A stretch of 64,000 bases of DNA, from positions 1 to 64,000 of the IMG/VR virus record IMGVR_UViG_3300017917_002969. The stretch is one strand, 5' to 3'. Below, one piece after another: positions 1 to 64,000 of this stretch. The number at the start of each line of letters is the position of its first letter. The first letter of the stretch is position 1. The notes below the pieces were generated by a model. It ran no database searches, was not told the origin of the DNA, and saw only the letters and a program-made list of their open reading frames with translations. The translations under genes were made by a program, and so were the position numbers. The stretch comes from a virus.

Positions 1-102
1 AACTAGTATATAGACACACCTTTTCAAAACTAATTAATTATCAATGTTTTAGAACATGGAAAAAACTAATTATTACGAAATTTGTAAACAAAAATTGAAA
101 CT

Positions 103-423
103 ATGAACTCATTAGACAAACAATACACCGACTTATTACAAGACATTCTTGATAACGGTGTGAAAAAAAGCGACAGAACTGGTACAGGAACCTTATCAGT
201 ATTCGGTAGACAAATCAGACACAAAATGTCAGAAGGCTTTCCGTTGCTTACCACCAAGAAAATGTATTGGAAAGGAATTGTGACGGAGTTGCTCTGGTTC
301 CTTCGTGGTGATACAAATATCAAATACCTTGTTGATAATGATTGTCATATATGGGATGGTGACTGCTACCAAGCCTATTTAAGAGAATGTGAGAAGATGA
401 AAAAAGATGAAAATAATTTATAG
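103..423 (+). CDS. thyA: Thymidylate synthase, N-terminal fragment (split gene)
   Basis: [26 protein letters not shown] and HIWD are ThyA N-terminal motifs; ends at TAG 421-423. Confidence 0.95.
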
Positions 424-461
424 TTTTTGTAATCATCACCATATTTATAATAAAAGAAAAT

Positions 462-1175
462 ATGGAAACAAAATACTATTTGTACATCAAAACTAGTCCA
501 TTTGGATTGAAATACTTAGGTAAAACAACTAAGAATCCATTTACCTATTTGGGTAGTGGCAAGATTTGGAAACGTCACATTGCCAAGCATTCTTTAACAT
601 TTGAAGATATTGAGACTGAAGTTGTTTTTGAGACAGATGATATAAATCAATTAATTAAAAAAGGTATAGAACTTAGCCTTTTATATAACATAGTTGAATC
701 AAAAGAGTGGGCCAATTTACGTGAGGAAAGAGGTGATGGTGGAGATACTTCTAAGTTTATAGATTTTTCAAATCCAATATTTCACAACCCAGAGCGTAGT
801 AGGCATTTGAATAGTTTTATTGATGAGGAAGATAAAAAACAGAAACTAAAAGAAAGAGCCTCTAAAATAGATTATAAAAACCCAGAACGTATTAGAAAAA
901 TAAAAGAAAATACAGATTGGGAAGAAAAAGAAAAGAAAAGATTAGAGAACACCGATTACTCAACTTTTTTATGGAAAACTCACGAAAAGAATAAAAAACC
1001 AGTTTTACAGTTTGATATGGATGGTAATTTTTTAAATGAGTTTGATTGTGCAGCAAACGCTGCAAGGTCCTTAGGATTTAATAACGGTGGAAATATAACA
1101 AATTGCTGTAAAGGTAGATGTAAATCATCTATGGGTTACACATGGAAATATAAAGATAAAAATGAAAGCAACTAA
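462..1175 (+). mobile_element. Free-standing GIY-YIG (Seg-like) homing endonuclease with C-terminal NUMOD1-like DNA-binding domain
   Basis: YLY...KYLGKT...YLGSG...E...YN GIY-YIG pattern; C-terminal KPVLQFDMDGNFLNEFD..AARSLG..ITNCCKG..GYTWKY; lies between the two thyA halves. Confidence 0.85.
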
Positions 1176-2178
1176 AAAAGATTTACACGAAAGTGGTAGA
1201 GTATTATCTAAAGAAGAATTCATCAACAAAATCAAAACCGATGATGAGTTTGCTAAGAAGTGGGGGTCACTCGGAAAAATATATGGGCATCAATGGAGAA
1301 GTTGGGAAACATACAAAAATTATGATGTGACAAGATATCAAGTAAAACAAATAGACCAAATCGCAAACCTAATCAACGACCTTAAGACAAACCCAGATTC
1401 AAGACGCCTACTTGTGTCAGCTTGGAACCCAGCCGAGCTCGACCAAATGGTGCTCCCTCCTTGTCACTACGGCTTTCAAGTTTATACAAGAGAGTTGAGT
1501 GAAACAGATGGATTGAAAAAGATAAATTTGATAGTGAAGTACAAAGGTAATAATTGTAAAATAATAAGTTACCATAATGCTAATCATGAAGTACTTGTAT
1601 TAGAAACGCCCGAAGGTGAAAGAATAATTCATGAGAACCAATTAGACGAACCTATTGACTACAGTAAGTTTCCAACTAGAGCAATCTCTCTAATGTGGAA
1701 CCAACGTTCAGTAGATACACCACTTGGTTTGCCATTCAACATAGCATCTTACGGATTACTATTGGAAATCATTGCTAAGATGGTAAACATGGTTCCTGAT
1801 GAACTAATAGGTAATTTGGGTGATACACACATTTATTTAAATCAAATTGAAGGTTGTAAAGAACAAATTGGAAGAGAAAGAACACACGAGGAAATGGTTG
1901 AAATTTATAATCAATTAGAAAACAAAAAAGATAGAGATGGTTTTTGGACTTGGGAAACTAGATTTGAAGATAATGACATTACAAAAAGAACAAGAGAACC
2001 TTTTCCACTTCCAACTTTACGAATCAACACAGAATTTTGGCCTACTCAATCAGGCGAATGTGGTGTGGGTGAATTGACAGATAATATTGATTTTCTTATT
2101 AAAGAAATGAGAATCGAAGATTTTCAAATAGAAAATTATCAATCGCATCCAGCAATAAAAATACCATTATCAAATTAA
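1162..2178 (+). CDS. thyA: Thymidylate synthase, C-terminal fragment with catalytic Cys
   Basis: YGHQWR, DQIANLI, NPDSRRLLVSAWN, LPPCH, QRSVD.LGLPFNIASY, GDTHIY, YQSHPAIK; overlaps the endonuclease ORF end by 14 nt. Confidence 0.95.
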   Translation: MKATKKDLHESGRVLSKEEFINKIKTDDEFAKKWGSLGKIYGHQWRSWETYKNYDVTRYQVKQIDQIANLINDLKTNPDSRRLLVSAWNPAELDQMVLPPCHYGFQVYTRELSETDGLKKINLIVKYKGNNCKIISYHNANHEVLVLETPEGERIIHENQLDEPIDYSKFPTRAISLMWNQRSVDTPLGLPFNIASYGLLLEIIAKMVNMVPDELIGNLGDTHIYLNQIEGCKEQIGRERTHEEMVEIYNQLENKKDRDGFWTWETRFEDNDITKRTREPFPLPTLRINTEFWPTQSGECGVGELTDNIDFLIKEMRIEDFQIENYQSHPAIKIPLSN

Positions 2179-2370
2179 AATTATAACTCACGAATACATT
2201 ACAGAAAATTGAGGAAAATTAGAAAAAATAGGATTAAAGTTTGATACCAAATTAGCTTTACAAGTAAAATGAAAATTGATATGGTGAGATATACATAAGC
2301 ATTAAAAATAAATTGGTTAAACTAGGTCATGTAATGTGATTTTGTAAAACTAATTATATATTTATACTAT

Positions 2371-2859
2371 ATGGGGTTTCAATATATTTCAGACATTATT
2401 TCTAAATTCACACAAAAACAAAGAATACTAGTTCTTTTTTTGCTTCTTTTTTCAATAACACTTATATTTTTGGGACCAGATTTAATGAATAAATTTGGTG
2501 GTGATGTAGACATTTTAAAGTCAAAACTAAGGGAAAAGGATAACGAAATTGATTCTTTAAACTTAAAAATTATAACCATAAGTCGTTCAATGGTGGATAA
2601 CGAACAAAACTGTACAAACAGACTATTAGAAAGGGAGAGAGAAATAATGGCTCAATTGGATACCTTAGAAAAGACCCTAAATAAACAGAATAACAGAATT
2701 TATCAACCACAATTGTCATACATTTTTGAATCAAATGGTCATGTAAGTGAAGCTCAAAGTGTTCCAATTGATATTAACAACAATGATTTTGCAATTAATG
2801 GTATCAAAAAAATAAAGGGTCAAATAAAAAAACATATGGAAACTAACACACCTAGATAA
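2371..2859 (+). CDS. Membrane-anchored coiled-coil protein (spanin-like topology, unproven)
   Basis: N-terminal hydrophobic helix ILVLFLLLFSITLIFLG followed by heptad-rich region. Confidence 0.55.
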   Translation: MGFQYISDIISKFTQKQRILVLFLLLFSITLIFLGPDLMNKFGGDVDILKSKLREKDNEIDSLNLKIITISRSMVDNEQNCTNRLLEREREIMAQLDTLEKTLNKQNNRIYQPQLSYIFESNGHVSEAQSVPIDINNNDFAINGIKKIKGQIKKHMETNTPR

Positions 2860-2869
2860 AAATAAATCA

Positions 2870-3286
2870 ATGACGAATATACTAATTATCTTTCTAAGTG
2901 TTTTGAACCTTCTACATTATTCTCCAGTATATAGAATTTACCAACCAAATAGACTTCATATATTAGAACAGAATAAAATTGTAAGTGGTGTTGTAAAAAA
3001 AGTTGATTATACAATTGATGGTGACATTCATATTCGTCTAGATGTAATAGATAAATCACTATTAGTCAAAAGAAATATAACAAAAGAAGATGGATGCTTG
3101 GTTTTAGAAATAGTTTGTGGTTGTAAATCTATTTTTCCAGTCTGTAAAGGTTATAAAAACAATATTTTGGTTCCAAACGTAGGGGACACAATAATAACCA
3201 AGGGTTTATTTGTATACGATAAAAGACATAAGATAAATGAAATACACCCAGTTTTAGAACTAACGAAATTTAAAGAAATTAAATAA
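2870..3286 (+). CDS. Exported hypothetical protein, probable OB-fold
   Basis: Signal-like N-terminus; SGVV..DGDIHIRL..EIV..VGD.I..G..VYD..H..EIHPV pattern. Confidence 0.55.
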   Translation: MTNILIIFLSVLNLLHYSPVYRIYQPNRLHILEQNKIVSGVVKKVDYTIDGDIHIRLDVIDKSLLVKRNITKEDGCLVLEIVCGCKSIFPVCKGYKNNILVPNVGDTIITKGLFVYDKRHKINEIHPVLELTKFKEIK

Positions 3287-3287
3287 A

Positions 3288-3305
3288 AAGTTCCACGTGG
3301 AACTT
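3288..3305. promoter_or_regulatory. Perfect 18-bp palindrome, parS-like
   Basis: AAGTTCCACGTGGAACTT, intergenic; the core matches parS TGTTCCACGTGGAACA at 14/16. Confidence 0.65.
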
Positions 3306-3314
3306 AATAACGTT

Positions 3315-3341
3315 AAAAGCATCGAATTAGATGCTTTTTTT
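3315..3341 (+). terminator. Rho-independent terminator
   Basis: AAAAGCATC-gaatta-GATGCTTTT stem followed by a T tract. Confidence 0.75.
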
Positions 3342-3376
3342 GTTTTTTATTGATATTTATAAGAAAATTAAAATAT

Positions 3377-3631
3377 ATGGCAATCATTAATGATATACAC
3401 AGTATAATAGTTTCTGCTAACACACCAAACTTAACAGCACATACATATACAGAAGTATATGGTGGGTCAGCTGGTTGTACAGCTGTAATTAACGGAGTAA
3501 CAGTAAATGTTGGTTCTCAATCTACTATTAGAATAAAAGTTAGAACAATAAGTGGTGGTACTGGTTGTTATTTATTAGGGGAAAATCAAGATGTATTTCA
3601 GGGTTCTACTGGATTAGGTGGAATATATTGA
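3377..3631 (+). CDS. Small Gly/Thr-rich beta-type hypothetical (virion?) protein
   Basis: ATG at 3377 downstream of ATATTTATA motif; ORF-track start 3350 looks over-extended. Confidence 0.65.
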   Translation: MAIINDIHSIIVSANTPNLTAHTYTEVYGGSAGCTAVINGVTVNVGSQSTIRIKVRTISGGTGCYLLGENQDVFQGSTGLGGIY

Positions 3632-3683
3632 CATAAATTTCACTAACATAAACATATTTATAATAAAAATAAAATATAATAGT

Positions 3684-5495
3684 ATGAAAAAAAATATAAA
3701 CATCAGCCCAGTTGGTCTTAAAGGAAATGAAATCAACGAACGTATGAAACAATTGATGGGAATCCAACCTATCAATGAAAATAAGTCTAATATCGTAATT
3801 GAATTGACCAAGATGGGACCAGACGGTAACGCTTATGCTATCGTTAGAGAAAACCACGAATGGTATATCAAAAAAGCCAATAAGACAAAAAATTTGGTTG
3901 CCGAAGACTTTAAATATATCGGTGGTCTTCAAAACAAAAAACAAGAAGCTTATCCATCATATGCAAAAGCTATAAAGCATTTGAATCTTAAGTTCAGAAG
4001 CCTTGCTGAGGCATATAACTACGATGGAGAGATTAACGTATTTTTAAACGATAATCTTCTAAATGAGAACATGCCAATGGCTGGTGGTTTTGCTGAAATG
4101 AAGACCAATGGATTTACTGGAGAAGGAAATTTATATGGAAACAAACCAATGGATGAAATGTATATGGACGAAGCTAAGTCTAAAAACAATCCATGGGCTA
4201 TTTGCACAGCTAGCGTTGGTAGGGAAGACAAACAAAAATACGAAGCTTGTGTAATGGATGTTAAGAAGAAAATGGGTATGGATGAAATGATTACTAAGGA
4301 AGAATATTCTGACCCAACAAAAAGTGAAATGTTAGACACATTGAAACAGGAATTTGGAGGATTTGAAGGATATGATAATTTTTCAGCTGAAGAGGCTATT
4401 TATTGGTACGCTTATAATAATCATGGGGGGCAAAACTCAAACTTATATAGTACTTTAAGTACCTCAACATATAAACCATCACCGTTAATGAAAAATGCTG
4501 AAGATATTGATGATGATATGGCTATCTCAATGTACAACACATTAGTTGATAAATTTGGTGGCGAGGAAATTGGTCATGGTGATTACGAATTGGATGGTGA
4601 TATTGAAATGACTGAATATGAAAAAGCTATTGATGAAATGATAGCTAAAGATAATAAAAAATCATTTCCAGATTTAACTGAATATATTGTACCTGATTGG
4701 GCTATGTCAGCATTAATAAATGGTGATTATACTGGATTATCTGATGAAGACGAACAAAAATTAGAAATGTTTATAGACGAAGTTATCAAACAAAATGGGA
4801 ACGCTAACTTTATGTTAGGTGACATTGATGGTAAAGATAATTTAGGATTTAAACATAGTAATGATATTGATAATTTAGGTTCAAACGTTTATAGAGTATA
4901 TATTAAACCAGATGAAGAAATTGAAATGACTGAATATAAAAAAGCTATTGATGAAATGATAGCTAAAGAAGAACTTAAGGGTGGTCAGAAAAAACTTGAC
5001 GTTAATAAAAACGGAAAATTGGATGCTGAAGATTTCAAAAAGTTAAGAGCTGGTAAGAAAGGTATGGAAGAAGAATTTCAACCTCATGGTTCTTATACAA
5101 TATCTAATCACGGTGGGTACGAAGTTATGTTAAGCCCTGATGGTGAAATGGCAAAAGTTAGGGATGCTTATGGTTCTGATAACCCTGAAACGTCTGATTG
5201 GTTAGAAATTGAATATGTTTATAATGAAGAAACTGGCGAATTAGAACCAGTTATTGACCCAAATGGTTATAATATACCATTAAATATGGTCATGAGAATC
5301 AATGAAATGACCGCAAAAGAAAAGAAATTTGCTGCATTGGCTGAACCAAAAGATAAGATTACATATGCTGATAAGATTGCTGGTGCAAAGAAAGGTGAAG
5401 TAAAAGAATCTAAATTGAGCATACTTGGTGCTTTAAAGAATATGGACGCAATCATCGACAGTCTCACTGAAGGTGAAGTAAAAAAAAAACTCTAG
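3684..5495 (+). CDS. Modular acidic polyprotein, probable head-associated/internal protein (frame 0 product)
   Basis: ATG 3684 after late motif; modules separated by LNE/MDE/INE/LTE linkers; EF-hand-like LDVNKNGKLDAEDF; ends in an A10 run. Confidence 0.7.
   Translation: MKKNINISPVGLKGNEINERMKQLMGIQPINENKSNIVIELTKMGPDGNAYAIVRENHEWYIKKANKTKNLVAEDFKYIGGLQNKKQEAYPSYAKAIKHLNLKFRSLAEAYNYDGEINVFLNDNLLNENMPMAGGFAEMKTNGFTGEGNLYGNKPMDEMYMDEAKSKNNPWAICTASVGREDKQKYEACVMDVKKKMGMDEMITKEEYSDPTKSEMLDTLKQEFGGFEGYDNFSAEEAIYWYAYNNHGGQNSNLYSTLSTSTYKPSPLMKNAEDIDDDMAISMYNTLVDKFGGEEIGHGDYELDGDIEMTEYEKAIDEMIAKDNKKSFPDLTEYIVPDWAMSALINGDYTGLSDEDEQKLEMFIDEVIKQNGNANFMLGDIDGKDNLGFKHSNDIDNLGSNVYRVYIKPDEEIEMTEYKKAIDEMIAKEELKGGQKKLDVNKNGKLDAEDFKKLRAGKKGMEEEFQPHGSYTISNHGGYEVMLSPDGEMAKVRDAYGSDNPETSDWLEIEYVYNEETGELEPVIDPNGYNIPLNMVMRINEMTAKEKKFAALAEPKDKITYADKIAGAKKGEVKESKLSILGALKNMDAIIDSLTEGEVKKKL
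4602..4969 (+). repeat. 50-bp direct repeat (4602-4651 / 4920-4969) flanking an in-frame module
   Basis: attgaaatgactgaatat(g/a)aaaaagctattgatgaaatgatagctaaaga, 1 mismatch; encodes IEMTEY(E/K)KAIDEMIAK. Confidence 0.95.
5478..5495 (+). other. Candidate -1 frameshift/slippage site (A10 run, 5480-5489)
   Basis: GTA AAA AAA AAA CTC TAG; the -1 frame opens at 5477 (after TGA 5474) and runs without a stop into ORF 5528..6904. Confidence 0.6.
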
Positions 5496-5527
5496 AAACT
5501 AACATAAGCGAGGAAACAAAATATAAA

Positions 5528-6904
5528 TTGAAGATGGCTGGCGCTCCAAAGCCAGCCGCTCCAGCCGCTCCAGCTGCACCAATTGATGACGCTCCACCTG
5601 CTGATGCGTCATTTGACAAGCCTAAATCAAGTGAAAAACCTTTTGATGACACCCCTTTTGATGCTGGTGTTGAGGCTGACGAAGAAACAGACCCAAAAAA
5701 ATTTATTGAGCAATTAACTGGTAAATTGGGCCAGTCATTGAGAAAGTATAGCGAAGAACAAGGTCAACCAGATTTTGAACTTGAGAAATTCGCTATTAAT
5801 TCTCTATTGTCAGCTACTCATACTTCTGAAATGGATGCTGAAGACCAAAAAGACATCATAAACAAAGTTAAAACAGCTGGTAAAGGTGATGAAACTCCAG
5901 AGGAAAAGCCAATGGATGATGAAAAACCAATTGAAGAGCCAGCTGATGATGAAAATTTAGATTTTGGCGATGAAAAAGAATTGGAAGAAAATATGTTTAT
6001 TGAAAACCCTAAAAAACTAAGCATATTTGCGCCAGAAGGTAGCGAAGAGGCTGAATATCAAAAATCACATAATAGTATGGAAAAAGAATCAAACAATTAT
6101 ATGTTTTGGCAAAATCTAAAAACAATCCATCATGCTGCTGGTGAGTTATTAAAAATGAATTACGATGAAGTTGATGCTTTATTATCAGACGGACATGGCT
6201 GGGCTTTGGACCACATGGCAACTTCAGCTGATGATGTTGAGGAAGTTTACCACTTTATTGAGGGTAGATTGAACGATTATCACGTAGATTCAGAAGATGA
6301 ACATGGAATGGAAGATGAATGGTCAGCACCAATGGAACTTCATACAGAAATGCCAGTATCAGATGATTTAAAGTACCATATAGAAAATAACATCCCTTTG
6401 AATGAGACTATTTACAGAATTGGTTCCGATAAGTATTTTAATCTTATTAAAGAAGTTAAAGTGTTATACTCAAAAGGTTTGATAAAGCTAAATGAAAATG
6501 ATACTTTTATTGTTAATGAGTTTGATAATCAATATATTATGCTTGAAGGCAAGAAGGTAAAGATGAATTTTATATATGAAGAAGTTGAAACTGAAGAGCT
6601 ACAAGAAGCCGAATATAAGGGTAAAAAAGTTCAACTAGGTAAACCAAAAAGAGGTGGCTCAAAGAAATTCTATGTTTATGTTAGAGACCCTAAGTCTGGT
6701 AACATTAAAAAAGTTTCTTTCGGTGCTAAGTCTGGTGGTGGTAACTTGGCTGTTAAATTAAGAGACCCTAAAGCTAGAAAAGCTTTTTCTGATAGACATA
6801 ACTGCCCTTCAAAGACTGATAGAACATCTCCAGGATACTGGGCATGCCGTCTACCAAGATATGCTAAATCATTAGGTTTAGCTGGTGGTGGTACATGGTG
6901 GTAA
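5528..6904 (+). CDS. Modular protein, probably the C-terminal extension of 3684 via frameshift
   Basis: Pro/Ala linker, DPKKFIEQLTGKLGQSLR core, further modules after xxE linkers, C-terminal basic Cys/His module (KKFYVYVRDP..RHNC..GYWAC). Confidence 0.7.
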   Translation: MKMAGAPKPAAPAAPAAPIDDAPPADASFDKPKSSEKPFDDTPFDAGVEADEETDPKKFIEQLTGKLGQSLRKYSEEQGQPDFELEKFAINSLLSATHTSEMDAEDQKDIINKVKTAGKGDETPEEKPMDDEKPIEEPADDENLDFGDEKELEENMFIENPKKLSIFAPEGSEEAEYQKSHNSMEKESNNYMFWQNLKTIHHAAGELLKMNYDEVDALLSDGHGWALDHMATSADDVEEVYHFIEGRLNDYHVDSEDEHGMEDEWSAPMELHTEMPVSDDLKYHIENNIPLNETIYRIGSDKYFNLIKEVKVLYSKGLIKLNENDTFIVNEFDNQYIMLEGKKVKMNFIYEEVETEELQEAEYKGKKVQLGKPKRGGSKKFYVYVRDPKSGNIKKVSFGAKSGGGNLAVKLRDPKARKAFSDRHNCPSKTDRTSPGYWACRLPRYAKSLGLAGGGTWW

Positions 6905-6924
6905 TAAAAAATTAAATATTAAGT

Positions 6925-7377
6925 ATGAGTAGAATATCAAAACAAAAACAACATCTGATTGAGCGTAAAAATAAACAGCTTTTGGGTAAACCAGAAATGG
7001 AATGCCCTGAAGCAACTCAAGATTTGGAGTTAAATACCAAAAATAGAGACGCTGCCATAAGTGAACCACATATTCAATATGGTCCATTAAATGTTGATGA
7101 GCCAGCTGATTTTTGGGAAAAAATAGCTGACCATTGGAATACTAGTGTTGAAGCCGCTATGGAATCTAGATGTGGTAATTGTGTTGCTTTTGATATATCA
7201 CCAAGAATGGATGATTGCATGCCAGGTCCAGTATCTGATGAAGATGGAAGATTAGGGTATTGTTGGATGCATCATTTTAAGTGTCATTCAGCTAGAAGCT
7301 GTAGAACATGGGCGAAGGGTGGTCCAATAGAGGAAGATTCAGTATCATATAAATGGCAAGAAAAAAATGAAAAATAA
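6925..7377 (+). CDS. Cys/His-rich probable metal-binding protein
   Basis: CGNC..C..GYCWMHHFKCHSARSCRTW. Confidence 0.7.
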   Translation: MSRISKQKQHLIERKNKQLLGKPEMECPEATQDLELNTKNRDAAISEPHIQYGPLNVDEPADFWEKIADHWNTSVEAAMESRCGNCVAFDISPRMDDCMPGPVSDEDGRLGYCWMHHFKCHSARSCRTWAKGGPIEEDSVSYKWQEKNEK

Positions 7378-9832
7378 TATGAAACCATATAGTGAAGAAA
7401 AAAGTGGTAATATAATTAGAAGAACTTTCTCAAACCTTGTTGAAAGCGAGGAATTGGTATGGCATCGTGATAAAGAAGACAGAATTGTAATTCCTTTAAA
7501 TGAAAATGATTGGTTGGTTCAATTTGACAATGAGCTGCCAAAAAAATTAAATGTTAATGAAGAATTTTTTATACCAAAAAACACTTTTCACAGAGTTATT
7601 AAGGGTTCTGGGGATTTGATGGTGGAGATTATTGAAACGAATTTTGATGATGATTTGGTTGTTTATGAAGCAATTGAAGAAGGAAAGAAGAAAAAGGGTA
7701 AAAAAGACGCTTGTTATCATAAAGTTAGAGCTAGATATGACGTATGGCCATCAGCTTATGCCTGTGTTCCAGAAAATACATCAAAAGCATTAACTAGAGA
7801 TGGTTGGAAACATGTGGATGAATTAAATATTGGTGATGAAATAATGACCTATAATATTGAAAACGATGAATTAGAATTTAAACCAATATTAAATCTCCAC
7901 AGATATAAAGATGTTAAAACAAATGTTGTTAGAAGTGGAAACAATGGCTTTATTTTTGAAGCGACAGATAACCATAAATGGGTTGTTAAATTACCAGAAA
8001 TTAAAGGAAATAGATTGCAAAAATATAATAGAGTAAACGATAAAGCTTTAATTGAGACTAGTGATTTATTAGCAAATAAAAATAATAAAAGTTTGGTTGT
8101 TTCAGCACCATATAATGGTGGTAATAATGTTAAGTTAGATGAAATATTTAAATATGGAACTAACTGGGTTAAATATATTTTAGATATAAGTAGTGAACAA
8201 AGACAAGCGTGGTTATTTAGTGCTATAGTTTATGATGGTAACCAACAAAAAGTAGAAAGATTAACCGAAAATATAAATAATATAGATGACCTAAATTGGC
8301 TATACACTGGTTCACATGGCAAACAATCTTTTGGTTTCAAACAAAAAGATATTGAACATAGAGACGCATTTTTGTTGTCAGCTTTTTTAAACTCTGGCTT
8401 AGTTACTTGGAAAAAAGCTAAAAATAAAGATATTTATTCATGTCATTATACTAGCAATAAACCCCTTAAAAACACATCTAATTTTAAATTAGTTAAAGAA
8501 AATATTTCAGATGTTTGGTGTCCAGAAACAGAAAATGGTACTTGGGTTATGATGCAAGAAACTGAAGGTCGTGGAATTATCACAATAACTGGAAATTCTG
8601 GTGCCCTTGTAAAGTGTCGTAAGGTTGGTGCTGCTAATTGGGGTAATAAGACAAACGAATCAGATGGTGAAAAAATTAATCCAGTTTTTGTAAAAGATTT
8701 TTTAACTGATTTTGGTGTATTAATTTCATTAAATTTTAGTCAAATTACAAAAATGGGTAAAGATTCTGATTCAACAAAAGAATTAGAAGAAATGATGAAA
8801 ACAATTAGAAAACCAATTATAAATGGACAAAATTATTTTGACTTTGTTAAAGATAACATAAATACAATAACTAACAACCCTAAAGTTTTATCAGCTTTAT
8901 TAGGTCAAGTTAGAAATTTATTGATTTATATTGAGCCTAGAGTAGAAAAATTTGTAAAAGACGGACCTGTAAAAATTATTGGTGGTGGTGAAGTTAACTA
9001 TAAAGAAAAGTGGTTAGAAAGAATTAATAAATTAAAAAATGAATATAAAAAAATTATCAATAATTCAGTTAAAGAAGAAACTTCGATTGAAGAAAAGTGG
9101 TCTGAAAAATACAAAAGAAGCATAGATTGCAACAATCCAAAAGGATTTAGTCAAAGAGCGCATTGCCAAGGCAGAAAGAAAACAAATGAATCTGAAGAAG
9201 ACACTAAAGAATTAATTAATTTGGCTCATAGTGCTATTACTAGAAAAAAAGGAAAGGATTATGCACCAGATGTTCATGAATTGCAAGCGTGGATTGATGC
9301 GTATTTAGCTAAAGATAAAAAAATGGATGAGGGAAAAAAGACTGATTTTTCTAAGGAAAAAGAACAAGGTCTTCACGGATGGTTTGCCAGACAAGGTGGT
9401 GAAGGAAAATCACAGGGTTGGGTAGATTGCAACACATGTAGGACAGATAAGGAAACTGGTAGGAAAAAATGCAAACCTTGTGGTAGAAAAGAAGGTGAAA
9501 ACAGAAAATATCCAGCTTGTAGACCAACACCTTCTGCTTGTGGAACACCTAAAAAAGGAAAAAGCTGGGGTAAAAAGGCTGGAAAGGCTAACGAAAACTT
9601 GTCATTACCAGAAAATTTGAGTATTTTTGTTGATAAAACACAAATTAAAAGTATTCTTAGAGAAACATTTAACCAAGAAGATACCATGACAGAACCAATG
9701 ACACAACCAGCGCCAGTTAAACCAAAAGAGGCCCCAACAAAGCCTTTTACTGAACCAGTTAAACCAAGTAGAAAGGATAAACCTTTTCTTCCAATGCCTA
9801 ATGTTCAACCAGACCCAAAAGCTAAAAAATAA
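7367..9832 (+). CDS. Modular polyprotein (cupin-like domain plus basic Cys-rich modules) containing an intein
   Basis: N-terminal WHRD..FIPKNTFHRVIKG cupin pattern; modules DACYHKV..WPSAYA/SGALVKCR, KWSEKYKRSIDC..HC, CNTC..CKPCGR..YPACRP, bounded by IEE/TNE/MDE. Confidence 0.75.
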   Translation: MKNNMKPYSEEKSGNIIRRTFSNLVESEELVWHRDKEDRIVIPLNENDWLVQFDNELPKKLNVNEEFFIPKNTFHRVIKGSGDLMVEIIETNFDDDLVVYEAIEEGKKKKGKKDACYHKVRARYDVWPSAYACVPENTSKALTRDGWKHVDELNIGDEIMTYNIENDELEFKPILNLHRYKDVKTNVVRSGNNGFIFEATDNHKWVVKLPEIKGNRLQKYNRVNDKALIETSDLLANKNNKSLVVSAPYNGGNNVKLDEIFKYGTNWVKYILDISSEQRQAWLFSAIVYDGNQQKVERLTENINNIDDLNWLYTGSHGKQSFGFKQKDIEHRDAFLLSAFLNSGLVTWKKAKNKDIYSCHYTSNKPLKNTSNFKLVKENISDVWCPETENGTWVMMQETEGRGIITITGNSGALVKCRKVGAANWGNKTNESDGEKINPVFVKDFLTDFGVLISLNFSQITKMGKDSDSTKELEEMMKTIRKPIINGQNYFDFVKDNINTITNNPKVLSALLGQVRNLLIYIEPRVEKFVKDGPVKIIGGGEVNYKEKWLERINKLKNEYKKIINNSVKEETSIEEKWSEKYKRSIDCNNPKGFSQRAHCQGRKKTNESEEDTKELINLAHSAITRKKGKDYAPDVHELQAWIDAYLAKDKKMDEGKKTDFSKEKEQGLHGWFARQGGEGKSQGWVDCNTCRTDKETGRKKCKPCGRKEGENRKYPACRPTPSACGTPKKGKSWGKKAGKANENLSLPENLSIFVDKTQIKSILRETFNQEDTMTEPMTQPAPVKPKEAPTKPFTEPVKPSRKDKPFLPMPNVQPDPKAKK
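7763..8596 (+). mobile_element. Intein (278 aa) with degenerate LAGLIDADG-like region
   Basis: Starts CVPENTSKALTRDGWK; block B TDNHKW; block F VWCPET; ends ITGN followed by Ser+1; AWLFSAIVYDG remnant. Confidence 0.85.
9599..9629 (+). promoter_or_regulatory. Bacteroidota-type promoter embedded in CDS
   Basis: TTG-N20-TATTTTTG. Confidence 0.4.
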
Positions 9833-10245
9833 TGGATAAGCTATTTTTGATATATGTTAATATGGTTGGTAAGAATTACAAGGGTGATTATTTATATGAG
9901 TTCATCTTTAGTGATACTACCAAAAATATTGACGGTAATGAGTGGGACACATTTCCAGCTTCTGGTCGACCAGAGGCACCTCATGACCATTTTATCAAAA
10001 AAGTTGGTAGACTTGAATCTGACTTAAAATTAGATGTTATTCAAAATAGTGATACATTTGCTGTTTGGGATGCTGTTGATGGTGTGATAGCTTTGGCTTG
10101 GGAGAACATAAATGCTTATGATTCATACCCAGATAAAAGACTTTGTTTTAGATTTGGCGAACCAATTAAAGATGTTGAGGCCAAACTATATGAAAAAGAC
10201 CTAATACTTAATTATAATAAACAATATCATGGAGAAACAAACTAA
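9832..10245 (+). CDS. Hypothetical phage protein
   Basis: 137-aa ORF coupled to the upstream gene (TAATG). Confidence 0.75.
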   Translation: MDKLFLIYVNMVGKNYKGDYLYEFIFSDTTKNIDGNEWDTFPASGRPEAPHDHFIKKVGRLESDLKLDVIQNSDTFAVWDAVDGVIALAWENINAYDSYPDKRLCFRFGEPIKDVEAKLYEKDLILNYNKQYHGETN

Positions 10246-11221
10246 ACACATATCAGAAGACGATAAATTCAAGATTCACGTTGATAAAAAAACGCTTGAA
10301 GACCCTAACAAAACAAAAGAATTGGTTAGACTTGGTAAGAGAAACCCAAATATTGAATTTGATTTGGAGCATCCAGCAATTTCAAAGACTAGTTCATCAA
10401 TGATTTCAAGTTCTATGATGAAAGAACAACCAGAAGCCGTTATTAAACCGCAAGACCAAGCGACATTAAAATATTTGTCAAATGTTGTTGATAACAAAAC
10501 TGGTGAAATATCACAACCATTTACAATTGGTGACAAAAAGTACCAAATGGTTAGAGGTATCACACCAGACAAAAACGTAATGCTAGGGGTGTATTGTTTT
10601 GATGATGTTGACGACAATGGTGAAAATATTATTCATCCAAGTGATTATTTTGAAAAGACTATCGCTTTACCAATGAAAGAAATGTTGGAGAAAGAATCAA
10701 TGTATTCAGAAAAAAGTTCAGATAGTGAAACTACTTTAGGTTTAAGCGAATACAAACACTATATTGTTAATGAAAAAACTGGTAAATTTAGAAAATTCAA
10801 AACTATCGAAGAATTGGCCAAGGCTAATATGATGGATGAAGAAAGATACATGAATATTAAAGAGTTCAAAAAGTATTTTGAAGGAAAGGTTTTTGGTTCT
10901 AAAAAACAAGTTATGTTTGAAGTTACACCAACTGGTGGTGAAAACGATGAAGAAATGAATGCAAAAGCAAAAAAGCTTATGCAAATAATTCAAAAAAGAA
11001 TTCCATCAAATATTATTGATACAATTAAAACACCTGTTGCTCAAAGAGAAGTTATTGCCGCTTTTGCTGAAATGATAGGTGTTCCTAGAAATGGTTTGTC
11101 TAAATTAATTTCTGGTTTAAAAGATATAGCCATTGGTCAAGGAAAACAACCTGAGCCAACACAACCACAACAAGGTTTGACAGAAAATAAAAAGATTATT
11201 AAAGTAAAAGATATACAATAA
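10229..11221 (+). CDS. Hypothetical protein, probably head-associated
   Basis: 330 aa; ISE/MKE/LTE linkers; C-terminal LTENKKIIKVKD. Confidence 0.7.
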   Translation: MEKQTKHISEDDKFKIHVDKKTLEDPNKTKELVRLGKRNPNIEFDLEHPAISKTSSSMISSSMMKEQPEAVIKPQDQATLKYLSNVVDNKTGEISQPFTIGDKKYQMVRGITPDKNVMLGVYCFDDVDDNGENIIHPSDYFEKTIALPMKEMLEKESMYSEKSSDSETTLGLSEYKHYIVNEKTGKFRKFKTIEELAKANMMDEERYMNIKEFKKYFEGKVFGSKKQVMFEVTPTGGENDEEMNAKAKKLMQIIQKRIPSNIIDTIKTPVAQREVIAAFAEMIGVPRNGLSKLISGLKDIAIGQGKQPEPTQPQQGLTENKKIIKVKDIQ

Positions 11222-12495
11222 TGGCTGATTACAAAAAAATAGTTGAATCTGCATTGAAAAAGGCTAATAAGGGAAAGTCACTTAATGAAGGTGTTCTTTA
11301 TCCAGAAAATATTACCGAAAGAATGCATTCATCTTTAGAAGAAGATTTAAAAAACAGACATCATTCTTTGGGTAAACACCCTGTTTTCCCAGATGATGAT
11401 GAATCTACCTTTGAAGAAAAAATAATGGGTGAAAGATTCAAAGAAGTTGTTAATCGTTACAAGAGAGCCTTTGATGTTGATTCAATAAGCAATACTCATG
11501 CAATGAAAGAAATGATGCCATTGGTATATGAAACAATGGGTCTTGAAAACAAACACAGAAAAGAACTTGAGAAATTGGCTGAGAGAATGGTTAGAGAAGA
11601 ATTTAATATGAGCGAAGACATCGTTGAAATTCACGCTGAATTGACTCCAGAAATCAATATGGAAGGTACCAAGAAGAATCCTAAACCGATGGCAAATGAA
11701 ACACAGTTTAAAAACCATGATGAAATGGTTTCTGCCAAAGAAGAAGTTTACAAGAGAAGATTCTTGAACGCAATGACACAAGGTGCAGCAAAGAAAACAA
11801 ACCACATGTTTCATATGGTTGATGAGGAATTGACTGATTTGGACCCAAGACTTCCAAATAAGTATTCTAAGATGATGGCAGCTGCTGATTATATGTATTA
11901 TATTGTACCAGCGATGGAAAAGGGTGTTAGCGGAGGCGTTGTTAGAGTTCAATTTCCAACAGCATCAAACCCTAAAGCTGTTATTTATGCACAAGCAATG
12001 GTGTTTCCAGTTCTTATTCATGAATTGGTTAAAGGTGTGATGGAATTGATGTCAGCACATGGTTTGCCAAAGAACAAAAGAGTTGGCCAATATGTGATTG
12101 ATAAAGCAGACTTTTTAGCTGCTGAACCATGGGATATGAGACTTGGGCCAGCATTATGGTCAAGATTTACCAACATGATTGACCCAGATGATTTTCATTT
12201 AAAGCATCATTTGTATACTGAATTAGCAGCAATGCCAGTTAGAGAGTTTAATACAAAGATGAGAGAGATTATGGCTGGCACCAAAGAAGGTCAAAAAATA
12301 ATCAAAGGAATACTTGACGAAGTTAAGATTGGTTTGAATGAAGATGAGTTTAACGAAGCAATAAATAAATTAGACGATACTACGGAAACACAAGCTCCTA
12401 CAGATGAAAAATCAAGCTACAGGTTTGATGAATTGTTTGGAGGTATGGATGAAGATGACACATCAGAAGGATATGATTTTGATGAATTATTCTAA
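11221..12495 (+). CDS. Hypothetical protein with HELVKG (zincin-like, degenerate) motif
   Basis: 424 aa; IYAQAMVFPVLIHELVKGVMEL; acidic tail; directly upstream of terL. Confidence 0.75.
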   Translation: MADYKKIVESALKKANKGKSLNEGVLYPENITERMHSSLEEDLKNRHHSLGKHPVFPDDDESTFEEKIMGERFKEVVNRYKRAFDVDSISNTHAMKEMMPLVYETMGLENKHRKELEKLAERMVREEFNMSEDIVEIHAELTPEINMEGTKKNPKPMANETQFKNHDEMVSAKEEVYKRRFLNAMTQGAAKKTNHMFHMVDEELTDLDPRLPNKYSKMMAAADYMYYIVPAMEKGVSGGVVRVQFPTASNPKAVIYAQAMVFPVLIHELVKGVMELMSAHGLPKNKRVGQYVIDKADFLAAEPWDMRLGPALWSRFTNMIDPDDFHLKHHLYTELAAMPVREFNTKMREIMAGTKEGQKIIKGILDEVKIGLNEDEFNEAINKLDDTTETQAPTDEKSSYRFDELFGGMDEDDTSEGYDFDELF

Positions 12496-12521
12496 ATAAG
12501 GGCCCTTTTAGGGCCTTTATT
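12495..12521. terminator. Stem-loop terminator
   Basis: aataagggccct-ttt-agggcctttatt. Confidence 0.7.
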
Positions 12522-12551
12522 CGTTATTGGCATATTTATAGATAAAATAAT

Positions 12552-15500
12552 ATGCTAACAAAAACAGAGATATTTAAAGAGTATGCGAAGTGTTTGGCTA
12601 GTCCTATCTATGCGATAGAGACTTATCTAGAAACATTCGACAAAACTCAAGAAGGCTTTGTTCCGTTTAAGTTATTCCCAAGACAGAAGGAAATCATACA
12701 TGCTTATGATAAGCATAGGTTTAACCTTATAACCAAACCAAGACAAGCTGGGGTTTCTACAACAACAGCTGCATACATGTCTATTAAGGTTGGTTTTGCC
12801 GATGTAGATAACCCAGAAGCGGTACTAATTATTGCGAACAAACAAGAATTGGCGTTTGAATTCTTAGCCAAGATTAAAGATTTTGTTTCCCAGTTACCTA
12901 GATGGGTTTGGGGAAGCGAATATTACGGAAGCAACAAAAATGAAGAGAAATCAATATTTTTAACAGATTCTAAGAAAGAAATTAAATTGCCTAACGGTAG
13001 TCGTGTAAAGGCAGTTGCCACATCTAAAGATGCGTTGCGTGGTTTTACACCAACATATCTTGTAATGGATGAGGCCGCTTATATTGATAATGGCGCTGAG
13101 GTATTTGGTGCCGCTTTAACTGCGTTAGGTACGGGTGGTAAAGCAACACTTATTTCCACTCCACGTGGTATGGATGCTCTTTATTATAAAACATACGACC
13201 AAGCAAAGAAAAAAGAAAACAACTTCAACATCATTGAGATGAAATGGTATGAAGATTTGCGATACAATAAAGACTTGCGTTGGATTAAGAATGATGTAAT
13301 TGAACCAGAAGTTGAATTTACATTTGGTTCTTATAACCAAAGAATAAGCGAAGGGTGGAAACCCACATCATCTTGGTATGAGGAAATGTGTCGTGGTATG
13401 AACAATGATGCTAAGATGATTGCACAAGAATTGGACGTATCATTTATTGGTTCTGGTGGTAATGTTATTGATGAAGAATACATTGATTTTCAGAACAAAA
13501 ACAATGTTAAAGAACCTTTATATACTGCTGGACCAGAAGGTGAAATATGGATTTGGGCTGAGCCACAAGAAGGTCATCAATACATCATGGGTTGTTTACC
13601 ACCAAATGAAAAAGTGTTAACAAATAATGGGTTAAAAAACATACAAGACGTTGAATTAGATGATATGTTGGTTAGCGAAAATGGTGAATATGTTAACATT
13701 ATTAACAAACAAATTTATCCAGTCATTAATGAAGACATATTTGAAGTTCAAATAGATAATACTTTTAGAACAACAACTTTTACTAAGGAACACCCATTAT
13801 TGGTTAGTAAACCAATACTTAAAAGAAATTATGACAAAAAAAATAATCTTTATAAATTTAACGAGAGATATTGGGATTTTAATTTTAATTTCACTAGAAT
13901 GGAAGAGGTTGAAATTGGAGATTGGGTTAAAGTCCCTAATATTTATAAAAAAGAATTTACTAGTATTTTAGATAATAAATGGTTTATTACGAAAAATATT
14001 AGAAACGATTTTAATATAGCCTCACCATTAAATGATAAAGATTTTTGGTGGTTTATAGGTGTGTGGTTAGGTGATGGATGGTTAGGTAAATTAAATGATA
14101 GTCATACTATATCTATCTGTTTTGATTCTAAAGATGATTATTATTTGAATAAGACAAATGAATTAATTATTAGATTATTTGATAGGTCACCTTCATTTAT
14201 TGATAGAGGTAAAAACACTTTTGAATTGGTGTTCAATTCAAAATTTCTTTACTATTTCATATTAGAAAATTTCGGTCAATATTCTAATGGTAAGAAAATA
14301 AATGAATGGGTTAAATTCATCCCTAAAGATTTTAAAATTGAATTGATTAAAGGTTATTTGGCTAGTGATGGTTCTTGGTTTAAAACTGAAAAAAATGGTA
14401 AGGTAAATTCTAAAATAAGCTTTATTAGTATAAATTTAGAATTATTAGAATCAATTCAAGATATAATATTTTCGTTGGGGGTGATATCGTCATTAAATAA
14501 GTTAAGAAGCGCTAGTAATAGTCATCATATACAAGGCAAACTAGTAAACCAAAAAGAAGCATATAACTTATGTTTGTCCAACCAAGATAGTTTAGATTTG
14601 ATTAATTTATTAAATAATGATGTTTTAGACCCTAAATTAAATAGATTTAAGTTAGATGAATTTAAGACTATTAATAATAGAACTATAAAATCTTGTCATT
14701 TTAGTAAAGATAAAGATTTTATTTATTTTAAAATTAAAAATATTAATAAGAATAAATTTACTGGAAATGTTTATAATTTTGAATGCGATACACACACATT
14801 TATGTGTCATCATATAACAACACATAATTGTGATGTGTCAAGAGGTGATGGAGAGGATTCATCTACAATGGTTATTCTTGATTTTACAACAATGGAACAA
14901 GTTGTTGAATACCAAGGAAAGATACAACCAGATTTGCTAGCTCAAATTGTTGAAGAATACGGAAACCTATACGAAGCATATACGGTTGTCGATGTTACTG
15001 GTGGTATGGGTGTTTCAACGGTTTTAAAGCTTCTTGAGTTCAATTACAAGAGACTTCACTATGATAATCAAAACGGTAAGGTCTTATCTTCAAAACAGAG
15101 AGAATTGTCAAATTATAATAAAGACAATAAAATACCAGGGTTTCACGCAACATCGGTTCGTTTGCCAATGATTTCAAACTTTGAATACAAAATTAGGACT
15201 GATGCTGTTAAGATTCGTTCTGTTAGAATGACATCAGAGATGAAAACATTTATCTATAAGAACGGTAGACCAGACCATATGGAAGGTTATCATGATGATT
15301 TAATTATGGCTATGGCTATGTGTTTATGGGTTGTTGAACATTCATTCAAAAATCTAGAACGTCTTGAGAAGCAGAATAAAGCAATGTTAAGCAGCTGGGT
15401 TATTGGTGGTTCTAATACAATAAAACCAGAATATAAAGCTAATACAACTGATAATCAACCAGTGAATAATAAACCAACAGTTATTAGTAGTTGGATGATT

Positions 15501-15602
15501 GGTGGTGAAAATAAAACCAAACCAAGGGCTAACACATTTGTGAGCAAGAATTTGCAAGACCCAACTGGTCAGTATTCTTGGTTGTTTGGAAGCAAAAAAT
15601 AA
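12552..15602 (+). CDS. terL: Terminase large subunit (T4 gp17-like), intein-containing
   Basis: KPRQAGVST Walker A, LVMDEAA Walker B, LISTPRG, QELD, nuclease G/CDVSRG..DSS and HDDLIMA. Confidence 0.95.
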   Translation: MLTKTEIFKEYAKCLASPIYAIETYLETFDKTQEGFVPFKLFPRQKEIIHAYDKHRFNLITKPRQAGVSTTTAAYMSIKVGFADVDNPEAVLIIANKQELAFEFLAKIKDFVSQLPRWVWGSEYYGSNKNEEKSIFLTDSKKEIKLPNGSRVKAVATSKDALRGFTPTYLVMDEAAYIDNGAEVFGAALTALGTGGKATLISTPRGMDALYYKTYDQAKKKENNFNIIEMKWYEDLRYNKDLRWIKNDVIEPEVEFTFGSYNQRISEGWKPTSSWYEEMCRGMNNDAKMIAQELDVSFIGSGGNVIDEEYIDFQNKNNVKEPLYTAGPEGEIWIWAEPQEGHQYIMGCLPPNEKVLTNNGLKNIQDVELDDMLVSENGEYVNIINKQIYPVINEDIFEVQIDNTFRTTTFTKEHPLLVSKPILKRNYDKKNNLYKFNERYWDFNFNFTRMEEVEIGDWVKVPNIYKKEFTSILDNKWFITKNIRNDFNIASPLNDKDFWWFIGVWLGDGWLGKLNDSHTISICFDSKDDYYLNKTNELIIRLFDRSPSFIDRGKNTFELVFNSKFLYYFILENFGQYSNGKKINEWVKFIPKDFKIELIKGYLASDGSWFKTEKNGKVNSKISFISINLELLESIQDIIFSLGVISSLNKLRSASNSHHIQGKLVNQKEAYNLCLSNQDSLDLINLLNNDVLDPKLNRFKLDEFKTINNRTIKSCHFSKDKDFIYFKIKNINKNKFTGNVYNFECDTHTFMCHHITTHNCDVSRGDGEDSSTMVILDFTTMEQVVEYQGKIQPDLLAQIVEEYGNLYEAYTVVDVTGGMGVSTVLKLLEFNYKRLHYDNQNGKVLSSKQRELSNYNKDNKIPGFHATSVRLPMISNFEYKIRTDAVKIRSVRMTSEMKTFIYKNGRPDHMEGYHDDLIMAMAMCLWVVEHSFKNLERLEKQNKAMLSSWVIGGSNTIKPEYKANTTDNQPVNNKPTVISSWMIGGENKTKPRANTFVSKNLQDPTGQYSWLFGSKK
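13593..14828 (+). mobile_element. Intein with LAGLIDADG endonuclease (412 aa)
   Basis: CLPPNEKVLT start, TKEHP block B, IGVWLGDG and IKGYLASDG motifs, VYNFE..THN followed by Cys+1. Confidence 0.95.
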
Positions 15603-15610
15603 TTATTACT

Positions 15611-15874
15611 ATGTTACCAAGAAGAGATAGATGTCGTAGAGTATTCGTCAGCAAGGGTTATTTACCTCAATTATATAAATGGTCTCCAGGTTGTGAGACA
15701 TATAATCCACTTGAAGGGAATGTCGATAAAGTTAAAATAATTAACCCAAGTTTTTGTGATGCAACTCCTGGGTCACAAGGTCAAGATTGGATAAACACAT
15801 ATGTTTACAATATTTCTATGTTAAATTATGAAAGACAACGTTTGGCATATGTTGCATGTGACTATGTTGAATAA
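15611..15874 (+). CDS. Small hypothetical protein between terL and portal
   Basis: ATG at 15611 just after the terL stop. Confidence 0.6.
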   Translation: MLPRRDRCRRVFVSKGYLPQLYKWSPGCETYNPLEGNVDKVKIINPSFCDATPGSQGQDWINTYVYNISMLNYERQRLAYVACDYVE

Positions 15875-15916
15875 CCTTTATTTTTAATAAAAAAACACTA
15901 TACTAAAAGAAAAAAT

Positions 15917-18900
15917 ATGGCTGAAAATTTAACAATATTTCAACGACTTGGTAGAATCATCGGGCCAGATGCTATCAAGTCACAACCAAAGCAAACTTCT
16001 CAATCACCAAGATACAATATCAATGGTGATGTTTTGCTTAAAACAGACAACAAAGCTGATTACGAAAGAGCTAAGTTACAAGCCCAGCAAAATAAGTATT
16101 TGGCTCAAATGTGGAAAAAGGTTGAGAGTGGTTTATTCCAACAATCAATCAACTATGAAACAACCCGTATTGGTTCTTATTCAGACTTTGAGGCAATGGA
16201 ATTCTATCCAACCATTGCAGCCGCTTTGGATATTATGATGGAAGAATCGACAACGGTTAACGAAAAAGGTAAAATGCTTAATGTTTATTCAGATAGCAAC
16301 CGTGTTAAGGGTATCCTTGAAGACTTATTTTACAACAGACTTGACATTCATACTTCACTTCCAATGTGGACCAGAAACACACCAATTAGAGAAAATTCAA
16401 TAATTCCGCTATTAGATGGTACCGAATGTACAATTAAAGAATTATCTGATAGGGTTAAAAATGGTGAAGAAATTTGGTCTTACGCTGTCCAAGATAAAAC
16501 AAAAACCATCGTTCCGAGTAAAATTATTTGGTGTGACCTTACTAGGAAAGATAGCGAATTATATAGGGTAACATTAGATGATGGTACTTATATTGATACC
16601 ACGCCAGACCATGAATACATGTTAAGAGATGGTTCTTTTAAAAGAGCAGATAAATTAACTGAAGGTCAATCTTTAATGCCTTTCTATACTAGAAAAAGCG
16701 AAAAAAAGAAAGACAGAATTTCTGGTTATGAAAAAGTTTTTAATCCAAACACTGGAAAATATAAATTCACACACACTATGGTATCTCATGAGTGTGTTAG
16801 AAATTTGGAGAAAGAAAAATTAATTAATGAACAATTTGACACACATCACATTGATTTTAATAAACTAAATAATCACCCAAATAATCTGAAAAGATTGACT
16901 CATTCTGAACATTTCAAACTACATATAGAACATTTTGATAAAATTTTAGGTTCACCAGAAGTTGTTAAAAAAAGAATGGAAGGGATTGATAAATATCTTA
17001 GGTCTGACGAAAGAAGAGAACGTCTTTCGAAAGAAATGAGTGGTTTCTACCCTAAATATTTTAATGAATACAACAATAGCGAATTACACACTAAACATAA
17101 TAAAGTTCGTTCAACTAAAATGTTAAGTAATTGGAGTTCTGATAATTTTATTGTTAAAACTAAAAAAGGAATGACAATTGAAATAACTGATGATTGTTTA
17201 AATTATATTTCTGAATTAATAATATCTAATGAAAAATATGTTGGTGTTAATGAATTGTCTAAGTTACTGAAAAAAGATGAAAAATTTATAAAGTTATTTA
17301 AAATAACTTATACGTTAAAAAAAGATATCCAAAAATCCATAAACCCAACAACAATAAAAAAAGTTATTTTTAGAAAAACGGGTAAAAACTATTTTGATTA
17401 TGCCTTATCAATTAAACCAAGTTTGATTATTGATAAAGCATATATTAAGGCTAAATCTATTTTTATTGGTAAGACCACTTCAAAAATAGTTAATCATAAA
17501 GTTGTTTCGGTTGTTAAATTAGAAGAAACCTCTGATGTTTATTGTTTGGAAGCTGTTGGACCAAATGGAGAACATGATAGACATAATTTTCCTGTCTGTG
17601 GCTTTAACAAAAATAATTCATATTCAAGAAGTTCTGGGGTTTTCTTATCCAACTGTAAGTATGGTGATAACTTTGTTTATTTAAACATTGACGAGAAGTA
17701 TGGTATTCTTAGCGCTAAGCAAATGCCTAACTACGAAATGGAACGTAGAGAAAGTGGATTATTTGATATGATTACTGGTCGTGAAACACCAAACCATCAA
17801 GTTGCTAGTAGCGATAAAACCAAGTTCTATTGGAGAGGACGTGATGTTGAGTTTAATTCGTGGCAAATTGCTCACTTCCGTTTATTGGGTGATGATAGAA
17901 GACTTCCTTACGGTACTTCTGTTTTGGAAAAGGCAAGACGTATTTGGAAGCAACTTATCCTATCTGAAGACTCAATGCTTGTTTATCGTGTTACCCGTGC
18001 ACCAGAAAGACGTGTTTATAAAATCTATGTTGGTAACATAGATGATGCTGATGTACCAGCATATGTAAACGAAATCGCTGATAGATTTAAGCGTATTCCA
18101 ATTGTTGACCCGCAAACTGGTCAAATGGACCTTAGATACAATCAGTTATCTAATGACCAAGATTATTTTATTCCTGTTCGTACTGAAGATGCACCAAATC
18201 CGATTGATACCTTACCAGGTGCTTCAAACTTGGACCAAATTGCAGATATTGAATACTTAAGGAATAACTTATTTACCGCTTTACGTGTACCAAAGCCATT
18301 TTTAGGTTTTGATGAGACTACTGGTGAAGGTAAGAATCTTGCGTTACAAGATATTCGTTTTTCAAGGACGATAAATCGTATCCAGCAATCAATGCTTCAA
18401 GAACTTAACAAGATTGCTATTATTCACTTGTATCTTTTAGGTTTTGAAGAAGACTTTGATAACTTCACAATAACCCTTAATAACCCATCAACACAAGCTG
18501 AAATGCTTAAGGTTGAGCATACACAAGCTAAGGTTACGCTTTACAAGGATGCAGTATCTGATGCTGGTAATGGATTTGCTGCTATGTCAATGACACGTGC
18601 TAAAAGAGAAATTCTTGGTATGTCTGACGATGATATTAAGCAAGACTTGCTTGAACAAAGAATGGAAAAGGCAGCTGCTGCTGAATTGGCTAACTCAGCT
18701 AACGTTATTAAGCATACTGGTATGTTTGATGTTGTTGATAGAATCTATGGTGATATGCAATTGGCTCTACAAGGTGGAGGTGGTGAAGGTGGTGAAAAAG
18801 GTGAAGAAACTAGCAGTGGTGGAGGCGGAGGCGGTGGTCTCGGTGGTTCATTCGGTGGTGGTGGTTTAGGTGGTGAAGACCTAGATTTTGGTGAGGAAGA

Positions 18901-19264
18901 AGCTGGTGGTGAAAGTGAAGCAGCTACAGAAGCTGGTGCTGAAGCAGAGGCTGGTGCTGAACTTGCAGGTGGTGAGGAAGAAGCGGCAGGTGAAGAAGCG
19001 GCTGCTGAAACTGCTCCAACAGAAGTAACAGAATCAATTAAAAAGGTTAATAAATTGCTTAAAGAACAAAAGACTACATTAACCAAAAAAATAAATGATA
19101 GAACCAAAAAATATCAAAACATATTCATAAACAGACTTGTTGAATCAATCAAACCAACAGTTGTTAAAAAGGAAGAGAAGGTTAAGATTTACGACAAGAA
19201 CGTAAAAATAAACAAAGACATTGATACTATGATAAATGATATCAATAAAATGTTGGATGAATAA
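15917..19264 (+). CDS. Portal protein (T4 gp20-like), intein-containing
   Basis: IAAALDI, CKYGDNF, PYGTSVLEKARRIWKQL.L.EDSMLVYRVTRAPERRVYKI.VGN, IDTLPG, ALRVPK; Gly/Glu-rich tail. Confidence 0.95.
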   Translation: MAENLTIFQRLGRIIGPDAIKSQPKQTSQSPRYNINGDVLLKTDNKADYERAKLQAQQNKYLAQMWKKVESGLFQQSINYETTRIGSYSDFEAMEFYPTIAAALDIMMEESTTVNEKGKMLNVYSDSNRVKGILEDLFYNRLDIHTSLPMWTRNTPIRENSIIPLLDGTECTIKELSDRVKNGEEIWSYAVQDKTKTIVPSKIIWCDLTRKDSELYRVTLDDGTYIDTTPDHEYMLRDGSFKRADKLTEGQSLMPFYTRKSEKKKDRISGYEKVFNPNTGKYKFTHTMVSHECVRNLEKEKLINEQFDTHHIDFNKLNNHPNNLKRLTHSEHFKLHIEHFDKILGSPEVVKKRMEGIDKYLRSDERRERLSKEMSGFYPKYFNEYNNSELHTKHNKVRSTKMLSNWSSDNFIVKTKKGMTIEITDDCLNYISELIISNEKYVGVNELSKLLKKDEKFIKLFKITYTLKKDIQKSINPTTIKKVIFRKTGKNYFDYALSIKPSLIIDKAYIKAKSIFIGKTTSKIVNHKVVSVVKLEETSDVYCLEAVGPNGEHDRHNFPVCGFNKNNSYSRSSGVFLSNCKYGDNFVYLNIDEKYGILSAKQMPNYEMERRESGLFDMITGRETPNHQVASSDKTKFYWRGRDVEFNSWQIAHFRLLGDDRRLPYGTSVLEKARRIWKQLILSEDSMLVYRVTRAPERRVYKIYVGNIDDADVPAYVNEIADRFKRIPIVDPQTGQMDLRYNQLSNDQDYFIPVRTEDAPNPIDTLPGASNLDQIADIEYLRNNLFTALRVPKPFLGFDETTGEGKNLALQDIRFSRTINRIQQSMLQELNKIAIIHLYLLGFEEDFDNFTITLNNPSTQAEMLKVEHTQAKVTLYKDAVSDAGNGFAAMSMTRAKREILGMSDDDIKQDLLEQRMEKAAAAELANSANVIKHTGMFDVVDRIYGDMQLALQGGGGEGGEKGEETSSGGGGGGGLGGSFGGGGLGGEDLDFGEEEAGGESEAATEAGAEAEAGAELAGGEEEAAGEEAAAETAPTEVTESIKKVNKLLKEQKTTLTKKINDRTKKYQNIFINRLVESIKPTVVKKEEKVKIYDKNVKINKDIDTMINDINKMLDE
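16382..17653 (+). mobile_element. Atypical intein (424 aa; Pro1, block-F Cys) with HNH endonuclease
   Basis: PIRENSIIPLLDG start, TTPDH block B, HHIDFNKLNNHPNNL HNH, VYCLEA block F, ends FLSN followed by Cys+1. Confidence 0.85.
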
Positions 19265-19311
19265 TCCGTTTTTGATTATAGAATGATATTTATTAGGTAA
19301 AAGTTATTATT

Positions 19312-20100
19312 ATGACAAACTTGAAAGAAACCATAAAAAACTTTGGTGCCATTAAAGATACTTTCAACACTATTTTAGCTGAAAGTGTTATGACCAAAGA
19401 TACAGATAAAAAAAAGTTATTTAAACAATATATTGAGTTATTGAAAGAAAATGAAATTCTTAAAACTCAATTTATGGTTTATACCAATATTGAAACCAAA
19501 GTTGAACCAGATGTTGCAAAAGCTACACAATTTGTAAAAGAAAACATTGATTTATTTTCTAAGTTTAGCAAAAAAGCAATATATGAAGCTAATACAAAAT
19601 TGAAAAGTGTGTTACCAACAGAAGAACTTGTTGATGATTTGACTGAGTTACATGAAAATATTGCTAAACTTATTTTTACAGAAAAAAACGCAACTACTAT
19701 AGATACAATCATTGAAGCAACTAGCAAAGTAGTTGATTATATTACAAAAAACAAAGCAAAAGTTGTAAATGAAAGTATAGAATTACCTAACAGTATGCTT
19801 ACCAGTCTTATGGTTGAAAAATATAATGAAAGATATTCAACACTTGATGAGACCGAAAAGAAAGTTATTAAATCTTTGATTGATGCTGATGATACTAAGA
19901 AAAAAGAAATTTATTCAACAACATTAAGAGAATGTATCGATTTAATTAATGAAAAACTAGATACTACTGATTTAGATACCAAAGACAAATTATTAAGAGT
20001 TAAAGATAGATTATTGAATGACAAGCAAGATATAACTGAAGATTTCACCAAGAATATTTCAAAATTAATTGAGCTTAGAAATAATCTTAAAGAAAACTAA
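19312..20100 (+). CDS. Helical hypothetical protein in head module
   Basis: 262 aa between portal and protease, preceded by ATATTTATT. Confidence 0.75.
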   Translation: MTNLKETIKNFGAIKDTFNTILAESVMTKDTDKKKLFKQYIELLKENEILKTQFMVYTNIETKVEPDVAKATQFVKENIDLFSKFSKKAIYEANTKLKSVLPTEELVDDLTELHENIAKLIFTEKNATTIDTIIEATSKVVDYITKNKAKVVNESIELPNSMLTSLMVEKYNERYSTLDETEKKVIKSLIDADDTKKKEIYSTTLRECIDLINEKLDTTDLDTKDKLLRVKDRLLNDKQDITEDFTKNISKLIELRNNLKEN

Positions 20101-20111
20101 TATTTTGTAAC

Positions 20112-20453
20112 ATGGCAGACGAAAGAATTAATACAGTAGACTATTATCAATTGGTGTTAAAAGAATTAGAAAGACTTAATACCAATTATGAAAGAATGAG
20201 AAGTGATATGGATTCTAAGTTTTCAGACTTAAACCAGAAACTAAGCGAATTTAAGAATGTTGAAGGTAAGGTAGAGAGCCATGTTAAATGGATTGAAAGG
20301 GTTAATGATGTTTGGTCTCCTTCTCAGATGAAATCGGCAAAAGATGAAATCTATGAACAAAAAAATAGATGGACAGCAGCTATTGCTGTTATAGGATTTG
20401 TTCAAGTATTATTTGGAATTATTTTAGGGTTATTAACATATTTTCATAATTAG
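20112..20453 (+). CDS. Coiled-coil protein with C-terminal TM helix (holin-like topology possible)
   Basis: AAIAVIGFVQVLFGIILGLLTYF at C-terminus. Confidence 0.6.
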   Translation: MADERINTVDYYQLVLKELERLNTNYERMRSDMDSKFSDLNQKLSEFKNVEGKVESHVKWIERVNDVWSPSQMKSAKDEIYEQKNRWTAAIAVIGFVQVLFGIILGLLTYFHN

Positions 20454-20507
20454 AATTTATTGAAATTGTTGTTATCATAGTTGTTTACAGCAATTTAAAA
20501 TGGGTAC

Positions 20508-20538
20508 TTGACAGTGTAAAAAAGTTTAATTATACTTG
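20508..20538 (+). promoter_or_regulatory. Host-RNAP-type promoter
   Basis: TTGACA-N17-TATACT, also readable as TTG-N20-TATACTTG. Confidence 0.6.
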
Positions 20539-20554
20539 TAAAAATCCAGGTAAA

Positions 20555-20998
20555 ATGAAAACAGGAAAAGAAGTAAAATCTTCACACTTTAAGGACTATA
20601 ATGTTATATTCGGAAGTGTGAACAACAAACACCCTAAAGCCATCTATATTAACATTTCTTCGTGGCTAGAACCAATTTCTGATGATAATATTAATTATTT
20701 AAGAATCATCAGAAACTTAAACAAAAAAATCAAACAATCAGTCTATAATTTATTCGATAAAACATCGAATGAAATTTTTGAGAAAGAAAGGTCTATAATT
20801 GATTTAGACATTCGTGAATCTGGAATCAAATTTGGAAAAAGAAGTTTTATGAGTTGTGAATTAACATTATTTATAAACATGGAACTTAGTGTTAATTCTG
20901 AATTTATGAAAAGTGAATTGACAGGAATTTCAGACCATATTATTAAAAATGTATTTGAAAAAGATGAATCATTTAAATTTCATAGAAAAAAGAAATAA
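20555..20998 (+). CDS. Hypothetical protein
   Basis: 147-aa ORF with own promoter and downstream terminator. Confidence 0.75.
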   Translation: MKTGKEVKSSHFKDYNVIFGSVNNKHPKAIYINISSWLEPISDDNINYLRIIRNLNKKIKQSVYNLFDKTSNEIFEKERSIIDLDIRESGIKFGKRSFMSCELTLFINMELSVNSEFMKSELTGISDHIIKNVFEKDESFKFHRKKK

Positions 20999-21000
20999 TC

Positions 21001-21030
21001 AAGGCCCTAGCATTAGCTAGGGCTTTTTTT
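21001..21030 (+). terminator. Rho-independent terminator
   Basis: ggccctagc-atta-gctagggct followed by a T tract. Confidence 0.8.
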
Positions 21031-21067
21031 ATTATTTGCAATATTTATATCTATAAGCTTATAGATT

Positions 21068-21790
21068 ATGGATATAAATTACGATAAAATAAAAACGCTT
21101 AGACGTGGACAAACAGGTTTCGGCTATTTAATTGAGCACGATGCTGGTTATATAAGTCCAGATGAACCAAGAAATCAAGCGTTTATCAGTGAACTTAAAA
21201 AATTAGAAACTGGTAAATTGGTTATTGCCGAACCATTGGTCGTATATGTTATATTACAAAAATATGGTGTATTAAATCGTAATGGTAGAGTATATCCAGA
21301 ATCTGTACTTAAAAAACAAGTAGAACTTTATCAAAGAGCTATTAAAGAAAGAGCTGCGGTTGGTGAATTGGACCACCCAGAATCAAGCATTATTGCTGGT
21401 GATAGAATATCACATAATATTTTAGAAACATGGTGGGAAGGTAAAACCCTTATGGGTAAAATGGAAATCCTTATGACACCAGGTTTTATTAATTACGGTA
21501 TTGTATCAACAAAGGGTGATGAAGTTGCAAACTTACTAAGAAACAGAATAAAGATTGGTGTTTCATCAAGAGGTGTTGGTTCATTAAAAGAAGGTAAAAA
21601 TGGTGAACAAATAGTACAGGATGATTTTGAAATCATTTGTTGGGATGTTGTTACTGCCCCATCAACACCAGATGCTTGGATATTTAAAAATGTTGAAGAG
21701 GCAAAACCTTATGTTGAAAATGTAGAATTTAAGAAAGATGTGATTAAAGAAACACTGTCTGACAAATTAAATAAATTCTTATTGGATTAA
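21068..21790 (+). CDS. Prohead maturation protease (T4 gp21-like)
   Basis: NRNGRVYP, GELDHP, SHNI, GVSSRGVGS, DVV.APSTPDA. Confidence 0.95.
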   Translation: MDINYDKIKTLRRGQTGFGYLIEHDAGYISPDEPRNQAFISELKKLETGKLVIAEPLVVYVILQKYGVLNRNGRVYPESVLKKQVELYQRAIKERAAVGELDHPESSIIAGDRISHNILETWWEGKTLMGKMEILMTPGFINYGIVSTKGDEVANLLRNRIKIGVSSRGVGSLKEGKNGEQIVQDDFEIICWDVVTAPSTPDAWIFKNVEEAKPYVENVEFKKDVIKETLSDKLNKFLLD

Positions 21791-21907
21791 GATTTTTATA
21801 TTTTTTTAATAACTTATATGACTTTTCTAAAAAAGGTACATATTTATTATCAAATAAGGTGAATATTATTTGTATTCATCTAATAATAAAACAAAATAGA
21901 ACACAAA

Positions 21908-23233
21908 ATGGCAGAGAAAAAAACTATCCTTGAAGAAGCACTTTTGGATATTCAAAATATTCAGAATGCTCTCAATGCCAACACAAAAGAAATACTTCGT
22001 AGCGTTGCTAAGGAAGAAATTGACGGTGTTGTGAAAGAATCCATGATGAAGGATTATGAAGAAGAGGAAGTTGAAGAGGCTCTTAACGAAGTGTCACACG
22101 AAGAACATGAGAAGTCTGAAACTCCAGCGGAGGAAAAGAAAGAACATGGTAAGAAAGGTACTGAGAAAAAAGAGAAATCTGAAACTAAATCTAAAAAAAT
22201 GACTGAGGGTGAAATGTCAACAGAAGGTATGTACGAAGAAGGAATGTATGAAGAAGACATGACTGATGAAGGTGCATATGAAGAAGGAATGGACGATGCA
22301 ATGGCATCTGAAGAATTGGACATGACTCAAGCGTCTGATGATGACGTTATCGCTATCTACAAGAAATTGAGTGGTGAAGACGAAATCGAAATCGTGGGTG
22401 ACGAAATTCACTTAAATGTTTCTGAACCAGGCGAGTATATCCTTAAAACTTCTGATTTTAAAGGCGCATCTGAAGAACCAGAAATGGACATGGACATGGA
22501 TATTGACATGGAACCAGAAATGGATGATGAAGATGAGGTTGATTACGAAATCGAAATGGGTGATGAAGATGAGGTTGATGCTGATTCTGAATTTACACCA
22601 GTAGAAGACGAAGAAGAAGGTGAAGAAGAAGAAGGTGAAGAAGAAGAGGAAGAAGAAGAAGAGGAAGAAGAAAAAATTGAGGAAAAAATATCTATTGGTA
22701 CTGGCATGAGCGTGGGTACACACCGTGGTCAAGGTCCTAAATCAATTGGTGCTCCTGAGAATCCAAAATCTGAATCTCTTAATGAGGCAATCGCTGCTAA
22801 AAAACTTGTTTCTGAAACTGCCAAAAAATATAACGCTCTATTAACTGAAGCTAAAAAACTTAAGAGTGAGAATGATGAATTCAGAACTGCTCTTAAAGAA
22901 TTTAGAAATAAGTTAGTAGAAACAGTAGTGTTCAATAGCAACTTAACTTATGTTACAAGATTGTTCATGGAACACTCAACTACCAAGGGTGAAAAACAAA
23001 GTATCATCAAAAGGTTTGATGAGGAAGTTACTAACCTTAAGGAGTCTAAAAAGTTATACAAAACTATTGCCAATGAATTAGCTTCTAGAAAGCCAATTGC
23101 TGAGTCAGTAGAAAACAAAATAATCAAAGAGGCAACTACCAGTTCTTCAAAACAATTAAATGAAAGTACTGCGTATGTTGACCCATCGACTAAGAGAATC
23201 CTTGATTTGATTCAAAGAGTTGAGAAAAAATAA
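21908..23233 (+). CDS. Scaffold/prohead core protein
   Basis: Extremely acidic, poly-Glu run, coiled-coil C-terminus; lies between protease and MCP. Confidence 0.8.
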   Translation: MAEKKTILEEALLDIQNIQNALNANTKEILRSVAKEEIDGVVKESMMKDYEEEEVEEALNEVSHEEHEKSETPAEEKKEHGKKGTEKKEKSETKSKKMTEGEMSTEGMYEEGMYEEDMTDEGAYEEGMDDAMASEELDMTQASDDDVIAIYKKLSGEDEIEIVGDEIHLNVSEPGEYILKTSDFKGASEEPEMDMDMDIDMEPEMDDEDEVDYEIEMGDEDEVDADSEFTPVEDEEEGEEEEGEEEEEEEEEEEEKIEEKISIGTGMSVGTHRGQGPKSIGAPENPKSESLNEAIAAKKLVSETAKKYNALLTEAKKLKSENDEFRTALKEFRNKLVETVVFNSNLTYVTRLFMEHSTTKGEKQSIIKRFDEEVTNLKESKKLYKTIANELASRKPIAESVENKIIKEATTSSSKQLNESTAYVDPSTKRILDLIQRVEKK

Positions 23234-23258
23234 CTAAAACAAAAAAAATAAAAAAACT

Positions 23259-25136
23259 ATGTCACATTTATTAACATCTGGACAAGTGGGTAACATCGGA
23301 TTGAACCATATGAAGGCTATCCGTAAAGAAACCCAAGCAAAATGGGATGCTCTAGGCTTCCTTGATGGTCTTAAAGGCCACGTAAAAGAAAACATTGCTC
23401 AGTTATATGAGAACCAAGCTTCTAGCTTGTTAACTGAGTCAACTACCGCAACATCATCTGGTTCATTCGAAACAGTTGTGTTCCCTATCGTAAGACGTGT
23501 ATTCTCTAAATTGCTTGCTAACGACATCGTGTCTGTACAAGCTATGAACATGCCTATCGGTAAATTGTTCTACTTCGTTCCTCAAACTTCTAGCCGTGTT
23601 AATGCTAGCGGAACTGGTGGTGACCCATATGCTACAGTACCTTATGATGGTCAATATTCTGCACACACTGCAATGAATGGTTTAAATAATGGTACCGCAA
23701 CTGGTGCAGCTCTTCCTGATTGTGTTGTTGGTGTTAACTGTAGAGTAACTCAACTTGAAGCTAAAAACCTATACGACATTTTCTACAATGACGGTATGTT
23801 TGACAATTCAAAAGGTACTCTTACAATTAAAACTATGAATAATTTAAGAGCGTTTACTTTTTCTGATAATGGTACACTTAGCGCTGCTGCGCCAACAGCT
23901 ACACTTCCAACTGCTACTGACGGTTCTTTAAGAAGTGTTATTATCGGTTTATCTGGTTTCACTGGTGGTGCTCCAGATAGTAAAGGAACTGGAAACGGTG
24001 GTCGTGAAGTATTAACAGGTCCTGATGGTAACAACATGGATACTGAGTCATTTTTAGCTTCATTGATTGCAGTTACATCATCAAACATTCTTGATAGAGA
24101 TGGTAACGTTATAGTTGCTGCTAATACTGAAGTTCCATTACGTGTTGTTACTCAACAATACAGCAAGAGTATAGTACAAACAACTGGAACTCTAACAACA
24201 CCTAACGGTCTTATGTATGTTGAAGTTGACCTTCGTCACCCTGTGGGTACAAGTGCTGGTTCTACCCCTGCTGCTGCTGGTACTGCAACTTACGATGGTT
24301 ATGTAGGTGCTTCTGCAACTACTGCTTCTGCTTTCACAAGTATCCTTTCATTCGCTTGGGCTGAATACGCTTCTCTTGAATTGGAAACTGAAATGGGTGA
24401 AGTATCATTCACTCTTCAAGAAGTTGTTGTAGCTGTTGAAGAAAGAAAATTACGTGCAACATGGTCACCAGAATTGGCTCAAGACGTTAGTGCATTCCAC
24501 AACATCGATGCTGAAGCTGAATTGACTGCTATGTTGTCTGAGCAAGTTGCTGCTGAAATCGACCGTGAAATCCTTAGAGATTTGCGTAAATTGGCTGCAT
24601 GGCAACTTCGTTGGGATTACAACGGTTGGAGAAAAGCTTCTTCTGCTGCAAGCCCATACACTCAAAAAGACTGGAACCAAACTCTTATCACAAGAATTAA
24701 CCAGTTGAGTGCTCAAATCCACAAATCAACTCTTCGTGGTGGTGCTAACTTCGTTGTTGTTTCTTCTGAAATTTCAGCTGTATTCGATGACTTAGAATAC
24801 TTCCACGTATCTGATGCTAACCCAGAGCAAGACCAATACAACATGGGTATTGAAAGAATCGGTACATTGGGTGGTCGTTATCAAGTATATCGTGACCCAT
24901 ATGCGCCAGCTTACTCAGTAATCGTTGGTCACAAAGGTAAGTCATTGTTGGATACAGGTTACATCTACGCACCATACGTGCCATTGCAACTTACTCCTAC
25001 TATGTACAATCCATTTAACTTTGCTCCAGTTAAAGGTATCATGACTCGTTACGCTAAAAAGTCTGTGAATAATCGCTTCTACGGCCACGTGCGTGTAGAC
25101 GGTGTTCCTACTTTCAACGTAGCAGAATTGAGATAA
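23259..25136 (+). CDS. Major capsid protein (T4 gp23-like) with large Ser/Thr/Gly-rich insertion
   Basis: PIVRRVF, VSVQAMNMP.G, RKLRATWSPELAQD..AFH.IDAEAEL, EIDREI, YAPYVPL, GIMTRY. Confidence 0.97.
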   Translation: MSHLLTSGQVGNIGLNHMKAIRKETQAKWDALGFLDGLKGHVKENIAQLYENQASSLLTESTTATSSGSFETVVFPIVRRVFSKLLANDIVSVQAMNMPIGKLFYFVPQTSSRVNASGTGGDPYATVPYDGQYSAHTAMNGLNNGTATGAALPDCVVGVNCRVTQLEAKNLYDIFYNDGMFDNSKGTLTIKTMNNLRAFTFSDNGTLSAAAPTATLPTATDGSLRSVIIGLSGFTGGAPDSKGTGNGGREVLTGPDGNNMDTESFLASLIAVTSSNILDRDGNVIVAANTEVPLRVVTQQYSKSIVQTTGTLTTPNGLMYVEVDLRHPVGTSAGSTPAAAGTATYDGYVGASATTASAFTSILSFAWAEYASLELETEMGEVSFTLQEVVVAVEERKLRATWSPELAQDVSAFHNIDAEAELTAMLSEQVAAEIDREILRDLRKLAAWQLRWDYNGWRKASSAASPYTQKDWNQTLITRINQLSAQIHKSTLRGGANFVVVSSEISAVFDDLEYFHVSDANPEQDQYNMGIERIGTLGGRYQVYRDPYAPAYSVIVGHKGKSLLDTGYIYAPYVPLQLTPTMYNPFNFAPVKGIMTRYAKKSVNNRFYGHVRVDGVPTFNVAELR

Positions 25137-25155
25137 TCGTAAGAAATTCTCTATA

Positions 25156-25191
25156 AACAAAAAGGCTAGATATTCTCTAGCCTTTTTTGTT
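25156..25191. terminator. Bidirectional-type terminator after MCP
   Basis: aacaaaaaggctaga-tattc-tctagccttttttgtt. Confidence 0.85.
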
Positions 25192-25219
25192 TTATATAAT
25201 TGTCAAGATATTTATAGAT

Positions 25220-25852
25220 ATGAAAGCTTTGATTAAAAGATTATTAAAAGAGGAATTAGAAAATTATCGTGGAGAGCATCAAGCCGCAGATAAAGAAGAC
25301 ATTCCAATTTATAATATGACTTTAGGTTATCCAGAGGACATATATTCTAACGAAGCTGCTAAAATGTATGGTGAGCATAGCGATGAATATTCTGACCAAT
25401 ATTCTTTAAGTGTCATTCATTCAGTTAGAAATAAACCAAAGGCTAAAGTTAAAATTTACAGAGCAGTACCAGATATTAATTATGAGGTTAATAAAGACTT
25501 AAAAGATTTAAATAATATTATTGGTTACTATTATAAATTTGGTTTCTTTCCTATGAAGTTAAAATTGATTCATGATTTGGATGATAAATACTATGAACAA
25601 ATACCTGATTATGAAGAAAGGCAAGCTAAGATATTAAGTGATATTGAATCGCAAAGGGATGATATTATAAGTAAAAAAAATAAATCTATCGGTATTAACA
25701 ATGGTGATTGGGTGACAATAAATCCAGATTACGCTAAATCACATGGTAAAAATAATCTTAATAACCGATTTAAGGTTGTTACTAAAACAGTACCAGCAAA
25801 TACTTTATTTACATTTGGCGACAGTATTCATGAATGGGGTTACAATATCTAG
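25220..25852 (+). CDS. Leader-bearing ADP-ribosyltransferase-like protein
   Basis: MKALIKRLLKEE leader; KIYRAVP..GDWVT...YA..H..EWGY resembles R-S/T-E ART strands. Confidence 0.6.
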   Translation: MKALIKRLLKEELENYRGEHQAADKEDIPIYNMTLGYPEDIYSNEAAKMYGEHSDEYSDQYSLSVIHSVRNKPKAKVKIYRAVPDINYEVNKDLKDLNNIIGYYYKFGFFPMKLKLIHDLDDKYYEQIPDYEERQAKILSDIESQRDDIISKKNKSIGINNGDWVTINPDYAKSHGKNNLNNRFKVVTKTVPANTLFTFGDSIHEWGYNI

Positions 25853-25888
25853 CTTTTTATTTATATAATTGACCAGATATTTATAGAT

Positions 25889-26647
25889 ATGAAATCTTTA
25901 ATTAAAACATTATTAAGGGAGAATTTAATGGGTGGTAAATATATATATCACGGGACTGGTAAAGGTCAAGCATTAAACATACAACGTGATGGTTATATGA
26001 AACTTAATAAAACTGGTGAAGAAAAGCCATCTATATCGTTCACTAAAGATTTAGATTACGCTAATTACTATGCTAAAGCAAAAGGTGGTAATAAAGCAGT
26101 TATTTTAAGAACAAAACTAACTAAAGATTTTATTTTATCTCCAAGAATAACAAATAACAAAGGGGATGAATTTATCACATTTAAACCAGTTGTATCTAAT
26201 AATTTAGAAATTTTAAGTAAAGATAATAATTGGCAACCGTTGAGTAAATGGGATATTATATTTGATGAACCTAAAAATTTATTTAATGAAAGTTCAAGTG
26301 GTAGTCTGAACCCAACATTATTGTCTAAAGATGATATGATTAAAATGGGTGGTACTGGCCAATTAAATAAGGCGTTTGAAAGATATATTCTTATCGATAA
26401 GATAACTGGATTAGACCCAGACCCAAGTGATTGGACCGATGATAGTGGTAACGTAAGAAAATTTGAAAAAGGTCAACCTATAGAAAAATCAATAGAAGTT
26501 ATTTATGATTCTTTTGATGATTTATATTATTTACAAAATGGAAACCATAGAATAAAACAAGCTAAAATAAATGGTGATAAATATATCAGAGCATTTATAC
26601 AGCCAGATAAAGGAAAAATAGGTGATGACGCTAAATTAACTGTTTAG
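25889..26647 (+). CDS. Leader + ART-like domain + ParB/Srx-like domain
   Basis: MKSLIKTLLRE leader; YHGT..SFT.DLDYA..YA..DE; FNE linker; YYLQNGNHRI..A. Confidence 0.65.
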   Translation: MKSLIKTLLRENLMGGKYIYHGTGKGQALNIQRDGYMKLNKTGEEKPSISFTKDLDYANYYAKAKGGNKAVILRTKLTKDFILSPRITNNKGDEFITFKPVVSNNLEILSKDNNWQPLSKWDIIFDEPKNLFNESSSGSLNPTLLSKDDMIKMGGTGQLNKAFERYILIDKITGLDPDPSDWTDDSGNVRKFEKGQPIEKSIEVIYDSFDDLYYLQNGNHRIKQAKINGDKYIRAFIQPDKGKIGDDAKLTV

Positions 26648-26650
26648 TTG

Positions 26651-26815
26651 CTAGCCTTTTTTGTTTTCATCTATCTTAGTCTTAAACTCTAAGATTGCGC
26701 TTGGTAAACCTAAAAAATAATTTCTAATTTCTTTACCTAAATCCATATCATTAGGATTTTCTTTTACCATTTTTGCTATATCTACCAAAAACGCTTTTAA
26801 TAAATCTTGTTCCAT
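26651..26815 (-). CDS. Small phage protein (PNDMDLG motif)
   Basis: ATG at 26815 downstream of a host-type promoter; ENPNDMDLGKEIR. Confidence 0.7.
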   Translation of the reverse strand: MEQDLLKAFLVDIAKMVKENPNDMDLGKEIRNYFLGLPSAILEFKTKIDENKKG

Positions 26816-26831
26816 AATAAAATTTTTAATG

Positions 26832-26862
26832 CAAATATACAATAAAAAACCCAAAGAAACAA
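26832..26862 (-). promoter_or_regulatory. Bacteroidota sigma-A-type promoter
   Basis: Minus strand TTG-N20-TATATTTG; overlaps hairpin 26847-26874. Confidence 0.7.
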
Positions 26863-26955
26863 GTCTTTGGGTTTATTTATATGTTAACTCTTATATTATT
26901 TTTTACTCATAATATCAATAATAAATATATTAAAATATAGTTTTTTGTCAAGTGA

Positions 26956-27294
26956 TTATTGAAAACTTGAGCCTAATTCACAAATAGTAGATTGAATTTG
27001 GTGCCAGTATGTATCTGCTTCATCAGCCAACGAATCACCAGTCATGTGATACCTATTAATTTCATCATCAAGAGTATTTTGGGTATCTTTTAATCTAGCG
27101 AATGGTTGTCTTAACTTTTCCATTATTTCGCTTTTCTTTTCATCGTTTAGATGTTTAATAGCCTCTTTAGTAAGTTTTAAAGCTTCTTCGTAACTACCAA
27201 TAGTCATTTTATTACAAGCTGTTTTCATTGCTGGTGTCATATATTGTCCATCAATAATTTCCTCACGAAGCCTTTTTTTAATAAAATCTTTCAT
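26956..27294 (-). CDS. Leader-bearing hypothetical protein
   Basis: Likely start MKDFIKKRLREEII at 27294, directly after the upstream stop. Confidence 0.7.
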   Translation of the reverse strand: MKDFIKKRLREEIIDGQYMTPAMKTACNKMTIGSYEEALKLTKEAIKHLNDEKKSEIMEKLRQPFARLKDTQNTLDDEINRYHMTGDSLADEADTYWHQIQSTICELGSSFQ

Positions 27295-27295
27295 A

Positions 27296-28702
27296 CTATT
27301 GCGATTTTCTAAGTTCAACTTGGCTGATGATATCAAACTGGCATACATTTTTAAGTGTAGTAACTTCTTGATTAGAGTAAGCTTGTATATCCAAATAGTA
27401 AGTGTTAGGTATAAGGCTTTGTGTATCTAGCAAGAAGTAATAATAGTTGTTGGCCATTTCTACTGGTTGCCAATCAATAACTGTAAGTTCTGGCGCACCT
27501 TCTGTAACATAAAGTCTATATTTTAAACCACTGATATTTTGTGTTTGTTCTACGGTGTATGGTATTCTAGCTGAGACAATAACCTTACGAATATCACCAC
27601 GTTTGACTTGTTCTTTATTTTTAAGTCCGCCTATTGAAACTGCTACCTTTTTAGGTAACATATCATTATTACCAATGTTGTAATAACCAAATGAATCTTT
27701 AACAACAAAATCAAGTGTTATGTCAGGTCTAGAAACTCCATTTACGATTATTCCAGTCCAAACATCATTATACATTGTTTCTATATTGCTAGAGGTAGCT
27801 GGTATAGTAATATCTATTGAATAAACACCTAACGTTACGTGATTAACTTCTGATGTACTGTATGATAATATTATATTACCATTATTATCATATATAACCA
27901 CACTTGGGTTTGTGTCTAAATTTACTGGATTACCAGCTAAATTAACATATAGATACAGTTTATTTGGTTTATCAGCAAAGAAATTATTTCTATCATCTTC
28001 AATATGATTATCATAAATTGTTTCTATGAATGGTTCATAAAATGTTTGTGTGTTATTGGTGAAGAAACCTACATATTGAAGTGTAGTTGTGTTCATTAAT
28101 TCGTATGCTCTGCTATATGCAATACCTAAACCATAATTTGTATCACCAGTCAATAATCCATTAACATAATCGGTAACGTCCATTTCTATATTTTCGTTAC
28201 CTTTATCAAAGTGTTGTGTTGTAACTGTAATCCCAGATGGTGAACCAGAATAAACACCAGTTCCATTATTCCAAACAATACCTGTTTGTGCTTCTATCCA
28301 GTTAGATGGACCAGTATAGTAAGCACCTTCTCCATTTGCTAAAATAGGTACTTCATAATCATAACCGACACCATTATCCCAATTTTGGTCTATTTTGAAT
28401 AAGATTAAATCGAATGATGTAGTTCTGTCTTTACCACCCATTGTTCCATTTAACAATCTTGTATCAAATGAACCAGTATTGGTCATTCTTAAAGTATGTT
28501 TAAGTTTAGTTAAATCGGTGAATGTACCACCAGTATATAATGATTTTAATCTTGATTCATCAAAATGAAACAAGAAACGGCTATATTTTTGTTCACCAAT
28601 AGCACCACCATAGAATAATTCAGTAACTGGGTTAAGACCAGTATTTACGTATTGGTTGCTTACAATGGTGTTATTTTTATCAAAATAAGTGCGGATTACC
28701 AT
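27296..28702 (-). CDS. Probable virion structural protein (beta-rich)
   Basis: 468 aa; YSRFLFHFD..W..G.G..Q.FD.G.E.IEMDVT..V..G pattern; late motif upstream. Confidence 0.6.
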   Translation of the reverse strand: MVIRTYFDKNNTIVSNQYVNTGLNPVTELFYGGAIGEQKYSRFLFHFDESRLKSLYTGGTFTDLTKLKHTLRMTNTGSFDTRLLNGTMGGKDRTTSFDLILFKIDQNWDNGVGYDYEVPILANGEGAYYTGPSNWIEAQTGIVWNNGTGVYSGSPSGITVTTQHFDKGNENIEMDVTDYVNGLLTGDTNYGLGIAYSRAYELMNTTTLQYVGFFTNNTQTFYEPFIETIYDNHIEDDRNNFFADKPNKLYLYVNLAGNPVNLDTNPSVVIYDNNGNIILSYSTSEVNHVTLGVYSIDITIPATSSNIETMYNDVWTGIIVNGVSRPDITLDFVVKDSFGYYNIGNNDMLPKKVAVSIGGLKNKEQVKRGDIRKVIVSARIPYTVEQTQNISGLKYRLYVTEGAPELTVIDWQPVEMANNYYYFLLDTQSLIPNTYYLDIQAYSNQEVTTLKNVCQFDIISQVELRKSQ

Positions 28703-28734
28703 GTTGTTTTTATTATAAATATCACGATTCTATG

Positions 28735-29703
28735 TTAATTGATGCGGATATTTTTTGATAGCATGGCTTTTTCTAAGGTGTCAGCTTTTGATTTAAATAT
28801 TGCTAATGCTTGTTTGTTACCAGATGTTGTTAAATCGGTTGGTGGGTTTCCACTACCATTATGAACATGAGAAAATAAAGCTTCTTTCATTAGTTTTAAG
28901 TATTCTAATAATACATCACCAAAAGGTAATTGATGAGCTTCACTAAGTATCATAGATTGTTGTTCATCAGTAATCAAATTGTCTGGGTTTGTTACATCAA
29001 ATCTAGGGCTACCATCTGTATGTGTTATAAGATTAATCTTATTAGCAACAATATTTGTTATAGTACCTTTTCTTTCTGGTTGTTGACTAGAAGCTGGTAC
29101 GATTACAACGTTGTTTTTAATTTGAATATATCCTTGTGTAGCTGGGTTATAAACAAATGGATATGGGTTAGTAGATGTAGGTGTTGTTTCCACAAATTTA
29201 CCAGCTCTAATAACTATTTCATTTCTTTTTTGTGTTATATCTGTATTATATCTACCTTGTATTGATATATCTTCTGGATTTGGAAAAATACCATTTAATT
29301 GAGGAATTTGGTTAGGATTTACTTTAGGTTCACCTGGACCAAATGTAAAACCAGCCAGAGCTGAGTATTCAAATGGGTCTTTATCCAATAAAGGTAGTTG
29401 TGAAATAATTGGGCCTAGATATAATCTATCTGCATGTTTTTGTCTGTTACTAAAAACAAAAACCAATACAACTTCACCCTTCTTAGGTTGAACAAATAAG
29501 TGTTTTGGTAACATTGGAAAACACCATGGTAAATCATCATCTGTTATTGAATCATCACCACCAGTTGGTGCACTACCTTTTATTCTAACTTTAATACGAC
29601 CTAAACCTTTATCAATTAATGAACCAAAATCAGATTCAAGTGCTGTTACAACGGCATATTTTACATTAAAATCAATTTTTAAATCTTTATACAAATCAGA
29701 CAT
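28735..29703 (-). CDS. Baseplate hub/spike protein (gp5 N-terminal OB-fold-like)
   Basis: GRIKVRI..LPWCFPMLP...PKKGEVVLV; C-terminal HVH metal-binding motif. Confidence 0.7.
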   Translation of the reverse strand: MSDLYKDLKIDFNVKYAVVTALESDFGSLIDKGLGRIKVRIKGSAPTGGDDSITDDDLPWCFPMLPKHLFVQPKKGEVVLVFVFSNRQKHADRLYLGPIISQLPLLDKDPFEYSALAGFTFGPGEPKVNPNQIPQLNGIFPNPEDISIQGRYNTDITQKRNEIVIRAGKFVETTPTSTNPYPFVYNPATQGYIQIKNNVVIVPASSQQPERKGTITNIVANKINLITHTDGSPRFDVTNPDNLITDEQQSMILSEAHQLPFGDVLLEYLKLMKEALFSHVHNGSGNPPTDLTTSGNKQALAIFKSKADTLEKAMLSKNIRIN

Positions 29704-29704
29704 A

Positions 29705-29884
29705 TTACTTGTTTGCTTTTAAACGTTCCAATATTATTCTATTGGCTTTTTCATATTTTTTTTCAATTTCAACCAATGCATCAAAATCTTTAAGCATTTT
29801 TAATTTAAGAGCATCGTAATCAGCTTGCATTTGTTTCATTTCAAATAATATTTCATTATTTGATTTATTTTCTAAATCTTCCAT
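29705..29884 (-). CDS. Small coiled-coil protein
   Basis: MEDLENKSNNEIL start avoids overlap with upstream gene. Confidence 0.65.
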   Translation of the reverse strand: MEDLENKSNNEILFEMKQMQADYDALKLKMLKDFDALVEIEKKYEKANRIILERLKANK

Positions 29885-29894
29885 ATAACTATTT

Positions 29895-30326
29895 TTATCT
29901 AATAATTCCATCACCAATACCCATTGATGTTGTGGCTCCTTGACAAACTACTGGACCACCAGCATTTCCACCAACTGCTAAAACAGATATACCTGGTGGA
30001 ATAACGACATCAACTTTTGATTGAGTTAGAATAGCATTTATGATTTCTTGTATTCTTATTAGTTCCATAGCTTCTTCAACATTAGGACCATCAGCGAATA
30101 CATCACCAACTACTCTACCAGCATTCGATTGTTTACTAATAATATCAGCAGCTAATGATTGTGCAGATAATCCAGGTCTTAATTTAGCACCAACCATAAC
30201 TAGAGGTGGCGGTAGTGGTTCTACTGGAATATCTGGAACTAAAAAAGCATTAAGGATTAAGTTTAAAATCCCATTCATTGATGAGAAATTAAATCCAGAA
30301 CTAGGTATTAATTTTTCTTCAGCCAT
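29895..30326 (-). CDS. Hypothetical (baseplate-associated?) protein
   Basis: Gly-rich C-terminus GGNAGGPVVCQG; adjacent to gp5-like gene. Confidence 0.65.
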   Translation of the reverse strand: MAEEKLIPSSGFNFSSMNGILNLILNAFLVPDIPVEPLPPPLVMVGAKLRPGLSAQSLAADIISKQSNAGRVVGDVFADGPNVEEAMELIRIQEIINAILTQSKVDVVIPPGISVLAVGGNAGGPVVCQGATTSMGIGDGIIR

Positions 30327-31753
30327 TATATTAATTTATCTAATAATTGTTGTATTATATTTGTTGGGATTCCAATAAGTGTTTGTAATTGAGCTAGTTT
30401 ATTTACTTGTTTTTCTTTTTGTTTTTTTGCAACAGCTTTTGCCGTTAAAACAGAAATTTGTTTTAAAGCTATTACTAACAAAATTTTAATTAATTCTTCA
30501 GCAATTACTTTCATAATGCCGTTCATTAATTTTTTATTCTTTTTTATAAAATCGACACCATCGGTAAATGTTGATGTTGTACCATAAACTATTTTATAAT
30601 TTATCATAAACACAACTATTACTTTTGGTGACAATACAACATTAACAATAGATTTTATTAAAGTAACTATTATTTGTTGAATAAAATTTAATTTAGAAGA
30701 TACAACATCCACTGGATTTGGAACATTAACCGCACTGGCATTTGCCATACTATTAAGACCATTAGTTATTGCAGATTTTTGTTGTACTACGTTGGTGCCA
30801 GCAGCAGAAAATTCTTGTGTAAAATTAGTTAATTGAGAAACTGGAACTGATGATGGGATATCATTAGAAGTCTTAAGATTTATAGAACCTTTTTTTCTAT
30901 TCAGAGCATCAGCTTGTTGTTTAAGCGTTTCTTCTTTAGTAAATGTAAATGCAGAATCTGGGATAGGGTTTTGATTATTGTTATTAACCATTTTATCAAT
31001 TATGGTATTAACCTTTGCTTCATTTTCGAGTTGTTTAAGTGATTTACCTATTGTTGATGAAATTGAACCATAAATAATATCCATTATTTTATTTACGATA
31101 TTATCACTATTAAATAATATTAAGCTATCAATAAAATCGTTATTTAAATCAGTAAGTGTCTTTGAATCATAATTTTGGTGTGCTTTTATGACAAGGACGT
31201 TGTTTGGTTGACCAATTGTTGCACCATTTTGAACAAACTTAATTGTTATAATATCATTCCAGCTATGTTCAATACCAGCATCTTGTATTACACCATAAAG
31301 AAATGTGTTAAAATCTGAACTATTTAATAATGGTGTGGTTATATCGTTATATATAAGTGGACCAACAGATGACCTTGGGTCTGTTCTTAAAATATCTGAA
31401 AAGTCTATTTTTTTAACTTGTATGACAATCCCACTACCAGTTGATTTTATCCAAGATGGTAAACTAGGGTCAACACCACAACTAACAATACTTTTTAATT
31501 CTACTTTAAGAGCTTTTTTAACAGTTTTTTCTATCCTTGGTAGAGAATGAGTTATTGTATCAACAACTGCCGATACAAGCGCCTCAAAACCAATCAAAGC
31601 TTTAACTAAATCAGTTAAGAACGCTATTACATCTCCACTATTATTGATTGATGAGAATGAAGATGAAAGTTTAAGTTTTGGCATACCTTCAGTTAAAGTT
31701 TTAGATGCCGCAATCTTACCAAAAGCTTTTTTCTTTTTCTCAATAACACTCAT
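30326..31753 (-). CDS. Hypothetical, probably structural
   Basis: 475-aa ORF translationally coupled in the operon. Confidence 0.7.
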   Translation of the reverse strand: MSVIEKKKKAFGKIAASKTLTEGMPKLKLSSSFSSINNSGDVIAFLTDLVKALIGFEALVSAVVDTITHSLPRIEKTVKKALKVELKSIVSCGVDPSLPSWIKSTGSGIVIQVKKIDFSDILRTDPRSSVGPLIYNDITTPLLNSSDFNTFLYGVIQDAGIEHSWNDIITIKFVQNGATIGQPNNVLVIKAHQNYDSKTLTDLNNDFIDSLILFNSDNIVNKIMDIIYGSISSTIGKSLKQLENEAKVNTIIDKMVNNNNQNPIPDSAFTFTKEETLKQQADALNRKKGSINLKTSNDIPSSVPVSQLTNFTQEFSAAGTNVVQQKSAITNGLNSMANASAVNVPNPVDVVSSKLNFIQQIIVTLIKSIVNVVLSPKVIVVFMINYKIVYGTTSTFTDGVDFIKKNKKLMNGIMKVIAEELIKILLVIALKQISVLTAKAVAKKQKEKQVNKLAQLQTLIGIPTNIIQQLLDKLI

Positions 31754-32151
31754 TAGAAGTCCATTTCGTCCTCGTTAGTTTTATTTGTGTTTGCTTCATT
31801 TTTAATCATTTCTCTAATTGATTTGAAATCATTTAATGAGGCAGAACCATGACTTCTTTCAGCAACAGCTGCATCTATATCTCCACGATTTTTAATTATA
31901 TCGCTTTGAAGTTTTGCTAATTCTAATTTGATACGAATAGCTGAGTCTTTTACTTTTAGAAGACCAGCTTTTTCTTTTGCAATTTTTGTCAAATCGTCAA
32001 TATCTTGCGGAGTGGCGCTGGTAGCCAATTCATTGATACCTCTTTGGGCATCATTTATTTGTAAACAAGCATCGTTATAGGTTTCTTGCATCAAAGATTC
32101 AAGACTATCGTTATTGTTTACTTTAACGTCTGTTTTTCGTTTTCTGGGCAT
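31753..32151 (-). CDS. Helical hypothetical protein
   Basis: 132 aa, late motif upstream (32167-32175). Confidence 0.7.
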   Translation of the reverse strand: MPRKRKTDVKVNNNDSLESLMQETYNDACLQINDAQRGINELATSATPQDIDDLTKIAKEKAGLLKVKDSAIRIKLELAKLQSDIIKNRGDIDAAVAERSHGSASLNDFKSIREMIKNEANTNKTNEDEMDF

Positions 32152-32200
32152 GGTATTATGTTTTACTATAAATACCTAAAAAAGTAGTTTTTATTCATTT

Positions 32201-32923
32201 TTATAATCCAGACTCTTTTAGAAATACATAAAGTTGTTTATAACGTTTCATTGCTAACCTAATATCCTTGGTTGAAAGATTGGTATAATTTCTCATGGTT
32301 TCCAAAACAGAATTTTTATTATATTTAGAACCTCCATTCATAGCTTCAAAAGCTGTCTCCCAATTTTCTAATATATCTATTAAAGCATAACCTACTTTCT
32401 TTTCATTTTCATTTAATTTCTTTTTAGGTGGTTGATTTTCATCGTTTAATTCTTCTTTAACACCTTCAATAAGTTTATAGATAAAATCATCCATTGAAAA
32501 TGAATCTGAATCTATTTCATACGTTAGGTCTTCTCTTTCTTCTAATTCACTTGAAATATCTTCATATGAAGTAGTTTGTTTTAAGTGTTTCTCATCTTTA
32601 ATGAGAAGACCTAGTATGTAATTTTTACTAATGGTCCCAAAATATGAATAAGCTTTTTTACCTTTATCACGCTTGAACCTGTGTACTTTTGTTACTAAAA
32701 AGGATACTGTGTCTGCGTGTAATTCTTCAAACGTAAATCCTTTTCTGTACAATTTGTACCTTCTTATTATCGACTCAATCATTTTATCAAGAGGTCTAAC
32801 AAGATGCTCTTTAAAAATGCGATTCCTTTCTAATTCGTCTGTTGATTCTAAAAATTTAATAACTGCTTCTTCTTCATCTGGACCAAAGTACATTTCATTT
32901 GTTCTTTTGCGTCCTCTACTCAT
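32201..32923 (-). CDS. Phage sigma factor (gp55-like, sigma-70 region 2)
   Basis: KMIESIIRRY..EELHADTVSFL..RF...KGKKAYSYFGTISKNY resembles gp55 FDP..NPFAYFT.I. Confidence 0.7.
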   Translation of the reverse strand: MSRGRKRTNEMYFGPDEEEAVIKFLESTDELERNRIFKEHLVRPLDKMIESIIRRYKLYRKGFTFEELHADTVSFLVTKVHRFKRDKGKKAYSYFGTISKNYILGLLIKDEKHLKQTTSYEDISSELEEREDLTYEIDSDSFSMDDFIYKLIEGVKEELNDENQPPKKKLNENEKKVGYALIDILENWETAFEAMNGGSKYNKNSVLETMRNYTNLSTKDIRLAMKRYKQLYVFLKESGL

Positions 32924-33723
32924 TACACAACTGGTTGTTGATATGTTATGTTTCTATCCTTACTAAAATAATATTCTTTTTTAGCTTGACTTAACCACCA
33001 TTTAGCTTCTGTTGGGTCCATAGTTTCTTTATATGATGCAAACAATGAATTTGGTCTTTGATTAACATGCTTATAACCAAATCTAGGGATAACCATAGTT
33101 CTAATAGATTTAAATGTCATACGAAGCAAAAATTCATAAATGAATGTAAGTTTAATGTTTGATTTAAAACCACCAAATTCTTCAATAAGTGATTTCTTAA
33201 TTACCATACCATCAACGTTAAAGTTTTGATAAGTTAATAAAGCATTATTATCTAGGATTCCTAATTCATCTGAAAAACTTTGTGCCCAAACAGCTTCGTT
33301 GGTGAAACCAATAAAATGGCCTTGAGAGTCGACATCTACAACAATTGGCATAAAGATACCAACTTCTGGGTATGCTTCTTTGTATTCGACAACATTTTTA
33401 AGCCAAATTTTAGCTAATTCGTCATCAAATTCTAATAAAGAAACCCATTCTGATTTAGCCACGCTAACACCGTAATTATATTGTGAAGCAAAATCTGTTT
33501 CACCTTCATTTTCTGCAATAACAACAGATGAAGTTAAATCACCATAATCAAAAGTTTTAGCATATTCAGCTACATCGCTACCTTTTGGTACGACAATGAT
33601 TAATTCATCTGGTTTTACAGTTTGTTCTTTAACGCTTTGTACAGCATTAGGGAAAAATTGTTTTGTATCATTAGTCAATTCATGAACTGGAATGATAATA
33701 GAGATATTTGAGTTTGTAGTCAT
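32923..33723 (-). CDS. Glycosyltransferase family 2
   Basis: ISIIIPV..SV..Q..ELIIV..N.GV..EWVSLLEFDD. Confidence 0.85.
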   Translation of the reverse strand: MTTNSNISIIIPVHELTNDTKQFFPNAVQSVKEQTVKPDELIIVVPKGSDVAEYAKTFDYGDLTSSVVIAENEGETDFASQYNYGVSVAKSEWVSLLEFDDELAKIWLKNVVEYKEAYPEVGIFMPIVVDVDSQGHFIGFTNEAVWAQSFSDELGILDNNALLTYQNFNVDGMVIKKSLIEEFGGFKSNIKLTFIYEFLLRMTFKSIRTMVIPRFGYKHVNQRPNSLFASYKETMDPTEAKWWLSQAKKEYYFSKDRNITYQQPVV

Positions 33724-33738
33724 TTTTTAACTATTTAA

Positions 33739-34893
33739 TTATTTGTTAGTTTCTTCAAGTGTAGCCAATTGTTTTTCCATATTTGAAACAATATTGGTTA
33801 ATTCAGTTTGTCTATTTGAGAATAGTTGGGAATAAACTGATGATAAAATTTCTTTTTGTTTTTCTTCAGTATATTGACCTTGACTTGTTTTAATACTTTC
33901 CATTAAGTCAGTTGGTACTGAATCTTCAAACCAAAGTTTCATGTATGTTGCAATTAATTCTGGAATATTCAAACTAGTGTTGGTCCAAACACCATTATTT
34001 TTAATAACTTTATTTCCTTCTTCATCTTTACCTTCCATCCATTCTGGAATAAGGTTAGGAATTTTACCAATTACTGGTGTGTTAGTTTCAATAGCTTCTA
34101 ACGGGAATGTACCAAAACCTGATTGGTCATCGACCCAAACAGCCAAACAAGATTTAGCCAACTCGCTAGCAAATTGTTTTCTTGGTAGTCCTCTAAGTTC
34201 TTTGAAGGTAACCCATTTATAAAGTGGATATTGTAGATAAAACATTTTAGCTATTTTAGCAGCATCTCCTTGGTTTCTAGTTAAGATAGCGATAATTGGT
34301 TGTTTTGGTTTATCACTAGGTTTAAAATAGCTAGGAATTGATACTGGGACAACATGTGTTTTAATTGATGGAAATATTGTTTTAAGGTAGTTAGCTTGAT
34401 ATTCGCTAGTAGTGATAACATCATTAAAACCATAATCAGTATTCCATCTTTTACCAATTGGTAAAAGTTCCAACAAATAATCATAACTTTGAGATAACAC
34501 AACTTTTTTACAAGGAAATCCTTTTACTTGGTCCATGATATTTGAAAAGATTTCTGGGATGATAATGAAATCAGCTGGACTAATGCTAAGTTCTTGTTTT
34601 TCGATTGAAACGTGAGGTAATGAAGCATATTCTTCACCTAACCATTCAGCAATACCTTGTCCGTTTGCATCACCTCTTAGTTTATAATCATTCTTTTCAT
34701 GTAAAATAGCTGCTTTGTATCCTAGCTCATTAAGTAATTTTACATGTTCATAAATGTTTGCAATACCAGCAGTTGGGTTTCCTTTGGTATCTAGTGTGAA
34801 AAAATACAAGGTAAAATCTTTATTATTAATTCTTTCGATAACGGACTTACCCTGATTGATTTGTTCTTCAAATTGTTTTTTGTTAACTTGCAT
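33739..34893 (-). CDS. GT-B-fold glycosyltransferase-like protein
   Basis: GIANIYEHVKLL..G; IIPEI; SGFGTFPLEAIETNTPVIG. Confidence 0.75.
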   Translation of the reverse strand: MQVNKKQFEEQINQGKSVIERINNKDFTLYFFTLDTKGNPTAGIANIYEHVKLLNELGYKAAILHEKNDYKLRGDANGQGIAEWLGEEYASLPHVSIEKQELSISPADFIIIPEIFSNIMDQVKGFPCKKVVLSQSYDYLLELLPIGKRWNTDYGFNDVITTSEYQANYLKTIFPSIKTHVVPVSIPSYFKPSDKPKQPIIAILTRNQGDAAKIAKMFYLQYPLYKWVTFKELRGLPRKQFASELAKSCLAVWVDDQSGFGTFPLEAIETNTPVIGKIPNLIPEWMEGKDEEGNKVIKNNGVWTNTSLNIPELIATYMKLWFEDSVPTDLMESIKTSQGQYTEEKQKEILSSVYSQLFSNRQTELTNIVSNMEKQLATLEETNK

Positions 34894-34914
34894 TTTTAGT
34901 TATTTTATTTATTG

Positions 34915-35283
34915 TTATTCCTTTTCTTTTAAAATACCATAAGCGTATAAGGTATTAAAGGCTAATTGAAAAGAGAGAGGTTTTTTTGATAGGACTCTTT
35001 CAACACCTAATGACATATCTTCTGAGTCATCATCATCAATATTATCTATTAAGACATCTATCATTGTCCTGATTATTTCATATTTTGGACCATCGATTTC
35101 TTTTGGTCTAGTTGTAAATTCGACAGTTTCTTCTTTACCAGTAACCGAACCTTCTTCATCGTAATATGTTTTTACATAGGTTGTTTCAACTTTATCGGTT
35201 AGCTTATAGTGTGTTTTGGGTGTCAAAGCTTTATCTAGAGCATTTAAATCGATATAAAAAATAGTTCCACCAAATTCAATCAT
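34915..35283 (-). CDS. Hypothetical protein
   Basis: 122-aa ORF in operon. Confidence 0.7.
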   Translation of the reverse strand: MIEFGGTIFYIDLNALDKALTPKTHYKLTDKVETTYVKTYYDEEGSVTGKEETVEFTTRPKEIDGPKYEIIRTMIDVLIDNIDDDDSEDMSLGVERVLSKKPLSFQLAFNTLYAYGILKEKE

Positions 35284-35285
35284 AA

Positions 35286-35891
35286 TTAAATTTCTTCATA
35301 TGTTGTTGTTATTGTTTGACTCAATATTTTATTTCTGAGTTCTTCATTTCTTATAAAATCTAAAATAGAATCTATTTCATAATCAGCAAAAGTTTTTGTG
35401 TTGTAATTTGTTTTTACCTTTACACTAATTTTACCTTTTGGTTTAGCTTCTAGAGCTCTAGGATTTGCTGTGATTAGTATATCAATACCATCCCATTTAT
35501 CTTCATACTTTGTAACAAATCTAATTTTTTTTGCTTTACAACCAGTTTTCGATAGAAAAAACAAAGTAGATGGGATTGCTTTATTTACTTCTCGACTAAC
35601 AATTTCAATTTCATGTTCACCTTCATAATCAATTTCATTTAAAAAATCATTAAATTGATTCATCAATCCGTCAGATAGTTGGTCAGCATGACCAAAAATT
35701 TCTAGAGGAGCTTCCAAATACATAAAAGAATTTAACTTATCTATATTATCAAACTTAAAATAGTTTAATAAATCAAAATCAGTTATGTCTTTTTCAGTAA
35801 TATTTGTTTCGGCAATATATTTGTTATACGTATAAGCAAATTGGCCGATGAAGTCCCTTAATACTTCATTTAAAGTTATACCTATTTTCAT
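35286..35891 (-). CDS. HAD-fold 5'(3')-nucleotidase-like protein with degenerate motif I
   Basis: MKIGITLNEVLRD (cf. IGIDxDxVL), IVSR, DILITANP, YN. Confidence 0.55.
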   Translation of the reverse strand: MKIGITLNEVLRDFIGQFAYTYNKYIAETNITEKDITDFDLLNYFKFDNIDKLNSFMYLEAPLEIFGHADQLSDGLMNQFNDFLNEIDYEGEHEIEIVSREVNKAIPSTLFFLSKTGCKAKKIRFVTKYEDKWDGIDILITANPRALEAKPKGKISVKVKTNYNTKTFADYEIDSILDFIRNEELRNKILSQTITTTYEEI

Positions 35892-35944
35892 AAGCCCAAT
35901 CTAAGAGCAAAATCTTAATAAGTAAAGTAAAATTAAAACAATTA

Positions 35945-36754
35945 CTAAAAAATTTTTTTAACTTGTTCAAGAAGTGTTTGTTTTTCTTGTTTTGGCACTA
36001 TTTGCTGTTTTGGTTTTTCAGATTCTTTAAAGATTCCTATAAAATAACTAGTTAATCTATGTCTTACGATTTCAGATTCACTAAATTCTATTACTTCAAC
36101 TCCTTCTGTTGGTGAATTTTTGACATTTGTAATTAAGCGTTCTAATGAACTATCTTCTTTGTGTTTTAAATCAATTTGTCCACTATCACCTAAGACTATT
36201 GTTTTAGTATCATTTGAAAATCTAGTTAGGAAAGTTTTAGCATTGTCGTGAGTTATATTTTGAAATTCATCCACGATTAGAATGGTATTTTCCCATGACC
36301 TACCACGAATTTGTCCAAATACTTCAAATTCAATTAAACCAGCTTCTATAAGTTTATTTGTATTTGTCTCACCAATTAATTTATAAAACGCATCCATAAA
36401 TGACATCATATAGAATTTAAGTTTTTCTTTCTCATCACCAGGTAATATACCCAATTCTTCGTTTCTTAGTTGAACGACAGATTTGACCAACTTAATTTTC
36501 TTGTAAATATTTGGTTTACTCTTTAATAGTATTAGGGCTTCAGCTACACTTAACAACGTTTTACCAGTACCAGCTGGGCCAGAACATATTGTAACGTCAT
36601 TGTTTTTAATTGAGTTTGTGAGCTTTTTTTGGGTTTCGTTTTTGTGTTTTATGTCAACTTTAATTTTTGACAAGAGGCCGTTATTAAATCCTGTAAATAT
36701 GTCTTGTACAATTTCGTCCTCATCCTTTTTTTTAACAACACTTTTTTTTGCCAT
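35945..36754 (-). CDS. phoH: PhoH-like ATPase
   Basis: GPAGTGKT, LGILPGD..EK, RGRSW, IVDEFQN, GDSGQID, IVRH. Confidence 0.95.
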   Translation of the reverse strand: MAKKSVVKKKDEDEIVQDIFTGFNNGLLSKIKVDIKHKNETQKKLTNSIKNNDVTICSGPAGTGKTLLSVAEALILLKSKPNIYKKIKLVKSVVQLRNEELGILPGDEKEKLKFYMMSFMDAFYKLIGETNTNKLIEAGLIEFEVFGQIRGRSWENTILIVDEFQNITHDNAKTFLTRFSNDTKTIVLGDSGQIDLKHKEDSSLERLITNVKNSPTEGVEVIEFSESEIVRHRLTSYFIGIFKESEKPKQQIVPKQEKQTLLEQVKKIF

Positions 36755-36778
36755 GCAACTGTTTTATTAATAAATATC

Positions 36779-37714
36779 TCAACTTCTAACGTTCGGATAA
36801 TTTTTAACAAACCAATCAATAGTTTTTTTAATTCCAACATCAAATGGAGTGAATTTATAGTCTGGCAAAAAAGTCTTAAGTTTACTATTATCACTTGGTT
36901 TTCTGAATTGACCATCTGGTTTAGTATCATCAAAAATTATTTCACCTTTAAAATCCATATACTCAACTATAGTTTCAACGGCTTTTTTTATTGAAATTTC
37001 TTCAGAATTTGAGATAATTATTGGTTCATTTTCATTATAACCATTCAAAATAGATAAAGAAATCTTAGCAACATCTTCTGAATAAATGAATTCTCTTAGT
37101 GGGTTTCCAGAACCCCATACAACCAATGGTGTATTGTCTCTTTTTGCTAAATAACACTTATGAATTAATGATGGTATCACATGACCATTTTTTAAATTAA
37201 AATTATCATTTGGGCCATAAATATTAGTTGGTATAACGCAAGTATAATTTAAACCATATTGTTCTTTATAAGCTCTAACTTGTACTTCAGCCATTCTTTT
37301 AGCATAAGCATAAGCATCATTAGAATAGTGTGGTGGTCCTAAATGTATTTTATTTTCAGTTAAAGGGTAATCTATTTTATCTGGAAAAACACATGTAGAT
37401 AAAAAAACAATTAACTTTTTAATATCATATTTTCTACAAGCTTCTATAACATTTGTATTAATCATAATATTATCATAAAAAAACTCAGCTTTATGATTCA
37501 TATTACCACCAAGACCACCAACTTTTGCGGCTGTGTGTATAACCTTATCAACAACATTTTCTTTTTCTATATTTTTATCTGTATAAAAAGAAAAAATTTC
37601 ATCAACAGATTTTTTATCTCTAAGGTCACAAGTATTGGTGTTGAGACTTACTAAATCTCCTTTAAATTGTGAACCAACTAAGCCATTTCCTCCAGTTATT
37701 AAAAGTCTACCCAT
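36779..37714 (-). CDS. fcl: GDP-L-fucose synthase
   Basis: TGGNGLVG, AAKVGG, STCVFP, YAYAKR, PTNIYGPNDNF, HVIPSL, WGSG.PLREF, KPDGQ.RK. Confidence 0.95.
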   Translation of the reverse strand: MGRLLITGGNGLVGSQFKGDLVSLNTNTCDLRDKKSVDEIFSFYTDKNIEKENVVDKVIHTAAKVGGLGGNMNHKAEFFYDNIMINTNVIEACRKYDIKKLIVFLSTCVFPDKIDYPLTENKIHLGPPHYSNDAYAYAKRMAEVQVRAYKEQYGLNYTCVIPTNIYGPNDNFNLKNGHVIPSLIHKCYLAKRDNTPLVVWGSGNPLREFIYSEDVAKISLSILNGYNENEPIIISNSEEISIKKAVETIVEYMDFKGEIIFDDTKPDGQFRKPSDNSKLKTFLPDYKFTPFDVGIKKTIDWFVKNYPNVRS

Positions 37715-38709
37715 GATAATTCTTTTTTATCAACTAGTTTATCTAACCAAAATTCTATCATTTCATCTAACATAGTCTCAAAATTATATTCTAATTCCCA
37801 ACCTAAAATTGTTTTAGCTTTTGTAGCATCTCCTCTCAAATAATGAAGCTCTTCTGCTCTTTCAAATTTTTTATCTGTTTTAACATACTTTTCCACATCT
37901 AATTCTAGTTTATTAAAAACATATTTTACCAAGTCATAAACACTTTTTGACTCACCAGTAGCTAAAACATAATCATCTGGTTTATCTTGTTGTAGCATCA
38001 ACCACATTCCTTTAACATAATCTTTAGCATGTCCCCAGTCTCTTTTAGCGTTTAAATTACCTAAAACCAATTCATCGGACATACCTAATTTAATCTTAAC
38101 TGCTTCCAATACAACTTTATTAGTTACAAAGTTTATACCTCTTCTTGGACTTTCATGATTAAATAAAATTCCTGAGCAAATAAACATATCATAAGCATTT
38201 CTATAATTATGGCATAAGCTATGCGCATATAATTTACTACATCCATATGGTGAAACAGGAACCATTGGTGTTGTTTCTCTTTGAAACATATCTTTATCAC
38301 ATGAGTTACCAAACATTTCAGAAGTAGCTGCGTGATATACTTTTGATTTTGGTGAAAATTTTCTAACAGCTTCAAGCACAGCTAAGGTACCACCAGAATT
38401 AACATCAAGCGTGTACTTTGGTAATTCAAAACTTATTTGAACGTGACTTTGGGCTGCTAAATGGTAAATTTCGTCTGGTTTCAACTCACTTATAATAGAT
38501 TCAACACTAATAGGGTCTGTTAAATCCATGTAGTGTAACGTTATTAATTCTTTTGAACGTAGATGTTCAATTCTGGTAGTTTGTGATTCTGGAACTGAAT
38601 TTCGTCTTATTGTTCCGTGGACAATATATTTTTTCTCAATTAATAATTCAGCCAAATATGAAGCATCTTGACCATTTGCACCTACAATCAACGCTATTTT
38701 TTTCATCAT
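37699..38709 (-). CDS. gmd: GDP-mannose 4,6-dehydratase
   Basis: GANGQDASYLAE, LAAQSHV, SPYGCSK, GILFNHESPRRG.NFVT, RDWGHAKDYV. Confidence 0.97.
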   Translation of the reverse strand: MMKKIALIVGANGQDASYLAELLIEKKYIVHGTIRRNSVPESQTTRIEHLRSKELITLHYMDLTDPISVESIISELKPDEIYHLAAQSHVQISFELPKYTLDVNSGGTLAVLEAVRKFSPKSKVYHAATSEMFGNSCDKDMFQRETTPMVPVSPYGCSKLYAHSLCHNYRNAYDMFICSGILFNHESPRRGINFVTNKVVLEAVKIKLGMSDELVLGNLNAKRDWGHAKDYVKGMWLMLQQDKPDDYVLATGESKSVYDLVKYVFNKLELDVEKYVKTDKKFERAEELHYLRGDATKAKTILGWELEYNFETMLDEMIEFWLDKLVDKKELSWVDF

Positions 38710-39299
38710 AAAAATTTTTCTTTAAATACATCAACAGATATTAAATTTAAAGCTTCAACTCTACGTTTTTCTAAAAAACCATATTCATAAATATTTTCAT
38801 TTTCGTTAACTTTTAATAATTCTTGTTTACCTTTTTTAATAACACCACAACCCTCATCAGTATCAACCGTGTAAATTTCAATATCTGAGTTTTCACTTCT
38901 TAATTGCACAATCGCTTTCCAAACATCTCCATGCCAAGCATTTGATACTCGTTCTCTTCTTTGTGTTATTTCAGTAATTGGGTTACAATCGTGAACAACA
39001 ATAACACCATTTTCATTTAGATTGTTTAAAGAATTTATGATATCTCTATAAACTTGTTCGTGTAAATGTAAACCATCAACAAAAACAATATCGTATTTTT
39101 GTGTGATATGTTTTTCAAAAAAATCATCCGATGTCATTTTATATGTTGTTTCAACATTTGGGTCAACACCATGTTTGGTTTGTATTTTTACCCCAACCCA
39201 GTTATATCCTGGTTGTGCTGGTGTGTTAACACCGATTTCTAAATAAGAAGTGTAATTGTTTTTTTCAATTAAACCATTGATTATTTCTGTTCTAGTCAT
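38706..39299 (-). CDS. Class I SAM-dependent methyltransferase
   Basis: YLEIGV, GVDP, YDIVFVDGLH, IVVHDC. Confidence 0.85.
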   Translation of the reverse strand: MTRTEIINGLIEKNNYTSYLEIGVNTPAQPGYNWVGVKIQTKHGVDPNVETTYKMTSDDFFEKHITQKYDIVFVDGLHLHEQVYRDIINSLNNLNENGVIVVHDCNPITEITQRRERVSNAWHGDVWKAIVQLRSENSDIEIYTVDTDEGCGVIKKGKQELLKVNENENIYEYGFLEKRRVEALNLISVDVFKEKFL

Positions 39300-39303
39300 A
39301 ATT

Positions 39304-40110
39304 TTAATTTGTTATTTTTGAATATCTTTCTAAAATGTTAGTGTTATCTAATATTAATCTTTGTGGTGAAAAAGCGTAGTGAACAAATAAAGATTCACCA
39401 AAAATAATGTTTGGCATGTTTAATTCTTTTGGTTTGTCACTAGATAACCAAATTTCTTCTGCTGAGCCAACATCACCATTAAATGTTTTAAAAGTTTTAC
39501 CTAACCAAGAAATACTATTGATTGAACATCTTTCAAAATTAGATAAAACCCAATTTTCTATAAAAAAATCAGTTGTTTTATTTTGTTCTTGTTTTTTTAA
39601 AAATACATCGTGAAGATTTGCAGCAAAACCACCACTTCTCCAACCATTTTCATCTTCACAGTTGTAACTTACAGGTGCTAAACCAGACACAATGTTTTTT
39701 AATTGGTAGATGTGGGTTAATAATGCATTGTTAAGAATATTACCATAAACTAAAAAATATTGTTCGTTTTCTATTCTAAATTCAAATAGGTTTTTTATAG
39801 AACCTTTTTCAATATAAACAACATCATCGTCTAAACGCAAATAAACTGTATTTTCATCAATACAATTTTTAAAAAATCTACATATAGTTGCCGTATGACT
39901 ACCATTAGGGTCTACTGGTACATCTGAATATTGTAACTTTATGTAGTCATAATGATTAGATAGAGTTTCTATATAATTAATATCTTCTTGATTGTCAGTA
40001 TTTACCCAAATCACCCATTCGTCAAATTCATCTTTACATTTATAAAGATTTTTGTGTAAAACTTCTAGGTATTTTTTTCTACCAGCTGGTGTTACAATTA
40101 TTTTTTTCAT
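39304..40110 (-). CDS. Glycosyltransferase-like protein (GT-A)
   Basis: PAGRKKYL, YLRLDDDVVY DxD-type motif. Confidence 0.65.
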   Translation of the reverse strand: MKKIIVTPAGRKKYLEVLHKNLYKCKDEFDEWVIWVNTDNQEDINYIETLSNHYDYIKLQYSDVPVDPNGSHTATICRFFKNCIDENTVYLRLDDDVVYIEKGSIKNLFEFRIENEQYFLVYGNILNNALLTHIYQLKNIVSGLAPVSYNCEDENGWRSGGFAANLHDVFLKKQEQNKTTDFFIENWVLSNFERCSINSISWLGKTFKTFNGDVGSAEEIWLSSDKPKELNMPNIIFGESLFVHYAFSPQRLILDNTNILERYSKITN

Positions 40111-41201
40111 TATATAAAGTTTTTTGATTTTATTATTGCGGATGCTATTATCTGATGCATGTCATAATATTTATATTCAGCTAATCTACCACCAAATATA
40201 ATATTTGGGAATGATTCTGATAGATTTTTATATTTAAGATATATTTCATTATTTTTATCGTCATTAATTGGGTAGAAAGGTATATCACCTCTTTTGTAAT
40301 CTTTTGAATATTCTTTACTAATCCAAGTAACGTTGCTTTTAGCACCATCAAAATGTTTATGTTCTGTTATTCTAGTATAAGGAACTTCATAGTCGGTGTA
40401 GTTTACAATAGAACACCCTTGATAATCATCCATTTCGTGTTTTTCCATTATAAATTCCAAAGACCTATATTCTAATTCTCCAAACTTATAGTCAAAAAAT
40501 TCATCAATTTTACCAGTAAAAACTATCTTATCAGCCATAGAATCCCATTTTTCCTTTTCACTAAAATAATCAACATCTAGTATAATGTCAATACCATTTA
40601 ACATGTTTTCAAATAATTTCGTATAACCATTTATTGGCATACCTTGATATTTATCAAAAAAATAATTATTGTCAAAATTGGTTCTTATTGGAAGTCTTTT
40701 TATTATACTACTAGGTAAATTTTTAGGGTCCTTGTTCCACTGTTTCATTGTATATCCTTTAATGAATATTTCATAAATATCAGAACCAACTTGTGATAAA
40801 ACCCATTCCTCAAAATTTTTTGGGTCGTTATTTACAGTGACAACTTCTTTTAATTTTAGTTTAGCCTCTTCTGGTGTAGTAACACCCCATAATTGCTGCA
40901 ATGTTAATAAGTTTATAGGAAAAGAAAAAATTTTTCCTTTGTAATTTACCATTGGTGAGTGTTTATAATTATTAAATTCACCAAATTGTTGAATCCAATC
41001 CCAAATTTTCTTATCGTTTGTGTGAAAAATATGTGGGCCGTATGTGTGTATGTTTATATTGTCAATATTTTCAGTATAACAATTTCCACCAATATGTTTA
41101 CGTTTATCAATAACCAAACATTTTTTACCAGCCTTTGTTACTTCGTGTGCAAATGCGGCTCCAAATAAACCAGCACCAACTATTAAAAAATCATATTTCA
41201 T
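40110..41201 (-). CDS. glf: UDP-galactopyranose mutase
   Basis: IVGAGLFG, HIGGNCY, YGPHIFHT, RITEHKHF, GRLAEYKYYDMHQ. Confidence 0.97.
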   Translation of the reverse strand: MKYDFLIVGAGLFGAAFAHEVTKAGKKCLVIDKRKHIGGNCYTENIDNINIHTYGPHIFHTNDKKIWDWIQQFGEFNNYKHSPMVNYKGKIFSFPINLLTLQQLWGVTTPEEAKLKLKEVVTVNNDPKNFEEWVLSQVGSDIYEIFIKGYTMKQWNKDPKNLPSSIIKRLPIRTNFDNNYFFDKYQGMPINGYTKLFENMLNGIDIILDVDYFSEKEKWDSMADKIVFTGKIDEFFDYKFGELEYRSLEFIMEKHEMDDYQGCSIVNYTDYEVPYTRITEHKHFDGAKSNVTWISKEYSKDYKRGDIPFYPINDDKNNEIYLKYKNLSESFPNIIFGGRLAEYKYYDMHQIIASAIIKSKNFI

Positions 41202-42153
41202 CTCTAAAAATTATTTTTTTTATTTGTTCTAATTTTATATTGCTATATTCTACATTGTGAAATTTTTGGTAACCACTGCCAGATTTAAAATGTAAAATAG
41301 GTGCATCATTAATTGAGTGGTTTAAAAGTTGAATAATATCAATATGCACTGGGTCTTGAAAATGGTATGGGTCTACAAATGTTTCTTTTAATTTTAACAC
41401 CTTATCTACTAAATAATCAGAATAATTTTGATTTATTAATTCATAAGGGAATGACCTATCACCCATTTGAATAGTTTCTTTTATTTTTTTAGATGATAGT
41501 TCAAAAGAATAATTTATATTACCGTTCAAAACAAATTGGACCAAGTCATTTGTACAATTATAATAATTCCACATTTCAAAATAACCATAATCCATTGGGT
41601 TTATTTTTTTAAGTAAATCTATTGTTTGACCTCCAACATCACTTATCCCATGAATATAGTCCCAATTAAAATACTGCGTTAAATTGTTACTGTTTAAAAA
41701 CTCGTTATCAAACAATAAAACACCATCCCACATGTAGTAATAGTTGAAATTACCTTCATTTATTCTATGTATAGGTGTATCTCTGTATTGTGGAGTAAAA
41801 TAAAGTTTTTTTTCGTTCATTAAACCATTATAATCAATTTTGTTTATGAAAAACATATCTGAATGTATTAACATAAAATAATCATTAGATGTTGCTTGAA
41901 AAATGTCTCTGAACCAATTAAGTTGTTCTACATAATATCTAGAAAATGGTACGTTTCTAGGCCCAGTATAATTAATACACGTTATTTTATTTTCATAACA
42001 AATATTTTTTATTGTTTGAGCATGTTCGTTTGATGCATTTATTATTATAAATTCAGTTTCAGAATCAAACATATGTTTTTTATATGAATCTATTTGTAAT
42101 TGAAGATACTCTGGATTTTTGTCTGGAAATGAAAATATTTTTAATTTTTTCAT
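41191..42153 (-). CDS. Glycosyltransferase-like hypothetical protein
   Basis: LQ..S..K, IHSDMFF, DVGG, LHFKSGS; located in the glycan island. Confidence 0.5.
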   Translation of the reverse strand: MKKLKIFSFPDKNPEYLQLQIDSYKKHMFDSETEFIIINASNEHAQTIKNICYENKITCINYTGPRNVPFSRYYVEQLNWFRDIFQATSNDYFMLIHSDMFFINKIDYNGLMNEKKLYFTPQYRDTPIHRINEGNFNYYYMWDGVLLFDNEFLNSNNLTQYFNWDYIHGISDVGGQTIDLLKKINPMDYGYFEMWNYYNCTNDLVQFVLNGNINYSFELSSKKIKETIQMGDRSFPYELINQNYSDYLVDKVLKLKETFVDPYHFQDPVHIDIIQLLNHSINDAPILHFKSGSGYQKFHNVEYSNIKLEQIKKIIFRDEI

Positions 42154-42314
42154 ATTTTAAAATAAAATTTTATATATAGCTATTATTTTCTTATTTTTTT
42201 AGTGAGTAAATTATGTTATTTAAAATGTATAACCATACTGAAAGAATTTTGTTTATTTGGTTGCAATTAATTATTAATTAAAAATAATGTTTTACATAAT
42301 ATTGTGTAAAGAAA

Positions 42315-43154
42315 CTATTTTATTAAGTGTTTATATTTTTCTTTATTATCAATTATAAAATTTGGTAACAAAGAATTATTTATTTTTATAGAATAACCTC
42401 TACCAAAAACATCAAGACTGTTATTTATTTTAGTTTCTATAGTATTCTTTATAAAATCATTATTAAACTCTTGGTGTCCATAAGATTCAATTTTTTCCCT
42501 AACCATTTTTTCACCGCCTTGGAATGTGAAATGCCAACCAGCATTTTCAACTAGTTTATACTGATTTCTATTAGGTGTTCTAATGTGATTTATACTATAG
42601 TTTTTTATATTTTTATATTTTGTACCTACAGTTCCATACCAATGTTCTGAAGATTCTAAGTTTAAATAATATGTAAAAACTTTTTGATTTAATCTTAAAT
42701 TACCATCAAAATTAAATTCATAATTTATATTTGGGTCCCATATTTCATCTAAATCAGACACAAAAACAAAATCATCATCATTAGCTTCTATCAAACCTTT
42801 TTTAATACATTCTTTCTGATAAAATTCTCTTAACCAATGAACTTCATGTTTAGGAACATTAGGTGTTGTTAAACAATCATCAATAATAGAATCTTGTAAA
42901 ACATTTCCGTTTTTCATACTAGATAAATCAAAAGAATCTGGCATATCACTAACAATAATGTGTATTATTTTATGATTAAACTTTTCGAATCTTTTTTTAT
43001 TTTCTAAATAATATAAAGGTTTATGTTTTCCAGTAAATGTTTTAGTTGCTTCAACTAAAACAAAATAATCAACATAATCGTTAAGTATATTTAATCTAAT
43101 CTCTAACAAATCTAGTTCGTTAAAAAAAATAAAAGTATCATAAATTTTTAGCAT
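42315..43154 (-). CDS. Glycosyltransferase family 17-like (MGAT3-like GlcNAc transferase)
   Basis: IYDTFIFFNELDLLEIRL..VDYFVLVEA..TFTG..KPL, SDLDEI, GWHF. Confidence 0.9.
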   Translation of the reverse strand: MLKIYDTFIFFNELDLLEIRLNILNDYVDYFVLVEATKTFTGKHKPLYYLENKKRFEKFNHKIIHIIVSDMPDSFDLSSMKNGNVLQDSIIDDCLTTPNVPKHEVHWLREFYQKECIKKGLIEANDDDFVFVSDLDEIWDPNINYEFNFDGNLRLNQKVFTYYLNLESSEHWYGTVGTKYKNIKNYSINHIRTPNRNQYKLVENAGWHFTFQGGEKMVREKIESYGHQEFNNDFIKNTIETKINNSLDVFGRGYSIKINNSLLPNFIIDNKEKYKHLIK

Positions 43155-43155
43155 T

Positions 43156-43860
43156 TTAAAATGATTTATGTATATAATAAGAGTTGTTTTTGATTATACC
43201 CCTATATTTTTTATTGGTAATTAAATAATTGGTTAAGCGATATTCAAACGAATTAACCCCATATTGTGGAAAATTATGTAATGGGCTATCGTTGGTGAAA
43301 TCAACTGACATACCTTTATTTTTTGATATAAAGTAAACTTGGTCACTAAAAATTTTAGATAAATAAAAATCATCGTGTTTTTTATCTATTGTTGCTTCTT
43401 CATGTTTTATTGTTTCAGGTAAAAAATTTAAGTCAGCCCAAAATAATGTGGTTGATATTATATCATCGTCATTATCAAAGGTTTTTATCGATTTTTTAAA
43501 AAAATCACTTAAATCTTCGGAATGAATTTCACAATCAGGACCAACATAAAAAATATGTTTTGTTTTACTTAACAGTAACCCACAATAATGTTGTACTGAG
43601 TAATAATATGATTTTTCATTTTGATTTACGTTCAAGTTAAAACGCTCATTAATCTCATCCAAATATTGGTTAGTATAATAGAAATCAAAATGTTTGTTAA
43701 ATTTTTCTTTTAACAAATTAAATCTATCTAAACTTTCTATATTATTTATTAAGACTATTTTTTTAGTAATTAAATCATGAGAATAATTAAAAAACCAACC
43801 ATCAAAATTTAAAACATGTTCAAAATCTTTTTCGTAAACTGTAGTAATTAAAGTAATCAT
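43156..43860 (-). CDS. Hypothetical glycan-island protein
   Basis: 234 aa; GT-A-like start ITLITTVYE; FSDQ motif. Confidence 0.55.
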   Translation of the reverse strand: MITLITTVYEKDFEHVLNFDGWFFNYSHDLITKKIVLINNIESLDRFNLLKEKFNKHFDFYYTNQYLDEINERFNLNVNQNEKSYYYSVQHYCGLLLSKTKHIFYVGPDCEIHSEDLSDFFKKSIKTFDNDDDIISTTLFWADLNFLPETIKHEEATIDKKHDDFYLSKIFSDQVYFISKNKGMSVDFTNDSPLHNFPQYGVNSFEYRLTNYLITNKKYRGIIKNNSYYIHKSF

Positions 43861-43929
43861 CGTATTTCTTTTTTTACACGTTTCATAATCTCTAATAAAG
43901 CTAATTCACTAAAGACAATAAACGTATTA

Positions 43930-44823
43930 TTAATTTTTACCATATTGTTTTAATTTATATTCATTATGTTCTAACAAACACTCATCATAATTATATAAAA
44001 TATTATCTCTACCTAACCAATGTATGTTTCTATAGATATTATAACCACAACTCCAAAAACCATCTGAAATATTGTGCCTAGCCCAATATTTTGGTCCAAT
44101 TACAAATTTTAAAGACTCACTAGTAAAAACTGGAAAAAATGCAAACGAACTATTAGACATAATTAAGTAGTTAGCATTTTTTATTATCGAATAGTCTTTA
44201 GCTATATCAAAATGATAAACTTCTAGATTTGGAAAATAATTTTTAGCAGAAGAAACGTCATCAGTTATAACCACAAATCTAAAATTTTTATTTATTTTTA
44301 ACATATGTTTCATTGCGTTATACCAATATTCTTTATTTAAAAATAAATCAGCTACATTTCTGTATTCACCACCCCTAAAATTAATTATACATATGTTTTC
44401 ATTAGAAAAATCATAACATTCTTTTTCTGGTTTAATTTTAAACCATTTTTTTATCTCTTCTTTTCTATGGTAAAAATAATTTTCAGATTGCATAACACCA
44501 TCTATTTTCGTATTATCTTTAATGTCAATTAAATTTTTATCATATTCTCTTATATCACATTTAAAAATTGGATGGTATAAATTTTTTTCAACATAATAGT
44601 TAACTATTTCATTAGGTAGTTCTATTGGTGGCCCACCTTCTGGACCGTATCCACCAATAACTTCACAACCCATATCTAAATCCATAAAATCTAAACACTT
44701 GAATTTATCACCATTAATTATTCCAAATTGGTAATTATTATCTAAAGCAATTGTTCTGGTCGTAGCATAACAAAATAATTGATTTCCTAACCCTTGACCA
44801 TTGTAAATTTCTGTAACTATCAT
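43930..44823 (-). CDS. Alpha-1,2-fucosyltransferase-like (GT11)
   Basis: GLGNQLF, QSENYF, FRGGEY, ITDD, SNSSF. Confidence 0.85.
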   Translation of the reverse strand: MIVTEIYNGQGLGNQLFCYATTRTIALDNNYQFGIINGDKFKCLDFMDLDMGCEVIGGYGPEGGPPIELPNEIVNYYVEKNLYHPIFKCDIREYDKNLIDIKDNTKIDGVMQSENYFYHRKEEIKKWFKIKPEKECYDFSNENICIINFRGGEYRNVADLFLNKEYWYNAMKHMLKINKNFRFVVITDDVSSAKNYFPNLEVYHFDIAKDYSIIKNANYLIMSNSSFAFFPVFTSESLKFVIGPKYWARHNISDGFWSCGYNIYRNIHWLGRDNILYNYDECLLEHNEYKLKQYGKN

Positions 44824-44830
44824 ATTTTTT

Positions 44831-45451
44831 TTATTTTTTTATTATATTAACTCCATTATTACCACAGTCTAATAAGCCAGAGCCAGTCATATGACCAATT
44901 TCTGTTAAATCATGTTTCACCCATTTTAATGAATTCCACCAATTTAACATATTGTGATGTGAAGGTGAAAAAACATCATCACATAGTATGTAACCATTAT
45001 AATTCATTTTTTCAATTAAATTTGAGAATAAATTTTCATGTATGCCATCGTGCACAGTATCAAAAAAAATAAATTTACTAGCTAAAAATATTTCTTCTGA
45101 TTCAGTTAATATATCTTTATTTTTAAATGATAAATTTGGATAATCTAACCCAAAAGGCGTGTGTTGATTTTCCCATAATAAACCGTTAAGGTTTTTATCC
45201 TCAATATCATAGGTTATCACCTTATTATTTTTGTTTTGGGCTAAGCATAATGCTGAAATACCTTGATGGGTACCAGCGTCAATTATTAAAGTATTATCAA
45301 ACTTGTATGATAAATATGTTAATAATTTATAGTGTTGTAATGACGGTAATGTATTATTTTGTGCTGTTTGTATATGTCCAATATTATCATAATATTTTAA
45401 CAAAAAACTAACATCAGTGTTTAAAACATCGTTGTAATTAATTTCTATCAT
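44831..45451 (-). CDS. Class I SAM-dependent methyltransferase
   Basis: IDAGTHQGISA, TYDI, FFDTVHDG, CDD. Confidence 0.75.
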   Translation of the reverse strand: MIEINYNDVLNTDVSFLLKYYDNIGHIQTAQNNTLPSLQHYKLLTYLSYKFDNTLIIDAGTHQGISALCLAQNKNNKVITYDIEDKNLNGLLWENQHTPFGLDYPNLSFKNKDILTESEEIFLASKFIFFDTVHDGIHENLFSNLIEKMNYNGYILCDDVFSPSHHNMLNWWNSLKWVKHDLTEIGHMTGSGLLDCGNNGVNIIKK

Positions 45452-45454
45452 ATT

Positions 45455-46078
45455 TTATTTTTTATATTTGTGAAAACCAAAAGGTTCGTCAACATCTTCA
45501 TCACAATTTGTTTCATGGCTGAACATTGCTGCTATTTCAGGTGTCGCAAATTTAACCCCATAATTTTCTAATTCTCTTCTGTAATAGTTACATAAAACAC
45601 CATCTTCATTATAGAAGCCAGTTCCATTATCTGTAAATGGTAAATTTAAATCGTTTAAACAATTCATTAACTTTTTGCTTCTTAGAGTAAAACCACCGTT
45701 ACCTACTCTAATATTCAAATCCCCATTGAAATGAACATTTTTAGGCCACGGTGCGCCAATGTAATCATAATTTAAAAACTCATCAATCCATTTATGTGGT
45801 CTTAAAACATAACCATCATATTGAACTACTAGAGCAAAATCACTTTTTATGAAGTTAGCTAGGTCAAATAACATGAACTTACTATACTCGTCAATATTAT
45901 TTATTTTAGGACAATAAATAAATGTGATGTTATCTGGTAAGTTATTTGGTTTTTCATGACTTATGAACAACGCTTCATAAAATTCAATCCCTTCCATAGA
46001 TTTTTGAAGAGCGTTGATAGTTTCTTGAATTTTAACCGAACTAACAGATACCAAAGTTACATTACTTAATTTAATCAT
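45455..46078 (-). CDS. DUF5672-like glycosyltransferase-like protein
   Basis: VQYDG, YDYIGAPW, VGNGGFTLRSK, NEDG, FGFH. Confidence 0.8.
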   Translation of the reverse strand: MIKLSNVTLVSVSSVKIQETINALQKSMEGIEFYEALFISHEKPNNLPDNITFIYCPKINNIDEYSKFMLFDLANFIKSDFALVVQYDGYVLRPHKWIDEFLNYDYIGAPWPKNVHFNGDLNIRVGNGGFTLRSKKLMNCLNDLNLPFTDNGTGFYNEDGVLCNYYRRELENYGVKFATPEIAAMFSHETNCDEDVDEPFGFHKYKK

Positions 46079-46767
46079 TTAAATTTATTTTTAACATAAT
46101 TTAATTCTTTATTCATTAAATTTGCATTGACTAGTGTATTTGAAACTTGGTGACTTCCAGTTCTATTAACAACCGTAATAATATCTAATATTTTTGGTTC
46201 TCCAAATTTTTCAAAACATCTTTTGTAATATTCACAATCCATTAACCAAATTAAATTTTCATCAAATAGAAAAGGGTTTTTATTTAATATAGTTAATACA
46301 GATGGTGAGCTTATTGTGTTTATACCTAAATGTATGTCTTCATTGTAAATAGGTTTAAAATCACGATAAAATGTAAAACCATCATTTGAATGTTCGCACC
46401 TAGATACAAGCCATTTATCTTTTTTTAAGTCAAAATTATTTACCGTATTAAATAAACTATTATTGTCGTATAAAAAATCATCTTGAAATAAAACCTTGAT
46501 TAACTCACCATTAGAATTTAAAATACAATTATTTATGTTTGCCGATGAACTACCTACATTATTTAGGTTTTTTAAATATTTTATATTTAATACACTTTTG
46601 AAACTTTCACACGTTTTTTGTATTTCATCATTATATGAGTGGTCTGATACAACAATTTCAAAATCTTTAAATGTTTGATTAGTCAATATTTTTAAACTAT
46701 GTTCTAAAAATATAGACCCATTACTCTTCATTTCATATGCTGGAATACAGATGCTTAAATAACTCAT
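46075..46767 (-). CDS. Glycosyltransferase family 2
   Basis: SICIPAY, EIVVSDHS, LFQDD. Confidence 0.9.
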   Translation of the reverse strand: MSYLSICIPAYEMKSNGSIFLEHSLKILTNQTFKDFEIVVSDHSYNDEIQKTCESFKSVLNIKYLKNLNNVGSSSANINNCILNSNGELIKVLFQDDFLYDNNSLFNTVNNFDLKKDKWLVSRCEHSNDGFTFYRDFKPIYNEDIHLGINTISSPSVLTILNKNPFLFDENLIWLMDCEYYKRCFEKFGEPKILDIITVVNRTGSHQVSNTLVNANLMNKELNYVKNKFK

Positions 46768-46786
46768 ATTTAATTATAATTATTCA

Positions 46787-47575
46787 TTAGTTATTGTCAA
46801 TAGTTAACCAATTTTTTTGTATTACGTCATGATAATCTTTTGGTCCTAAAGGTCCAAACCATTTTTTTGGACCTATTTTAATAGAATCAGGTGTTGTATT
46901 TAGATAAGCACCCCACCAACTAAAAGTACTGTTAGATAAAATGTTATTATTACACATTGTCATAATTGTTATATCTAATATTTCATTTTTTAAATCTGGG
47001 AAAATATAATTTTCATCACTATGAAAACTATTTTTAACCCATTCCATATCATCAGACATAAAGATAAAATATGAATCACCAATAATTTCCATAGCATTTT
47101 TAAAATAATTAATTGAACAAACAGTATGATATTCAGAATTTTTTAGATAATCACCCCTTCTAATATTAATAGATGTTATTGGTTTTTGTTGAGTTTTAAA
47201 AATAGGTATTATTTCAGTTATAAGTTTTTTATCATCTTCAGATATATAAAACAAGTCACGTATTTCTTTTTCATAACCAATAAAATATTTTTCACTTTGA
47301 AAAAACCCATTCAATAATATGTTTTTTTGATATACTAATTCTTTGTAACTAAATGTTGGTTCTGTATATATTATTGATGGTGTAAAATCATTTATTGTAT
47401 TTATTTTTTTAAAAATATTATCTTTATATTTACTAGATACATAACCTTGATTTGGTGTGTGACATTGATTAAAATTAAAAACGGACACATCATCATTATT
47501 AAGTGCTAATGCATGTGCTGCTGAAATTTGAAACATTTGGTTTCCTAAACCACCTTGTAATCTACAACTTACCAT
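46787..47575 (-). CDS. Alpha-1,2-fucosyltransferase (GT11)
   Basis: GGLGNQMFQ, GFFQSEKYF, IRRGDY, SDD, NSTFSWWGAYL. Confidence 0.92.
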   Translation of the reverse strand: MVSCRLQGGLGNQMFQISAAHALALNNDDVSVFNFNQCHTPNQGYVSSKYKDNIFKKINTINDFTPSIIYTEPTFSYKELVYQKNILLNGFFQSEKYFIGYEKEIRDLFYISEDDKKLITEIIPIFKTQQKPITSINIRRGDYLKNSEYHTVCSINYFKNAMEIIGDSYFIFMSDDMEWVKNSFHSDENYIFPDLKNEILDITIMTMCNNNILSNSTFSWWGAYLNTTPDSIKIGPKKWFGPLGPKDYHDVIQKNWLTIDNN

Positions 47576-48275
47576 ATTTTTGTTTGTTTCTGATTTTTAT
47601 TGCAATTTCATTTACCAAAGTTAAATCAACCTTGTGGTCGTTTAGAGGGTTTTCTTCATTATAGATATAATTTATTTCATTCATAAAATAATATCTTTCT
47701 TCACCAGCCATTTCAAGCATAGGAAACATAAAAGATAAATCACCAGTTACTTTCCAATAAACACCAGTTTCATCTTTTAAATCTTCTTGTTTAATTTTTC
47801 TCCATAAAAAAGCCCTCCATGTTCTTATATGTGAAGCTGTGAATCTAGAAGCTCTTAAGTTATCAAAATTAGTCTGTCTAGACGAAAAACCAATGCTTCC
47901 ATTTGAATAACGAAAACTACCGTTAGCTATCCAAATATTTGGGTTTGAATATACTTTATTAATTCTAGATAATGTATTACCATCTGGTAACCAATCATCA
48001 CCATCAACCTCTATTATTATTTCATTATCAGATATTTTATCATTATTTCTGATTACTTGGTCATAGTTACCTGGTTGGTAAAATTTTGTTTTGTTTTCTA
48101 TTAGAATAAATCTGTCATCACCTTGAATCATTTCTTTGATGATTTTTACAGTATTATCTGTTGACATATCGTCAGTAATGTAACACGTAAAATCACAAAA
48201 CGTTTGACCCATAAGTGAACCAATACACTTTTCAATATAATTGGCACAGTTATATGCTGTTGTAAGTATAACCAT
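47562..48275 (-). CDS. Glycosyltransferase family 2
   Basis: YN..YIEKCI.S, DDMSTD, VDGDDW. Confidence 0.9.
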   Translation of the reverse strand: MVILTTAYNCANYIEKCIGSLMGQTFCDFTCYITDDMSTDNTVKIIKEMIQGDDRFILIENKTKFYQPGNYDQVIRNNDKISDNEIIIEVDGDDWLPDGNTLSRINKVYSNPNIWIANGSFRYSNGSIGFSSRQTNFDNLRASRFTASHIRTWRAFLWRKIKQEDLKDETGVYWKVTGDLSFMFPMLEMAGEERYYFMNEINYIYNEENPLNDHKVDLTLVNEIAIKIRNKQKYGKL

Positions 48276-49024
48276 TATTTTAAAATTTGAATTCTTTTAT
48301 TTAAGTATGTTTTATAATCAGCTTTTTGTTCGTCAACATTGAATAAATAATATAAACCAAAACCGTTTTGTATGTTAAATTGACTTAACCTTTCACCTCT
48401 TATTTTATGTTTTAGCATATGATTTTCAATACCCAAAAATTTAAAATGTAACATTTTTAAAGATGGGTCTGTTGATAAAATAACTTCACCTTGTGGTTGT
48501 GCTGAGTGACACCCAAAACCATAGTTTATATTGGTTATTTTATTACAATCAAACATCATAGGTTTATCCAACACATTTGTTTTAACACCAAACTTTACTT
48601 TTTCAAAAATGTTATCATTTGGTTTTAAATTTAAATCTTCGTCACCAACCATATGATAACCTTCTGGTTTAAATATTGTTATACCATTTTCTTTTGATTT
48701 TATTAAAAAATCAACCATATTTTCATGGTATAAGAATTCATCAGCATCACCTAAAATGACATAATCAGCATACCCAACACTAGATTTCCAAACATGGTTT
48801 TTTAACTTAATGTGCACACCATCATGAAATTCTTCATTAGAATCAAAAGGAATTATTTCAGTATTGGGGAATGATTCAATAATTTCACAACTTTTATCGG
48901 TTGAATTATTGTCCAATATAATAATTTTTTCACAAAAACTAGAATAATATTTTAATAGATGTGGTAATATATTTTCTTCATTATAACAAATAAAAAAAGC
49001 ATGTACTATTGGTTTTTCAATCAT
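48275..49024 (-). CDS. Glycosyltransferase family 2-like
   Basis: YNEE, DNNSTD, DADEFL. Confidence 0.85.
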   Translation of the reverse strand: MIEKPIVHAFFICYNEENILPHLLKYYSSFCEKIIILDNNSTDKSCEIIESFPNTEIIPFDSNEEFHDGVHIKLKNHVWKSSVGYADYVILGDADEFLYHENMVDFLIKSKENGITIFKPEGYHMVGDEDLNLKPNDNIFEKVKFGVKTNVLDKPMMFDCNKITNINYGFGCHSAQPQGEVILSTDPSLKMLHFKFLGIENHMLKHKIRGERLSQFNIQNGFGLYYLFNVDEQKADYKTYLNKRIQILK

Positions 49025-49983
49025 TTTTTTTCTTTTTTTTCGTATTTTTTATCTAATTCTTTTTGTCTATATTTTTCAAAAATATCTTCACCATTTATCT
49101 CAACTTTAGCTTTAAATTTAATAACATAATTTCCATCAAATTCGATTATCTTATCAAACAATAAATCAGTGTATTTGTAAAAATAAAAATCATCAACACC
49201 AACTGCACCATCTGTAATAAAAGATACAGTAGATATATCTAACATATTTACCAACATAGGATTTTTAATAGCTTTTTTGATTTCTTTTATAAAAAACACA
49301 CTAGTTTTATTATAATCTTTTGGGTACTTACTGACATAAAATTCTAATAACCTTGTATCATTATCAATATATCTAACAGTTAATTTTTTGGTGTATGCCT
49401 CAATATCAAATTTAGGTACAAATTTTCTCTCAACAATAATATGTCTTTTTGATTTATAAGTTGAATAATATTTGTCACCAGAAATAATCCCTAACGTAGT
49501 CGTACCGCTTTTTGTGTGTAGATTTTCTTCCTTTTCTTCAATACAATTATTTGATAGCGTATCACTAACACTTAATGTTATTTCGTCATTATTAACACAC
49601 ATTTCTAACGGGTAAGTGTCATACTCGTCTAATTTTATATTTTCAAGTTCTTTGGTTTTATTTTTTGTATATGTTCTGGTTATTGGATAACCATCTTCAT
49701 CATACCCAATTATTTCAGTTATATGACCAGAACTTTCCTTAAGAATTTTGTATGTTCTCCATCTTAAATTTCTTACTTCTTCACTGACTTCTCCTTGTAT
49801 TAATGAATCAGCTAATTGACCTTGTGTATTTCTTCTTACGTAATTTACATCATCAGCTAAAGTTTCAGTTTTTTGTCCTAGTGCATTTTTTTCTACATTT
49901 GCTAAAGACAATGATAACTTAACCACATTTTTTTGAATTAATTTTTTTAACTTTTTAATCACAATTCTAAAATTTTTATCCAC
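49021..49983 (-). CDS. Hypothetical protein (start uncertain)
   Basis: 320-aa ORF; no motif recognised. Confidence 0.6.
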   Translation of the reverse strand: MDKNFRIVIKKLKKLIQKNVVKLSLSLANVEKNALGQKTETLADDVNYVRRNTQGQLADSLIQGEVSEEVRNLRWRTYKILKESSGHITEIIGYDEDGYPITRTYTKNKTKELENIKLDEYDTYPLEMCVNNDEITLSVSDTLSNNCIEEKEENLHTKSGTTTLGIISGDKYYSTYKSKRHIIVERKFVPKFDIEAYTKKLTVRYIDNDTRLLEFYVSKYPKDYNKTSVFFIKEIKKAIKNPMLVNMLDISTVSFITDGAVGVDDFYFYKYTDLLFDKIIEFDGNYVIKFKAKVEINGEDIFEKYRQKELDKKYEKKEKK

Positions 49984-51965
49984 TCTTTTAAGATGTCGTT
50001 ATTGCTAATATCTATATTATCATATTCGGTAGATTCATTACCATAAAAAGACACACCAGTTGATAAACATTCGTCTTTGACTAAACAAGCAACTTCACTT
50101 TTAGATGAGTGATAAACTCGACCAATCATGTCATACATTTGTTGTTTATTCTCATAAAAACCCATTACAATTACTTTATCGCTTAACAGCGGTTTAACAA
50201 AATTATCATAATAAACACCGCCTATTTCACCGAATAAGTATATTTTTTCACAACCATCAACTAAGGCTCTATTTATCGACACATGTGTTTGTTTATTCTC
50301 ATCAAAAGAGCCTATAACACCAGCAATTTTATCTAAACCAGTTTTGTCTCTTCTAATAAATTCTTGTTTAAAATTAGGTATTATTTGATACGGGCCATTA
50401 TAATCGCTATGGTATTTTCTATGTTTTTCGTTTAAGAAAACAACTTCATCCCAATATTTAGTTATTTTACCAACCTCGAATAAGTTTTTTTCATGACATG
50501 ATAACACTACTTTACCAGCATTTGGTCTTTTTGGTAAATTTATAAAGTGAGTTATTAACCTATCATTTGGTTTTACACTAAAAGTTTCATCTAGCACTCC
50601 GCTTTTACATTTATCCAAATGCCATTTATGAGGTCCATAAAACGTAGCATCGTATCCAGCGTTATTTAATTCTTTAGTAAGTCTTATTAAAGCAAAGGTA
50701 GAACCTCCTTTATCAGACCAACCACTAACTATTTTTATAGGGCCTTTAATATATTTGTTCAATTTTTTTCTAGTTACAACTTTAGGTTCAAACATTTTTA
50801 TATTATTGCTATCAATAGAAAACTTAGTTATTAAATTATTTTTAATAACATCATCTTTTGCAAAATAGCTAATAACCAAAGGGTCGGTAATTGGAGTGTT
50901 TTCAGGAGAACTTTCTACCGATACAAAATCAAAATCACCATAAAGCTTTTTAAAATGTTCAAATAATTGAGGATTTGTGATGTATATCAAATCAAAGCTA
51001 GGTTCATTTATTTTATATAGATTATTTTCTTTGGATAATACGTAACCATTATCAGTATTAAAACCCCATTTACCGTCACCTAATTTAAACCCAGGTGGTT
51101 CTAATAAATTAGCAACTTTAATGTTGTTATTCTTGAACATTAATTCTTGCTTTTTATTTATCTTAGACATAACAGTCACTGAATGATTATTTTCTTTCAA
51201 TTTTTTTATTATATTCAAAAAGTAAGTTTCGTTTTCACTATCATTTTCCAATGACATCGCTATGAATAAAATTTTTAATTTTTCATTTTTTCTTGTCTTT
51301 TTGTCTATTGTTACTGGTAATTTATCTTTAAACTTATCAACAAATTTTTGTCTATTGACTTCCCACTGTTCGTTAGTCATACCAACAGATTGGTGGTTAA
51401 CCCTAATGATAGTTGTAACACCAATTTTAACACCTTCTAAAAAGTTTTCAAAACAAAAAGTAACATCATAGAAATGAAAACCTTCAACATCTTCGTTAAA
51501 AGTCTTTTTTAACTTGGTTTTATCAACAGCAAAGAATAAACCATCAACTAATACCGTTTCTTCAATCTCTTTTCCTAAATCATCAGAATAACTAGATAAC
51601 CATGTCTTACCTTCATGAGTATGTTGAACTCTTCCATACATTTTTTTAGGATTCTCCCACCATTTTCCACTTTGTGAAAGATATTTGGTCCCAGCAACAC
51701 CTATGATTCCATATTCTTGGTTGTTGGACATCAGCTTTAATAACTTATGTCCCCATTGTTTGGTTTCAATCGTAATATCATCATGACAAAACACAACAAT
51801 ATCATTTGTTGCTTGTTGTAAACCTCTATTGTAAGCCTTTGTTAACGCCTCTCCATTGTTTACAATTTCAATTATTTCTAAATGTTTATGTAACCCAGAC
51901 GTTTTGATTAAATGTTCTTTATGTTCTGGTTTTGACTCTCTGGTGCAATATACTATTGTTAACAT
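49959..51965 (-). CDS. Multidomain glycosyltransferase (GT-A + GT-B-like)
   Basis: AYNRG..DIVVFCHDD, GVAG, FHFYD; later GGST, HS.KSE..LVKDEC. Confidence 0.8.
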   Translation of the reverse strand: MLTIVYCTRESKPEHKEHLIKTSGLHKHLEIIEIVNNGEALTKAYNRGLQQATNDIVVFCHDDITIETKQWGHKLLKLMSNNQEYGIIGVAGTKYLSQSGKWWENPKKMYGRVQHTHEGKTWLSSYSDDLGKEIEETVLVDGLFFAVDKTKLKKTFNEDVEGFHFYDVTFCFENFLEGVKIGVTTIIRVNHQSVGMTNEQWEVNRQKFVDKFKDKLPVTIDKKTRKNEKLKILFIAMSLENDSENETYFLNIIKKLKENNHSVTVMSKINKKQELMFKNNNIKVANLLEPPGFKLGDGKWGFNTDNGYVLSKENNLYKINEPSFDLIYITNPQLFEHFKKLYGDFDFVSVESSPENTPITDPLVISYFAKDDVIKNNLITKFSIDSNNIKMFEPKVVTRKKLNKYIKGPIKIVSGWSDKGGSTFALIRLTKELNNAGYDATFYGPHKWHLDKCKSGVLDETFSVKPNDRLITHFINLPKRPNAGKVVLSCHEKNLFEVGKITKYWDEVVFLNEKHRKYHSDYNGPYQIIPNFKQEFIRRDKTGLDKIAGVIGSFDENKQTHVSINRALVDGCEKIYLFGEIGGVYYDNFVKPLLSDKVIVMGFYENKQQMYDMIGRVYHSSKSEVACLVKDECLSTGVSFYGNESTEYDNIDISNNDILKEWIKILEL

Positions 51966-52633
51966 TACTTTTTAAATCTATTATATGCGTTATCAGTTAT
52001 TCTAATGATATTTGCTTGACCTATAAATTCATCCAAATTAAGCGCATTAGAATAACTCATTGCTGAACGTAGATAAGCCTCAAAGTTTTCAACCCATTGT
52101 GCTAACCTATATTCAACTTTTCTAAATCTAATAACACCTTCTGAAGTTGTCAATACTTCTTTACCCCATTTTTTCTGAACTTCTTTGGTGCTCATACCTC
52201 TGAATTTTTTAGTAACTGGTATCTTATTGTTATAAGCCCATTCAGCTATCTTTTGATTTACCTTAAGTTTACCCCACAAATAGTTTTCACCACACGATTC
52301 TATTGCTTTGTTAAATAAGCTTCCAACCATTACATAATCAGCACCAAGGGCCAAAGCTTTAATAATGTCACTGTATGTTTGCATACCACCATCAGCCACA
52401 ATCTTTGCAGGTTTATCTAACCACAAAGAAGTATTATAACATTCTTGAATTAAAGATGCCATAGGATAACCAACACCAGTATGAACGGTTGTACTACAAT
52501 TATGTACGATATGTTTATTAACATGGTACGAATGATTTTCATTAACAGTAATATCATATAACATATTATATGATTCTGTCTTAAAAGGCTCAATACTTTC
52601 TATTTCTTTTAGTTTATATTTTTTTAGTTTCAT
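51965..52633 (-). CDS. Split-intein C-half (45 aa) fused to C-terminal part of GMP reductase/IMPDH
   Basis: LYDITV..HSY..IVHN then CSTT.HTGVG, ADGG, KALALGADYVMVG, RGMST, SEG, LRSAMSY. Confidence 0.93.
   Translation of the reverse strand: MKLKKYKLKEIESIEPFKTESYNMLYDITVNENHSYHVNKHIVHNCSTTVHTGVGYPMASLIQECYNTSLWLDKPAKIVADGGMQTYSDIIKALALGADYVMVGSLFNKAIESCGENYLWGKLKVNQKIAEWAYNNKIPVTKKFRGMSTKEVQKKWGKEVLTTSEGVIRFRKVEYRLAQWVENFEAYLRSAMSYSNALNLDEFIGQANIIRITDNAYNRFKK
52499..52633 (-). mobile_element. IntC of naturally split intein
   Basis: Own ATG; blocks F/G ending HN; Cys+1. Confidence 0.9.
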
Positions 52634-53645
52634 CGTATATTTTTTTTAATTTATTTATGAAATTTAAAGATTTAACATGTTTATCGCTAACTCTAATTAA
52701 TATAAAGTTATTTAATTTAGCTATTTTATTTTTTAATATATCATTAGTTTTAGCCTCATCTGATGAATGCCAAAACTCACCATCTAATTCAATTAATATT
52801 TTCCCACCTAATTTATAATCAAAAACTTTTCCACCTAATTCAAAAGAACTTGAAACTGATTTACCAAAATAAAATTTTAAAACATTATAAAAATCAATTT
52901 CAATTTGGCTATGTTTAACAAATTTAACTTTTTTTAATTCATCAAATGTTAAATTTTCTTTTAAAAACCAACCAAGATAATTTTTATTAATATCTAACCC
53001 AACGACTGTTATTATTTGATTAAATGTAACCTTATCGTTTTCTTTTAATAGTTCTTTAATTATTGGTAACGAATTATTTAAAAATTCAATAACATTATTA
53101 TTAGGTGTTATTGGTTTATTTAACCATTTTGTTTTAGATTTCAAACATATTCGTTTAAAAATTTCTTTATTTTTAACCAACCCAGCTTTAAACCAATAAC
53201 TTTTTAATGTTCTAAAATCAATTGATATGTTTTTAGATAGGACACTGATTGGTTTATTTAAATTTATGAAATCATCATACGTTTTTTTTAGTTCATCATA
53301 TGTTATACCAGTTTTTTCCAATAAAAAGTTTAAATTATCATATTTTTCTTTCGATTTTTTTATTTTTAATAAAACATCATTAGACTGAACTACAAAATTT
53401 TTATGATTCGAAAAATATTTTAAATATTTACCTTTATGAAATTTAGTTTTATTACCGCAACCGCAAGCGCAAACCCCTTCGTTATCCTTTAAAAAGTATT
53501 TAGTATAATATTCCTCGTTAGTCATATTATGTAACATTTTTAAATGATTACTAAAAGACAAAAAATTTTTATTATCAGTTTCTTTATCAAAGGTTTGGTT
53601 ACATTCCAAACAAACACATTTTTCAAGAAAATATTTTTTTAGCAT
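52614..53645 (-). mobile_element. Free-standing Vsr/DUF559-like homing endonuclease with N-terminal Zn motifs
   Basis: CLEC..H...H, CACGCG; C-terminal SQIE..FDY..IELDGEFWH..ND..K....F.LIRV. Confidence 0.85.
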
Positions 53646-53684
53646 ATCTAGTTTTGTTATAAATATGTCGAACTTATTAAAAAG

Positions 53685-54458
53685 TTAAACATTTTCCACA
53701 TATTCCAATAAAAAATACTCGTTTGTTAAATTTTCAGCTTTAACCCACTCAGCATAATTATGAATATTATCATCATTAATCAAATCAATATGTTTTTTAC
53801 TCACAACATAATATTCATGCGTTTTTGTTGAAACCGAATCATTAATTTTAATTAATTCTTCTCTACTAGGATATGCAATAGTGCTAATAACTTCTTTGTA
53901 TTCACCAGTATGTGTCAAAACAAAATCACCTATTATAACATCTTGAATCGATTTATTACCCGATTTTGTTGTTACAATGGAATTTTCTAAAAAACAACCA
54001 CCACCATTTCCAATACCAACTCTAATATAATCTGCTCCAGCATCTGATAACTCACCATAAGTTTTTGGGTTAGCTATATTACCAACCATCAGTGTTAAAT
54101 TATTGTATTGTTTTTTTATTTTTTTGGTTGTCTCCAAAAGAGTATCCATGTGTCCATTGGCAATATCAATCAAATAAAACCCATTTTTATCTAAGTCATC
54201 ACTTAAATATTTTTCCCACATTTCTTGTAACGAATATGATTCAAAACCTATGTTAGTTTTTTCACCTCTAGGTAAACAAACATTTATTTTTTGGTTGTAA
54301 AAAATTTGTTCATTACCAGAATTAATTACCATATCCATAGGTGCTGTTATCAAAGGTAAAAACCCATTATAATAAGGATTGATATCCTTTCGGCTATTTA
54401 TTTTAGAAACTATCGCTGGTTCAATTAAAATATCGTTAAAATCAAATTTTTCAGTCAT
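53685..54458 (-). CDS. N-terminal part of GMP reductase/IMPDH fused to split-intein N-half
   Basis: FDFNDILI.P, APMD, DIANGH, GNIA, GADYIRVGIGNGGG then CFLENS. Confidence 0.93.
   Translation of the reverse strand: MTEKFDFNDILIEPAIVSKINSRKDINPYYNGFLPLITAPMDMVINSGNEQIFYNQKINVCLPRGEKTNIGFESYSLQEMWEKYLSDDLDKNGFYLIDIANGHMDTLLETTKKIKKQYNNLTLMVGNIANPKTYGELSDAGADYIRVGIGNGGGCFLENSIVTTKSGNKSIQDVIIGDFVLTHTGEYKEVISTIAYPSREELIKINDSVSTKTHEYYVVSKKHIDLINDDNIHNYAEWVKAENLTNEYFLLEYVENV
53688..53996 (-). mobile_element. IntN of naturally split intein (103 aa)
   Basis: CFLENSIVTTKSG..IQDV.IGD.VLTH; block B TKTH; WVKAENL; then stop. Confidence 0.9.
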
Positions 54459-54479
54459 TTTTTATTTTTTGTATGTTAA

Positions 54480-55061
54480 TTAATTTTTTCCAGTGCTACC
54501 AAAACCACCAGAACCTCTTTCTGTAGATGAATTAATATTATCAAGCTTTTCTAACTTAATAATATTCTTTGCTGTTACGGTAGCTATAACACCTTGAGCT
54601 ACTCTATCACCATGATTGATAACAAAATCTTCTTCACCTAAATTGATAAGTATAATCTTTATTTCGCCACGGTAATCTGAATCAACCGTTCCTGGTGTAT
54701 TTAACACAGTAACACCGTTTTTAGCAGCCAAACCACTTCTCGGACGGACTTGGATTTCAAATCCATCTGGCAATTCAAAAAATAAACCAGTTGGTACCAA
54801 GGCTCTTTTGCCAGCCTTAATTGTCATTGGTTCAGAAAGATTTGCTCTAAAATCAAAACCAGATGAACCAGCTGTTGCATATTCTGGGTCTGGGTTGGTT
54901 GATTTATTTGCAAAACCTACTTTTAATTTAAAATAATCTGGGTCATAGAAAATTTCTGTTGGATAAGAAAATTCTCTGTCAAAGTCTTCTTGACTATATG
55001 AGTCATTTGGGTCAGATATTTGTAGGATTCTAGCCCTCATCCTTTCAACTAAATCGTTCAT
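54480..55061 (-). CDS. dut: dUTPase (trimeric)
   Basis: GFDFRA, RPRSGLA, NTPGTVDSDYRGE, RVAQ, RGSGGFGSTG. Confidence 0.97.
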   Translation of the reverse strand: MNDLVERMRARILQISDPNDSYSQEDFDREFSYPTEIFYDPDYFKLKVGFANKSTNPDPEYATAGSSGFDFRANLSEPMTIKAGKRALVPTGLFFELPDGFEIQVRPRSGLAAKNGVTVLNTPGTVDSDYRGEIKIILINLGEEDFVINHGDRVAQGVIATVTAKNIIKLEKLDNINSSTERGSGGFGSTGKN

Positions 55062-55066
55062 TATTT

Positions 55067-55630
55067 TTATTTTTTTATTTTTGAGCTTTTAATAGCTAGC
55101 ATACTACCCATCTTAAGTAGTTCACCAACCATTGAATTATGGTAATCCGACATTTTATCATCAACTTTATCAAAGAAAAGAATTGCAGAATATTCCTCTT
55201 CAGTTAATTCAATTCCATGTGAAAGAATATAATAAGCACTTCTTTCACCTACTCTCATAGATACAAGGTCATCGTTAAACTCATACATCTTACCTTGGTT
55301 CTTACGGTGCCATTCAGAGGTACATGGTTTATATAATTTAGCTTTACCAATGCCATGTAAAAGACATACTTTTAATAAGGATGTTTGGTCAACCTTTTCT
55401 TCTTCTGGTAATGTGTTATTGATTTTTACAGCATATGAAGCCACTTTGAGTAAATGGTCAATAAGTCCGCCTTCAAAGGCGTTGTGATAATCAGCCATGC
55501 TGCTGGCTGGGGCTTTGATGAAATCTTCACCTAAAAAGGTCATAAGTTCATCATTCATGAAACCGTTTTTGGTCGCAGTTTCAAAGTATTTTTTAGTATT
55601 TGCAACTATTTTAGCTTGGTCTAAAGACAT
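55067..55630 (-). CDS. HD-fold protein
   Basis: APAS..YH.AFEGGLIDH..V; LLHGIGK (HD appears as HG). Confidence 0.75.
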   Translation of the reverse strand: MSLDQAKIVANTKKYFETATKNGFMNDELMTFLGEDFIKAPASSMADYHNAFEGGLIDHLLKVASYAVKINNTLPEEEKVDQTSLLKVCLLHGIGKAKLYKPCTSEWHRKNQGKMYEFNDDLVSMRVGERSAYYILSHGIELTEEEYSAILFFDKVDDKMSDYHNSMVGELLKMGSMLAIKSSKIKK

Positions 55631-55661
55631 AATGCTAGTTTAGAAACTTCGTTATTTTATG

Positions 55662-55692
55662 CAAATATACAAAAAGTTTTCTAAACTAGCAA
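55662..55692 (-). promoter_or_regulatory. Bacteroidota sigma-A-type promoter
   Basis: Minus strand TTG-N20-TATATTTG, framed by a 14-bp inverted repeat. Confidence 0.7.
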
Positions 55693-55700
55693 GTAAATCT

Positions 55701-56336
55701 TTATCTTTTTAAAACACTCTTAAGGTTATTAATCAATTTTTCATGTTTTAACCTTTCTTCTTCCGAATCCCATTCTCTAAGTTGGTTTAAACTGACAATA
55801 TTCACAATATTATCAACTGTATCAAAAAAATCCCCATCAGTTACAGTTTTTTTGTTTGATTTAGGTATTGTATCTGTAGTCCCTCCTACTTTTTTTTCTT
55901 GATTTTTAAGAGAATGTATAACCAAGTTATTTTCATCCATTATTATTCGATGAATACTTTTATTTTTTAAATGTAAGGTTTCATTATGGATATCGCAAAT
56001 TTCTGGTTCATAAAAAAACGGTGTTTTAACAAGAAATTTAGACATGTTATTAACATTTTTACGACCTTCTATCAATTTTTGGTTTAAATAATTAACTTTA
56101 GGTTCGTTTTCATGATAGACTTTTTCGTGAAACATAATATCTTTTATTCTTTGAATACTTACTTTTTGTTTTTCTTCAAATTCTTTTTTTTGTTTAGCAA
56201 TTTTAATAGCATGTTCCCTTTTTAATCTAGGTTCAACGATTAAGCCATAGTAAAAAGGTTTTTTTACATAGTCAAACCAAAGGTTACTAAGATAAATCTT
56301 AATTTTTTTAATAATTGTTAACTGATTATTTTTCAT
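55701..56336 (-). CDS. Hypothetical protein
   Basis: Likely start MKNNQL just after the upstream stop. Confidence 0.6.
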   Translation of the reverse strand: MKNNQLTIIKKIKIYLSNLWFDYVKKPFYYGLIVEPRLKREHAIKIAKQKKEFEEKQKVSIQRIKDIMFHEKVYHENEPKVNYLNQKLIEGRKNVNNMSKFLVKTPFFYEPEICDIHNETLHLKNKSIHRIIMDENNLVIHSLKNQEKKVGGTTDTIPKSNKKTVTDGDFFDTVDNIVNIVSLNQLREWDSEEERLKHEKLINNLKSVLKR

Positions 56337-56340
56337 AATT

Positions 56341-57606
56341 TTATACTGTTTTATATAGTTCAACTTTATTTTCTAATTCACTCTTTTTAACAAGATTCAA
56401 ATAAAGTTCTCTTCTTTTTTCCGTAACTTTATTTATTGAATAAGTATCTTTAACCGTATCAAAAAGGTTATTTTGAAGGGTTGTAATCATTTCTGGGTTG
56501 TTTACAAGCTTTTTAATTGCTCCAAACCAATCCTTATGGTTTTTAGTGCTATCAACCAAAATTGCATTAGCAGATGTATCAAATTCACCACCAAATTTAA
56601 TGGCATGGTTCAAATCAATTTGATATGGGCCGTAGTTTTGAGCAATCAACGCTTTTTTATGGAACCCAGCTTCAATCACTTTTAATTGACTCTTAACCTT
56701 ATTAAAGATGTTTTCTTCAAGAGGTGCAAGAGAAACATCAAATAAATTATAGTTGGTTGCATAGGTTGAAATATGCTTGGTCCAAACTCTACGATAAGGT
56801 TCATTAGCAACATTAGGAAATTCCGATTGTTCAAATTTTAACAAGAATTCTTTATATTCTGGACTAATAGATTTGTAATCATCAGTAAAGATTCTTTCAT
56901 ACTGATACCAAACGCTTTCTTTTGGTAGAATATTTCTAACACGTTGCTGTTTTGTTACTGGGTCAATTTCTGTAAATTGTCCTCTTAAATCAAACCCACA
57001 CAACACAAATTGCACTTTATCAAGAAAACCAGCTGTTTGAATTCTATTTACCAAACCTTCAAGTATTTTTAAATCATGTAAGTGTGACGAACCGCCAAGC
57101 CAACCAATCCTAATTCTATCAGAAGGTTCTAATTTTGGTCTAAATTGAGGTTCAGATGGGTCAATTGCATTTGGTAATACAAATACATTCTTGTTAATCT
57201 TTTTGATTTCATCTGCAAAAACACTTGTTGTTGTTGTTACATAATTAGCAACCCTAACATTGTTTTTAATTTTCTCATCCAACTTTGCATTCTTGATTAA
57301 AAGATAGGCAGGGTGGTGTGGACCTGGAGCCCAATAGTCATCAATGTCCATTATTGATATAATACCCATTCTATCTAATTTTTTAGACAGTAGTTCCATT
57401 TCTTCATATGAACCAACAGTTCTATGATAATGGATAATATCGTATTGTTTTAACCAATCATCATTGTTTAGTTGTGGTTCGTAATCAATATGAACCATAA
57501 ATTCTTCTGGATAATTATTTTCTAACGCAAGGTGAGGGTTTATTGACCGAAATGAACCCACACCAGTTCTATCGGATGGTACTACTAAAATATTAAGTTT
57601 TCTCAT
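56341..57606 (-). CDS. GT-B glycosyltransferase
   Basis: GVGSFRS..P, DIDDYW, LPNAID, IGWLGGSSHLHDL, DVSLAPL..N.FN..KSQLKVIEAG. Confidence 0.88.
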   Translation of the reverse strand: MRKLNILVVPSDRTGVGSFRSINPHLALENNYPEEFMVHIDYEPQLNNDDWLKQYDIIHYHRTVGSYEEMELLSKKLDRMGIISIMDIDDYWAPGPHHPAYLLIKNAKLDEKIKNNVRVANYVTTTTSVFADEIKKINKNVFVLPNAIDPSEPQFRPKLEPSDRIRIGWLGGSSHLHDLKILEGLVNRIQTAGFLDKVQFVLCGFDLRGQFTEIDPVTKQQRVRNILPKESVWYQYERIFTDDYKSISPEYKEFLLKFEQSEFPNVANEPYRRVWTKHISTYATNYNLFDVSLAPLEENIFNKVKSQLKVIEAGFHKKALIAQNYGPYQIDLNHAIKFGGEFDTSANAILVDSTKNHKDWFGAIKKLVNNPEMITTLQNNLFDTVKDTYSINKVTEKRRELYLNLVKKSELENKVELYKTV

Positions 57607-57669
57607 TTATTTGTTTTAAAACAGTATTATGAATACACCAATATAGACTTTTTAAAACATTTGTAAATA

Positions 57670-57695
57670 AAAAAAGGGCCTTTCAGCCCTTTTTT
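57670..57695. terminator. Bidirectional-type terminator
   Basis: aaaaaagggc-ctttca-gccctttttt. Confidence 0.75.
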
Positions 57696-57701
57696 CTTTA
57701 T

Positions 57702-58310
57702 TTATTTTTTCTTTACATTTAATTTTCCTTCATTTATTAAAGTATTAACTGTTTTCTTTACCGTTTGTTCTGTTAGTGTTTTTACAAACATCTTAGCAAT
57801 CACTTCATTAACTCTTTTATCAATCATTTCGTTTAGTTCATCGACACTAATTGTAACCATACCAGACCCCCAATCTTGTTTTCTTGCACTTTCATTGATT
57901 TGTCTTGGTTGTTGAGTTGGTCTTTGAGCTGGTTTTTCAACCAAATCTTCTAACCCATCAAGACTAAACTTAGAAAATGACAATGAAGCTTTTGGAATTG
58001 GTTTTTTAAGCATAGCTTCTTTTACAATAGGTGGTAATTTAGAATTCATTACATCTTCCTCAGTATAATCTCTAACATTTTGTTCTTCATGCAAAGCATA
58101 TTTAGACATGTCTGGTGTGTGATATTCTGGCTCACGTTCGTCTCTTTCATCATAAATAGGTGTAGATGGTGCATATGTTGAGGACAATCCTTCAGTAACC
58201 CTATTAGCTTTTTTTTCTGGGAATTTCTCGTCCGCAGCTTTCATTATCTTTTTGGCATTACCTAAGATTGATTTAAGTTTATTAATATCTACTGGTGCTG
58301 GTGTATCCAT
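57702..58310 (-). CDS. Hypothetical protein with xxE linkers
   Basis: VTE, INE, LTE motifs; SKLPP.VKEAM..KPI. Confidence 0.7.
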   Translation of the reverse strand: MDTPAPVDINKLKSILGNAKKIMKAADEKFPEKKANRVTEGLSSTYAPSTPIYDERDEREPEYHTPDMSKYALHEEQNVRDYTEEDVMNSKLPPIVKEAMLKKPIPKASLSFSKFSLDGLEDLVEKPAQRPTQQPRQINESARKQDWGSGMVTISVDELNEMIDKRVNEVIAKMFVKTLTEQTVKKTVNTLINEGKLNVKKK

Positions 58311-58311
58311 A

Positions 58312-58761
58312 TTATATATTTGGTTTTTGTGGTGATTGTGTTTGATTTACGTTCACTTTTTTCAAAACTTGTGAAAAACTATTATCACCATCTTTATTAT
58401 ATTTTGGCAAATTTGCGTCAAAATCAGAAACTGGTCTAGCCCATCTAGCTTTTGTTGGGAACCACCCTTCTATTCTATCAAGTCTGAATATTTTCCAACC
58501 GTAACTTTCACCTTTTTTAGAAGCACCAAATATTTGATACGCTCTAATTGCTCTGTTACCAGCTTTAGTATATCCGTATTGATAAACTTGAATATATCTC
58601 TTGCTGGGTGGAACCCCTTCAAAATCTCGATATAGGATGTTAACATTATACTTTCCATCTATCGCAGCCTTAACCTTGTCTTCAGAAACGCTTTCAAAAA
58701 GAAAACGATTTCTTTCAACTTCTTCCAATATAAGTTCTTCGTATAGATTGTAAAGTTTCAT
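58312..58761 (-). CDS. WYL-like domain protein with N-terminal leader
   Basis: ILY.D..KRYIQ.Y.YG..K.GN..IRAYQ..GWKIFRLDRI; leader MKLYNLYEELILEE. Confidence 0.65.
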   Translation of the reverse strand: MKLYNLYEELILEEVERNRFLFESVSEDKVKAAIDGKYNVNILYRDFEGVPPSKRYIQVYQYGYTKAGNRAIRAYQIFGASKKGESYGWKIFRLDRIEGWFPTKARWARPVSDFDANLPKYNKDGDNSFSQVLKKVNVNQTQSPQKPNI

Positions 58762-58767
58762 TTAAAA

Positions 58768-59151
58768 TTATATTACTACTTGACCAATGTTTAATGATGT
58801 GTTTGGATGTGTGTAGTCACTTCCAGCTATCTGTGAAGGACCATAACCCCACAAACCAGCATTAAGAATGATTTCTGGATTTCTACCAGAACCTCCATAT
58901 AGTGCTTGGTTACCATTTATATCATAATCACCACCTACACCACGATAATTGTAGATATCTAGATATTGTCCAGAACCCTTACCATAAACTGGTGTTGTTT
59001 GGTCAGATAACGCTCTTGTATGGGTAGCTGAATATTCGTTGGCTTGAGCAAAATTGTTATAAATGTTAGTTGGAATTAAGAATGCTCTTTGAGCGATAGC
59101 GGCTGCTTCCAAAGGTGTTTGTCCACCGTTATAAGGTACTCCTACTGGCAT
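58768..59151 (-). CDS. Gly-rich hypothetical (virion?) protein
   Basis: 127-aa ORF in a late-motif operon. Confidence 0.7.
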   Translation of the reverse strand: MPVGVPYNGGQTPLEAAAIAQRAFLIPTNIYNNFAQANEYSATHTRALSDQTTPVYGKGSGQYLDIYNYRGVGGDYDINGNQALYGGSGRNPEIILNAGLWGYGPSQIAGSDYTHPNTSLNIGQVVI

Positions 59152-59153
59152 GG

Positions 59154-59603
59154 TTATAAATTTTGTTTTTTGTTGTTATTCATGTATTCTATTAAATATC
59201 TAATTTCAGAAATTTCTTTTGTTAACCCCTCATTGTAAACTTCTTTATTAGACATTATTTTACGATTTATACTACCTTTTGTAATCTTAGGAACACCACC
59301 AACTTTTGTTGGGTTGGCATTATCTTTATCTTTTTGGTGAGTTTTTATGAATTGATTTTCTCTTCCAGCATCCATACCAATCTTTTTTTGTCTATAATTG
59401 GCTTCTTTGGCTGTTTTAACAAGATTTTCAACTTCTTTAAGTCTATTTTCACCACCTAATCGGTTATATTCTTCACAACCATTATTTGTTTCACAAGTTT
59501 CTTTGGCTTTTTTAAGTCTAGATAATTCCATAGCAAAAGCTTGGTGATTTTTCTCTTCACCATCTTTGGTTTTATGGATATCTTTGCTTATTTGTGAGTT
59601 CAT
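59154..59603 (-). CDS. Hypothetical basic protein
   Basis: 149 aa; C-terminal YNE..EISEIRYLIEY. Confidence 0.7.
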   Translation of the reverse strand: MNSQISKDIHKTKDGEEKNHQAFAMELSRLKKAKETCETNNGCEEYNRLGGENRLKEVENLVKTAKEANYRQKKIGMDAGRENQFIKTHQKDKDNANPTKVGGVPKITKGSINRKIMSNKEVYNEGLTKEISEIRYLIEYMNNNKKQNL

Positions 59604-59604
59604 G

Positions 59605-60081
59605 TTAGATTTTTTTACTAGCTTGTTTTGCTTGAATGGCTTTTTTAAGTTCTTCTAGTTGTTTTTCTGTTAATTCAGCATCTGTTATAGTATCCAATAA
59701 TTTAGCAACTTTAGGATTGTAGTCTTTTGAAGTTACTTCAGAAGTTTTGCTTTTTTTAACTAGGTCTTCTATTTTTTCTTCAACAGCTTTTTTTGTCATT
59801 ATATTACCTTTTTTCTCAGATTCAAATGTTACGATACCACCTTGGCTTCTTCTACCACCATAACTATAAACAGCAAACCAAGGAATATTTTGTCTATAAA
59901 GACCAAAAACTACGTCTGAGGTTGTTGAAACACCTTTTTCATAGTCTGAATAGTCATTGTATGCTTTTTGTACTGGCCCTGTTTCAATTTCTGAATTACC
60001 ATTATATGGTTTATCATTACCCGTGGTATTGATATCTCCTCCAACAAGTTCTTCTAATTGTTTTTTATTCATTGTAGCCAT
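59605..60081 (-). CDS. Hypothetical protein
   Basis: 158 aa, first gene after the divergent late motif. Confidence 0.7.
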   Translation of the reverse strand: MATMNKKQLEELVGGDINTTGNDKPYNGNSEIETGPVQKAYNDYSDYEKGVSTTSDVVFGLYRQNIPWFAVYSYGGRRSQGGIVTFESEKKGNIMTKKAVEEKIEDLVKKSKTSEVTSKDYNPKVAKLLDTITDAELTEKQLEELKKAIQAKQASKKI

Positions 60082-60094
60082 AAATCGTTTTTCT

Positions 60095-60126
60095 TATAAA
60101 TATATTCAAAACGTAGAATATTTATA
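60095..60126. promoter_or_regulatory. Divergent pair of ATATTTATA late-promoter-like motifs
   Basis: TATAAATAT 60095-60103 (minus) and ATATTTATA 60118-60126 (plus), each facing a gene. Confidence 0.75.
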
Positions 60127-60142
60127 AGTAAACTCAGAAAAC

Positions 60143-61963
60143 ATGTCATTTATAACCAAATTAGACTTTTCAAGCAATAGACAAGTTAAACAATTCCCAG
60201 AAACCTTCACCGTTCTATCTGGTGGTACAAAATTTGGAGTACCATATAGTGGTTTGGCTACTGGACCAGACTTAACAACAACTGCTGTTACTCAAACATA
60301 TACAAACTTAGTAAGCACATTTTCTGGTAATACTGGAACAACAGTATTTTCTTGGTACGACCCTAACATGGCTTTAGGTGAACCTTACTTATCCGCAATT
60401 ACACCATCAACCAGTGCTATAACCCAAAATACTGGGGTAATCTTTACCGCAAATACATTAGGAACTACGATTGACGGCTATACCTATGCTATAGATTATA
60501 GTGGGGTTAGCTTTGACCTTGTTGGTTTGGCTATGATTGATTTAGGTGGTGGTAACTATAGTGGTAGTGTTCATACAAATACTTTAGAATATTATTCTGC
60601 TGGAACCATAGATTATAGTGGAAGAACAATATGGGTTGATGTATCTGGAATAACAAGAACTGAAGATTTGATAATTACAAATTCGCCAGTAGTTGGTTAT
60701 GTTTGGAAATGTGTTGATGGTGAAGGTAAAGGAGCTTGGGCTCCAGATGCATCAGGGAATACAACTTATTGGACGGCTGGAACACTTACAAATTCAATCA
60801 TACCAATAAATAATTCTTCTAAAAACAATAAATTAGGTATAAATATTGACCCTCAAACAGCCTTTGATTTGATGGCTACTGACGGTAGTGTACGATTATT
60901 GCTTTCTGAATCAATTGCTAGTAATGGTTTTACAACCAGTGGAACAACTTCTGGTTATACACAGATTGGTGTTACAACCAAATCAAACAATACTGGTGGG
61001 TTTGGTTTGTCTATTGGTAGTATAGGTAGTGAAGCGTCTATACCAACTTATGGGCAAACTGGAACAACTTTTATTTTTTCAAGCGGAGAAAGCAACGGGT
61101 TAAATATTATCAAAAATTCTGGGGCTCCATATACTAATAACGATAATTATATAAGATTTTATGCTGGTGGAAACGTTAGTACTATTATTAATGCGCACAT
61201 GCATATTCAAGGTAGTGGTATTACTCAAGGGTATATTGGTCTCAATACATTAACACCAACACAAAGAATTGATGTGAATGGTAGTGCAAGATTTAGAAGT
61301 GTTCAATCACTAGGTGGTGGGAGCGTCTCATTATATATTGATACTGATGGAACTTTATCTTTAACAGCATCAGATGAAAGATTAAAAGAAAATATAACAC
61401 CAATAACAAATGCGTTAGAAACCGTAAAATCATTAAAAGGTGTTAATTTTAATTGGAAAAGTAATGGACAACCTTCATTAGGTTTTATTGCACAAGATGT
61501 TAACTTAGTGGAACCAAAATTAGTATTTACCAACGAAAATACTGAAGAAAAATATATGGGTGTTAATTATGAAATAATAACAGCCCTTTTGGTAGAAGCC
61601 ATTAAAGAACTTACATCTGGCTCAACAGTTTCTGGTAATACATATCTTGAAACGCAGAGTATAATAGCTGAGGACAACAATATAGATTTAAACTATGGTG
61701 GAAACCAACAAACAGCTTTTGAGGGTGGTATCAGAGTATTACATGCATTAGGACAAGATTTATCTGCTGAATTACTTACGGATGAAGATGGAAATTGGAG
61801 AACAAATAATGATTTCAAACCGAAAGCAATTACTATACCAATATTTACACCATTAAATTCAACTGATAAAAGCGGAAACGTTGGAAATATAACAAGGGAT
61901 GAGGATTATTTATACGTTAAAACATCCGATGGTTGGAGAAGAAGTCGTTTAGAAAGTTTTTAA
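60143..61963 (+). CDS. Tail fibre-like protein with peptidase S74 (intramolecular chaperone) domain
   Basis: Thr/Gly-rich; GYIGLNTLTP repeat type; SDERLKENI..GFIAQDV..VNYE..ALLVEAIKEL. Confidence 0.8.
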   Translation: MSFITKLDFSSNRQVKQFPETFTVLSGGTKFGVPYSGLATGPDLTTTAVTQTYTNLVSTFSGNTGTTVFSWYDPNMALGEPYLSAITPSTSAITQNTGVIFTANTLGTTIDGYTYAIDYSGVSFDLVGLAMIDLGGGNYSGSVHTNTLEYYSAGTIDYSGRTIWVDVSGITRTEDLIITNSPVVGYVWKCVDGEGKGAWAPDASGNTTYWTAGTLTNSIIPINNSSKNNKLGINIDPQTAFDLMATDGSVRLLLSESIASNGFTTSGTTSGYTQIGVTTKSNNTGGFGLSIGSIGSEASIPTYGQTGTTFIFSSGESNGLNIIKNSGAPYTNNDNYIRFYAGGNVSTIINAHMHIQGSGITQGYIGLNTLTPTQRIDVNGSARFRSVQSLGGGSVSLYIDTDGTLSLTASDERLKENITPITNALETVKSLKGVNFNWKSNGQPSLGFIAQDVNLVEPKLVFTNENTEEKYMGVNYEIITALLVEAIKELTSGSTVSGNTYLETQSIIAEDNNIDLNYGGNQQTAFEGGIRVLHALGQDLSAELLTDEDGNWRTNNDFKPKAITIPIFTPLNSTDKSGNVGNITRDEDYLYVKTSDGWRRSRLESF

Positions 61964-61966
61964 TAT

Positions 61967-64000
61967 ATGTCATTAATACGTGAAACCAAATTAAATCCTG
62001 TACCAATACAAACTGGATATGGTGTCCCATCACACATATCACCAGCTGGTTCTTTTTATTTTGACTTTAATACTGGTATTGAATATCAAAATAAAGACGG
62101 TGTTAATAATTGGGTTCAATTTTTTGATGGTACAAATAGGGCTACAGATGTGTATGTTACAGGTGGTACGTATTCGTCTGGTTCGGCCACATTTACCAAT
62201 AACACAGGTGGCACATTTAGTGTTACTGGATTTACAACTTCTGCTAGTCTTTTAGGTTCTTATTTACCACTTAGTGGTGGAACTGTAACTGGTAATACAA
62301 TATTCACATCTGGTTTAACGGCAAATACGCTAAACATAACTAATTATATTGATTTTAACACAGGTACAACAAACCCAACACCATTAGGTGGTAGAGTATT
62401 TTTTGATAATGGCACAAAGGCTTTAAGTTATTATGACATATTAGGAAGCAACGTACCGATTGCAATGGGACAACAGTTATATACTAGAGTTTATAACGCA
62501 ACTGGTTCACAAATAGATAAAGGTAAGGTAATTTCAATTACTGGTACATCAAATGGTTTACCTAGTGCTACGCTAGCTGTTAACACACATGCCATAAATT
62601 CTGCAAAACCAATTGGTTTGGCGGCAGAAAATATAGCTAACAATTCAGAAGGTTTGGTTTTAAATAATGGTATTTTAAGTGGTATCACGTTAAACACCTT
62701 TTCAAATGGTGATACATTGTATTTATCGGATACGGTACCTGGTGGTTATGTATCTACAACATCATCCTTGGCATTTACTGCAAGAACTAACGAAATTGGT
62801 TATGTTATCCAAACAGGAACAACTACTGGTAAGATTTATGTTAACATCAACAATGAAGATAGCAATCTTAGTTTAACTGATATTGAAAGAAATATTCTTG
62901 AGGGTAATGTCATATCAACTGGGACATATGCATTTACTGGTTTAACAAGAGTATCAAATACATTATTTTCTATTGCCACAATGAGTGGTTGGGTTGTTAA
63001 GAATACGAATGGGTATGCTACATTACCAGAGGTTATAAACGTTATTTATAGTGGTACAACTGGTATAACAACACCATATCTAACCACAGCTGACGCAACA
63101 TATGTTTTGATAACAAGTGCAGCAACTGTAACATTACAATCAACTTTTCCAACTCCACAAGAAAGAAGACAAAACATATATTTGGGTAAAGTAGTACATC
63201 CAAATAGAAGTACTATTCTAAATGTAAACAACACGGTAGATTTTGACGTTAGTCCGATGTCAGCACTTCGTGATATGTGGACATCATTTAAACTTATTAA
63301 TGTTGGTATTATACCTAGCGCAAATGGTGCAAACTTAAATATAAACACGTCAGCTGGTACACTTTGGGGTAACGGAATTGGATGGGTCACAAATCAGCTT
63401 AATCCTAATAGTGTTAGTTTATCTGGAAAATCACCAGCATCGTTTGCATATAGAACACAAACAGGTGGTACAGGAACAGAAACCACCACAATTGATACTT
63501 TAAATTATGATGTTGGTGGAGTTATTACAAATGTTCCAGGTGCTGGTAACTTTACAACGCAAAGAATTTATCAATTCCCGACTGGATTGGTGAGGATACA
63601 ATATGGTCAACATTATTATCCAACGTTAGCAAAAGCATTGGCTGAATTGCCAAATGAAACATTTGTTGAATACTCAAACAACAGAGATAATGGTATTCTT
63701 ATTGGTTATTTAACAGTAAAAGATGGAACAACAGATTTGTCAAATACCAACGATGCTATTTTTACATTTGTTTCTAAATTTGGTGAGGCTTTAGGTGGTA
63801 CAGCTGGTTTGTCAACAACAACACTTCAGCAAGCGTATGATAATAGTACAACACCAGAAATCATTATAAATGCAGCCTTAGATGGTTTAACCATAAAAAA
63901 CGGTACTGGAAATCCAGACGCAACAACACATTTATTGGAAGGGCAAAATACCGCTGGGGCTGTAACATCATTTATTACAGCTGCTGGCGGTTTTAGTGGT
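61967..64000 (+). CDS. Tail fibre/virion protein, truncated by window end (absent from ORF track)
   Basis: ATG 61967 (MSLIRETK); VTGGTY, YLPLSGGTVTG, TTLQQAYDN motifs; appears open to the end of the window. Confidence 0.8.
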   Translation, partial: MSLIRETKLNPVPIQTGYGVPSHISPAGSFYFDFNTGIEYQNKDGVNNWVQFFDGTNRATDVYVTGGTYSSGSATFTNNTGGTFSVTGFTTSASLLGSYLPLSGGTVTGNTIFTSGLTANTLNITNYIDFNTGTTNPTPLGGRVFFDNGTKALSYYDILGSNVPIAMGQQLYTRVYNATGSQIDKGKVISITGTSNGLPSATLAVNTHAINSAKPIGLAAENIANNSEGLVLNNGILSGITLNTFSNGDTLYLSDTVPGGYVSTTSSLAFTARTNEIGYVIQTGTTTGKIYVNINNEDSNLSLTDIERNILEGNVISTGTYAFTGLTRVSNTLFSIATMSGWVVKNTNGYATLPEVINVIYSGTTGITTPYLTTADATYVLITSAATVTLQSTFPTPQERRQNIYLGKVVHPNRSTILNVNNTVDFDVSPMSALRDMWTSFKLINVGIIPSANGANLNINTSAGTLWGNGIGWVTNQLNPNSVSLSGKSPASFAYRTQTGGTGTETTTIDTLNYDVGGVITNVPGAGNFTTQRIYQFPTGLVRIQYGQHYYPTLAKALAELPNETFVEYSNNRDNGILIGYLTVKDGTTDLSNTNDAIFTFVSKFGEALGGTAGLSTTTLQQAYDNSTTPEIIINAALDGLTIKNGTGNPDATTHLLEGQNTAGAVTSFITAAGGFSG

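Follow-up and report, generated by a model that had tools for sequence, protein, structure and literature searches.

A chain of captured small modules beside the packaging genes of a T4-like phage and its possible role as processed capsid cargo

5′ of the packaging and head genes of an uncultured T4-like water phage, a myophage, lie three long open reading frames, A (3684–5495), B (5528–6904) and D (7367–9832), each a chain of short modules, as a preliminary description of the window (the whole 64,000-nt stretch analysed) had reported. We propose, at roughly even odds (about 0.5), that they form a late-transcribed carrier locus, the module chains of which are targeted to the prohead and then cut after Glu; the A, B and D chains are probably loaded into the capsid. 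If this is true, the fusion of modules to one carrier, together with a slip site, would determine the choice of packaged modules and their proportions. The anatomy first described stands as regards the module chains, but A and B are joined by a slip site, B is over most of its length one conserved family, and D residues 131–410 are an intein.

The locus and its neighbouring head genes

All features given here lie on the + strand. The head genes 3′ of the locus, on the same strand, are terL (12552), the portal gene, a scaffold-like gene and the major capsid protein gene (23259–25136), which encodes LLTE, then STTA, at residues 57–60. The gp21 homologue previously noted at 21068 was borne out as a T4 gp21-type prohead protease (21068–21790; phrog_207 head maturation protease, E 1e-42), and it is the proposed processing enzyme. 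A TATTTATA motif (3655–3662), set 22 nt before the start codon (ATG) of A, is a candidate late promoter element; the same motif stands just 5′ of terL (12533), the protease gene (21042) and the IP-like genes (25209, 25858/25878), and we infer that it is a promoter. No copy was found 5′ of B, C or D.

Synteny with packaging and head genes is strict in about 80 loci and extends to distant relatives, some related contigs being 300–360 kb long. Both this synteny and the upstream motif that A has in common with terL, the protease and the IP-like genes weigh against an unlikely alternative, in which the modules are unpackaged accessory proteins for host takeover or DNA binding, fused since fusion saves separate translation starts, and in which the proximity to terL and the xxE linkers are incidental.

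Gene A and its captured modules

Comparison with relatives shows that A (603 aa) starts with a conserved 128-aa N-domain, continues as a series of whole captured small genes that acidic linkers join end to start, and closes with a C-terminal end (residues 541–603) that is likewise conserved. The N-domain (3684–4067) contains a leader-like helix, INE at residues 30–32 and a terminal NDNLLNE. It is kept in 79 loci, and conservation drops sharply past E128, which is invariant in 40 sequences. An AF2 model of the domain reached pLDDT 71, with low confidence at residues 29–34 and disorder from residue 129.

Most of the variable middle is private to this phage. Its first module is NPWAICTASVG (residues ~160–205; 4161–4298), which some 33 related loci have and others lack. 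It is followed by a DUF7680-like module (AIYWY..HGGQNSNLYS, residues 205–297; 4296–4574), which has a weak Pfam match and 71% identity to the stand-alone 118-aa protein P0015, and by a DUF6926 module (SALINGDYTGL, residues 330–409; 4671–4910; Pfam PF21977, E 2.5e-6), which spans the entire stand-alone proteins P0053 (81 aa) and P0050 (87 aa). An EF-hand-like module (residues ~425–460; 4956–5063) is present in 30 loci, its EF-hand matches being weak (E 0.008–0.03, under the Pfam cut-off). The last, a GSYTISNHGGYE module (residues 462–540; 5067–5303), spans the entire stand-alone P0292 (82 aa) and P0249 (94 aa). The DUF7680-like, DUF6926 and GSYTISNHGGYE modules match whole small proteins end to end, and every variable module tested has stand-alone homologues of 80–120 aa elsewhere. 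Two copies of a linker repeat, at 4593–4651 (encoding ..IEMTEYEKAIDEMIAK) and 4911–4969, are 59-nt direct repeats, 93% identical, spaced by 318 nt and in frame, and they flank an in-frame insert.

Residues 150–603 of A are matched by 1563 representative clusters, in proteins of 81–1590 aa, at varying module positions. Close relatives carry differing module sets; the alleles P0008 and P0012, for example, share their flanks and differ in cargo. The capture, gain and loss of small genes, which the preliminary description had inferred and suggested checking, is thus supported by stand-alone homologues, by allelic cassette swaps and by the 59-nt repeat around an in-frame insert.

A rather unlikely explanation is that these are virion-associated, intact multi-domain proteins, either DNA-condensing internal proteins or scaffold-like ones, with anchored termini and an insert-tolerant middle, from which only a propeptide, or nothing, is removed. 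The constant termini of A and BD around a variable middle agree with it, as do a scaffold-like 441-aa protein that resembles the linkers of A in its Met/Asp/Glu-rich low complexity and the basic Cys modules, which are predicted to be disordered or are uncertain. That the C-termini of A and BD are conserved likewise suggests roles as intact proteins and counts against the cargo reading. However, the inserts of relatives include GNAT, Zn-protease-like and other domains, and such unrelated enzymes ill fit a purely structural role.

The A10 slip site joining A to B

A few codons before the stop of A lies a run of ten A's (5480–5489), the longest homopolymer of the 97.6-kb contig, from which B is reached in the −1 frame. 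Counted from its frame opening (5477–6904), B has no conserved start codon; KKKTLETNISEETKYKLK is encoded ahead of the nominal TTG/ATG start and is followed by a conserved BD N-part, an acidic linker, an NYMFW..VYHF module and a phrog_7595 module. About 55 distinct related loci preserve a run of 9–11 A's, the −1 frame relation and the open overlap, and in 18 relatives the run is followed by 50–128 conserved codons without ATG, GTG or TTG. This conservation shows A and B to be one translational unit, in which the A10 run would let a fraction of the products enter B. Slippage would then yield two products, a short one of 603 aa and a longer fusion of ~1077 aa. No conserved RNA structure was found near the run.

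Since an A10 run is a typical site of sequencing error, the long frames might be thought artefacts of misassembly, homopolymer error or chance in AT-rich DNA. This is extremely improbable: homologues number thousands, every segment is conserved at the protein level, and the −1 relation is constant in independent assemblies whether 9, 10 or 11 A's are present, which argues against a homopolymer sequencing error. The artefact reading was rejected on this constancy and on the start-less, conserved N-terminus of BD.

The split BD gene and its intein

Alignment with relatives shows that B and the last ~80 residues of D are a single gene in most of them, and that an inserted cassette, gene C plus the N-terminal modules of D, now with an intein, split this gene here. 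The ancestral BD tail (D residues ~746–821; 9602–9829) is present in 75 loci, in most of which it is fused straight behind a B-type phrog_7595 module. In B, this basic Cys module (residues 357–441; 6596–6850) was identified by its match to phrog_7595; it forms a stand-alone 90-aa gene in the pelagiphage HTVC026P (gp24) and is found in other phages too. C (6925–7377), a 150-aa four-Cys protein between B and D, is found in 15 loci only; phage records label its relatives as high potential iron-sulfur protein.

The modules of D (821 aa) differ among orthologues and are ordered here as cupin-like, WPSAYA with the intein, alpha/beta, KYK, helical, GLHGWF Cys and the BD tail. The GLHGWF..WVDC..PACRP basic Cys module (residues ~655–745; 9329–9601) is near-invariant in 19 orthologues and is preceded by [VIL]-x-E-A in 63–65 of 70 distinct contexts. 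The intein (residues 131–410; 7757–8596) has Cys as its first residue, a terminal Gly-Asn and Ser at +1. Its Hint match is weak; however, reading it as an ordinary module was rejected, because tblastn matches it to the inteins of phi92-type DNA polymerases (E 2e-14) and because WPSAYA-SGALVKCRK is uninterrupted in intein-less orthologues.

Glutamates at module boundaries

The xxE linkers listed earlier (LNE, INE, MDE, LQE, IEE and KTNE twice) do exist. The totals of [LI]xE per protein are not above those of shuffled sequences (11 vs 8.7 in A, 7 vs 6.0 in B, 13 vs 8.8 in D), which counts against cargo and fits unpackaged accessory proteins. The E-M dipeptide, in contrast, is enriched in A (11 vs 3.5 expected, p<0.001), so that cleavage after Glu would give back the native Met of a captured gene. 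Across relatives, the positional conservation of Glu at boundaries exceeds chance, and conserved Glu sites occupy most module boundaries. Glu precedes the GLHGWF module in 65 of 70 contexts, KYK in 33/33 and phrog_7595 in 31/31; it follows the end of the WPSAYA module in 65 of 73, of KYK in 19 of 21, of CWKGY in 20 of 21 and of the BD tail in 13 of 15. Ahead of TKYKLK, [LIV]-x-E is found in all 19 loci. Of 13 boundary types, 8 have a hydrophobic residue at P3 (binomial p=0.055, a crude test on tallied types), and several boundaries are T/S/H-N-E rather than hydrophobic at P3; both results speak against the cargo reading. It is the boundary conservation alone that points to these Glu residues as candidate cleavage sites.

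For intact proteins, a precedent exists in SPN3US, in which 42 head proteins are uncleaved and the identified sites, except one, lie in N-terminal propeptides (PMC10052503, PMC9026906). Glu conserved at internal boundaries inside otherwise variable linkers, and the initiator Met of captured genes kept at E-M junctions, are difficult to reconcile with that explanation. In the carrier reading, the leader and N-domain of A, propeptide-like as in T4 and giant-phage cargo, would carry the entire chain into the prohead, where the gp21-type protease would cut after conserved Glu. Candidate sites are INE at the leader end, LLNE at the N-domain end, [LIV]-x-E before TKYKLK at the A|B joint and many module boundaries. 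What would stay with the DNA after cutting are small effectors and basic peptides rich in Cys.

Leaders and virion association

Stand-alone versions of three A modules have in common a portable leader of ~25 aa ending in KLNE. At least 14 proteins with different modules start MK..KQRLFEVMxRLDKTFKPKLNE, and the leader of P0015 aligns to residues 15–36 of A (BLASTP, E 7e-5). In distant relatives, leader-bearing genes adjoin A-like, E-like, terL and portal genes. Unpackaged accessory proteins would leave this LNE-ending leader without an evident cytoplasmic role. On the other side, the T4-CTS-like leader of the IP-like genes of this phage, MK(A/S)LIKxLL(K/R)E, is absent from A, B, C and D, which favours unpackaged proteins over cargo.

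D has phrog_727 and phrog_38880 in common with SSM1_115 of cyanophage S-SM1 (T4-GC119), as well as the WPSAYA module, which is 70% identical between them (E 2e-19), and the basic Cys modules of D also make up the T4-GC119/gp114 protein. The cyanophage gene follows terS and, wherever terS and terL can both be seen, lies between the two. Virions of S-SM1 yielded T4-GC119 at 13 peptide counts (PMC3037559, Suppl. Table 8), and those of S-CREM2 yielded ORF160, which has the same modules as D, with 7 unique peptides (PMC10665884, Table 3). Detection of same-module proteins in two independent virion proteomes argues for packaging. However, gp114 was missing from the proteins detected in Syn9 virions (PMC3037559), and the S-CREM2 authors themselves caution that abundant proteins may co-purify with virions (PMC10665884); for accessory proteins, the detections would be co-purified, abundant, basic DNA-binding proteins. 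In addition, some stand-alone modules lie in small podoviruses or amid non-structural genes, with homologues near early or replication genes in HTVC026P, immuto and Melnitz, which again weighs on that side. The interpretation first put forward holds for gene capture, and its packaging part gains indirect support from the two cyanophage proteomes and from the LNE-ending leader resembling the A N-terminus; cleavage between modules and injection are its hypothetical parts.

Comparison with known systems

The strategy had been called a eukaryotic-virus-style polyprotein, a novelty which is overstated, as T4 and giant phages already process propeptide-targeted head cargo. In T4, gp21 processes the internal proteins IPI–III and Alt, which carry a capsid targeting sequence, the CTS (Mullaney and Black 1996; reviewed in PMC9026906), and foreign proteins placed behind the CTS are packaged and delivered (PMC9026906). 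As in T4, diverse, here putative, cargo follows one short N-terminal leader ending in hydrophobic-x-Glu, a gp21-type protease is encoded, and cargo turns over fast between related phages. However, T4 cargo proteins each have their own leader, of 10 aa, whereas here many modules sit on one carrier, which is extended by a slip site and has a leader of ~25 aa or a 128-aa domain; packaging and cleavage are here proposed from genes. Separate IP-like genes are present in this phage as well, and they bear the different, T4-like leader.

The ejection and inner-body proteins of phiKZ, 201phi2-1 and SPN3US have long propeptides with several post-Glu cuts (PMC10052503, PMC9026906). These propeptides (111–254 aa) are similar in size to the 128-aa N-domain of A, and several Glu sites per protein and a T4 gp21-like protease are found in both systems. 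There, the propeptide is fragmented and one mature protein is left, whereas here several unrelated mature modules would be released; no sequence or fold similarity to those proteins was found.

Cyanomyovirus T4-GC119 (Syn9 gp114, S-SM1 SSM1_115, S-CREM2 ORF160; phrog_727) has the same beads-on-a-string build, with the same basic Cys modules (WPSAYASGALVKCRK, L-H/R-x-WF..GWV, KYKKSIDC, CWKGY), a highly variable length (276–2985 nt) and a position adjoining terminase genes. Neither an A-type N-domain nor an A10 partner was seen in the T4-GC119 loci examined. Its annotations are hypothetical or structural only, and the virion detections concern those proteins, not this phage.

Homopolymer slippage yields two products from Thermus dnaX, Citrobacter tssM (PMC4256274) and lambda G/GT (reviewed in PMC5009743). 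Those genes likewise have a conserved A/T run of at least 9, a start-less −1 ORF, and short and long products with a common N-terminus; they differ in protein family, and no stimulatory RNA structure was found here. Retroviral and totiviral Gag-Pol would work alike, in that frameshifting fuses cargo to a particle-targeting N-terminal part in a fixed proportion, and a virus-encoded protease later releases it. This is an analogy only, not homology, the cargo here being changing small modules rather than a replicase.

Module-accreting proteins with constant ends

The long ORFs upstream of terL belong to a family of carrier proteins that accrete modules and share a conserved slip site; the family is real, widespread and hitherto undescribed. 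The preliminary description had presented three of them, A (3684-5495), B (5528-6904) and D (7367-9832), as strings of unrelated modules; the three ORFs do lie at these positions, and an ORF check adds a fourth, the 150-aa ORF C, between B and D. While the module chains stand, the picture of three separate, intact ORFs does not, given that A and B read as a single translational unit, that the gene called BD appears split and that D contains a predicted intein. Among 94 related loci obtained from IMG/VR scans, the shared gene order is A - BD - E - F - G - terL, where E, F and G are the genes between D and terL, for which profile searches against PDB sequences gave no match.

The ends of A are constant, namely an N-domain (aa 1-128, 79 loci) and a C-terminal stretch (aa 541-603), and its middle changes from phage to phage. 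A fold search with the model of the N-domain yielded no PDB match, and the BFVD matches were uncharacterised phage proteins only; the MuF/SPP1 gp7 N-terminal domain was not matched by A, B or D in Pfam or PHROG. The capture of small genes that had been proposed is borne out for every variable module of A, each of which matches whole small stand-alone proteins: the DUF7680-like module (aa 205-297) corresponds to P0015 (118 aa), the DUF6926 module (aa 330-409) to P0053 and P0050 (81 and 87 aa) and the GSYTISNHGGYE module (aa 462-540) to P0292 and P0249 (82 and 94 aa). An exhaustive search with A aa 150-603 matched 1563 representative clusters, with the matches falling in discrete segments, at variable positions, in proteins of 81-1590 aa. 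Module gain and loss among relatives, also proposed earlier, is seen both in the middle of A and in the content of D, which varies among orthologues, and most directly in two near-identical A alleles, P0008 and P0012, whose sole difference is the cargo module between the same flanks.

Direct repeats of 59 nt, which are 93% identical and lie 318 nt apart in frame, flank the DUF6926 insert. In a distant relative (L116:7776-8723), the F-position protein, encoded between the E-like gene and terL, contains this module, and other genes of the cluster therefore also take module inserts. The idea that internal Met codons act as translation starts was dropped because no consistent Shine-Dalgarno sequence lies upstream of them, real gene starts here lacking one too.

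The A-B slip site

The 3' end of A reads GTA AAA AAA AAA CTC TAG, and the frame of B, which is the -1 frame of A, opens at 5477, just 5' of this A10 run, with a conserved peptide ending in TKYKLK encoded ahead of the nominal start of B. A run of A9-A11, nearly always A10, closes the A gene in about 55 distinct related loci, in which the downstream frame is always -1 and open through the run, with an overlap of 12-63 nt. In the 18 relatives listed, 50-128 conserved codons follow the run without any ATG, GTG or TTG. Judged from this arrangement of frames, A and B are one translational unit, with predicted products of 603 aa (A) and about 1077 aa (the A-B fusion). No other homopolymer in the contig is as long as the A10 run. 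The -1 relation is kept with runs of 9, 10 and 11, and a homopolymer sequencing error is therefore rejected as its origin. A classical stimulated -1 frameshift is not supported, because no RNA structure is conserved around the run.

A split gene and an intein in D

B and the final ~80 residues of D are encoded by the single gene BD in most relatives, and from this comparison the BD gene is taken to be split in the present lineage by a cassette made up of C and the N-terminal modules of D. C (6925-7377) is a four-Cys protein present in only 15 related loci, and its relatives in phages bear the annotation high potential iron-sulfur protein. Modules of B and D also occur as free-standing genes: the phrog_7595 module of B is a 90-aa gene in pelagiphage HTVC026P, and B aa 281-450 and D aa 4-90 are neighbouring small genes in Flavobacterium phage immuto, a pair found again in Melnitz and pT24. 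The D-type chains of relatives include GNAT and Zn-protease-like domains, and an AF2 model of an intein-less D orthologue has low confidence over the basic Cys modules.

The predicted intein of 280 aa occupies D aa 131-410 (window 7757-8596, + strand), between WPSAYA and SGALVKCRK, which are uninterrupted in orthologues that lack it. It resembles DNA-polymerase inteins, and its junction residues are C131 and N410, followed by S411; the penultimate residue is Gly rather than His, so that it ends in Gly-Asn. At 8596-8651, the C-extein DNA shares 89-91% identity with records of cyanophage P-SSM2 and of marine viruses, which suggests homing-linked conservation or recent transfer.

Setting and expression of the locus

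The window spans the initial 64 kb of a 97.6-kb contig (G+C content, ~30%), and it contains a T4-type head module of terL and portal, then protease, acidic scaffold-like protein and gp23-family MCP. The gp21 homologue noted earlier at 21068 is upheld by a profile match, the gp21-type prohead protease gene at 21068-21790 matching phrog_207 at E 1e-42. The MCP reads LLTE followed by STTA in the region of aa 57-60, which we take to be the counterpart of the LTE site where T4 gp23 is cut. A 262-aa protein 3' of portal (19312-20100) contains 13 [LI]xE motifs vs. 5.4 expected (p about 0.001), as would be expected of a prohead core protein that the protease cuts up. Both terL (12552-15602, + strand, 1016 aa) and portal (15917-19264, + strand, 1115 aa) bear large inserts, whose PHROG matches are the ribonucleotide-reductase large-subunit family and HNH endonucleases; the former possibly reflects an intein within that family.

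The motif TATTTATA occurs on the + strand at 442, 2359, 3354, 3655, 12533, 21042, 25209, 25858 and 25878, 10-25 nt 5' of many + strand gene starts, and may be a late promoter element of this phage. It precedes A, terL, the protease and two internal-protein-like genes and was not found before B, C or D; because of this distribution, A-G look like one late unit. Upstream of the locus, a GC-rich palindrome, GTTCCACGTGGAAC, is located at 3291-3304, in the gap that precedes a terminator-like hairpin. No relation was found between an 84-aa ORF 5' of A and T4-GC403 of S-SM1, nor any detectable relationship of G and E to the cyanophage structural protein and the small protein preceding terL.

A portable leader

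A leader of ~25 aa, MK..KQRLFEVMxRLDKTFKPKLNE, is common to at least 14 proteins with three or more different modules, and is nearly the same on stand-alone versions of three different A modules as well as on other proteins. As a shared N-terminus that ends in hydrophobic-x-Glu across otherwise unrelated proteins, it is predicted to have a targeting role. A aa 15-36 were aligned to such a leader by BLASTP, and the AF2 model of this region has a helix and then a low-confidence stretch around INE; in this genome, no KQRLFEVM-type leader was found other than that of A. In distant relatives, leader-bearing genes adjoin A-like, E-like, terL and portal genes. The leader-bearing P0197 has no relative found among isolated phages. 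Tandem genes with a common KQRLFEVM..LNE leader are present at L127:4534-6221 and L111:7028-8309, in an arrangement reminiscent of the variable locus for internal proteins in T4-type phages.

Two genes of the present phage are themselves candidates, by their leaders and position, for classical internal proteins. The first (25217-25852, + strand) directly follows the MCP gene and starts with MKALIKRLLKE, and the second (25889-26647, + strand) starts with MKSLIKTLLRE, both being T4-CTS-like 11-residue leaders that end in L-x-E. The first also has a ParB C-terminal-domain-like match (phrog_2579, E 2e-30).

Relatives in cyanophages

D matches phrog_727 at 8e-16 and phrog_38880 at 1e-10, the former being matched at 2e-191 by SSM1_115 of cyanophage S-SM1, whose WPSAYA module is 70% identical to that of D (BLASTP, E 2e-19). 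The basic Cys modules of D also make up the cyanomyovirus protein T4-GC119 (Syn9 gp114, S-SM1 SSM1_115, S-CREM2 ORF160), which, like D, is built as beads on a string and is very variable in length (276-2985 nt). T4-GC119 follows terS, and lies in the terS-terL interval wherever both genes are visible. In purified virions, T4-GC119 was found in S-SM1 with 13 peptide counts and was not detected in Syn9 (PMC3037559, Suppl. Table 8), and S-CREM2 ORF160 was found with 7 unique peptides (PMC10665884, Table 3). A D-type search returned 6635 proteins at E <= 1e-5; homologues with module chains are found in 485 phage records, of which nearly all are cyanophages, and are annotated only as hypothetical.

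Evidence for and against packaging and cleavage

Taken together, the A/BD/D-type carriers are probably head-associated. In favour of cleavage, the E128 that ends the A N-domain does not vary among 40 sequences, and conservation is lost abruptly beyond it; at the A-B joint, [LIV]-x-E stands directly before TKYKLK in 19/19 loci. A conserved hydrophobic-x-Glu precedes the GLHGWF (65/70 contexts), KYK (33/33) and phrog_7595 (31/31) modules, and Glu follows the ends of the WPSAYA, KYK and CWKGY modules and the BD tail in 13/15 to 65/73 contexts. The captured genes retain their initiator Met, and the dipeptide E-M is found 11 times in A vs. 3.5 expected; a cut after Glu would therefore give back native N-termini. 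The NE dipeptide is only mildly enriched (O/E 1.3-1.4). Against cleavage, P3 is hydrophobic at only 8/13 boundary types (p=0.055, our own tally). The preliminary description had the modules joined by xxE linkers cut by the gp21-type protease, of which the conserved Glu holds at many module boundaries; however, the total count of [LI]xE is at chance level.

We note further observations against cleavage. First, the C-termini of both A and BD are constant. Second, the stand-alone homologues occur in non-structural contexts as well. Third, the T4-like leader of the phage's own internal-protein-like genes, MK(A/S)LIKxLL(K/R)E, is absent from the N-termini of A, B, C and D. Cutting between modules, i.e., the polyprotein step, is a plausible prediction.

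A possible mechanism and comparison with known systems

In one possible mechanism, an evolving collection of captured small genes would enter the prohead on one propeptide-bearing carrier, which slippage of the polymerase or ribosome on the A10 run would lengthen at a set ratio. The gp21-type protease would then cut after Glu at each joint, restoring the native Met start of each module, and the genome would be injected together with dozens of small DNA-binding peptides and effectors. The widespread cyanophage gp114 family would follow the same logic. Proteins of this module-chain kind abound in aquatic phage sequence. As head cargo, if that is what they are, they would define a large class of proteins injected with DNA by marine and lake phages, account for the role of many small conserved marine-phage ORFs and point to a simple way in which a new protein can come to be packaged during evolution, i.e., by being fused behind a carrier. 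Directly testable predictions follow from the portable leader and the boundary sites, which are also possible parts for loading foreign proteins into capsids.

The leader of A resembles the logic of the T4 CTS and, with the N-domain, the long propeptides found on ejection proteins of giant phages (PMC9026906, PMC10052503). A picornavirus-type polyprotein would be one precursor that the viral protease cuts at defined sites into separately functioning proteins; the sequence here has a module chain and candidate sites, which may be processed in this way. The full reading, to which we assign a probability of roughly 0.3, is that of a Gag-Pol-like device in a tailed phage, in which a slip-extended carrier would load captured genes into the prohead and a gp21-type protease would free them.

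What the first reader, a model, noticed from the sequence alone, without database searches (positions are those of the whole stretch)
16382..17653. Portal intein starting with Pro and carrying a block-F Cys (class-3-like, but without the W/T partners)
Seen: PIRENSIIPLLDG aligns register-for-register with the usual CLxxDTxIPLLDG, so residue 1 is Pro and cannot perform the N-S shift. Block F reads VYCLE (Cys at F4). However, block B has Tyr at B12 and the end is FLSN, lacking the class-3 Trp and Thr and the penultimate His. Removal restores WTRNT-CKYGDNF. The portal is essential, so it should splice, possibly by a variant mechanism. Portal hosts and HNH cargo are also uncommon for inteins.
Basis: partly seen in the sequence, partly recalled or inferred. 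Interest (0 to 1): 0.75.

Follow-up and report, generated by a model that had tools for sequence, protein, structure and literature searches.

The report
Proline-first HNH intein in phage portal
The portal gene of this uncultured giant T4-like phage carries a real self-splicing insert (intein) that starts with proline; it belongs to a large lineage I could not find described, which most likely starts splicing with an internal cysteine, as known "class 3" inteins do, but lacks their other signature residues.

Summary
Window 16382-17653 is a 424-aa intein with an HNH endonuclease, inside a T4-type portal gene. Forty-nine close orthologues lack the insert and read ...WTRNT|CKYGDNF. Pro is therefore residue 1, Thr is -1 and Cys is +1.

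The intein is one of at least 161 portal inteins recovered here with the same signature:
- Pro1 and Cys at block F4 in all 161.
- An aromatic other than Trp at B12 in most.
- Leu or Val at G5.
- No penultimate His in any.
- Terminal Asn, then Cys, Ser or Thr at +1.

Pro1 is not odd in itself: the class 3 prototype (mycobacteriophage Bethlehem "DnaB" intein) also begins with Pro. The best reading is class-3-type splicing started by Cys388, on a scaffold otherwise like ordinary class 1 portal HNH inteins. This is inferred, not shown.

Purifying selection, retained mini-intein derivatives, and an intein better conserved than its host gene all indicate an active, mobile element.

Profile comparisons and a tree place the lineage among class 1 portal inteins, away from canonical W-C-T class 3 inteins. 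An AU test does not reject a single origin (p = 0.155).

The same lineage was noted earlier in this scan on other genomes. Verdict: new variant of a known kind.

The parts
15917..16381 (+). Portal N-extein (155 aa), ending ...P-M-W-T-R-N-T; Thr155 is residue -1
   Evidence: ORF list. Intein-free orthologues are continuous across T|C.
16382..17653 (+). The whole intein, 424 aa, from Pro1 to Asn424
   Evidence: Pfam Intein_splicing at 59-61 bits. Exact presence/absence against 49 orthologues. AF2 model mean pLDDT 85.5, with the best fold matches being inteins.
16382..16696 (+). N-terminal splicing domain (residues 1-105). Block A is P-I-R-E-N-S-I-I-P-L-L-D-G. Block B is T-P-D-H-E-Y (Thr74 B7, His77 B10, Tyr79 B12).
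   Evidence: Alignment to class 1 DnaE and NrdJ-1 inteins in the PDB. Group profiles. dN/dS 0.04-0.15.
16382..16384 (+). Pro1 (CCA), a non-nucleophilic first residue
   Evidence: Read from the DNA. Present in all 69 site-a homologues counted.
16532..16534 (+). Cys51 (in W-C-D). A second lineage-specific cysteine of unknown role: Cys in 97% of Pro-first inteins, Ala in 70-85% of Cys-first relatives.
   Evidence: Column profile. Invariant in alignment A2.
16697..17503 (+). Homing-endonuclease region (residues 106-374). The HNH core lies at about 16844-16912 (H-H...N...N...H) and is followed by a helical region.
   Evidence: PHROG HNH endonuclease families, E 7e-9 to 6e-5. Pfam HNH_3 is below cut-off here (17.2 bits) but above it in lineage members. 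HNH residues are invariant in A2. dN/dS 0.15-0.38. GC 24.8% against 37-38% in the exteins.
17504..17653 (+). C-terminal splicing domain (residues 375-424). Block F is D-V-Y-C-L-E-A-V, then a G-P-N-G-E insertion, then D-R-H-N-F. A loop of about 10 residues follows, then block G, G-V-F-L-S-N.
   Evidence: Group profiles. The F4-to-G7 distance is 35-36 residues in the lineage, against 19-25 in class 1 relatives and 21 in W-C-T inteins. dN/dS 0.07-0.30.
17543..17545 (+). Cys388 at block F position 4, the proposed first nucleophile
   Evidence: Read from the DNA. Cys in 161 of 161 Pro-first inteins. Cys-first relatives have D, T, N, A or (13 cases) C.
17651..17656 (+). Asn424 (intein C-terminus) and Cys+1 (first C-extein residue)
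   Evidence: Read from the DNA. Asn is 100% conserved in the lineage. Residue +1 is C, S or T in every Pro-first intein.
17654..19264 (+). Portal C-extein, beginning C-K-Y-G-D-N-F; it holds the Portal_T4 core
   Evidence: Pfam Portal_T4 at residues 640-910. Sequence match to T4 gp20 structures through the intein-free orthologue.

Best explanation
This is an active, mobile intein that interrupts a conserved motif of the T4-type portal protein. It must be removed after translation to give a working portal.

Proposed mechanism (inferred, not shown):
1. Pro1 has no side-chain nucleophile, so the standard first step cannot occur.
2. The thiol of Cys388 (block F4), helped by the block B Thr74/His77 pair, attacks the Thr(-1)-Pro1 peptide bond. 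The N-extein then hangs from Cys388 as a branched thioester.
3. Cys+1 takes over the N-extein by trans-thioesterification.
4. Asn424 cyclises and releases the intein. With no penultimate His, help probably comes from the conserved D-R-H of block F.
5. An S-to-N shift gives ...WTRNT-CKYGDNF....

This is the class 3 pathway, run on a scaffold that otherwise looks like the class 1 HNH inteins of the same gene: Tyr/Phe at B12 and Leu/Val at G5 instead of Trp and Thr. The HNH domain homes the element into intein-free portal alleles.

Shown here: intein identity, exact borders, conservation and covariation of the residues, purifying selection, and mobility. Inferred: which nucleophile acts first.
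For: Borders: 49 insert-free orthologues against 69 with the insert at the same site.

No N-terminal nucleophile: Pro1 is invariant while -1 varies.

Covariation: 161 of 161 Pro-first inteins have Cys at F4. The 85 Cys-first relatives have D24, T16, N3, A1, C13, and 28 unaligned.

The +1 residue is Cys in 105, Ser in 46 and Thr in 10 Pro-first inteins. A pathway that needs a +1 thiol to attack an amide directly therefore cannot serve the whole lineage, yet Cys F4 is kept in all of them.

Precedents:
- The MP-Be class 3 prototype begins with Pro1, splices well and needs its F4 Cys absolutely (PMC2807308).
- The AceL NrdHF intein has a deviant M-C-T triplet and lacks both the F13 and G6 His, yet was shown to use the class 3 route (PMC7891396).
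- A census of class 3 inteins in nr lists 7 'FCV' triplets, the second commonest pattern in this lineage.

Functionality:
- dN/dS is 0.04-0.15 (N splicing domain), 0.07-0.30 (C splicing domain) and 0.15-0.38 (HNH region) against ten IMG/VR relatives.
- 18 of 161 Pro-first inteins are mini-inteins of 155-260 aa that lost the nuclease but keep the Pro1 and Cys F4 signature.
- Only one portal gene lies in the 97.6-kb record.

Mobility:
- In five of the ten loci compared, the exteins (dN 0.35-0.62) are far more diverged than the intein (dN 0.08-0.47).
- Intein GC is 27.8% against 37-38% in the exteins.
Against: No experiment exists for any member. Two of the three residues that define canonical class 3 are absent: Trp B12 and Thr G5. 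Thr G5 was proposed as part of a Cys-His-Thr catalytic triad (PMC7664689). Grafting W-C-T plus C1A onto a class 1 intein did not give splicing, so an F4 Cys alone is not sufficient in general. At this particular site +1 is always Cys, so a class 2-like direct attack is chemically possible here. I could not measure the Cys388-to-scissile-bond distance because model coordinates are not returned. dS is saturated (at least 1), so the dN/dS values are rough. The genome record is only about 29% complete, so a second portal gene cannot be excluded.
Confidence: 0.72

Rival explanations
1. Class 2-like splicing (KlbA type). Cys+1 attacks the Thr(-1)-Pro1 amide directly and forms the standard branched intermediate. 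Cys388 is structural or regulatory, for example a redox partner.
For: At this portal site +1 is Cys in every intein-bearing allele. The class 2 route is established for Ala1/Cys+1 KlbA inteins (cited in PMC2807308). Trp B12 and Thr G5, which help the class 3 reaction, are missing.
Against: 56 of 161 lineage members have Ser or Thr at +1 and still keep Pro1 and Cys F4. Cys F4 is 161/161 only when residue 1 is Pro and varies otherwise, which is not expected of a bystander.
Confidence: 0.12
2. On origin rather than chemistry: the lineage is a divergent branch of the canonical W-C-T class 3 inteins that lost Trp and Thr and exchanged LAGLIDADG for HNH. It would then not be a separate rise of the class 3 strategy from class 1 portal inteins.
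For: An AU test does not reject a tree uniting the W-C-T inteins with the Pro-first lineage (lnL 19.4 lower, p = 0.155). In the free tree, the Cys-first/Cys-F4 portal inteins lie near the point where the very long W-C-T branch attaches. Pro1 plus Cys F4 is the commonest canonical class 3 combination.
Against: Profile-profile scores: Pro-first against class 1 portal relatives 355 (E 8e-62); against Cys1/Cys-F4 relatives 402; against W-C-T 42 (E 2e-6). The last is lower than class 1 relatives against W-C-T (67). In the careful tree with trait columns removed, the Pro-first lineage is a 28-row clade (91/96) nested among class 1 portal inteins, behind branches supported 96/93 and 94/94, while W-C-T is a 100/100 clade on a branch of about 4 changes per site. 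The lineage shares its HNH domain and its insertion sites with class 1 relatives at E down to 1e-57. The best sequence and fold matches in the PDB are class 1 inteins.
Confidence: 0.3
3. A dead or non-splicing insert: the 424 residues stay in the portal as a tolerated domain, or this portal copy is non-functional.
For: No nucleophile at position 1 and no penultimate His. The genome record is incomplete.
Against: There is strong purifying selection on the splicing blocks. Asn424 and a +1 nucleophile are invariant, and mini-inteins keep exactly the splicing residues. The insert splits a motif conserved out to phages at about 38% identity. The pattern recurs in hundreds of independent contigs, including ones of 257-379 kb.
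Confidence: 0.03

Closest known systems
Canonical class 3 (W-C-T) inteins. The prototype is the mycobacteriophage Bethlehem 'DnaB' intein; in GenBank AY500153 it lies in gp11, whose closest homologues are annotated terminase large subunit (residues 141-481).
   Same: Pro at position 1; Cys at block F4; His at B10; terminal Asn; a phage host; no N-terminal nucleophile. It meets the operational definition used for the 2020 census: no N-terminal Cys plus Cys at C2:4.
   Different: Tyr instead of Trp at B12, Leu instead of Thr at G5, and Ser instead of His at G6. Cys+1 instead of Thr/Ser+1. HNH instead of LAGLIDADG (82.5% of known class 3). A portal gene rather than a helicase or terminase P-loop. 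Two insertions in the F-G region. No specific sequence affinity (hhalign score 42).
AceL NrdHF split intein (PDB 6ZGQ), an experimentally proven class 3 intein with a deviant triplet (PMC7891396)
   Same: Lacks Trp at B12 (Met there) and lacks the penultimate His, yet uses the F4 Cys. It shows the W-C-T signature is not obligatory.
   Different: It keeps Thr at G5, begins with Ala, also lacks the F13 His (present here), and is naturally split, without a nuclease.
'FCV' class 3 inteins: 7 of 1702 in NCBI nr, Table S1 of PMC7891396
   Same: F-C-V is the second commonest B12/F4/G5 pattern in the lineage found here, so these are probably members.
   Different: They are only counted in that table. 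I found no description, host gene, mechanism test or Y-C-L entry there. I did not check the accession numbers.
Class 1 HNH inteins of T4-type portal genes (Cys1; F4 Asp/Thr/Asn; penultimate His or Lys)
   Same: These are the closest relatives by sequence (E to 1e-57 for the N domain plus HNH; hhalign 355). Same host gene, partly the same insertion sites, the same block A I-P-L-L-D-G and block B T-P-D-H-x-F, and the same G5 Val/Leu.
   Different: They have Cys1 and usually Asp or Thr at F4. They lack Cys51, the G-P-N-G-E insertion and the long F-G loop, and have Tyr/Asn rather than Arg before the F13 His.
Class 2 inteins (archaeal KlbA)
   Same: No N-terminal nucleophile; Cys at +1.
   Different: KlbA inteins begin with Ala, have no W-C-T triplet and do not depend on a block F nucleophile (PMC2807308). 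Here Cys F4 is invariant, and many lineage members have Ser/Thr at +1.

Membership tests
Intein (HINT splicing domain) | Significant match to the intein splicing-domain profile and fold | tested here: met
   Pfam PF14890 at 61 bits against a cut-off of 35.8. AF2 model pLDDT 85.5, with the top Foldseek hits all inteins (Ssp DnaB, NrdJ-1, Npu DnaB; E about 1e-6).
Intein (HINT splicing domain) | In-frame insertion whose removal restores a continuous, conserved host protein | tested here: met
   49 orthologues without the insert read ...WTRNT|CKYGD....
Intein (HINT splicing domain) | Block B Thr-x-x-His, C-terminal Asn, and a Cys/Ser/Thr at +1 | tested here: met
   T74-P-D-H77, Asn424 and Cys+1 read from the DNA. 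His and Asn are 100% conserved in the lineage.
Intein (HINT splicing domain) | Protein splicing actually occurs | not testable with these tools
   Indirect support only: dN/dS well below 1, retained mini-inteins, an essential host gene.
Class 1 inteins | Cys, Ser or Thr as intein residue 1 | tested here: not met
   Residue 1 is Pro (CCA at 16382-84). The alternative register with Thr as residue 1 is excluded by the orthologue junctions.
Class 3 inteins | No N-terminal nucleophile together with Cys at block F4 (C2:4), the operational definition of PMC7891396 | tested here: met
   Pro1 and Cys388. The F4 column was verified against W-C-T and class 1 inteins. 161/161 covariation.
Class 3 inteins | Trp at block B12 | tested here: not met
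   Tyr79 here. The lineage has Phe 45%, Tyr 43% and a few Trp, against Trp 99% in the W-C-T set.
Class 3 inteins | Thr at block G5 | tested here: not met
   Leu422 here. The lineage has Leu 53% and Val 42%, against Thr 99% in the W-C-T set.
Class 3 inteins | Branched thioester intermediate at the F4 Cys; splicing abolished by its mutation | not testable with these tools
   This needs expression and mutagenesis.
Class 3 inteins | Common descent with the W-C-T inteins | tested here: inconclusive
   The free tree and hhalign place the lineage with class 1 portal inteins. The AU test does not reject union with the W-C-T inteins (p = 0.155).
Class 2 (KlbA-type) inteins | No N-terminal nucleophile, Cys+1 attacks the N-terminal junction directly, no dependence on a block F Cys | tested here: inconclusive
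   Cys+1 is present here. However, 56 of 161 lineage members have Ser/Thr at +1 and all keep Cys F4. The chemistry is untested.
HNH homing endonuclease (intein-borne) | HNH catalytic motif inserted between the splicing halves | tested here: met
   PHROG HNH families, E 7e-9. The H-H/N/N/H residues are invariant in 31 homologues. Pfam HNH_3 is below cut-off in this copy (17.2 bits) but above it in members P0135, P0243 and P0151.
HNH homing endonuclease (intein-borne) | Evidence of homing (presence/absence polymorphism; element less diverged than its host gene) | tested here: met
   49 empty against 69 occupied alleles among close portals. Intein dN is 0.08-0.18 against extein dN of 0.35-0.62 in L010, L012 and L015. 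There is also a GC contrast.

The most novel reading that the evidence does not exclude
The class 3 strategy (no N-terminal nucleophile, first attack by a block F cysteine) arose a second time, inside an ordinary class 1 lineage of HNH inteins of T4-type portal genes. Living intermediates exist: Cys1 plus Cys F4 forms at portal sites a and b, and two apparent Pro-to-Cys revertants nested in the Pro-first clade. The strategy works here without the Trp and Thr thought to be part of the class 3 active site. If so, class 1 and class 3 are interconvertible in nature. The Cys-His-Thr triad would not be required, and the proposal that class 3 inteins descend from a separate protease-like ancestor would not hold for this lineage.
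Probability: 0.5. Interest if true: 0.75.

Novelty: new variant of a known kind. Interest (0 to 1): 0.6.

Why it matters
Class 3 splicing has been defined from one sequence family, the W-C-T inteins, mostly carrying LAGLIDADG nucleases and sitting in helicase or terminase P-loops. One structural study proposed that its Cys-His-Thr triad reflects a separate, protease-like origin. That study could not convert a class 1 intein by grafting W-C-T (PMC7664689).

The lineage described here offers a natural series within one gene: class 1, then Cys1 plus Cys F4, then Pro1 plus Cys F4, and apparently back again. It includes many mini-intein versions of 155-260 aa. This makes three questions directly testable:
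- Which residues are really needed to start splicing from an internal cysteine?
- What replaces Thr G5 and the penultimate His? The candidates seen here are Arg400/His401, the two insertions and Cys51.
- Has the class 3 mechanism evolved more than once?

Small Pro-first mini-inteins with Ser, Thr or Cys at +1 could also be useful new parts for protein engineering.

For phage biology, the lineage shows that portal genes of giant T4-like aquatic phages are heavily colonised by homing inteins, with up to eight intein-like stretches in one portal protein.

Tried and rejected
- A three-sequence MAFFT alignment with cultured-phage portals misplaced their N-exteins inside the intein. I used only the local W-x-R-N-x-C-K-Y-G-D match and then relied on close metagenomic orthologues.
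- I first took Bethlehem gp52 (phosphoesterase) for the MP-Be 'DnaB' intein host. Its flanks did not match the published junctions. The published flanks (VSQDQ / TKNTF) are in gp11.
- The 'quick' tree was poor. A constrained tree uniting the W-C-T and Pro-first inteins was 54.7 lnL better than it. I therefore discarded the quick tree and ran the careful search (lnL -21600.0 against -21671.5). Against that tree the constrained one is 19.4 worse, p = 0.155. Independent origin is favoured but not demonstrated.
DNA of relatives came from the search for related loci in IMG/VR instead.
- dN/dS: dS is saturated in every pair (at least about 1; several are undefined). Only the direction (well below 1) and the intein-versus-extein dN contrast are used.
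- Sequence search of the PDB with the intein-free orthologue aligned only residues 246-491 to T4 gp20. Insertion site a could therefore not be mapped onto the T4 portal structure.
- Model coordinates are not returned, so the Cys388-to-junction and Cys51-to-Cys388 distances could not be measured.
- Literature searches for this lineage (class 3 + HNH + metagenome; intein + gp20/portal; intein + portal + HNH + T4-like) found no description of it. The library lacks most subscription journals, so this is not proof of absence.
- Removal at the RNA level was considered and rejected. The insert is an uninterrupted in-frame ORF with all the intein blocks.
Full report
**What is there**

Window 15917-19264 (+) is one ORF of 1115 aa. 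Pfam finds a T4-type portal core (Portal_T4, E 4.6e-66) and an intein splicing domain (61 bits, cut-off 35.8). PHROGs adds portal and HNH-endonuclease families.

The window lies in a 97.6-kb IMG/VR virus record rated about 29% complete. It holds one portal gene. Related contigs reach 257-380 kb. The nearest cultured phages (Microcystis phage Mel-JY01, Flavobacterium phage immuto) share only about 38-40% portal identity and have no intein. This is an uncultured giant T4-like phage.

**Borders**

The 120 best portal homologues split into two groups:
- 49 have nothing at this site and read ...P-M-W-T-R-N-T|C-K-Y-G-D-N-F... (38 T|C, 9 T|V, 1 A|C, 1 M|V).
- 69 have an insert starting P-[IV]-[RK]-x-x-x-x-[IV]-P-L-L-D-G immediately after a variable -1 residue (T, L, V, I, M, A).

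The intein is therefore exactly 16382-17653 (424 aa, Pro1 to Asn424), with Thr at -1 and Cys at +1. The motif readings hold in the DNA and in alignments with both class 1 and canonical class 3 inteins: T74-P-D-H77-E-Y79 (B7, B10, B12), D-V-Y-C388 (F4), His401 (F13), and F-L-S-N424 (G4-G7).

**It is a family, not an oddity**

A full phmmer scan of 1.84 billion cluster representatives gave 3882 hits, 418 of them below 1e-30. From the 264 proteins in hand I delimited 246 inteins by their N- and C-terminal splicing regions.
- All 161 that begin with Pro have Cys at F4.
- The 85 that begin with Cys have Asp (24), Thr (16), Asn (3), Ala (1), Cys (13), or were not aligned at that column (28).

Among the Pro-first inteins:
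- B12 is Phe 45% or Tyr 43%.
- G5 is Leu 53% or Val 42%.
- G6 is never His (Ser 76, Lys 36, Ala 15, and others). It is His in 51 of 85 Cys-first relatives.
- G7 is always Asn.
- Residue +1 is Cys (105), Ser (46) or Thr (10).

The lineage has further marks of its own:
- A second cysteine, Cys51: 97% Cys against Ala in relatives.
- A G-P-N-G-E insertion after the F4 strand.
- A loop of about 10 residues between blocks F and G, so F4 to G7 is 35-36 residues against 19-25 in class 1 relatives and 21 in W-C-T inteins.
- Arg before the F13 His (D-R-H-N-F, Arg 96%).

All six 'other-site' hosts I checked are T4-type portals too. Most members sit at two portal sites: site a (this one...R-N-x|C-K-Y-G) and site b (...Y-N-x-x|S/T...).

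**Is it alive?**

Compared with ten IMG/VR relatives:

| Region | dN/dS |
|---|---|
| N-terminal splicing domain | 0.04-0.15 |
| C-terminal splicing domain | 0.07-0.30 |
| HNH region | 0.15-0.38 |

dS is saturated, so only the direction is meaningful. In five of the ten loci the portal exteins are much more diverged (dN 0.35-0.62) than the intein (0.08-0.47). Together with the empty/occupied polymorphism and a GC of 27.8% against 37-38% in the exteins, this is the pattern of a homing element. Eighteen of the 161 are mini-inteins (155-260 aa) that lost the nuclease but keep Pro1 and Cys F4, which argues that splicing is what selection maintains. An AF2 model built on 31 homologues is confident (mean pLDDT 85.5; splicing domain above 90). 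Its best PDB matches are inteins.

**Mechanism**

Pro cannot make the N-S acyl shift. The literature removes the apparent paradox.
- The prototype class 3 intein (MP-Be 'DnaB') begins with Pro1, splices efficiently, and depends absolutely on its block F4 Cys, which forms a first branched intermediate (PMC2807308).
- In the 74 W-C-T inteins I collected from that prototype, Pro is the commonest first residue.
- The AceL NrdHF intein shows that the class 3 route works with a deviant triplet (M-C-T) and without the F13 and G6 His (PMC7891396).

The strict Pro1-Cys F4 covariation here, kept even when +1 is Ser or Thr, makes a class 3-type route the best reading. In that route Cys388 attacks the Thr(-1)-Pro1 bond, Cys+1 takes over the N-extein, Asn424 cyclises, and an S-to-N shift follows. 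I put this at about 0.72. A class 2-like direct attack by Cys+1 remains possible for this site (about 0.12). A dead insert is very unlikely (about 0.03).

What replaces Thr G5 and the penultimate His is unknown. Arg400/His401, the two insertions and Cys51 are the candidates the conservation pattern points to.

**Relation to known class 3**

By the operational definition (no N-terminal Cys plus Cys at C2:4) this is a class 3 intein. It fails two of the three W-C-T positions. It carries HNH rather than LAGLIDADG (82.5% of the 1701 known). It sits in a portal rather than a P-loop ATPase. In the 2020 census only 7 'FCV' and no 'YCL' triplets appear.

By sequence the lineage belongs with class 1 HNH inteins of the same gene:
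- N-domain plus HNH matches reach E 1e-57.
- Profile-profile scores are in the table below.
- PDB sequence and fold searches return class 1 inteins first.

| Profile pair | hhalign score |
|---|---|
| Pro-first vs class 1 relatives | 355 |
| Pro-first vs Cys1/Cys-F4 relatives | 402 |
| Pro-first vs W-C-T | 42 |
| Class 1 relatives vs W-C-T | 67 |

I built a careful ML tree of 91 splicing domains with the five trait columns removed.
- The W-C-T inteins form a 100/100 clade on a branch of about 4 changes per site.
- The Pro-first lineage is a 28-row clade (91/96) nested among class 1 portal inteins.
- Two Cys1/Cys-F4 inteins at site a (P0150, P0157) lie inside the Pro-first clade (99/93), which looks like reversion.
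- A separate Cys1/Cys-F4 group at site b lies outside it.

However, an AU test does not reject uniting the W-C-T and Pro-first inteins (lnL 19.4 lower, p = 0.155). The tree is unrooted, and the W-C-T branch is very long. A second, independent origin of the class 3 strategy is therefore favoured (about 0.5) but not shown.

**Significance**

Beyer et al. proposed a Cys-His-Thr triad and a separate, protease-like ancestry for class 3 inteins, and could not convert a class 1 intein by grafting W-C-T (PMC7664689). A natural lineage with class 1, intermediate and Pro-first forms in one gene, lacking Thr G5, is a direct test bed for those ideas.

**Earlier scan notes**

The same lineage was reported before on other genomes, with the same reading (e1-5973021, e1-5752775, e1-5408526). 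I re-derived the borders, the covariation, the literature precedent and the phylogeny independently. My AU test tempers the 'evolved on its own' claim. I found no paper describing the lineage, but the library searched is incomplete.

Noticed in passing
window 16532-16534 (intein residue 51): A second lineage-specific cysteine (W-C-D). It is Cys in 97% of Pro-first inteins and Ala in 70-85% of Cys-first relatives. The two Cys1 forms nested in the Pro-first clade keep it. Its role is unknown; possibilities include a redox partner of Cys388 or a second-shell residue.
   Followed up: partly
window 13593-14828 (in the terminase large subunit ORF 12552-15602): A second intein of 412 aa. It is ordinary class 1 (Cys1 ... 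T-H-N|C) with a LAGLIDADG domain. Its GC is 24.1% against 35-37% in the exteins.
   Followed up: partly
window 7763-8596 (in ORF 7331-9829): A third intein of 278 aa. It begins with Cys but carries the full canonical triplet: Trp at B12 (N-H-K-W), Cys at F4 (D-V-W-C) and Thr at G5, and it ends T-G-N|S. This is a W-C-T-type intein with an N-terminal nucleophile, in the same phage as the Pro-first non-W-C-T one. The intein in Bethlehem gp52 (L008) has the same V-W-C ... T-G-N|S pattern.
   Followed up: partly
window 51968-54461 (- strand): A fractured gene with a split intein. ORF 53688-54461 (IMPDH/GMP-reductase-like N-half) ends in an intein N-fragment (G-G-G|C-F-L-E-N...). ORF 52617-53684 is a free-standing endonuclease-like gene (E-L-D-G-E-F-W-H motif). 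ORF 51968-52645 starts with a 45-aa intein C-fragment (...I-V-H-N|C, nt 52499-52633) fused to the C-half. From my own recollection, not checked here, this looks like the 'fractured genes' arrangement of Dassa et al. 2009.
   Followed up: partly
P0150 (residue 146) and P0157 (residue 148), portal site a: Full-length homologues of this intein (E 1e-99 to 1e-105) that begin with Cys yet keep Cys at F4. They are nested inside the Pro-first clade (99/93). They are either Pro-to-Cys revertants or evidence that the scaffold can use either first nucleophile.
   Followed up: partly
portal site b (window about 18140, ...L-R-Y-N-Q-L|S-N-D-Q...), empty in this genome: In other phages this site holds Pro-first/Cys-F4 inteins, Cys1/Cys-F4 inteins with a penultimate His (D-T-G-C-I-T-V ... 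L-H-N|S), or plain class 1 inteins. A third site (T-L-P-G-A|S-N-L-D) holds class 1 HNH inteins. Some portal proteins have up to 8 intein-like stretches (P0121, 2818 aa).
   Followed up: partly
L003 (LR756508.1, uncultured 484-kb phage), ORF 1782-5942: A portal gene with three class 1 inteins at other sites; the third carries an HNH domain related to this one. The upstream gene also carries an intein.
   Followed up: no
intein-free orthologues (for example P0065, P0075, P0078): Ten of the 49 alleles empty at this site have Val instead of Cys at the +1 position (T|V or M|V). Such alleles could not support splicing if invaded and may be intein-immune variants.
   Followed up: no
L009 7260-9971 (AY500153 gp11): The classical 'MP-Be DnaB' intein lies in a gene annotated 'hypothetical protein gp11'. 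Its homologues are annotated terminase large subunit, so the historical name 'DnaB' is a misnomer.
   Followed up: partly

Follow-up and report, generated by a model that had tools for sequence, protein, structure and literature searches.

Why should two phage genes whose proteins share no fold begin with almost the same stretch of DNA, directly behind the gene for the major capsid protein? The window examined here is a 64-kb stretch of DNA, the first part of a 97.6-kb virus record in IMG/VR with 31% G+C and a CheckV completeness of 29%. It carries a T4-type head module, in which the large terminase and portal genes each carry an inserted element. The capsid protein has 597 relatives in IMG/VR, and because one relative reached through it has a complete genome (345 kb, terminal repeats), the phage is placed in a T4-like jumbo lineage of roughly 340 kb. 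The nearest isolated phages are Flavobacterium myoviruses (capsid identity of 41% across 38% of the protein). The clade is uncultured and known here from sequence; its host is probably in Bacteroidota, an assignment helped by the TAnnTTTG-type promoters of the region. The question concerns the gap that separates the capsid gene from a conserved convergent gene, and the following features frame it.

21068 to 21790, + strand: prohead protease of the T4 gp21 type (Pfam Peptidase_S77, 1e-25; PHROG head maturation protease, 1e-42).
21908 to 23233, + strand: very acidic scaffold-like protein of 441 aa, net charge -70, recognized by its composition and its position between the protease and capsid genes.
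23259 to 25136, + strand: major capsid protein of the gp23 family (Pfam Gp23, 1e-72), the left anchor of the variable region.
27296 to 28702, - strand: conserved 468-aa gene, the right anchor of the variable region (its protein cluster has 46 members when this phage is pooled with 80 related loci).

The S77 protease gene lies 3.4 kb upstream of the tagged genes described below. A search for families matching the acidic 441-aa protein found none. Within the gap itself, which spans 2.2 kb, the features are as follows.

25159 to 25193, + strand: terminator of the capsid gene, a 12-bp hairpin with a T-run; repeat copy 1 (25177-25193) consists of the 3' arm of this hairpin and the T-run.
25185 to 25258, + strand: header copy 1, comprising the T-run, an AT spacer, the late-type motif ATATTTATA (25208-25216), the ATG and 13 leader codons.
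25220 to 25852, + strand: gene 1, 210 aa, with leader MKALIKRLLKE (25220-25252) and a conserved enzyme-like domain (PHROG 2579).
25848 to 25927, + strand: header copy 2, an orphan 3' arm holding the stop codon of gene 1, followed by a T-run, the late motif, the ATG and leader codons.
25889 to 26647, + strand: gene 2, 252 aa, with leader MKSLIKTLLRE (25889-25921) and two domains.
26651 to 26667, + strand: repeat copy 3, which closes the array on the right with an orphan 3' arm and T-run.
26651 to 26815, - strand: small untagged gene, 54 aa, with a TAnnTTTG-type promoter; repeat copy 3 provides the end of its reading frame, stop included.
26847 to 26874, both directions: two-way hairpin terminator closing the convergent late operon.
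26956 to 27294, - strand: gene 3, 112 aa, the third tagged gene, with leader MKDFIKKRLRE (27262-27294; position-matrix score 19).

The locus was first singled out in a reading of the sequence without database searches (hereafter, the sequence-only reading), which described cassettes bounded by copies of the terminator arm. A repeat search of the window reproduced the exact recurrence of the 17-mer CTAGCCTTTTTTGTTTT at 25177-25193 and 26651-26667. From base composition, the chance of a second exact copy in 64 kb is about 3e-5, and a scan of the window for further copies with fewer than three mismatches found none beyond these two. The degenerate copy that had been placed near 25849 was found at 25848 as TCTAGC-TTTTT; it lies inside a gapped local alignment (two small gaps) that lengthens the homology to 25176-25258 versus 25848-25926. 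The ungapped core of this homology is a direct repeat of 74 nt with 85% identity (25185-25258 versus 25854-25927). In both plus-strand genes ATATTTATAGAT stands directly before the ATG, that of gene 1 being at 25220 and not at 25221.

Among the three copies of the arm, copy 1 is the sole true hairpin terminator (-17.2 kcal/mol, z -5.6), and it is kept in position among relatives, with compensatory changes in the stem. Copies 2 and 3 are relics rather than terminators, since these orphan 3' arms lack a 5' arm and fold no better than shuffled sequence (z about 0). Copy 3 supplies the final codons and stop (..IDENKKG stop) of the convergent 54-aa ORF, in agreement with the sequence-only reading, while the homologues of this gene in three relatives (L007, L012 and L018) end otherwise, with YDEGLK or DDYENV.

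The tandem placement of genes 1 and 2 and their common 74-nt start would be expected if they were paralogues from a simple duplication that had diverged everywhere except at the 5' end. The near-identical header is indeed followed by complete divergence, as had been claimed: blastp of the two proteins against each other returned the 13-residue leader plus one insignificant 29-residue match, leaving no detectable likeness past residue 13, and paralogy was rejected because the likeness is confined to the leader. The two proteins also differ in fold and domain family, and each cargo has a wide family of its own with other partners (76 homologues for gene 1, 42 for gene 2). In a close relative, L108, gene 1 occupies the first slot and a different tagged cargo the second; that gap is without gene 2, gene 3 and the 54-aa gene. 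A duplication origin for the pair is thus hardly credible.

The individual cargos are nonetheless recognizable to varying degrees, although genes 1-3 had no matches in Pfam and NCBIfam. Gene 1, whose leader reads MKALIKRLLKEE, matches PHROG 2579, 'ParB C-terminal domain' (2e-30). An alignment-based search found its family at more than 470 IMG/VR loci; this was used instead of a single-protein locus query, which gave just 2. Six residues (Tyr16, His20, Arg81, Asp163, His175 and Glu205) are invariant across the family, and the mature domain opens at a conserved Tyr-Arg/Lys-Gly-Glu-His. In the AlphaFold model the leader is a separate low-confidence helix in front of a domain with a mean pLDDT of 92. 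Comparison of this domain with solved folds (Foldseek against the PDB and VIA-align wide) gave no informative relative, matching only the helical insert 84-158 with Z up to 6.2.

Gene 2 (leader MKSLIKTLLREN) appears to combine two modules. Its C-terminal domain (about residues 140-250) gives a confident model with a GNHR motif, and the listed Foldseek matches all belong to the ParB/Srx superfamily (probability up to 1.00 but a weak E of about 1e-2), among them ParB, KorB, Noc, sulfiredoxin, SbnI and a serine kinase; on the model, it has a ParB/sulfiredoxin fold. The N-terminal domain (about residues 15-130) probably has an ART fold. It shows a YHGT / SFT / DEF pattern, with weak Atlas leads to PARP, Tox-ART-HYD1 and Tpt1, and Pfam ART-PolyVal matched 2 of 13 gene 2 family members weakly (E of 0.012). 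The AF2 model of this domain is poor, hhalign of its profile against two ART-PolyVal segments was not significant, and the profile against PDB sequences returned nothing significant. A tblastn search of isolated phages with gene 2 gave no match, and the single-protein locus query in IMG/VR found nothing. Behind leader-like N-termini, some of its homologues have just the ParB-like part, and others just the ART-like part or that part in C-terminal position; partner domains of kinase-like or ART-PolyVal type occur as well, and in one protein the gene 1 domain is fused to the gene 2 C-terminal domain. Judged from these arrangements, the modules of gene 2 seem to recombine freely behind leader-like N-termini. 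Gene 3, the last gene of the convergent operon, starts 1 nt past the stop of the 468-aa gene and encodes a small helical domain containing Cys; it has homologues in five relatives, and in L007 it is fused to a ParB-like domain.

What the three tagged genes have in common is the leader, with the consensus MKxLIKKLLRE(x)L: a basic (+2 to +3) amphipathic helix of 11-13 residues that ends in a gp21-type hydrophobic-x-Glu site. A position matrix built from the leaders of relatives and scored on ORF starts picked out exactly three in the 97.6-kb record (0.06 expected), all of them in the gap between the capsid gene and the 468-aa gene. Against this, the complete relative G001 does have a few leader-like ORFs elsewhere. 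Among 26 distinct leaders Ile5 is invariant and is written ATA, ATT or ATC, and Glu11 is present in 25 as GAA or GAG. Leu8 and Leu9 use TTA, CTA, CTT or CTG (position 9 being L, V or I), and Arg10 uses AGA, AGG, CGA or CGT. Because the conserved residues are encoded by varied synonymous codons, selection acts on the leader at the level of the peptide, which argues against a purely nucleotide-level cause of the repeat.

This bears on a second explanation, by which the header is kept for expression alone, as a late promoter joined to an AT-rich leaderless start, and has no role in recombination. A motif ATATTTAT(A/T) is shared by the terminase and protease genes and further genes that are probably structural, mostly at 11-21 nt before the start codon, whereas an early-type TAnnTTTG motif precedes other genes. 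Twelve leader genes have the late motif, and in 9 of them exactly 4 nt separate its end from the ATG, a spacing that, with the AT-rich codons and the like headers found across genomes, suits an expression unit. Since the distance is so short, the header-bearing leader genes would have leaderless or nearly leaderless late mRNA, and the start of the transcript could even fall within the leader codons. However, 14 of the 26 distinct leader genes, gene 3 included, have no ATATTTAT in the upstream 60 nt and yet keep the peptide; several of them abut or overlap the preceding gene, as with an ATGA overlap in L108. The conservation of amino acids through synonymous changes also runs counter to expression as the only constraint, as do the orphan, non-folding arms at 25848 and 26651 and a duplicated terminator in one relative (L026, below), none of which has a role in expression. 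Expression needs alone are therefore quite an improbable explanation of the header. The idea of a portable promoter-plus-tag unit, put forward in the sequence-only reading, stands for a leader shared by many unrelated cargos and fails for the promoter in the 14 motif-less genes; because of these genes, the constant portable element is the leader peptide, with promoter plus tag just one form of it.

The content of the locus varies among 80 relatives whose capsid proteins are 55-81% identical to that of this phage. The gap holds from 0 to 8 genes in these relatives and is in some essentially empty, so that both the variable cassette number and the empty sites anticipated earlier are present; a fixed two-gene arrangement, which would speak against cassettes, was not seen in the 80. 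Most gene families of the gap are confined to one or a few genomes, and at least 15 unrelated protein families there start with the leader. In L026 a tagged cassette lies between two near-identical copies, of about 55 bp, of the whole post-capsid terminator, and the second copy runs into the same CA junction as copy 3 in the window; a GNAT domain is encoded by a tagged cassette of this relative. Extra terminator and late-motif units are found within the gaps of L006 and L012.

These arrangements suggest how cargo might be exchanged. The header and terminator copies would serve as homology at which cargo genes are inserted, deleted or swapped, and the orphan arms at 25848 and 26651 would be scars of such exchange. 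Recombination at the header and terminator is suggested by these two arms, the rewritten 3' end of the 54-aa gene, the bracketed cassette of L026, the extra units of L006 and L012 and the cargo swap of L108. Within the genome the two headers are 84% alike upstream and 82% in the leader codons, as compared with 78% and 67% for the header of gene 1 against that of its L108 orthologue; headers in other genomes reach 78-84% upstream identity, nearly matching the intragenomic figure. A recent header exchange inside this genome is on these values no more than plausible.

A close precedent for such a process is the promoter-early stem-loop, or PeSL, of T4-type phages (Arbiol et al., 2010, PMC2839356; Comeau et al., 2014, PMC4122927). 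As in PeSLs, a repeated stem-loop and promoter motif occurs in a hyperplastic region, the element flanks variable ORFs, with direct repeats bracketing the L026 cassette, and orphan or chimeric copies are present, as expected from crossovers inside the element. In contrast to PeSLs, the promoter part here is a late-type motif and not an early (sigma-70-type) one, and the unit passes without a UTR into an ATG and a protein tag. The likeness is also one read from sequence, with the exchange deduced from repeats. The parallel with PeSL-mediated shuffling that had been drawn is matched by the L026 cassette between duplicated terminators, a PeSL-like structure; the recombination itself is reconstructed from scars. 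If the leader is a capsid-targeting signal, the PeSL idea would reach from early genes to late, head-loaded cargo.

The second precedent is that of T4, whose internal proteins share a propeptide of about 10 residues, MKTYQEFIAE (PMC8442874). In this capsid-targeting sequence (CTS), residues 4 and 7 mainly target the scaffold core, while cleavage by gp21, at L/I-x-E, is governed by 8 and 10 (PMC9026906). That such a tag allows diverse proteins to be loaded by T4-like phages was proposed in earlier reviews (PMC9026906; PMC3012670). By analogy, the gap described here would store genes for head-packaged, injected proteins, each with a basic leader of 11-13 residues. The leader would dock the protein on the very acidic scaffold core during prohead assembly, a gp21-type protease would cut behind the Glu of the hydrophobic-x-Glu motif, and the mature enzyme would remain in the head and enter the host along with the DNA. 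Docking may be electrostatic, because leaders with a charge of +2 to +3 would face an extremely acidic scaffold-like protein.

Several points of likeness support the analogy. A short N-terminal propeptide, in T4-type internal proteins of about 10-19 residues, is common to otherwise unrelated proteins in both systems, and the best-conserved leader positions (5, 8, 9 and 11) are spaced like residues 4, 7, 8 and 10 of the T4 CTS, with hydrophobic residues at i, i+3 and i+4 followed by Glu, so that L/I-x-E forms the end of the leader. The same genome encodes an S77 protease and an acidic scaffold-like protein, the loci are hypervariable in both cases, and the cargos are of conflict type. The differences are also clear. 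The leader is basic (MKxLIKKLLRE) whereas MKTYQEFIAE is not, so the pattern is alike but the sequence is not; the site is a capsid-gene terminator between convergent late operons; the T4 internal proteins are small and basic, whereas the cargos here are enzyme domains of the polyvalent repertoire; and capsid targeting is here read from genes and sequence. The earlier comparison with the tagged internal protein loci of T4 accordingly holds for the unrelated cargos, the gp21-type motif and the S77 protease, but not for similarity to MKTYQEFIAE itself. The 11-residue tag is probably this lineage's version of the T4 signal for loading into the head and subsequent removal.

The strongest argument for capsid targeting comes from the gene 1 family, in which a constant cargo carries a leader that changes with the lineage. 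The extension in front of the domain is MKxLIKxLLKE in the present lineage and, for example, ..EIKSFLIEN.. in another clade. The homologue in Vibrio phage VH7D starts with MKTYTEFLSE, and those of other T4-like phages with MKTFKQFITE or MKTFKQYFLESE, which are close to the T4 CTS. The tag thus goes with the phage rather than with its cargo, which would be predicted for a tag that has to match the assembly core of each phage. A [LIVMFA]-x-E motif occurs no more than 10 residues before the domain in 50 of 56 proteins of the family, as compared with 11.5% of control windows, a count from related sequences and so not an independent-sample probability; its Glu is mostly 2-4 residues ahead of the folded domain.

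It could still be argued that the leader serves as an N-terminal signal of another kind, for instance a helix for membrane binding or oligomerisation, or a tag for degradation or regulation, and that the genes are late accessory genes whose products act unpackaged in the producing cell. A basic amphipathic helix is a common motif with many uses, and the Vibrio phage homologues of gene 1 sit among replication genes, both of which fit this explanation. However, a near-invariant Glu behind hydrophobic-x and shortly before a folded domain suits the specificity of gp21, and a leader that changes by lineage on the same cargo, being the T4 CTS itself in T4-like Vibrio phages, is at odds with it. The genes moreover end the head operon, behind late motifs, and their cargos are modules of polyvalent proteins, which likewise count against a signal of another kind; we consider it unlikely. 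By analogy with these systems, the probable reading is that the gap is a hyperplastic region storing effectors that are targeted to the capsid, trimmed by the protease and injected, and whose genes are shuffled at the terminator and late-promoter header.

The link to polyvalent proteins concerns the cargo. These proteins, for which delivery with the DNA has been predicted (Iyer et al., 2017, PMC5512222), share their domain repertoire with the tagged genes, namely a probable ART-PolyVal-type ART, a ParB/Srx-like domain and the gene 1 domain, and the same delivery is predicted here for the tagged cargos. The gene 1 domain also occurs inside ORFs of 2,000-3,500 aa, and Pfam ART-PolyVal scores above threshold in two of these giants (2,426 and 3,292 aa); by domain content they are polyvalent proteins as Iyer et al. 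(2017) defined them. Polyvalent proteins by that definition have two to fifteen domains, as compared with two in gene 2 and one in gene 1. The difference is one of architecture, with proteins of one or two domains, each behind a lineage-specific leader, versus one giant polypeptide.

The proposed mechanism is accordingly a known one, that of the T4 CTS and internal proteins, in a varied form. What sets this case apart is a divergent basic tag fused directly to a late motif, together with the position at the capsid terminator and the connection with polyvalent domains. In its fullest form, the proposal is that an uncultured T4-like clade of about 340 kb uses a re-invented basic capsid-targeting leader, fused without a UTR to a late promoter, as a 60-80-bp adaptor to 'express late, package, trim'. 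The adaptor would at the same time be a site of recombination at the terminator of the capsid gene, and polyvalent effector domains would be delivered as tagged singletons. This is tentative, and we would place it somewhat short of an even chance. If it is true, sequence would suffice to identify the proteins that the clade injects, and tagged internal proteins and polyvalent proteins would be linked as two ways of delivering one effector pool. A leader that is a capsid-targeting signal would give a sequence rule listing the proteins injected ahead of the DNA, and the proteins so listed, most of them unannotated, would be candidate anti-defence and host-takeover enzymes. The loading mechanism of T4 would also tolerate a very different, basic tag, which would be useful for engineered protein delivery in phage heads.

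In practice, public gene calls can miss the leader. The call for gene 2 (P0001) begins at Met14 and omits it; the conserved leader peptide, with the selection that acts on it, argues against that start.

In the related loci L007, L010 and L018, gathered like the others through the capsid protein, the first gene after the capsid gene belongs to a family starting with MKLSEIF(N/D)ELLEA. It lies immediately 3' of the capsid terminator, and its late promoter motif is spaced 4 nt from the ATG, as in most motif-bearing genes with the MKxLIKKLLRE leader. This looks like a second leader type in the clade, acidic and closer to that of T4. One ORF in the window bears on this:

58312-58761, minus strand: 149-aa ORF with the N-terminus MKLYNLYEELILEE

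The N-terminus is acidic and amphipathic with L-x-E at its end, and the ORF may encode a further tagged protein of the acidic type. Another N-terminal pattern, MKI.I.E.QY.., recurs outside the window at G000:C1:89901-91031 and 94248-95264; its version in relatives is ..E.E...IL.LH.., found downstream of the capsid gene (L053, L058, L070, L080). Genes with either version are tandem or neighbouring, each preceded by a hairpin and a late motif, and may represent a second header-linked family.

The public call for gene 2 (P0001, 239 aa), a tagged gene behind the capsid gene, starts at Met14 and therefore leaves out the leader (25889-25927); automatic annotation can be expected to under-report the tag. 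A weakly leader-like stretch also occurs within the head module: MKEEIKELVKESL is conserved inside a conserved ORF upstream of the capsid gene (at 222 in L058, 4566 in L070, 1468 in L071 and 1247 in L080) and is weakly leader-like by score. In L070 this ORF lies ~1.4 kb upstream of the capsid gene. Judged by position it is possibly the scaffold gene, and MKEEIKELVKESL may be a hint that the leader mimics a scaffold helix.

Untagged genes are frequently inserted directly 3' of the capsid terminator in relatives, in a short form of ~228 aa (L006, L008, L015, L030, L035 and others) and a long form of ~530-570 aa (L009, L021, L039, L059), the latter matching REase_MTES_1575 and a Ros/MucR zinc finger. 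This is probably a mobile endonuclease, which could be an additional driver of turnover in the post-capsid region. A different promoter motif accompanies untagged genes:

26816-26846, minus strand: TAnnTTTG-type motif before the untagged 54-aa ORF

Motifs of this type are also present in promoters of the first post-capsid genes of L006, L008, L015 and L030; TATATTTG is one example. The genes behind them are the untagged small gene in the window and endonuclease-like genes, and the arrangement suggests that host-type (Bacteroidota-like) early promoters are interspersed with the late cassettes.

Two head genes in the window are oversized:

12552-15602: large terminase, 1016 aa
15917-19264: portal, 1115 aa

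An internal stretch of the terminase matches ribonucleotide-reductase-type PHROGs, and the portal carries an insert resembling an HNH endonuclease; both inserts are probably inteins. In L048, the usual convergent order of the capsid gene and the conserved 468-aa anchor gene is inverted, with the latter (7855-9249) immediately after the capsid gene on the same strand.
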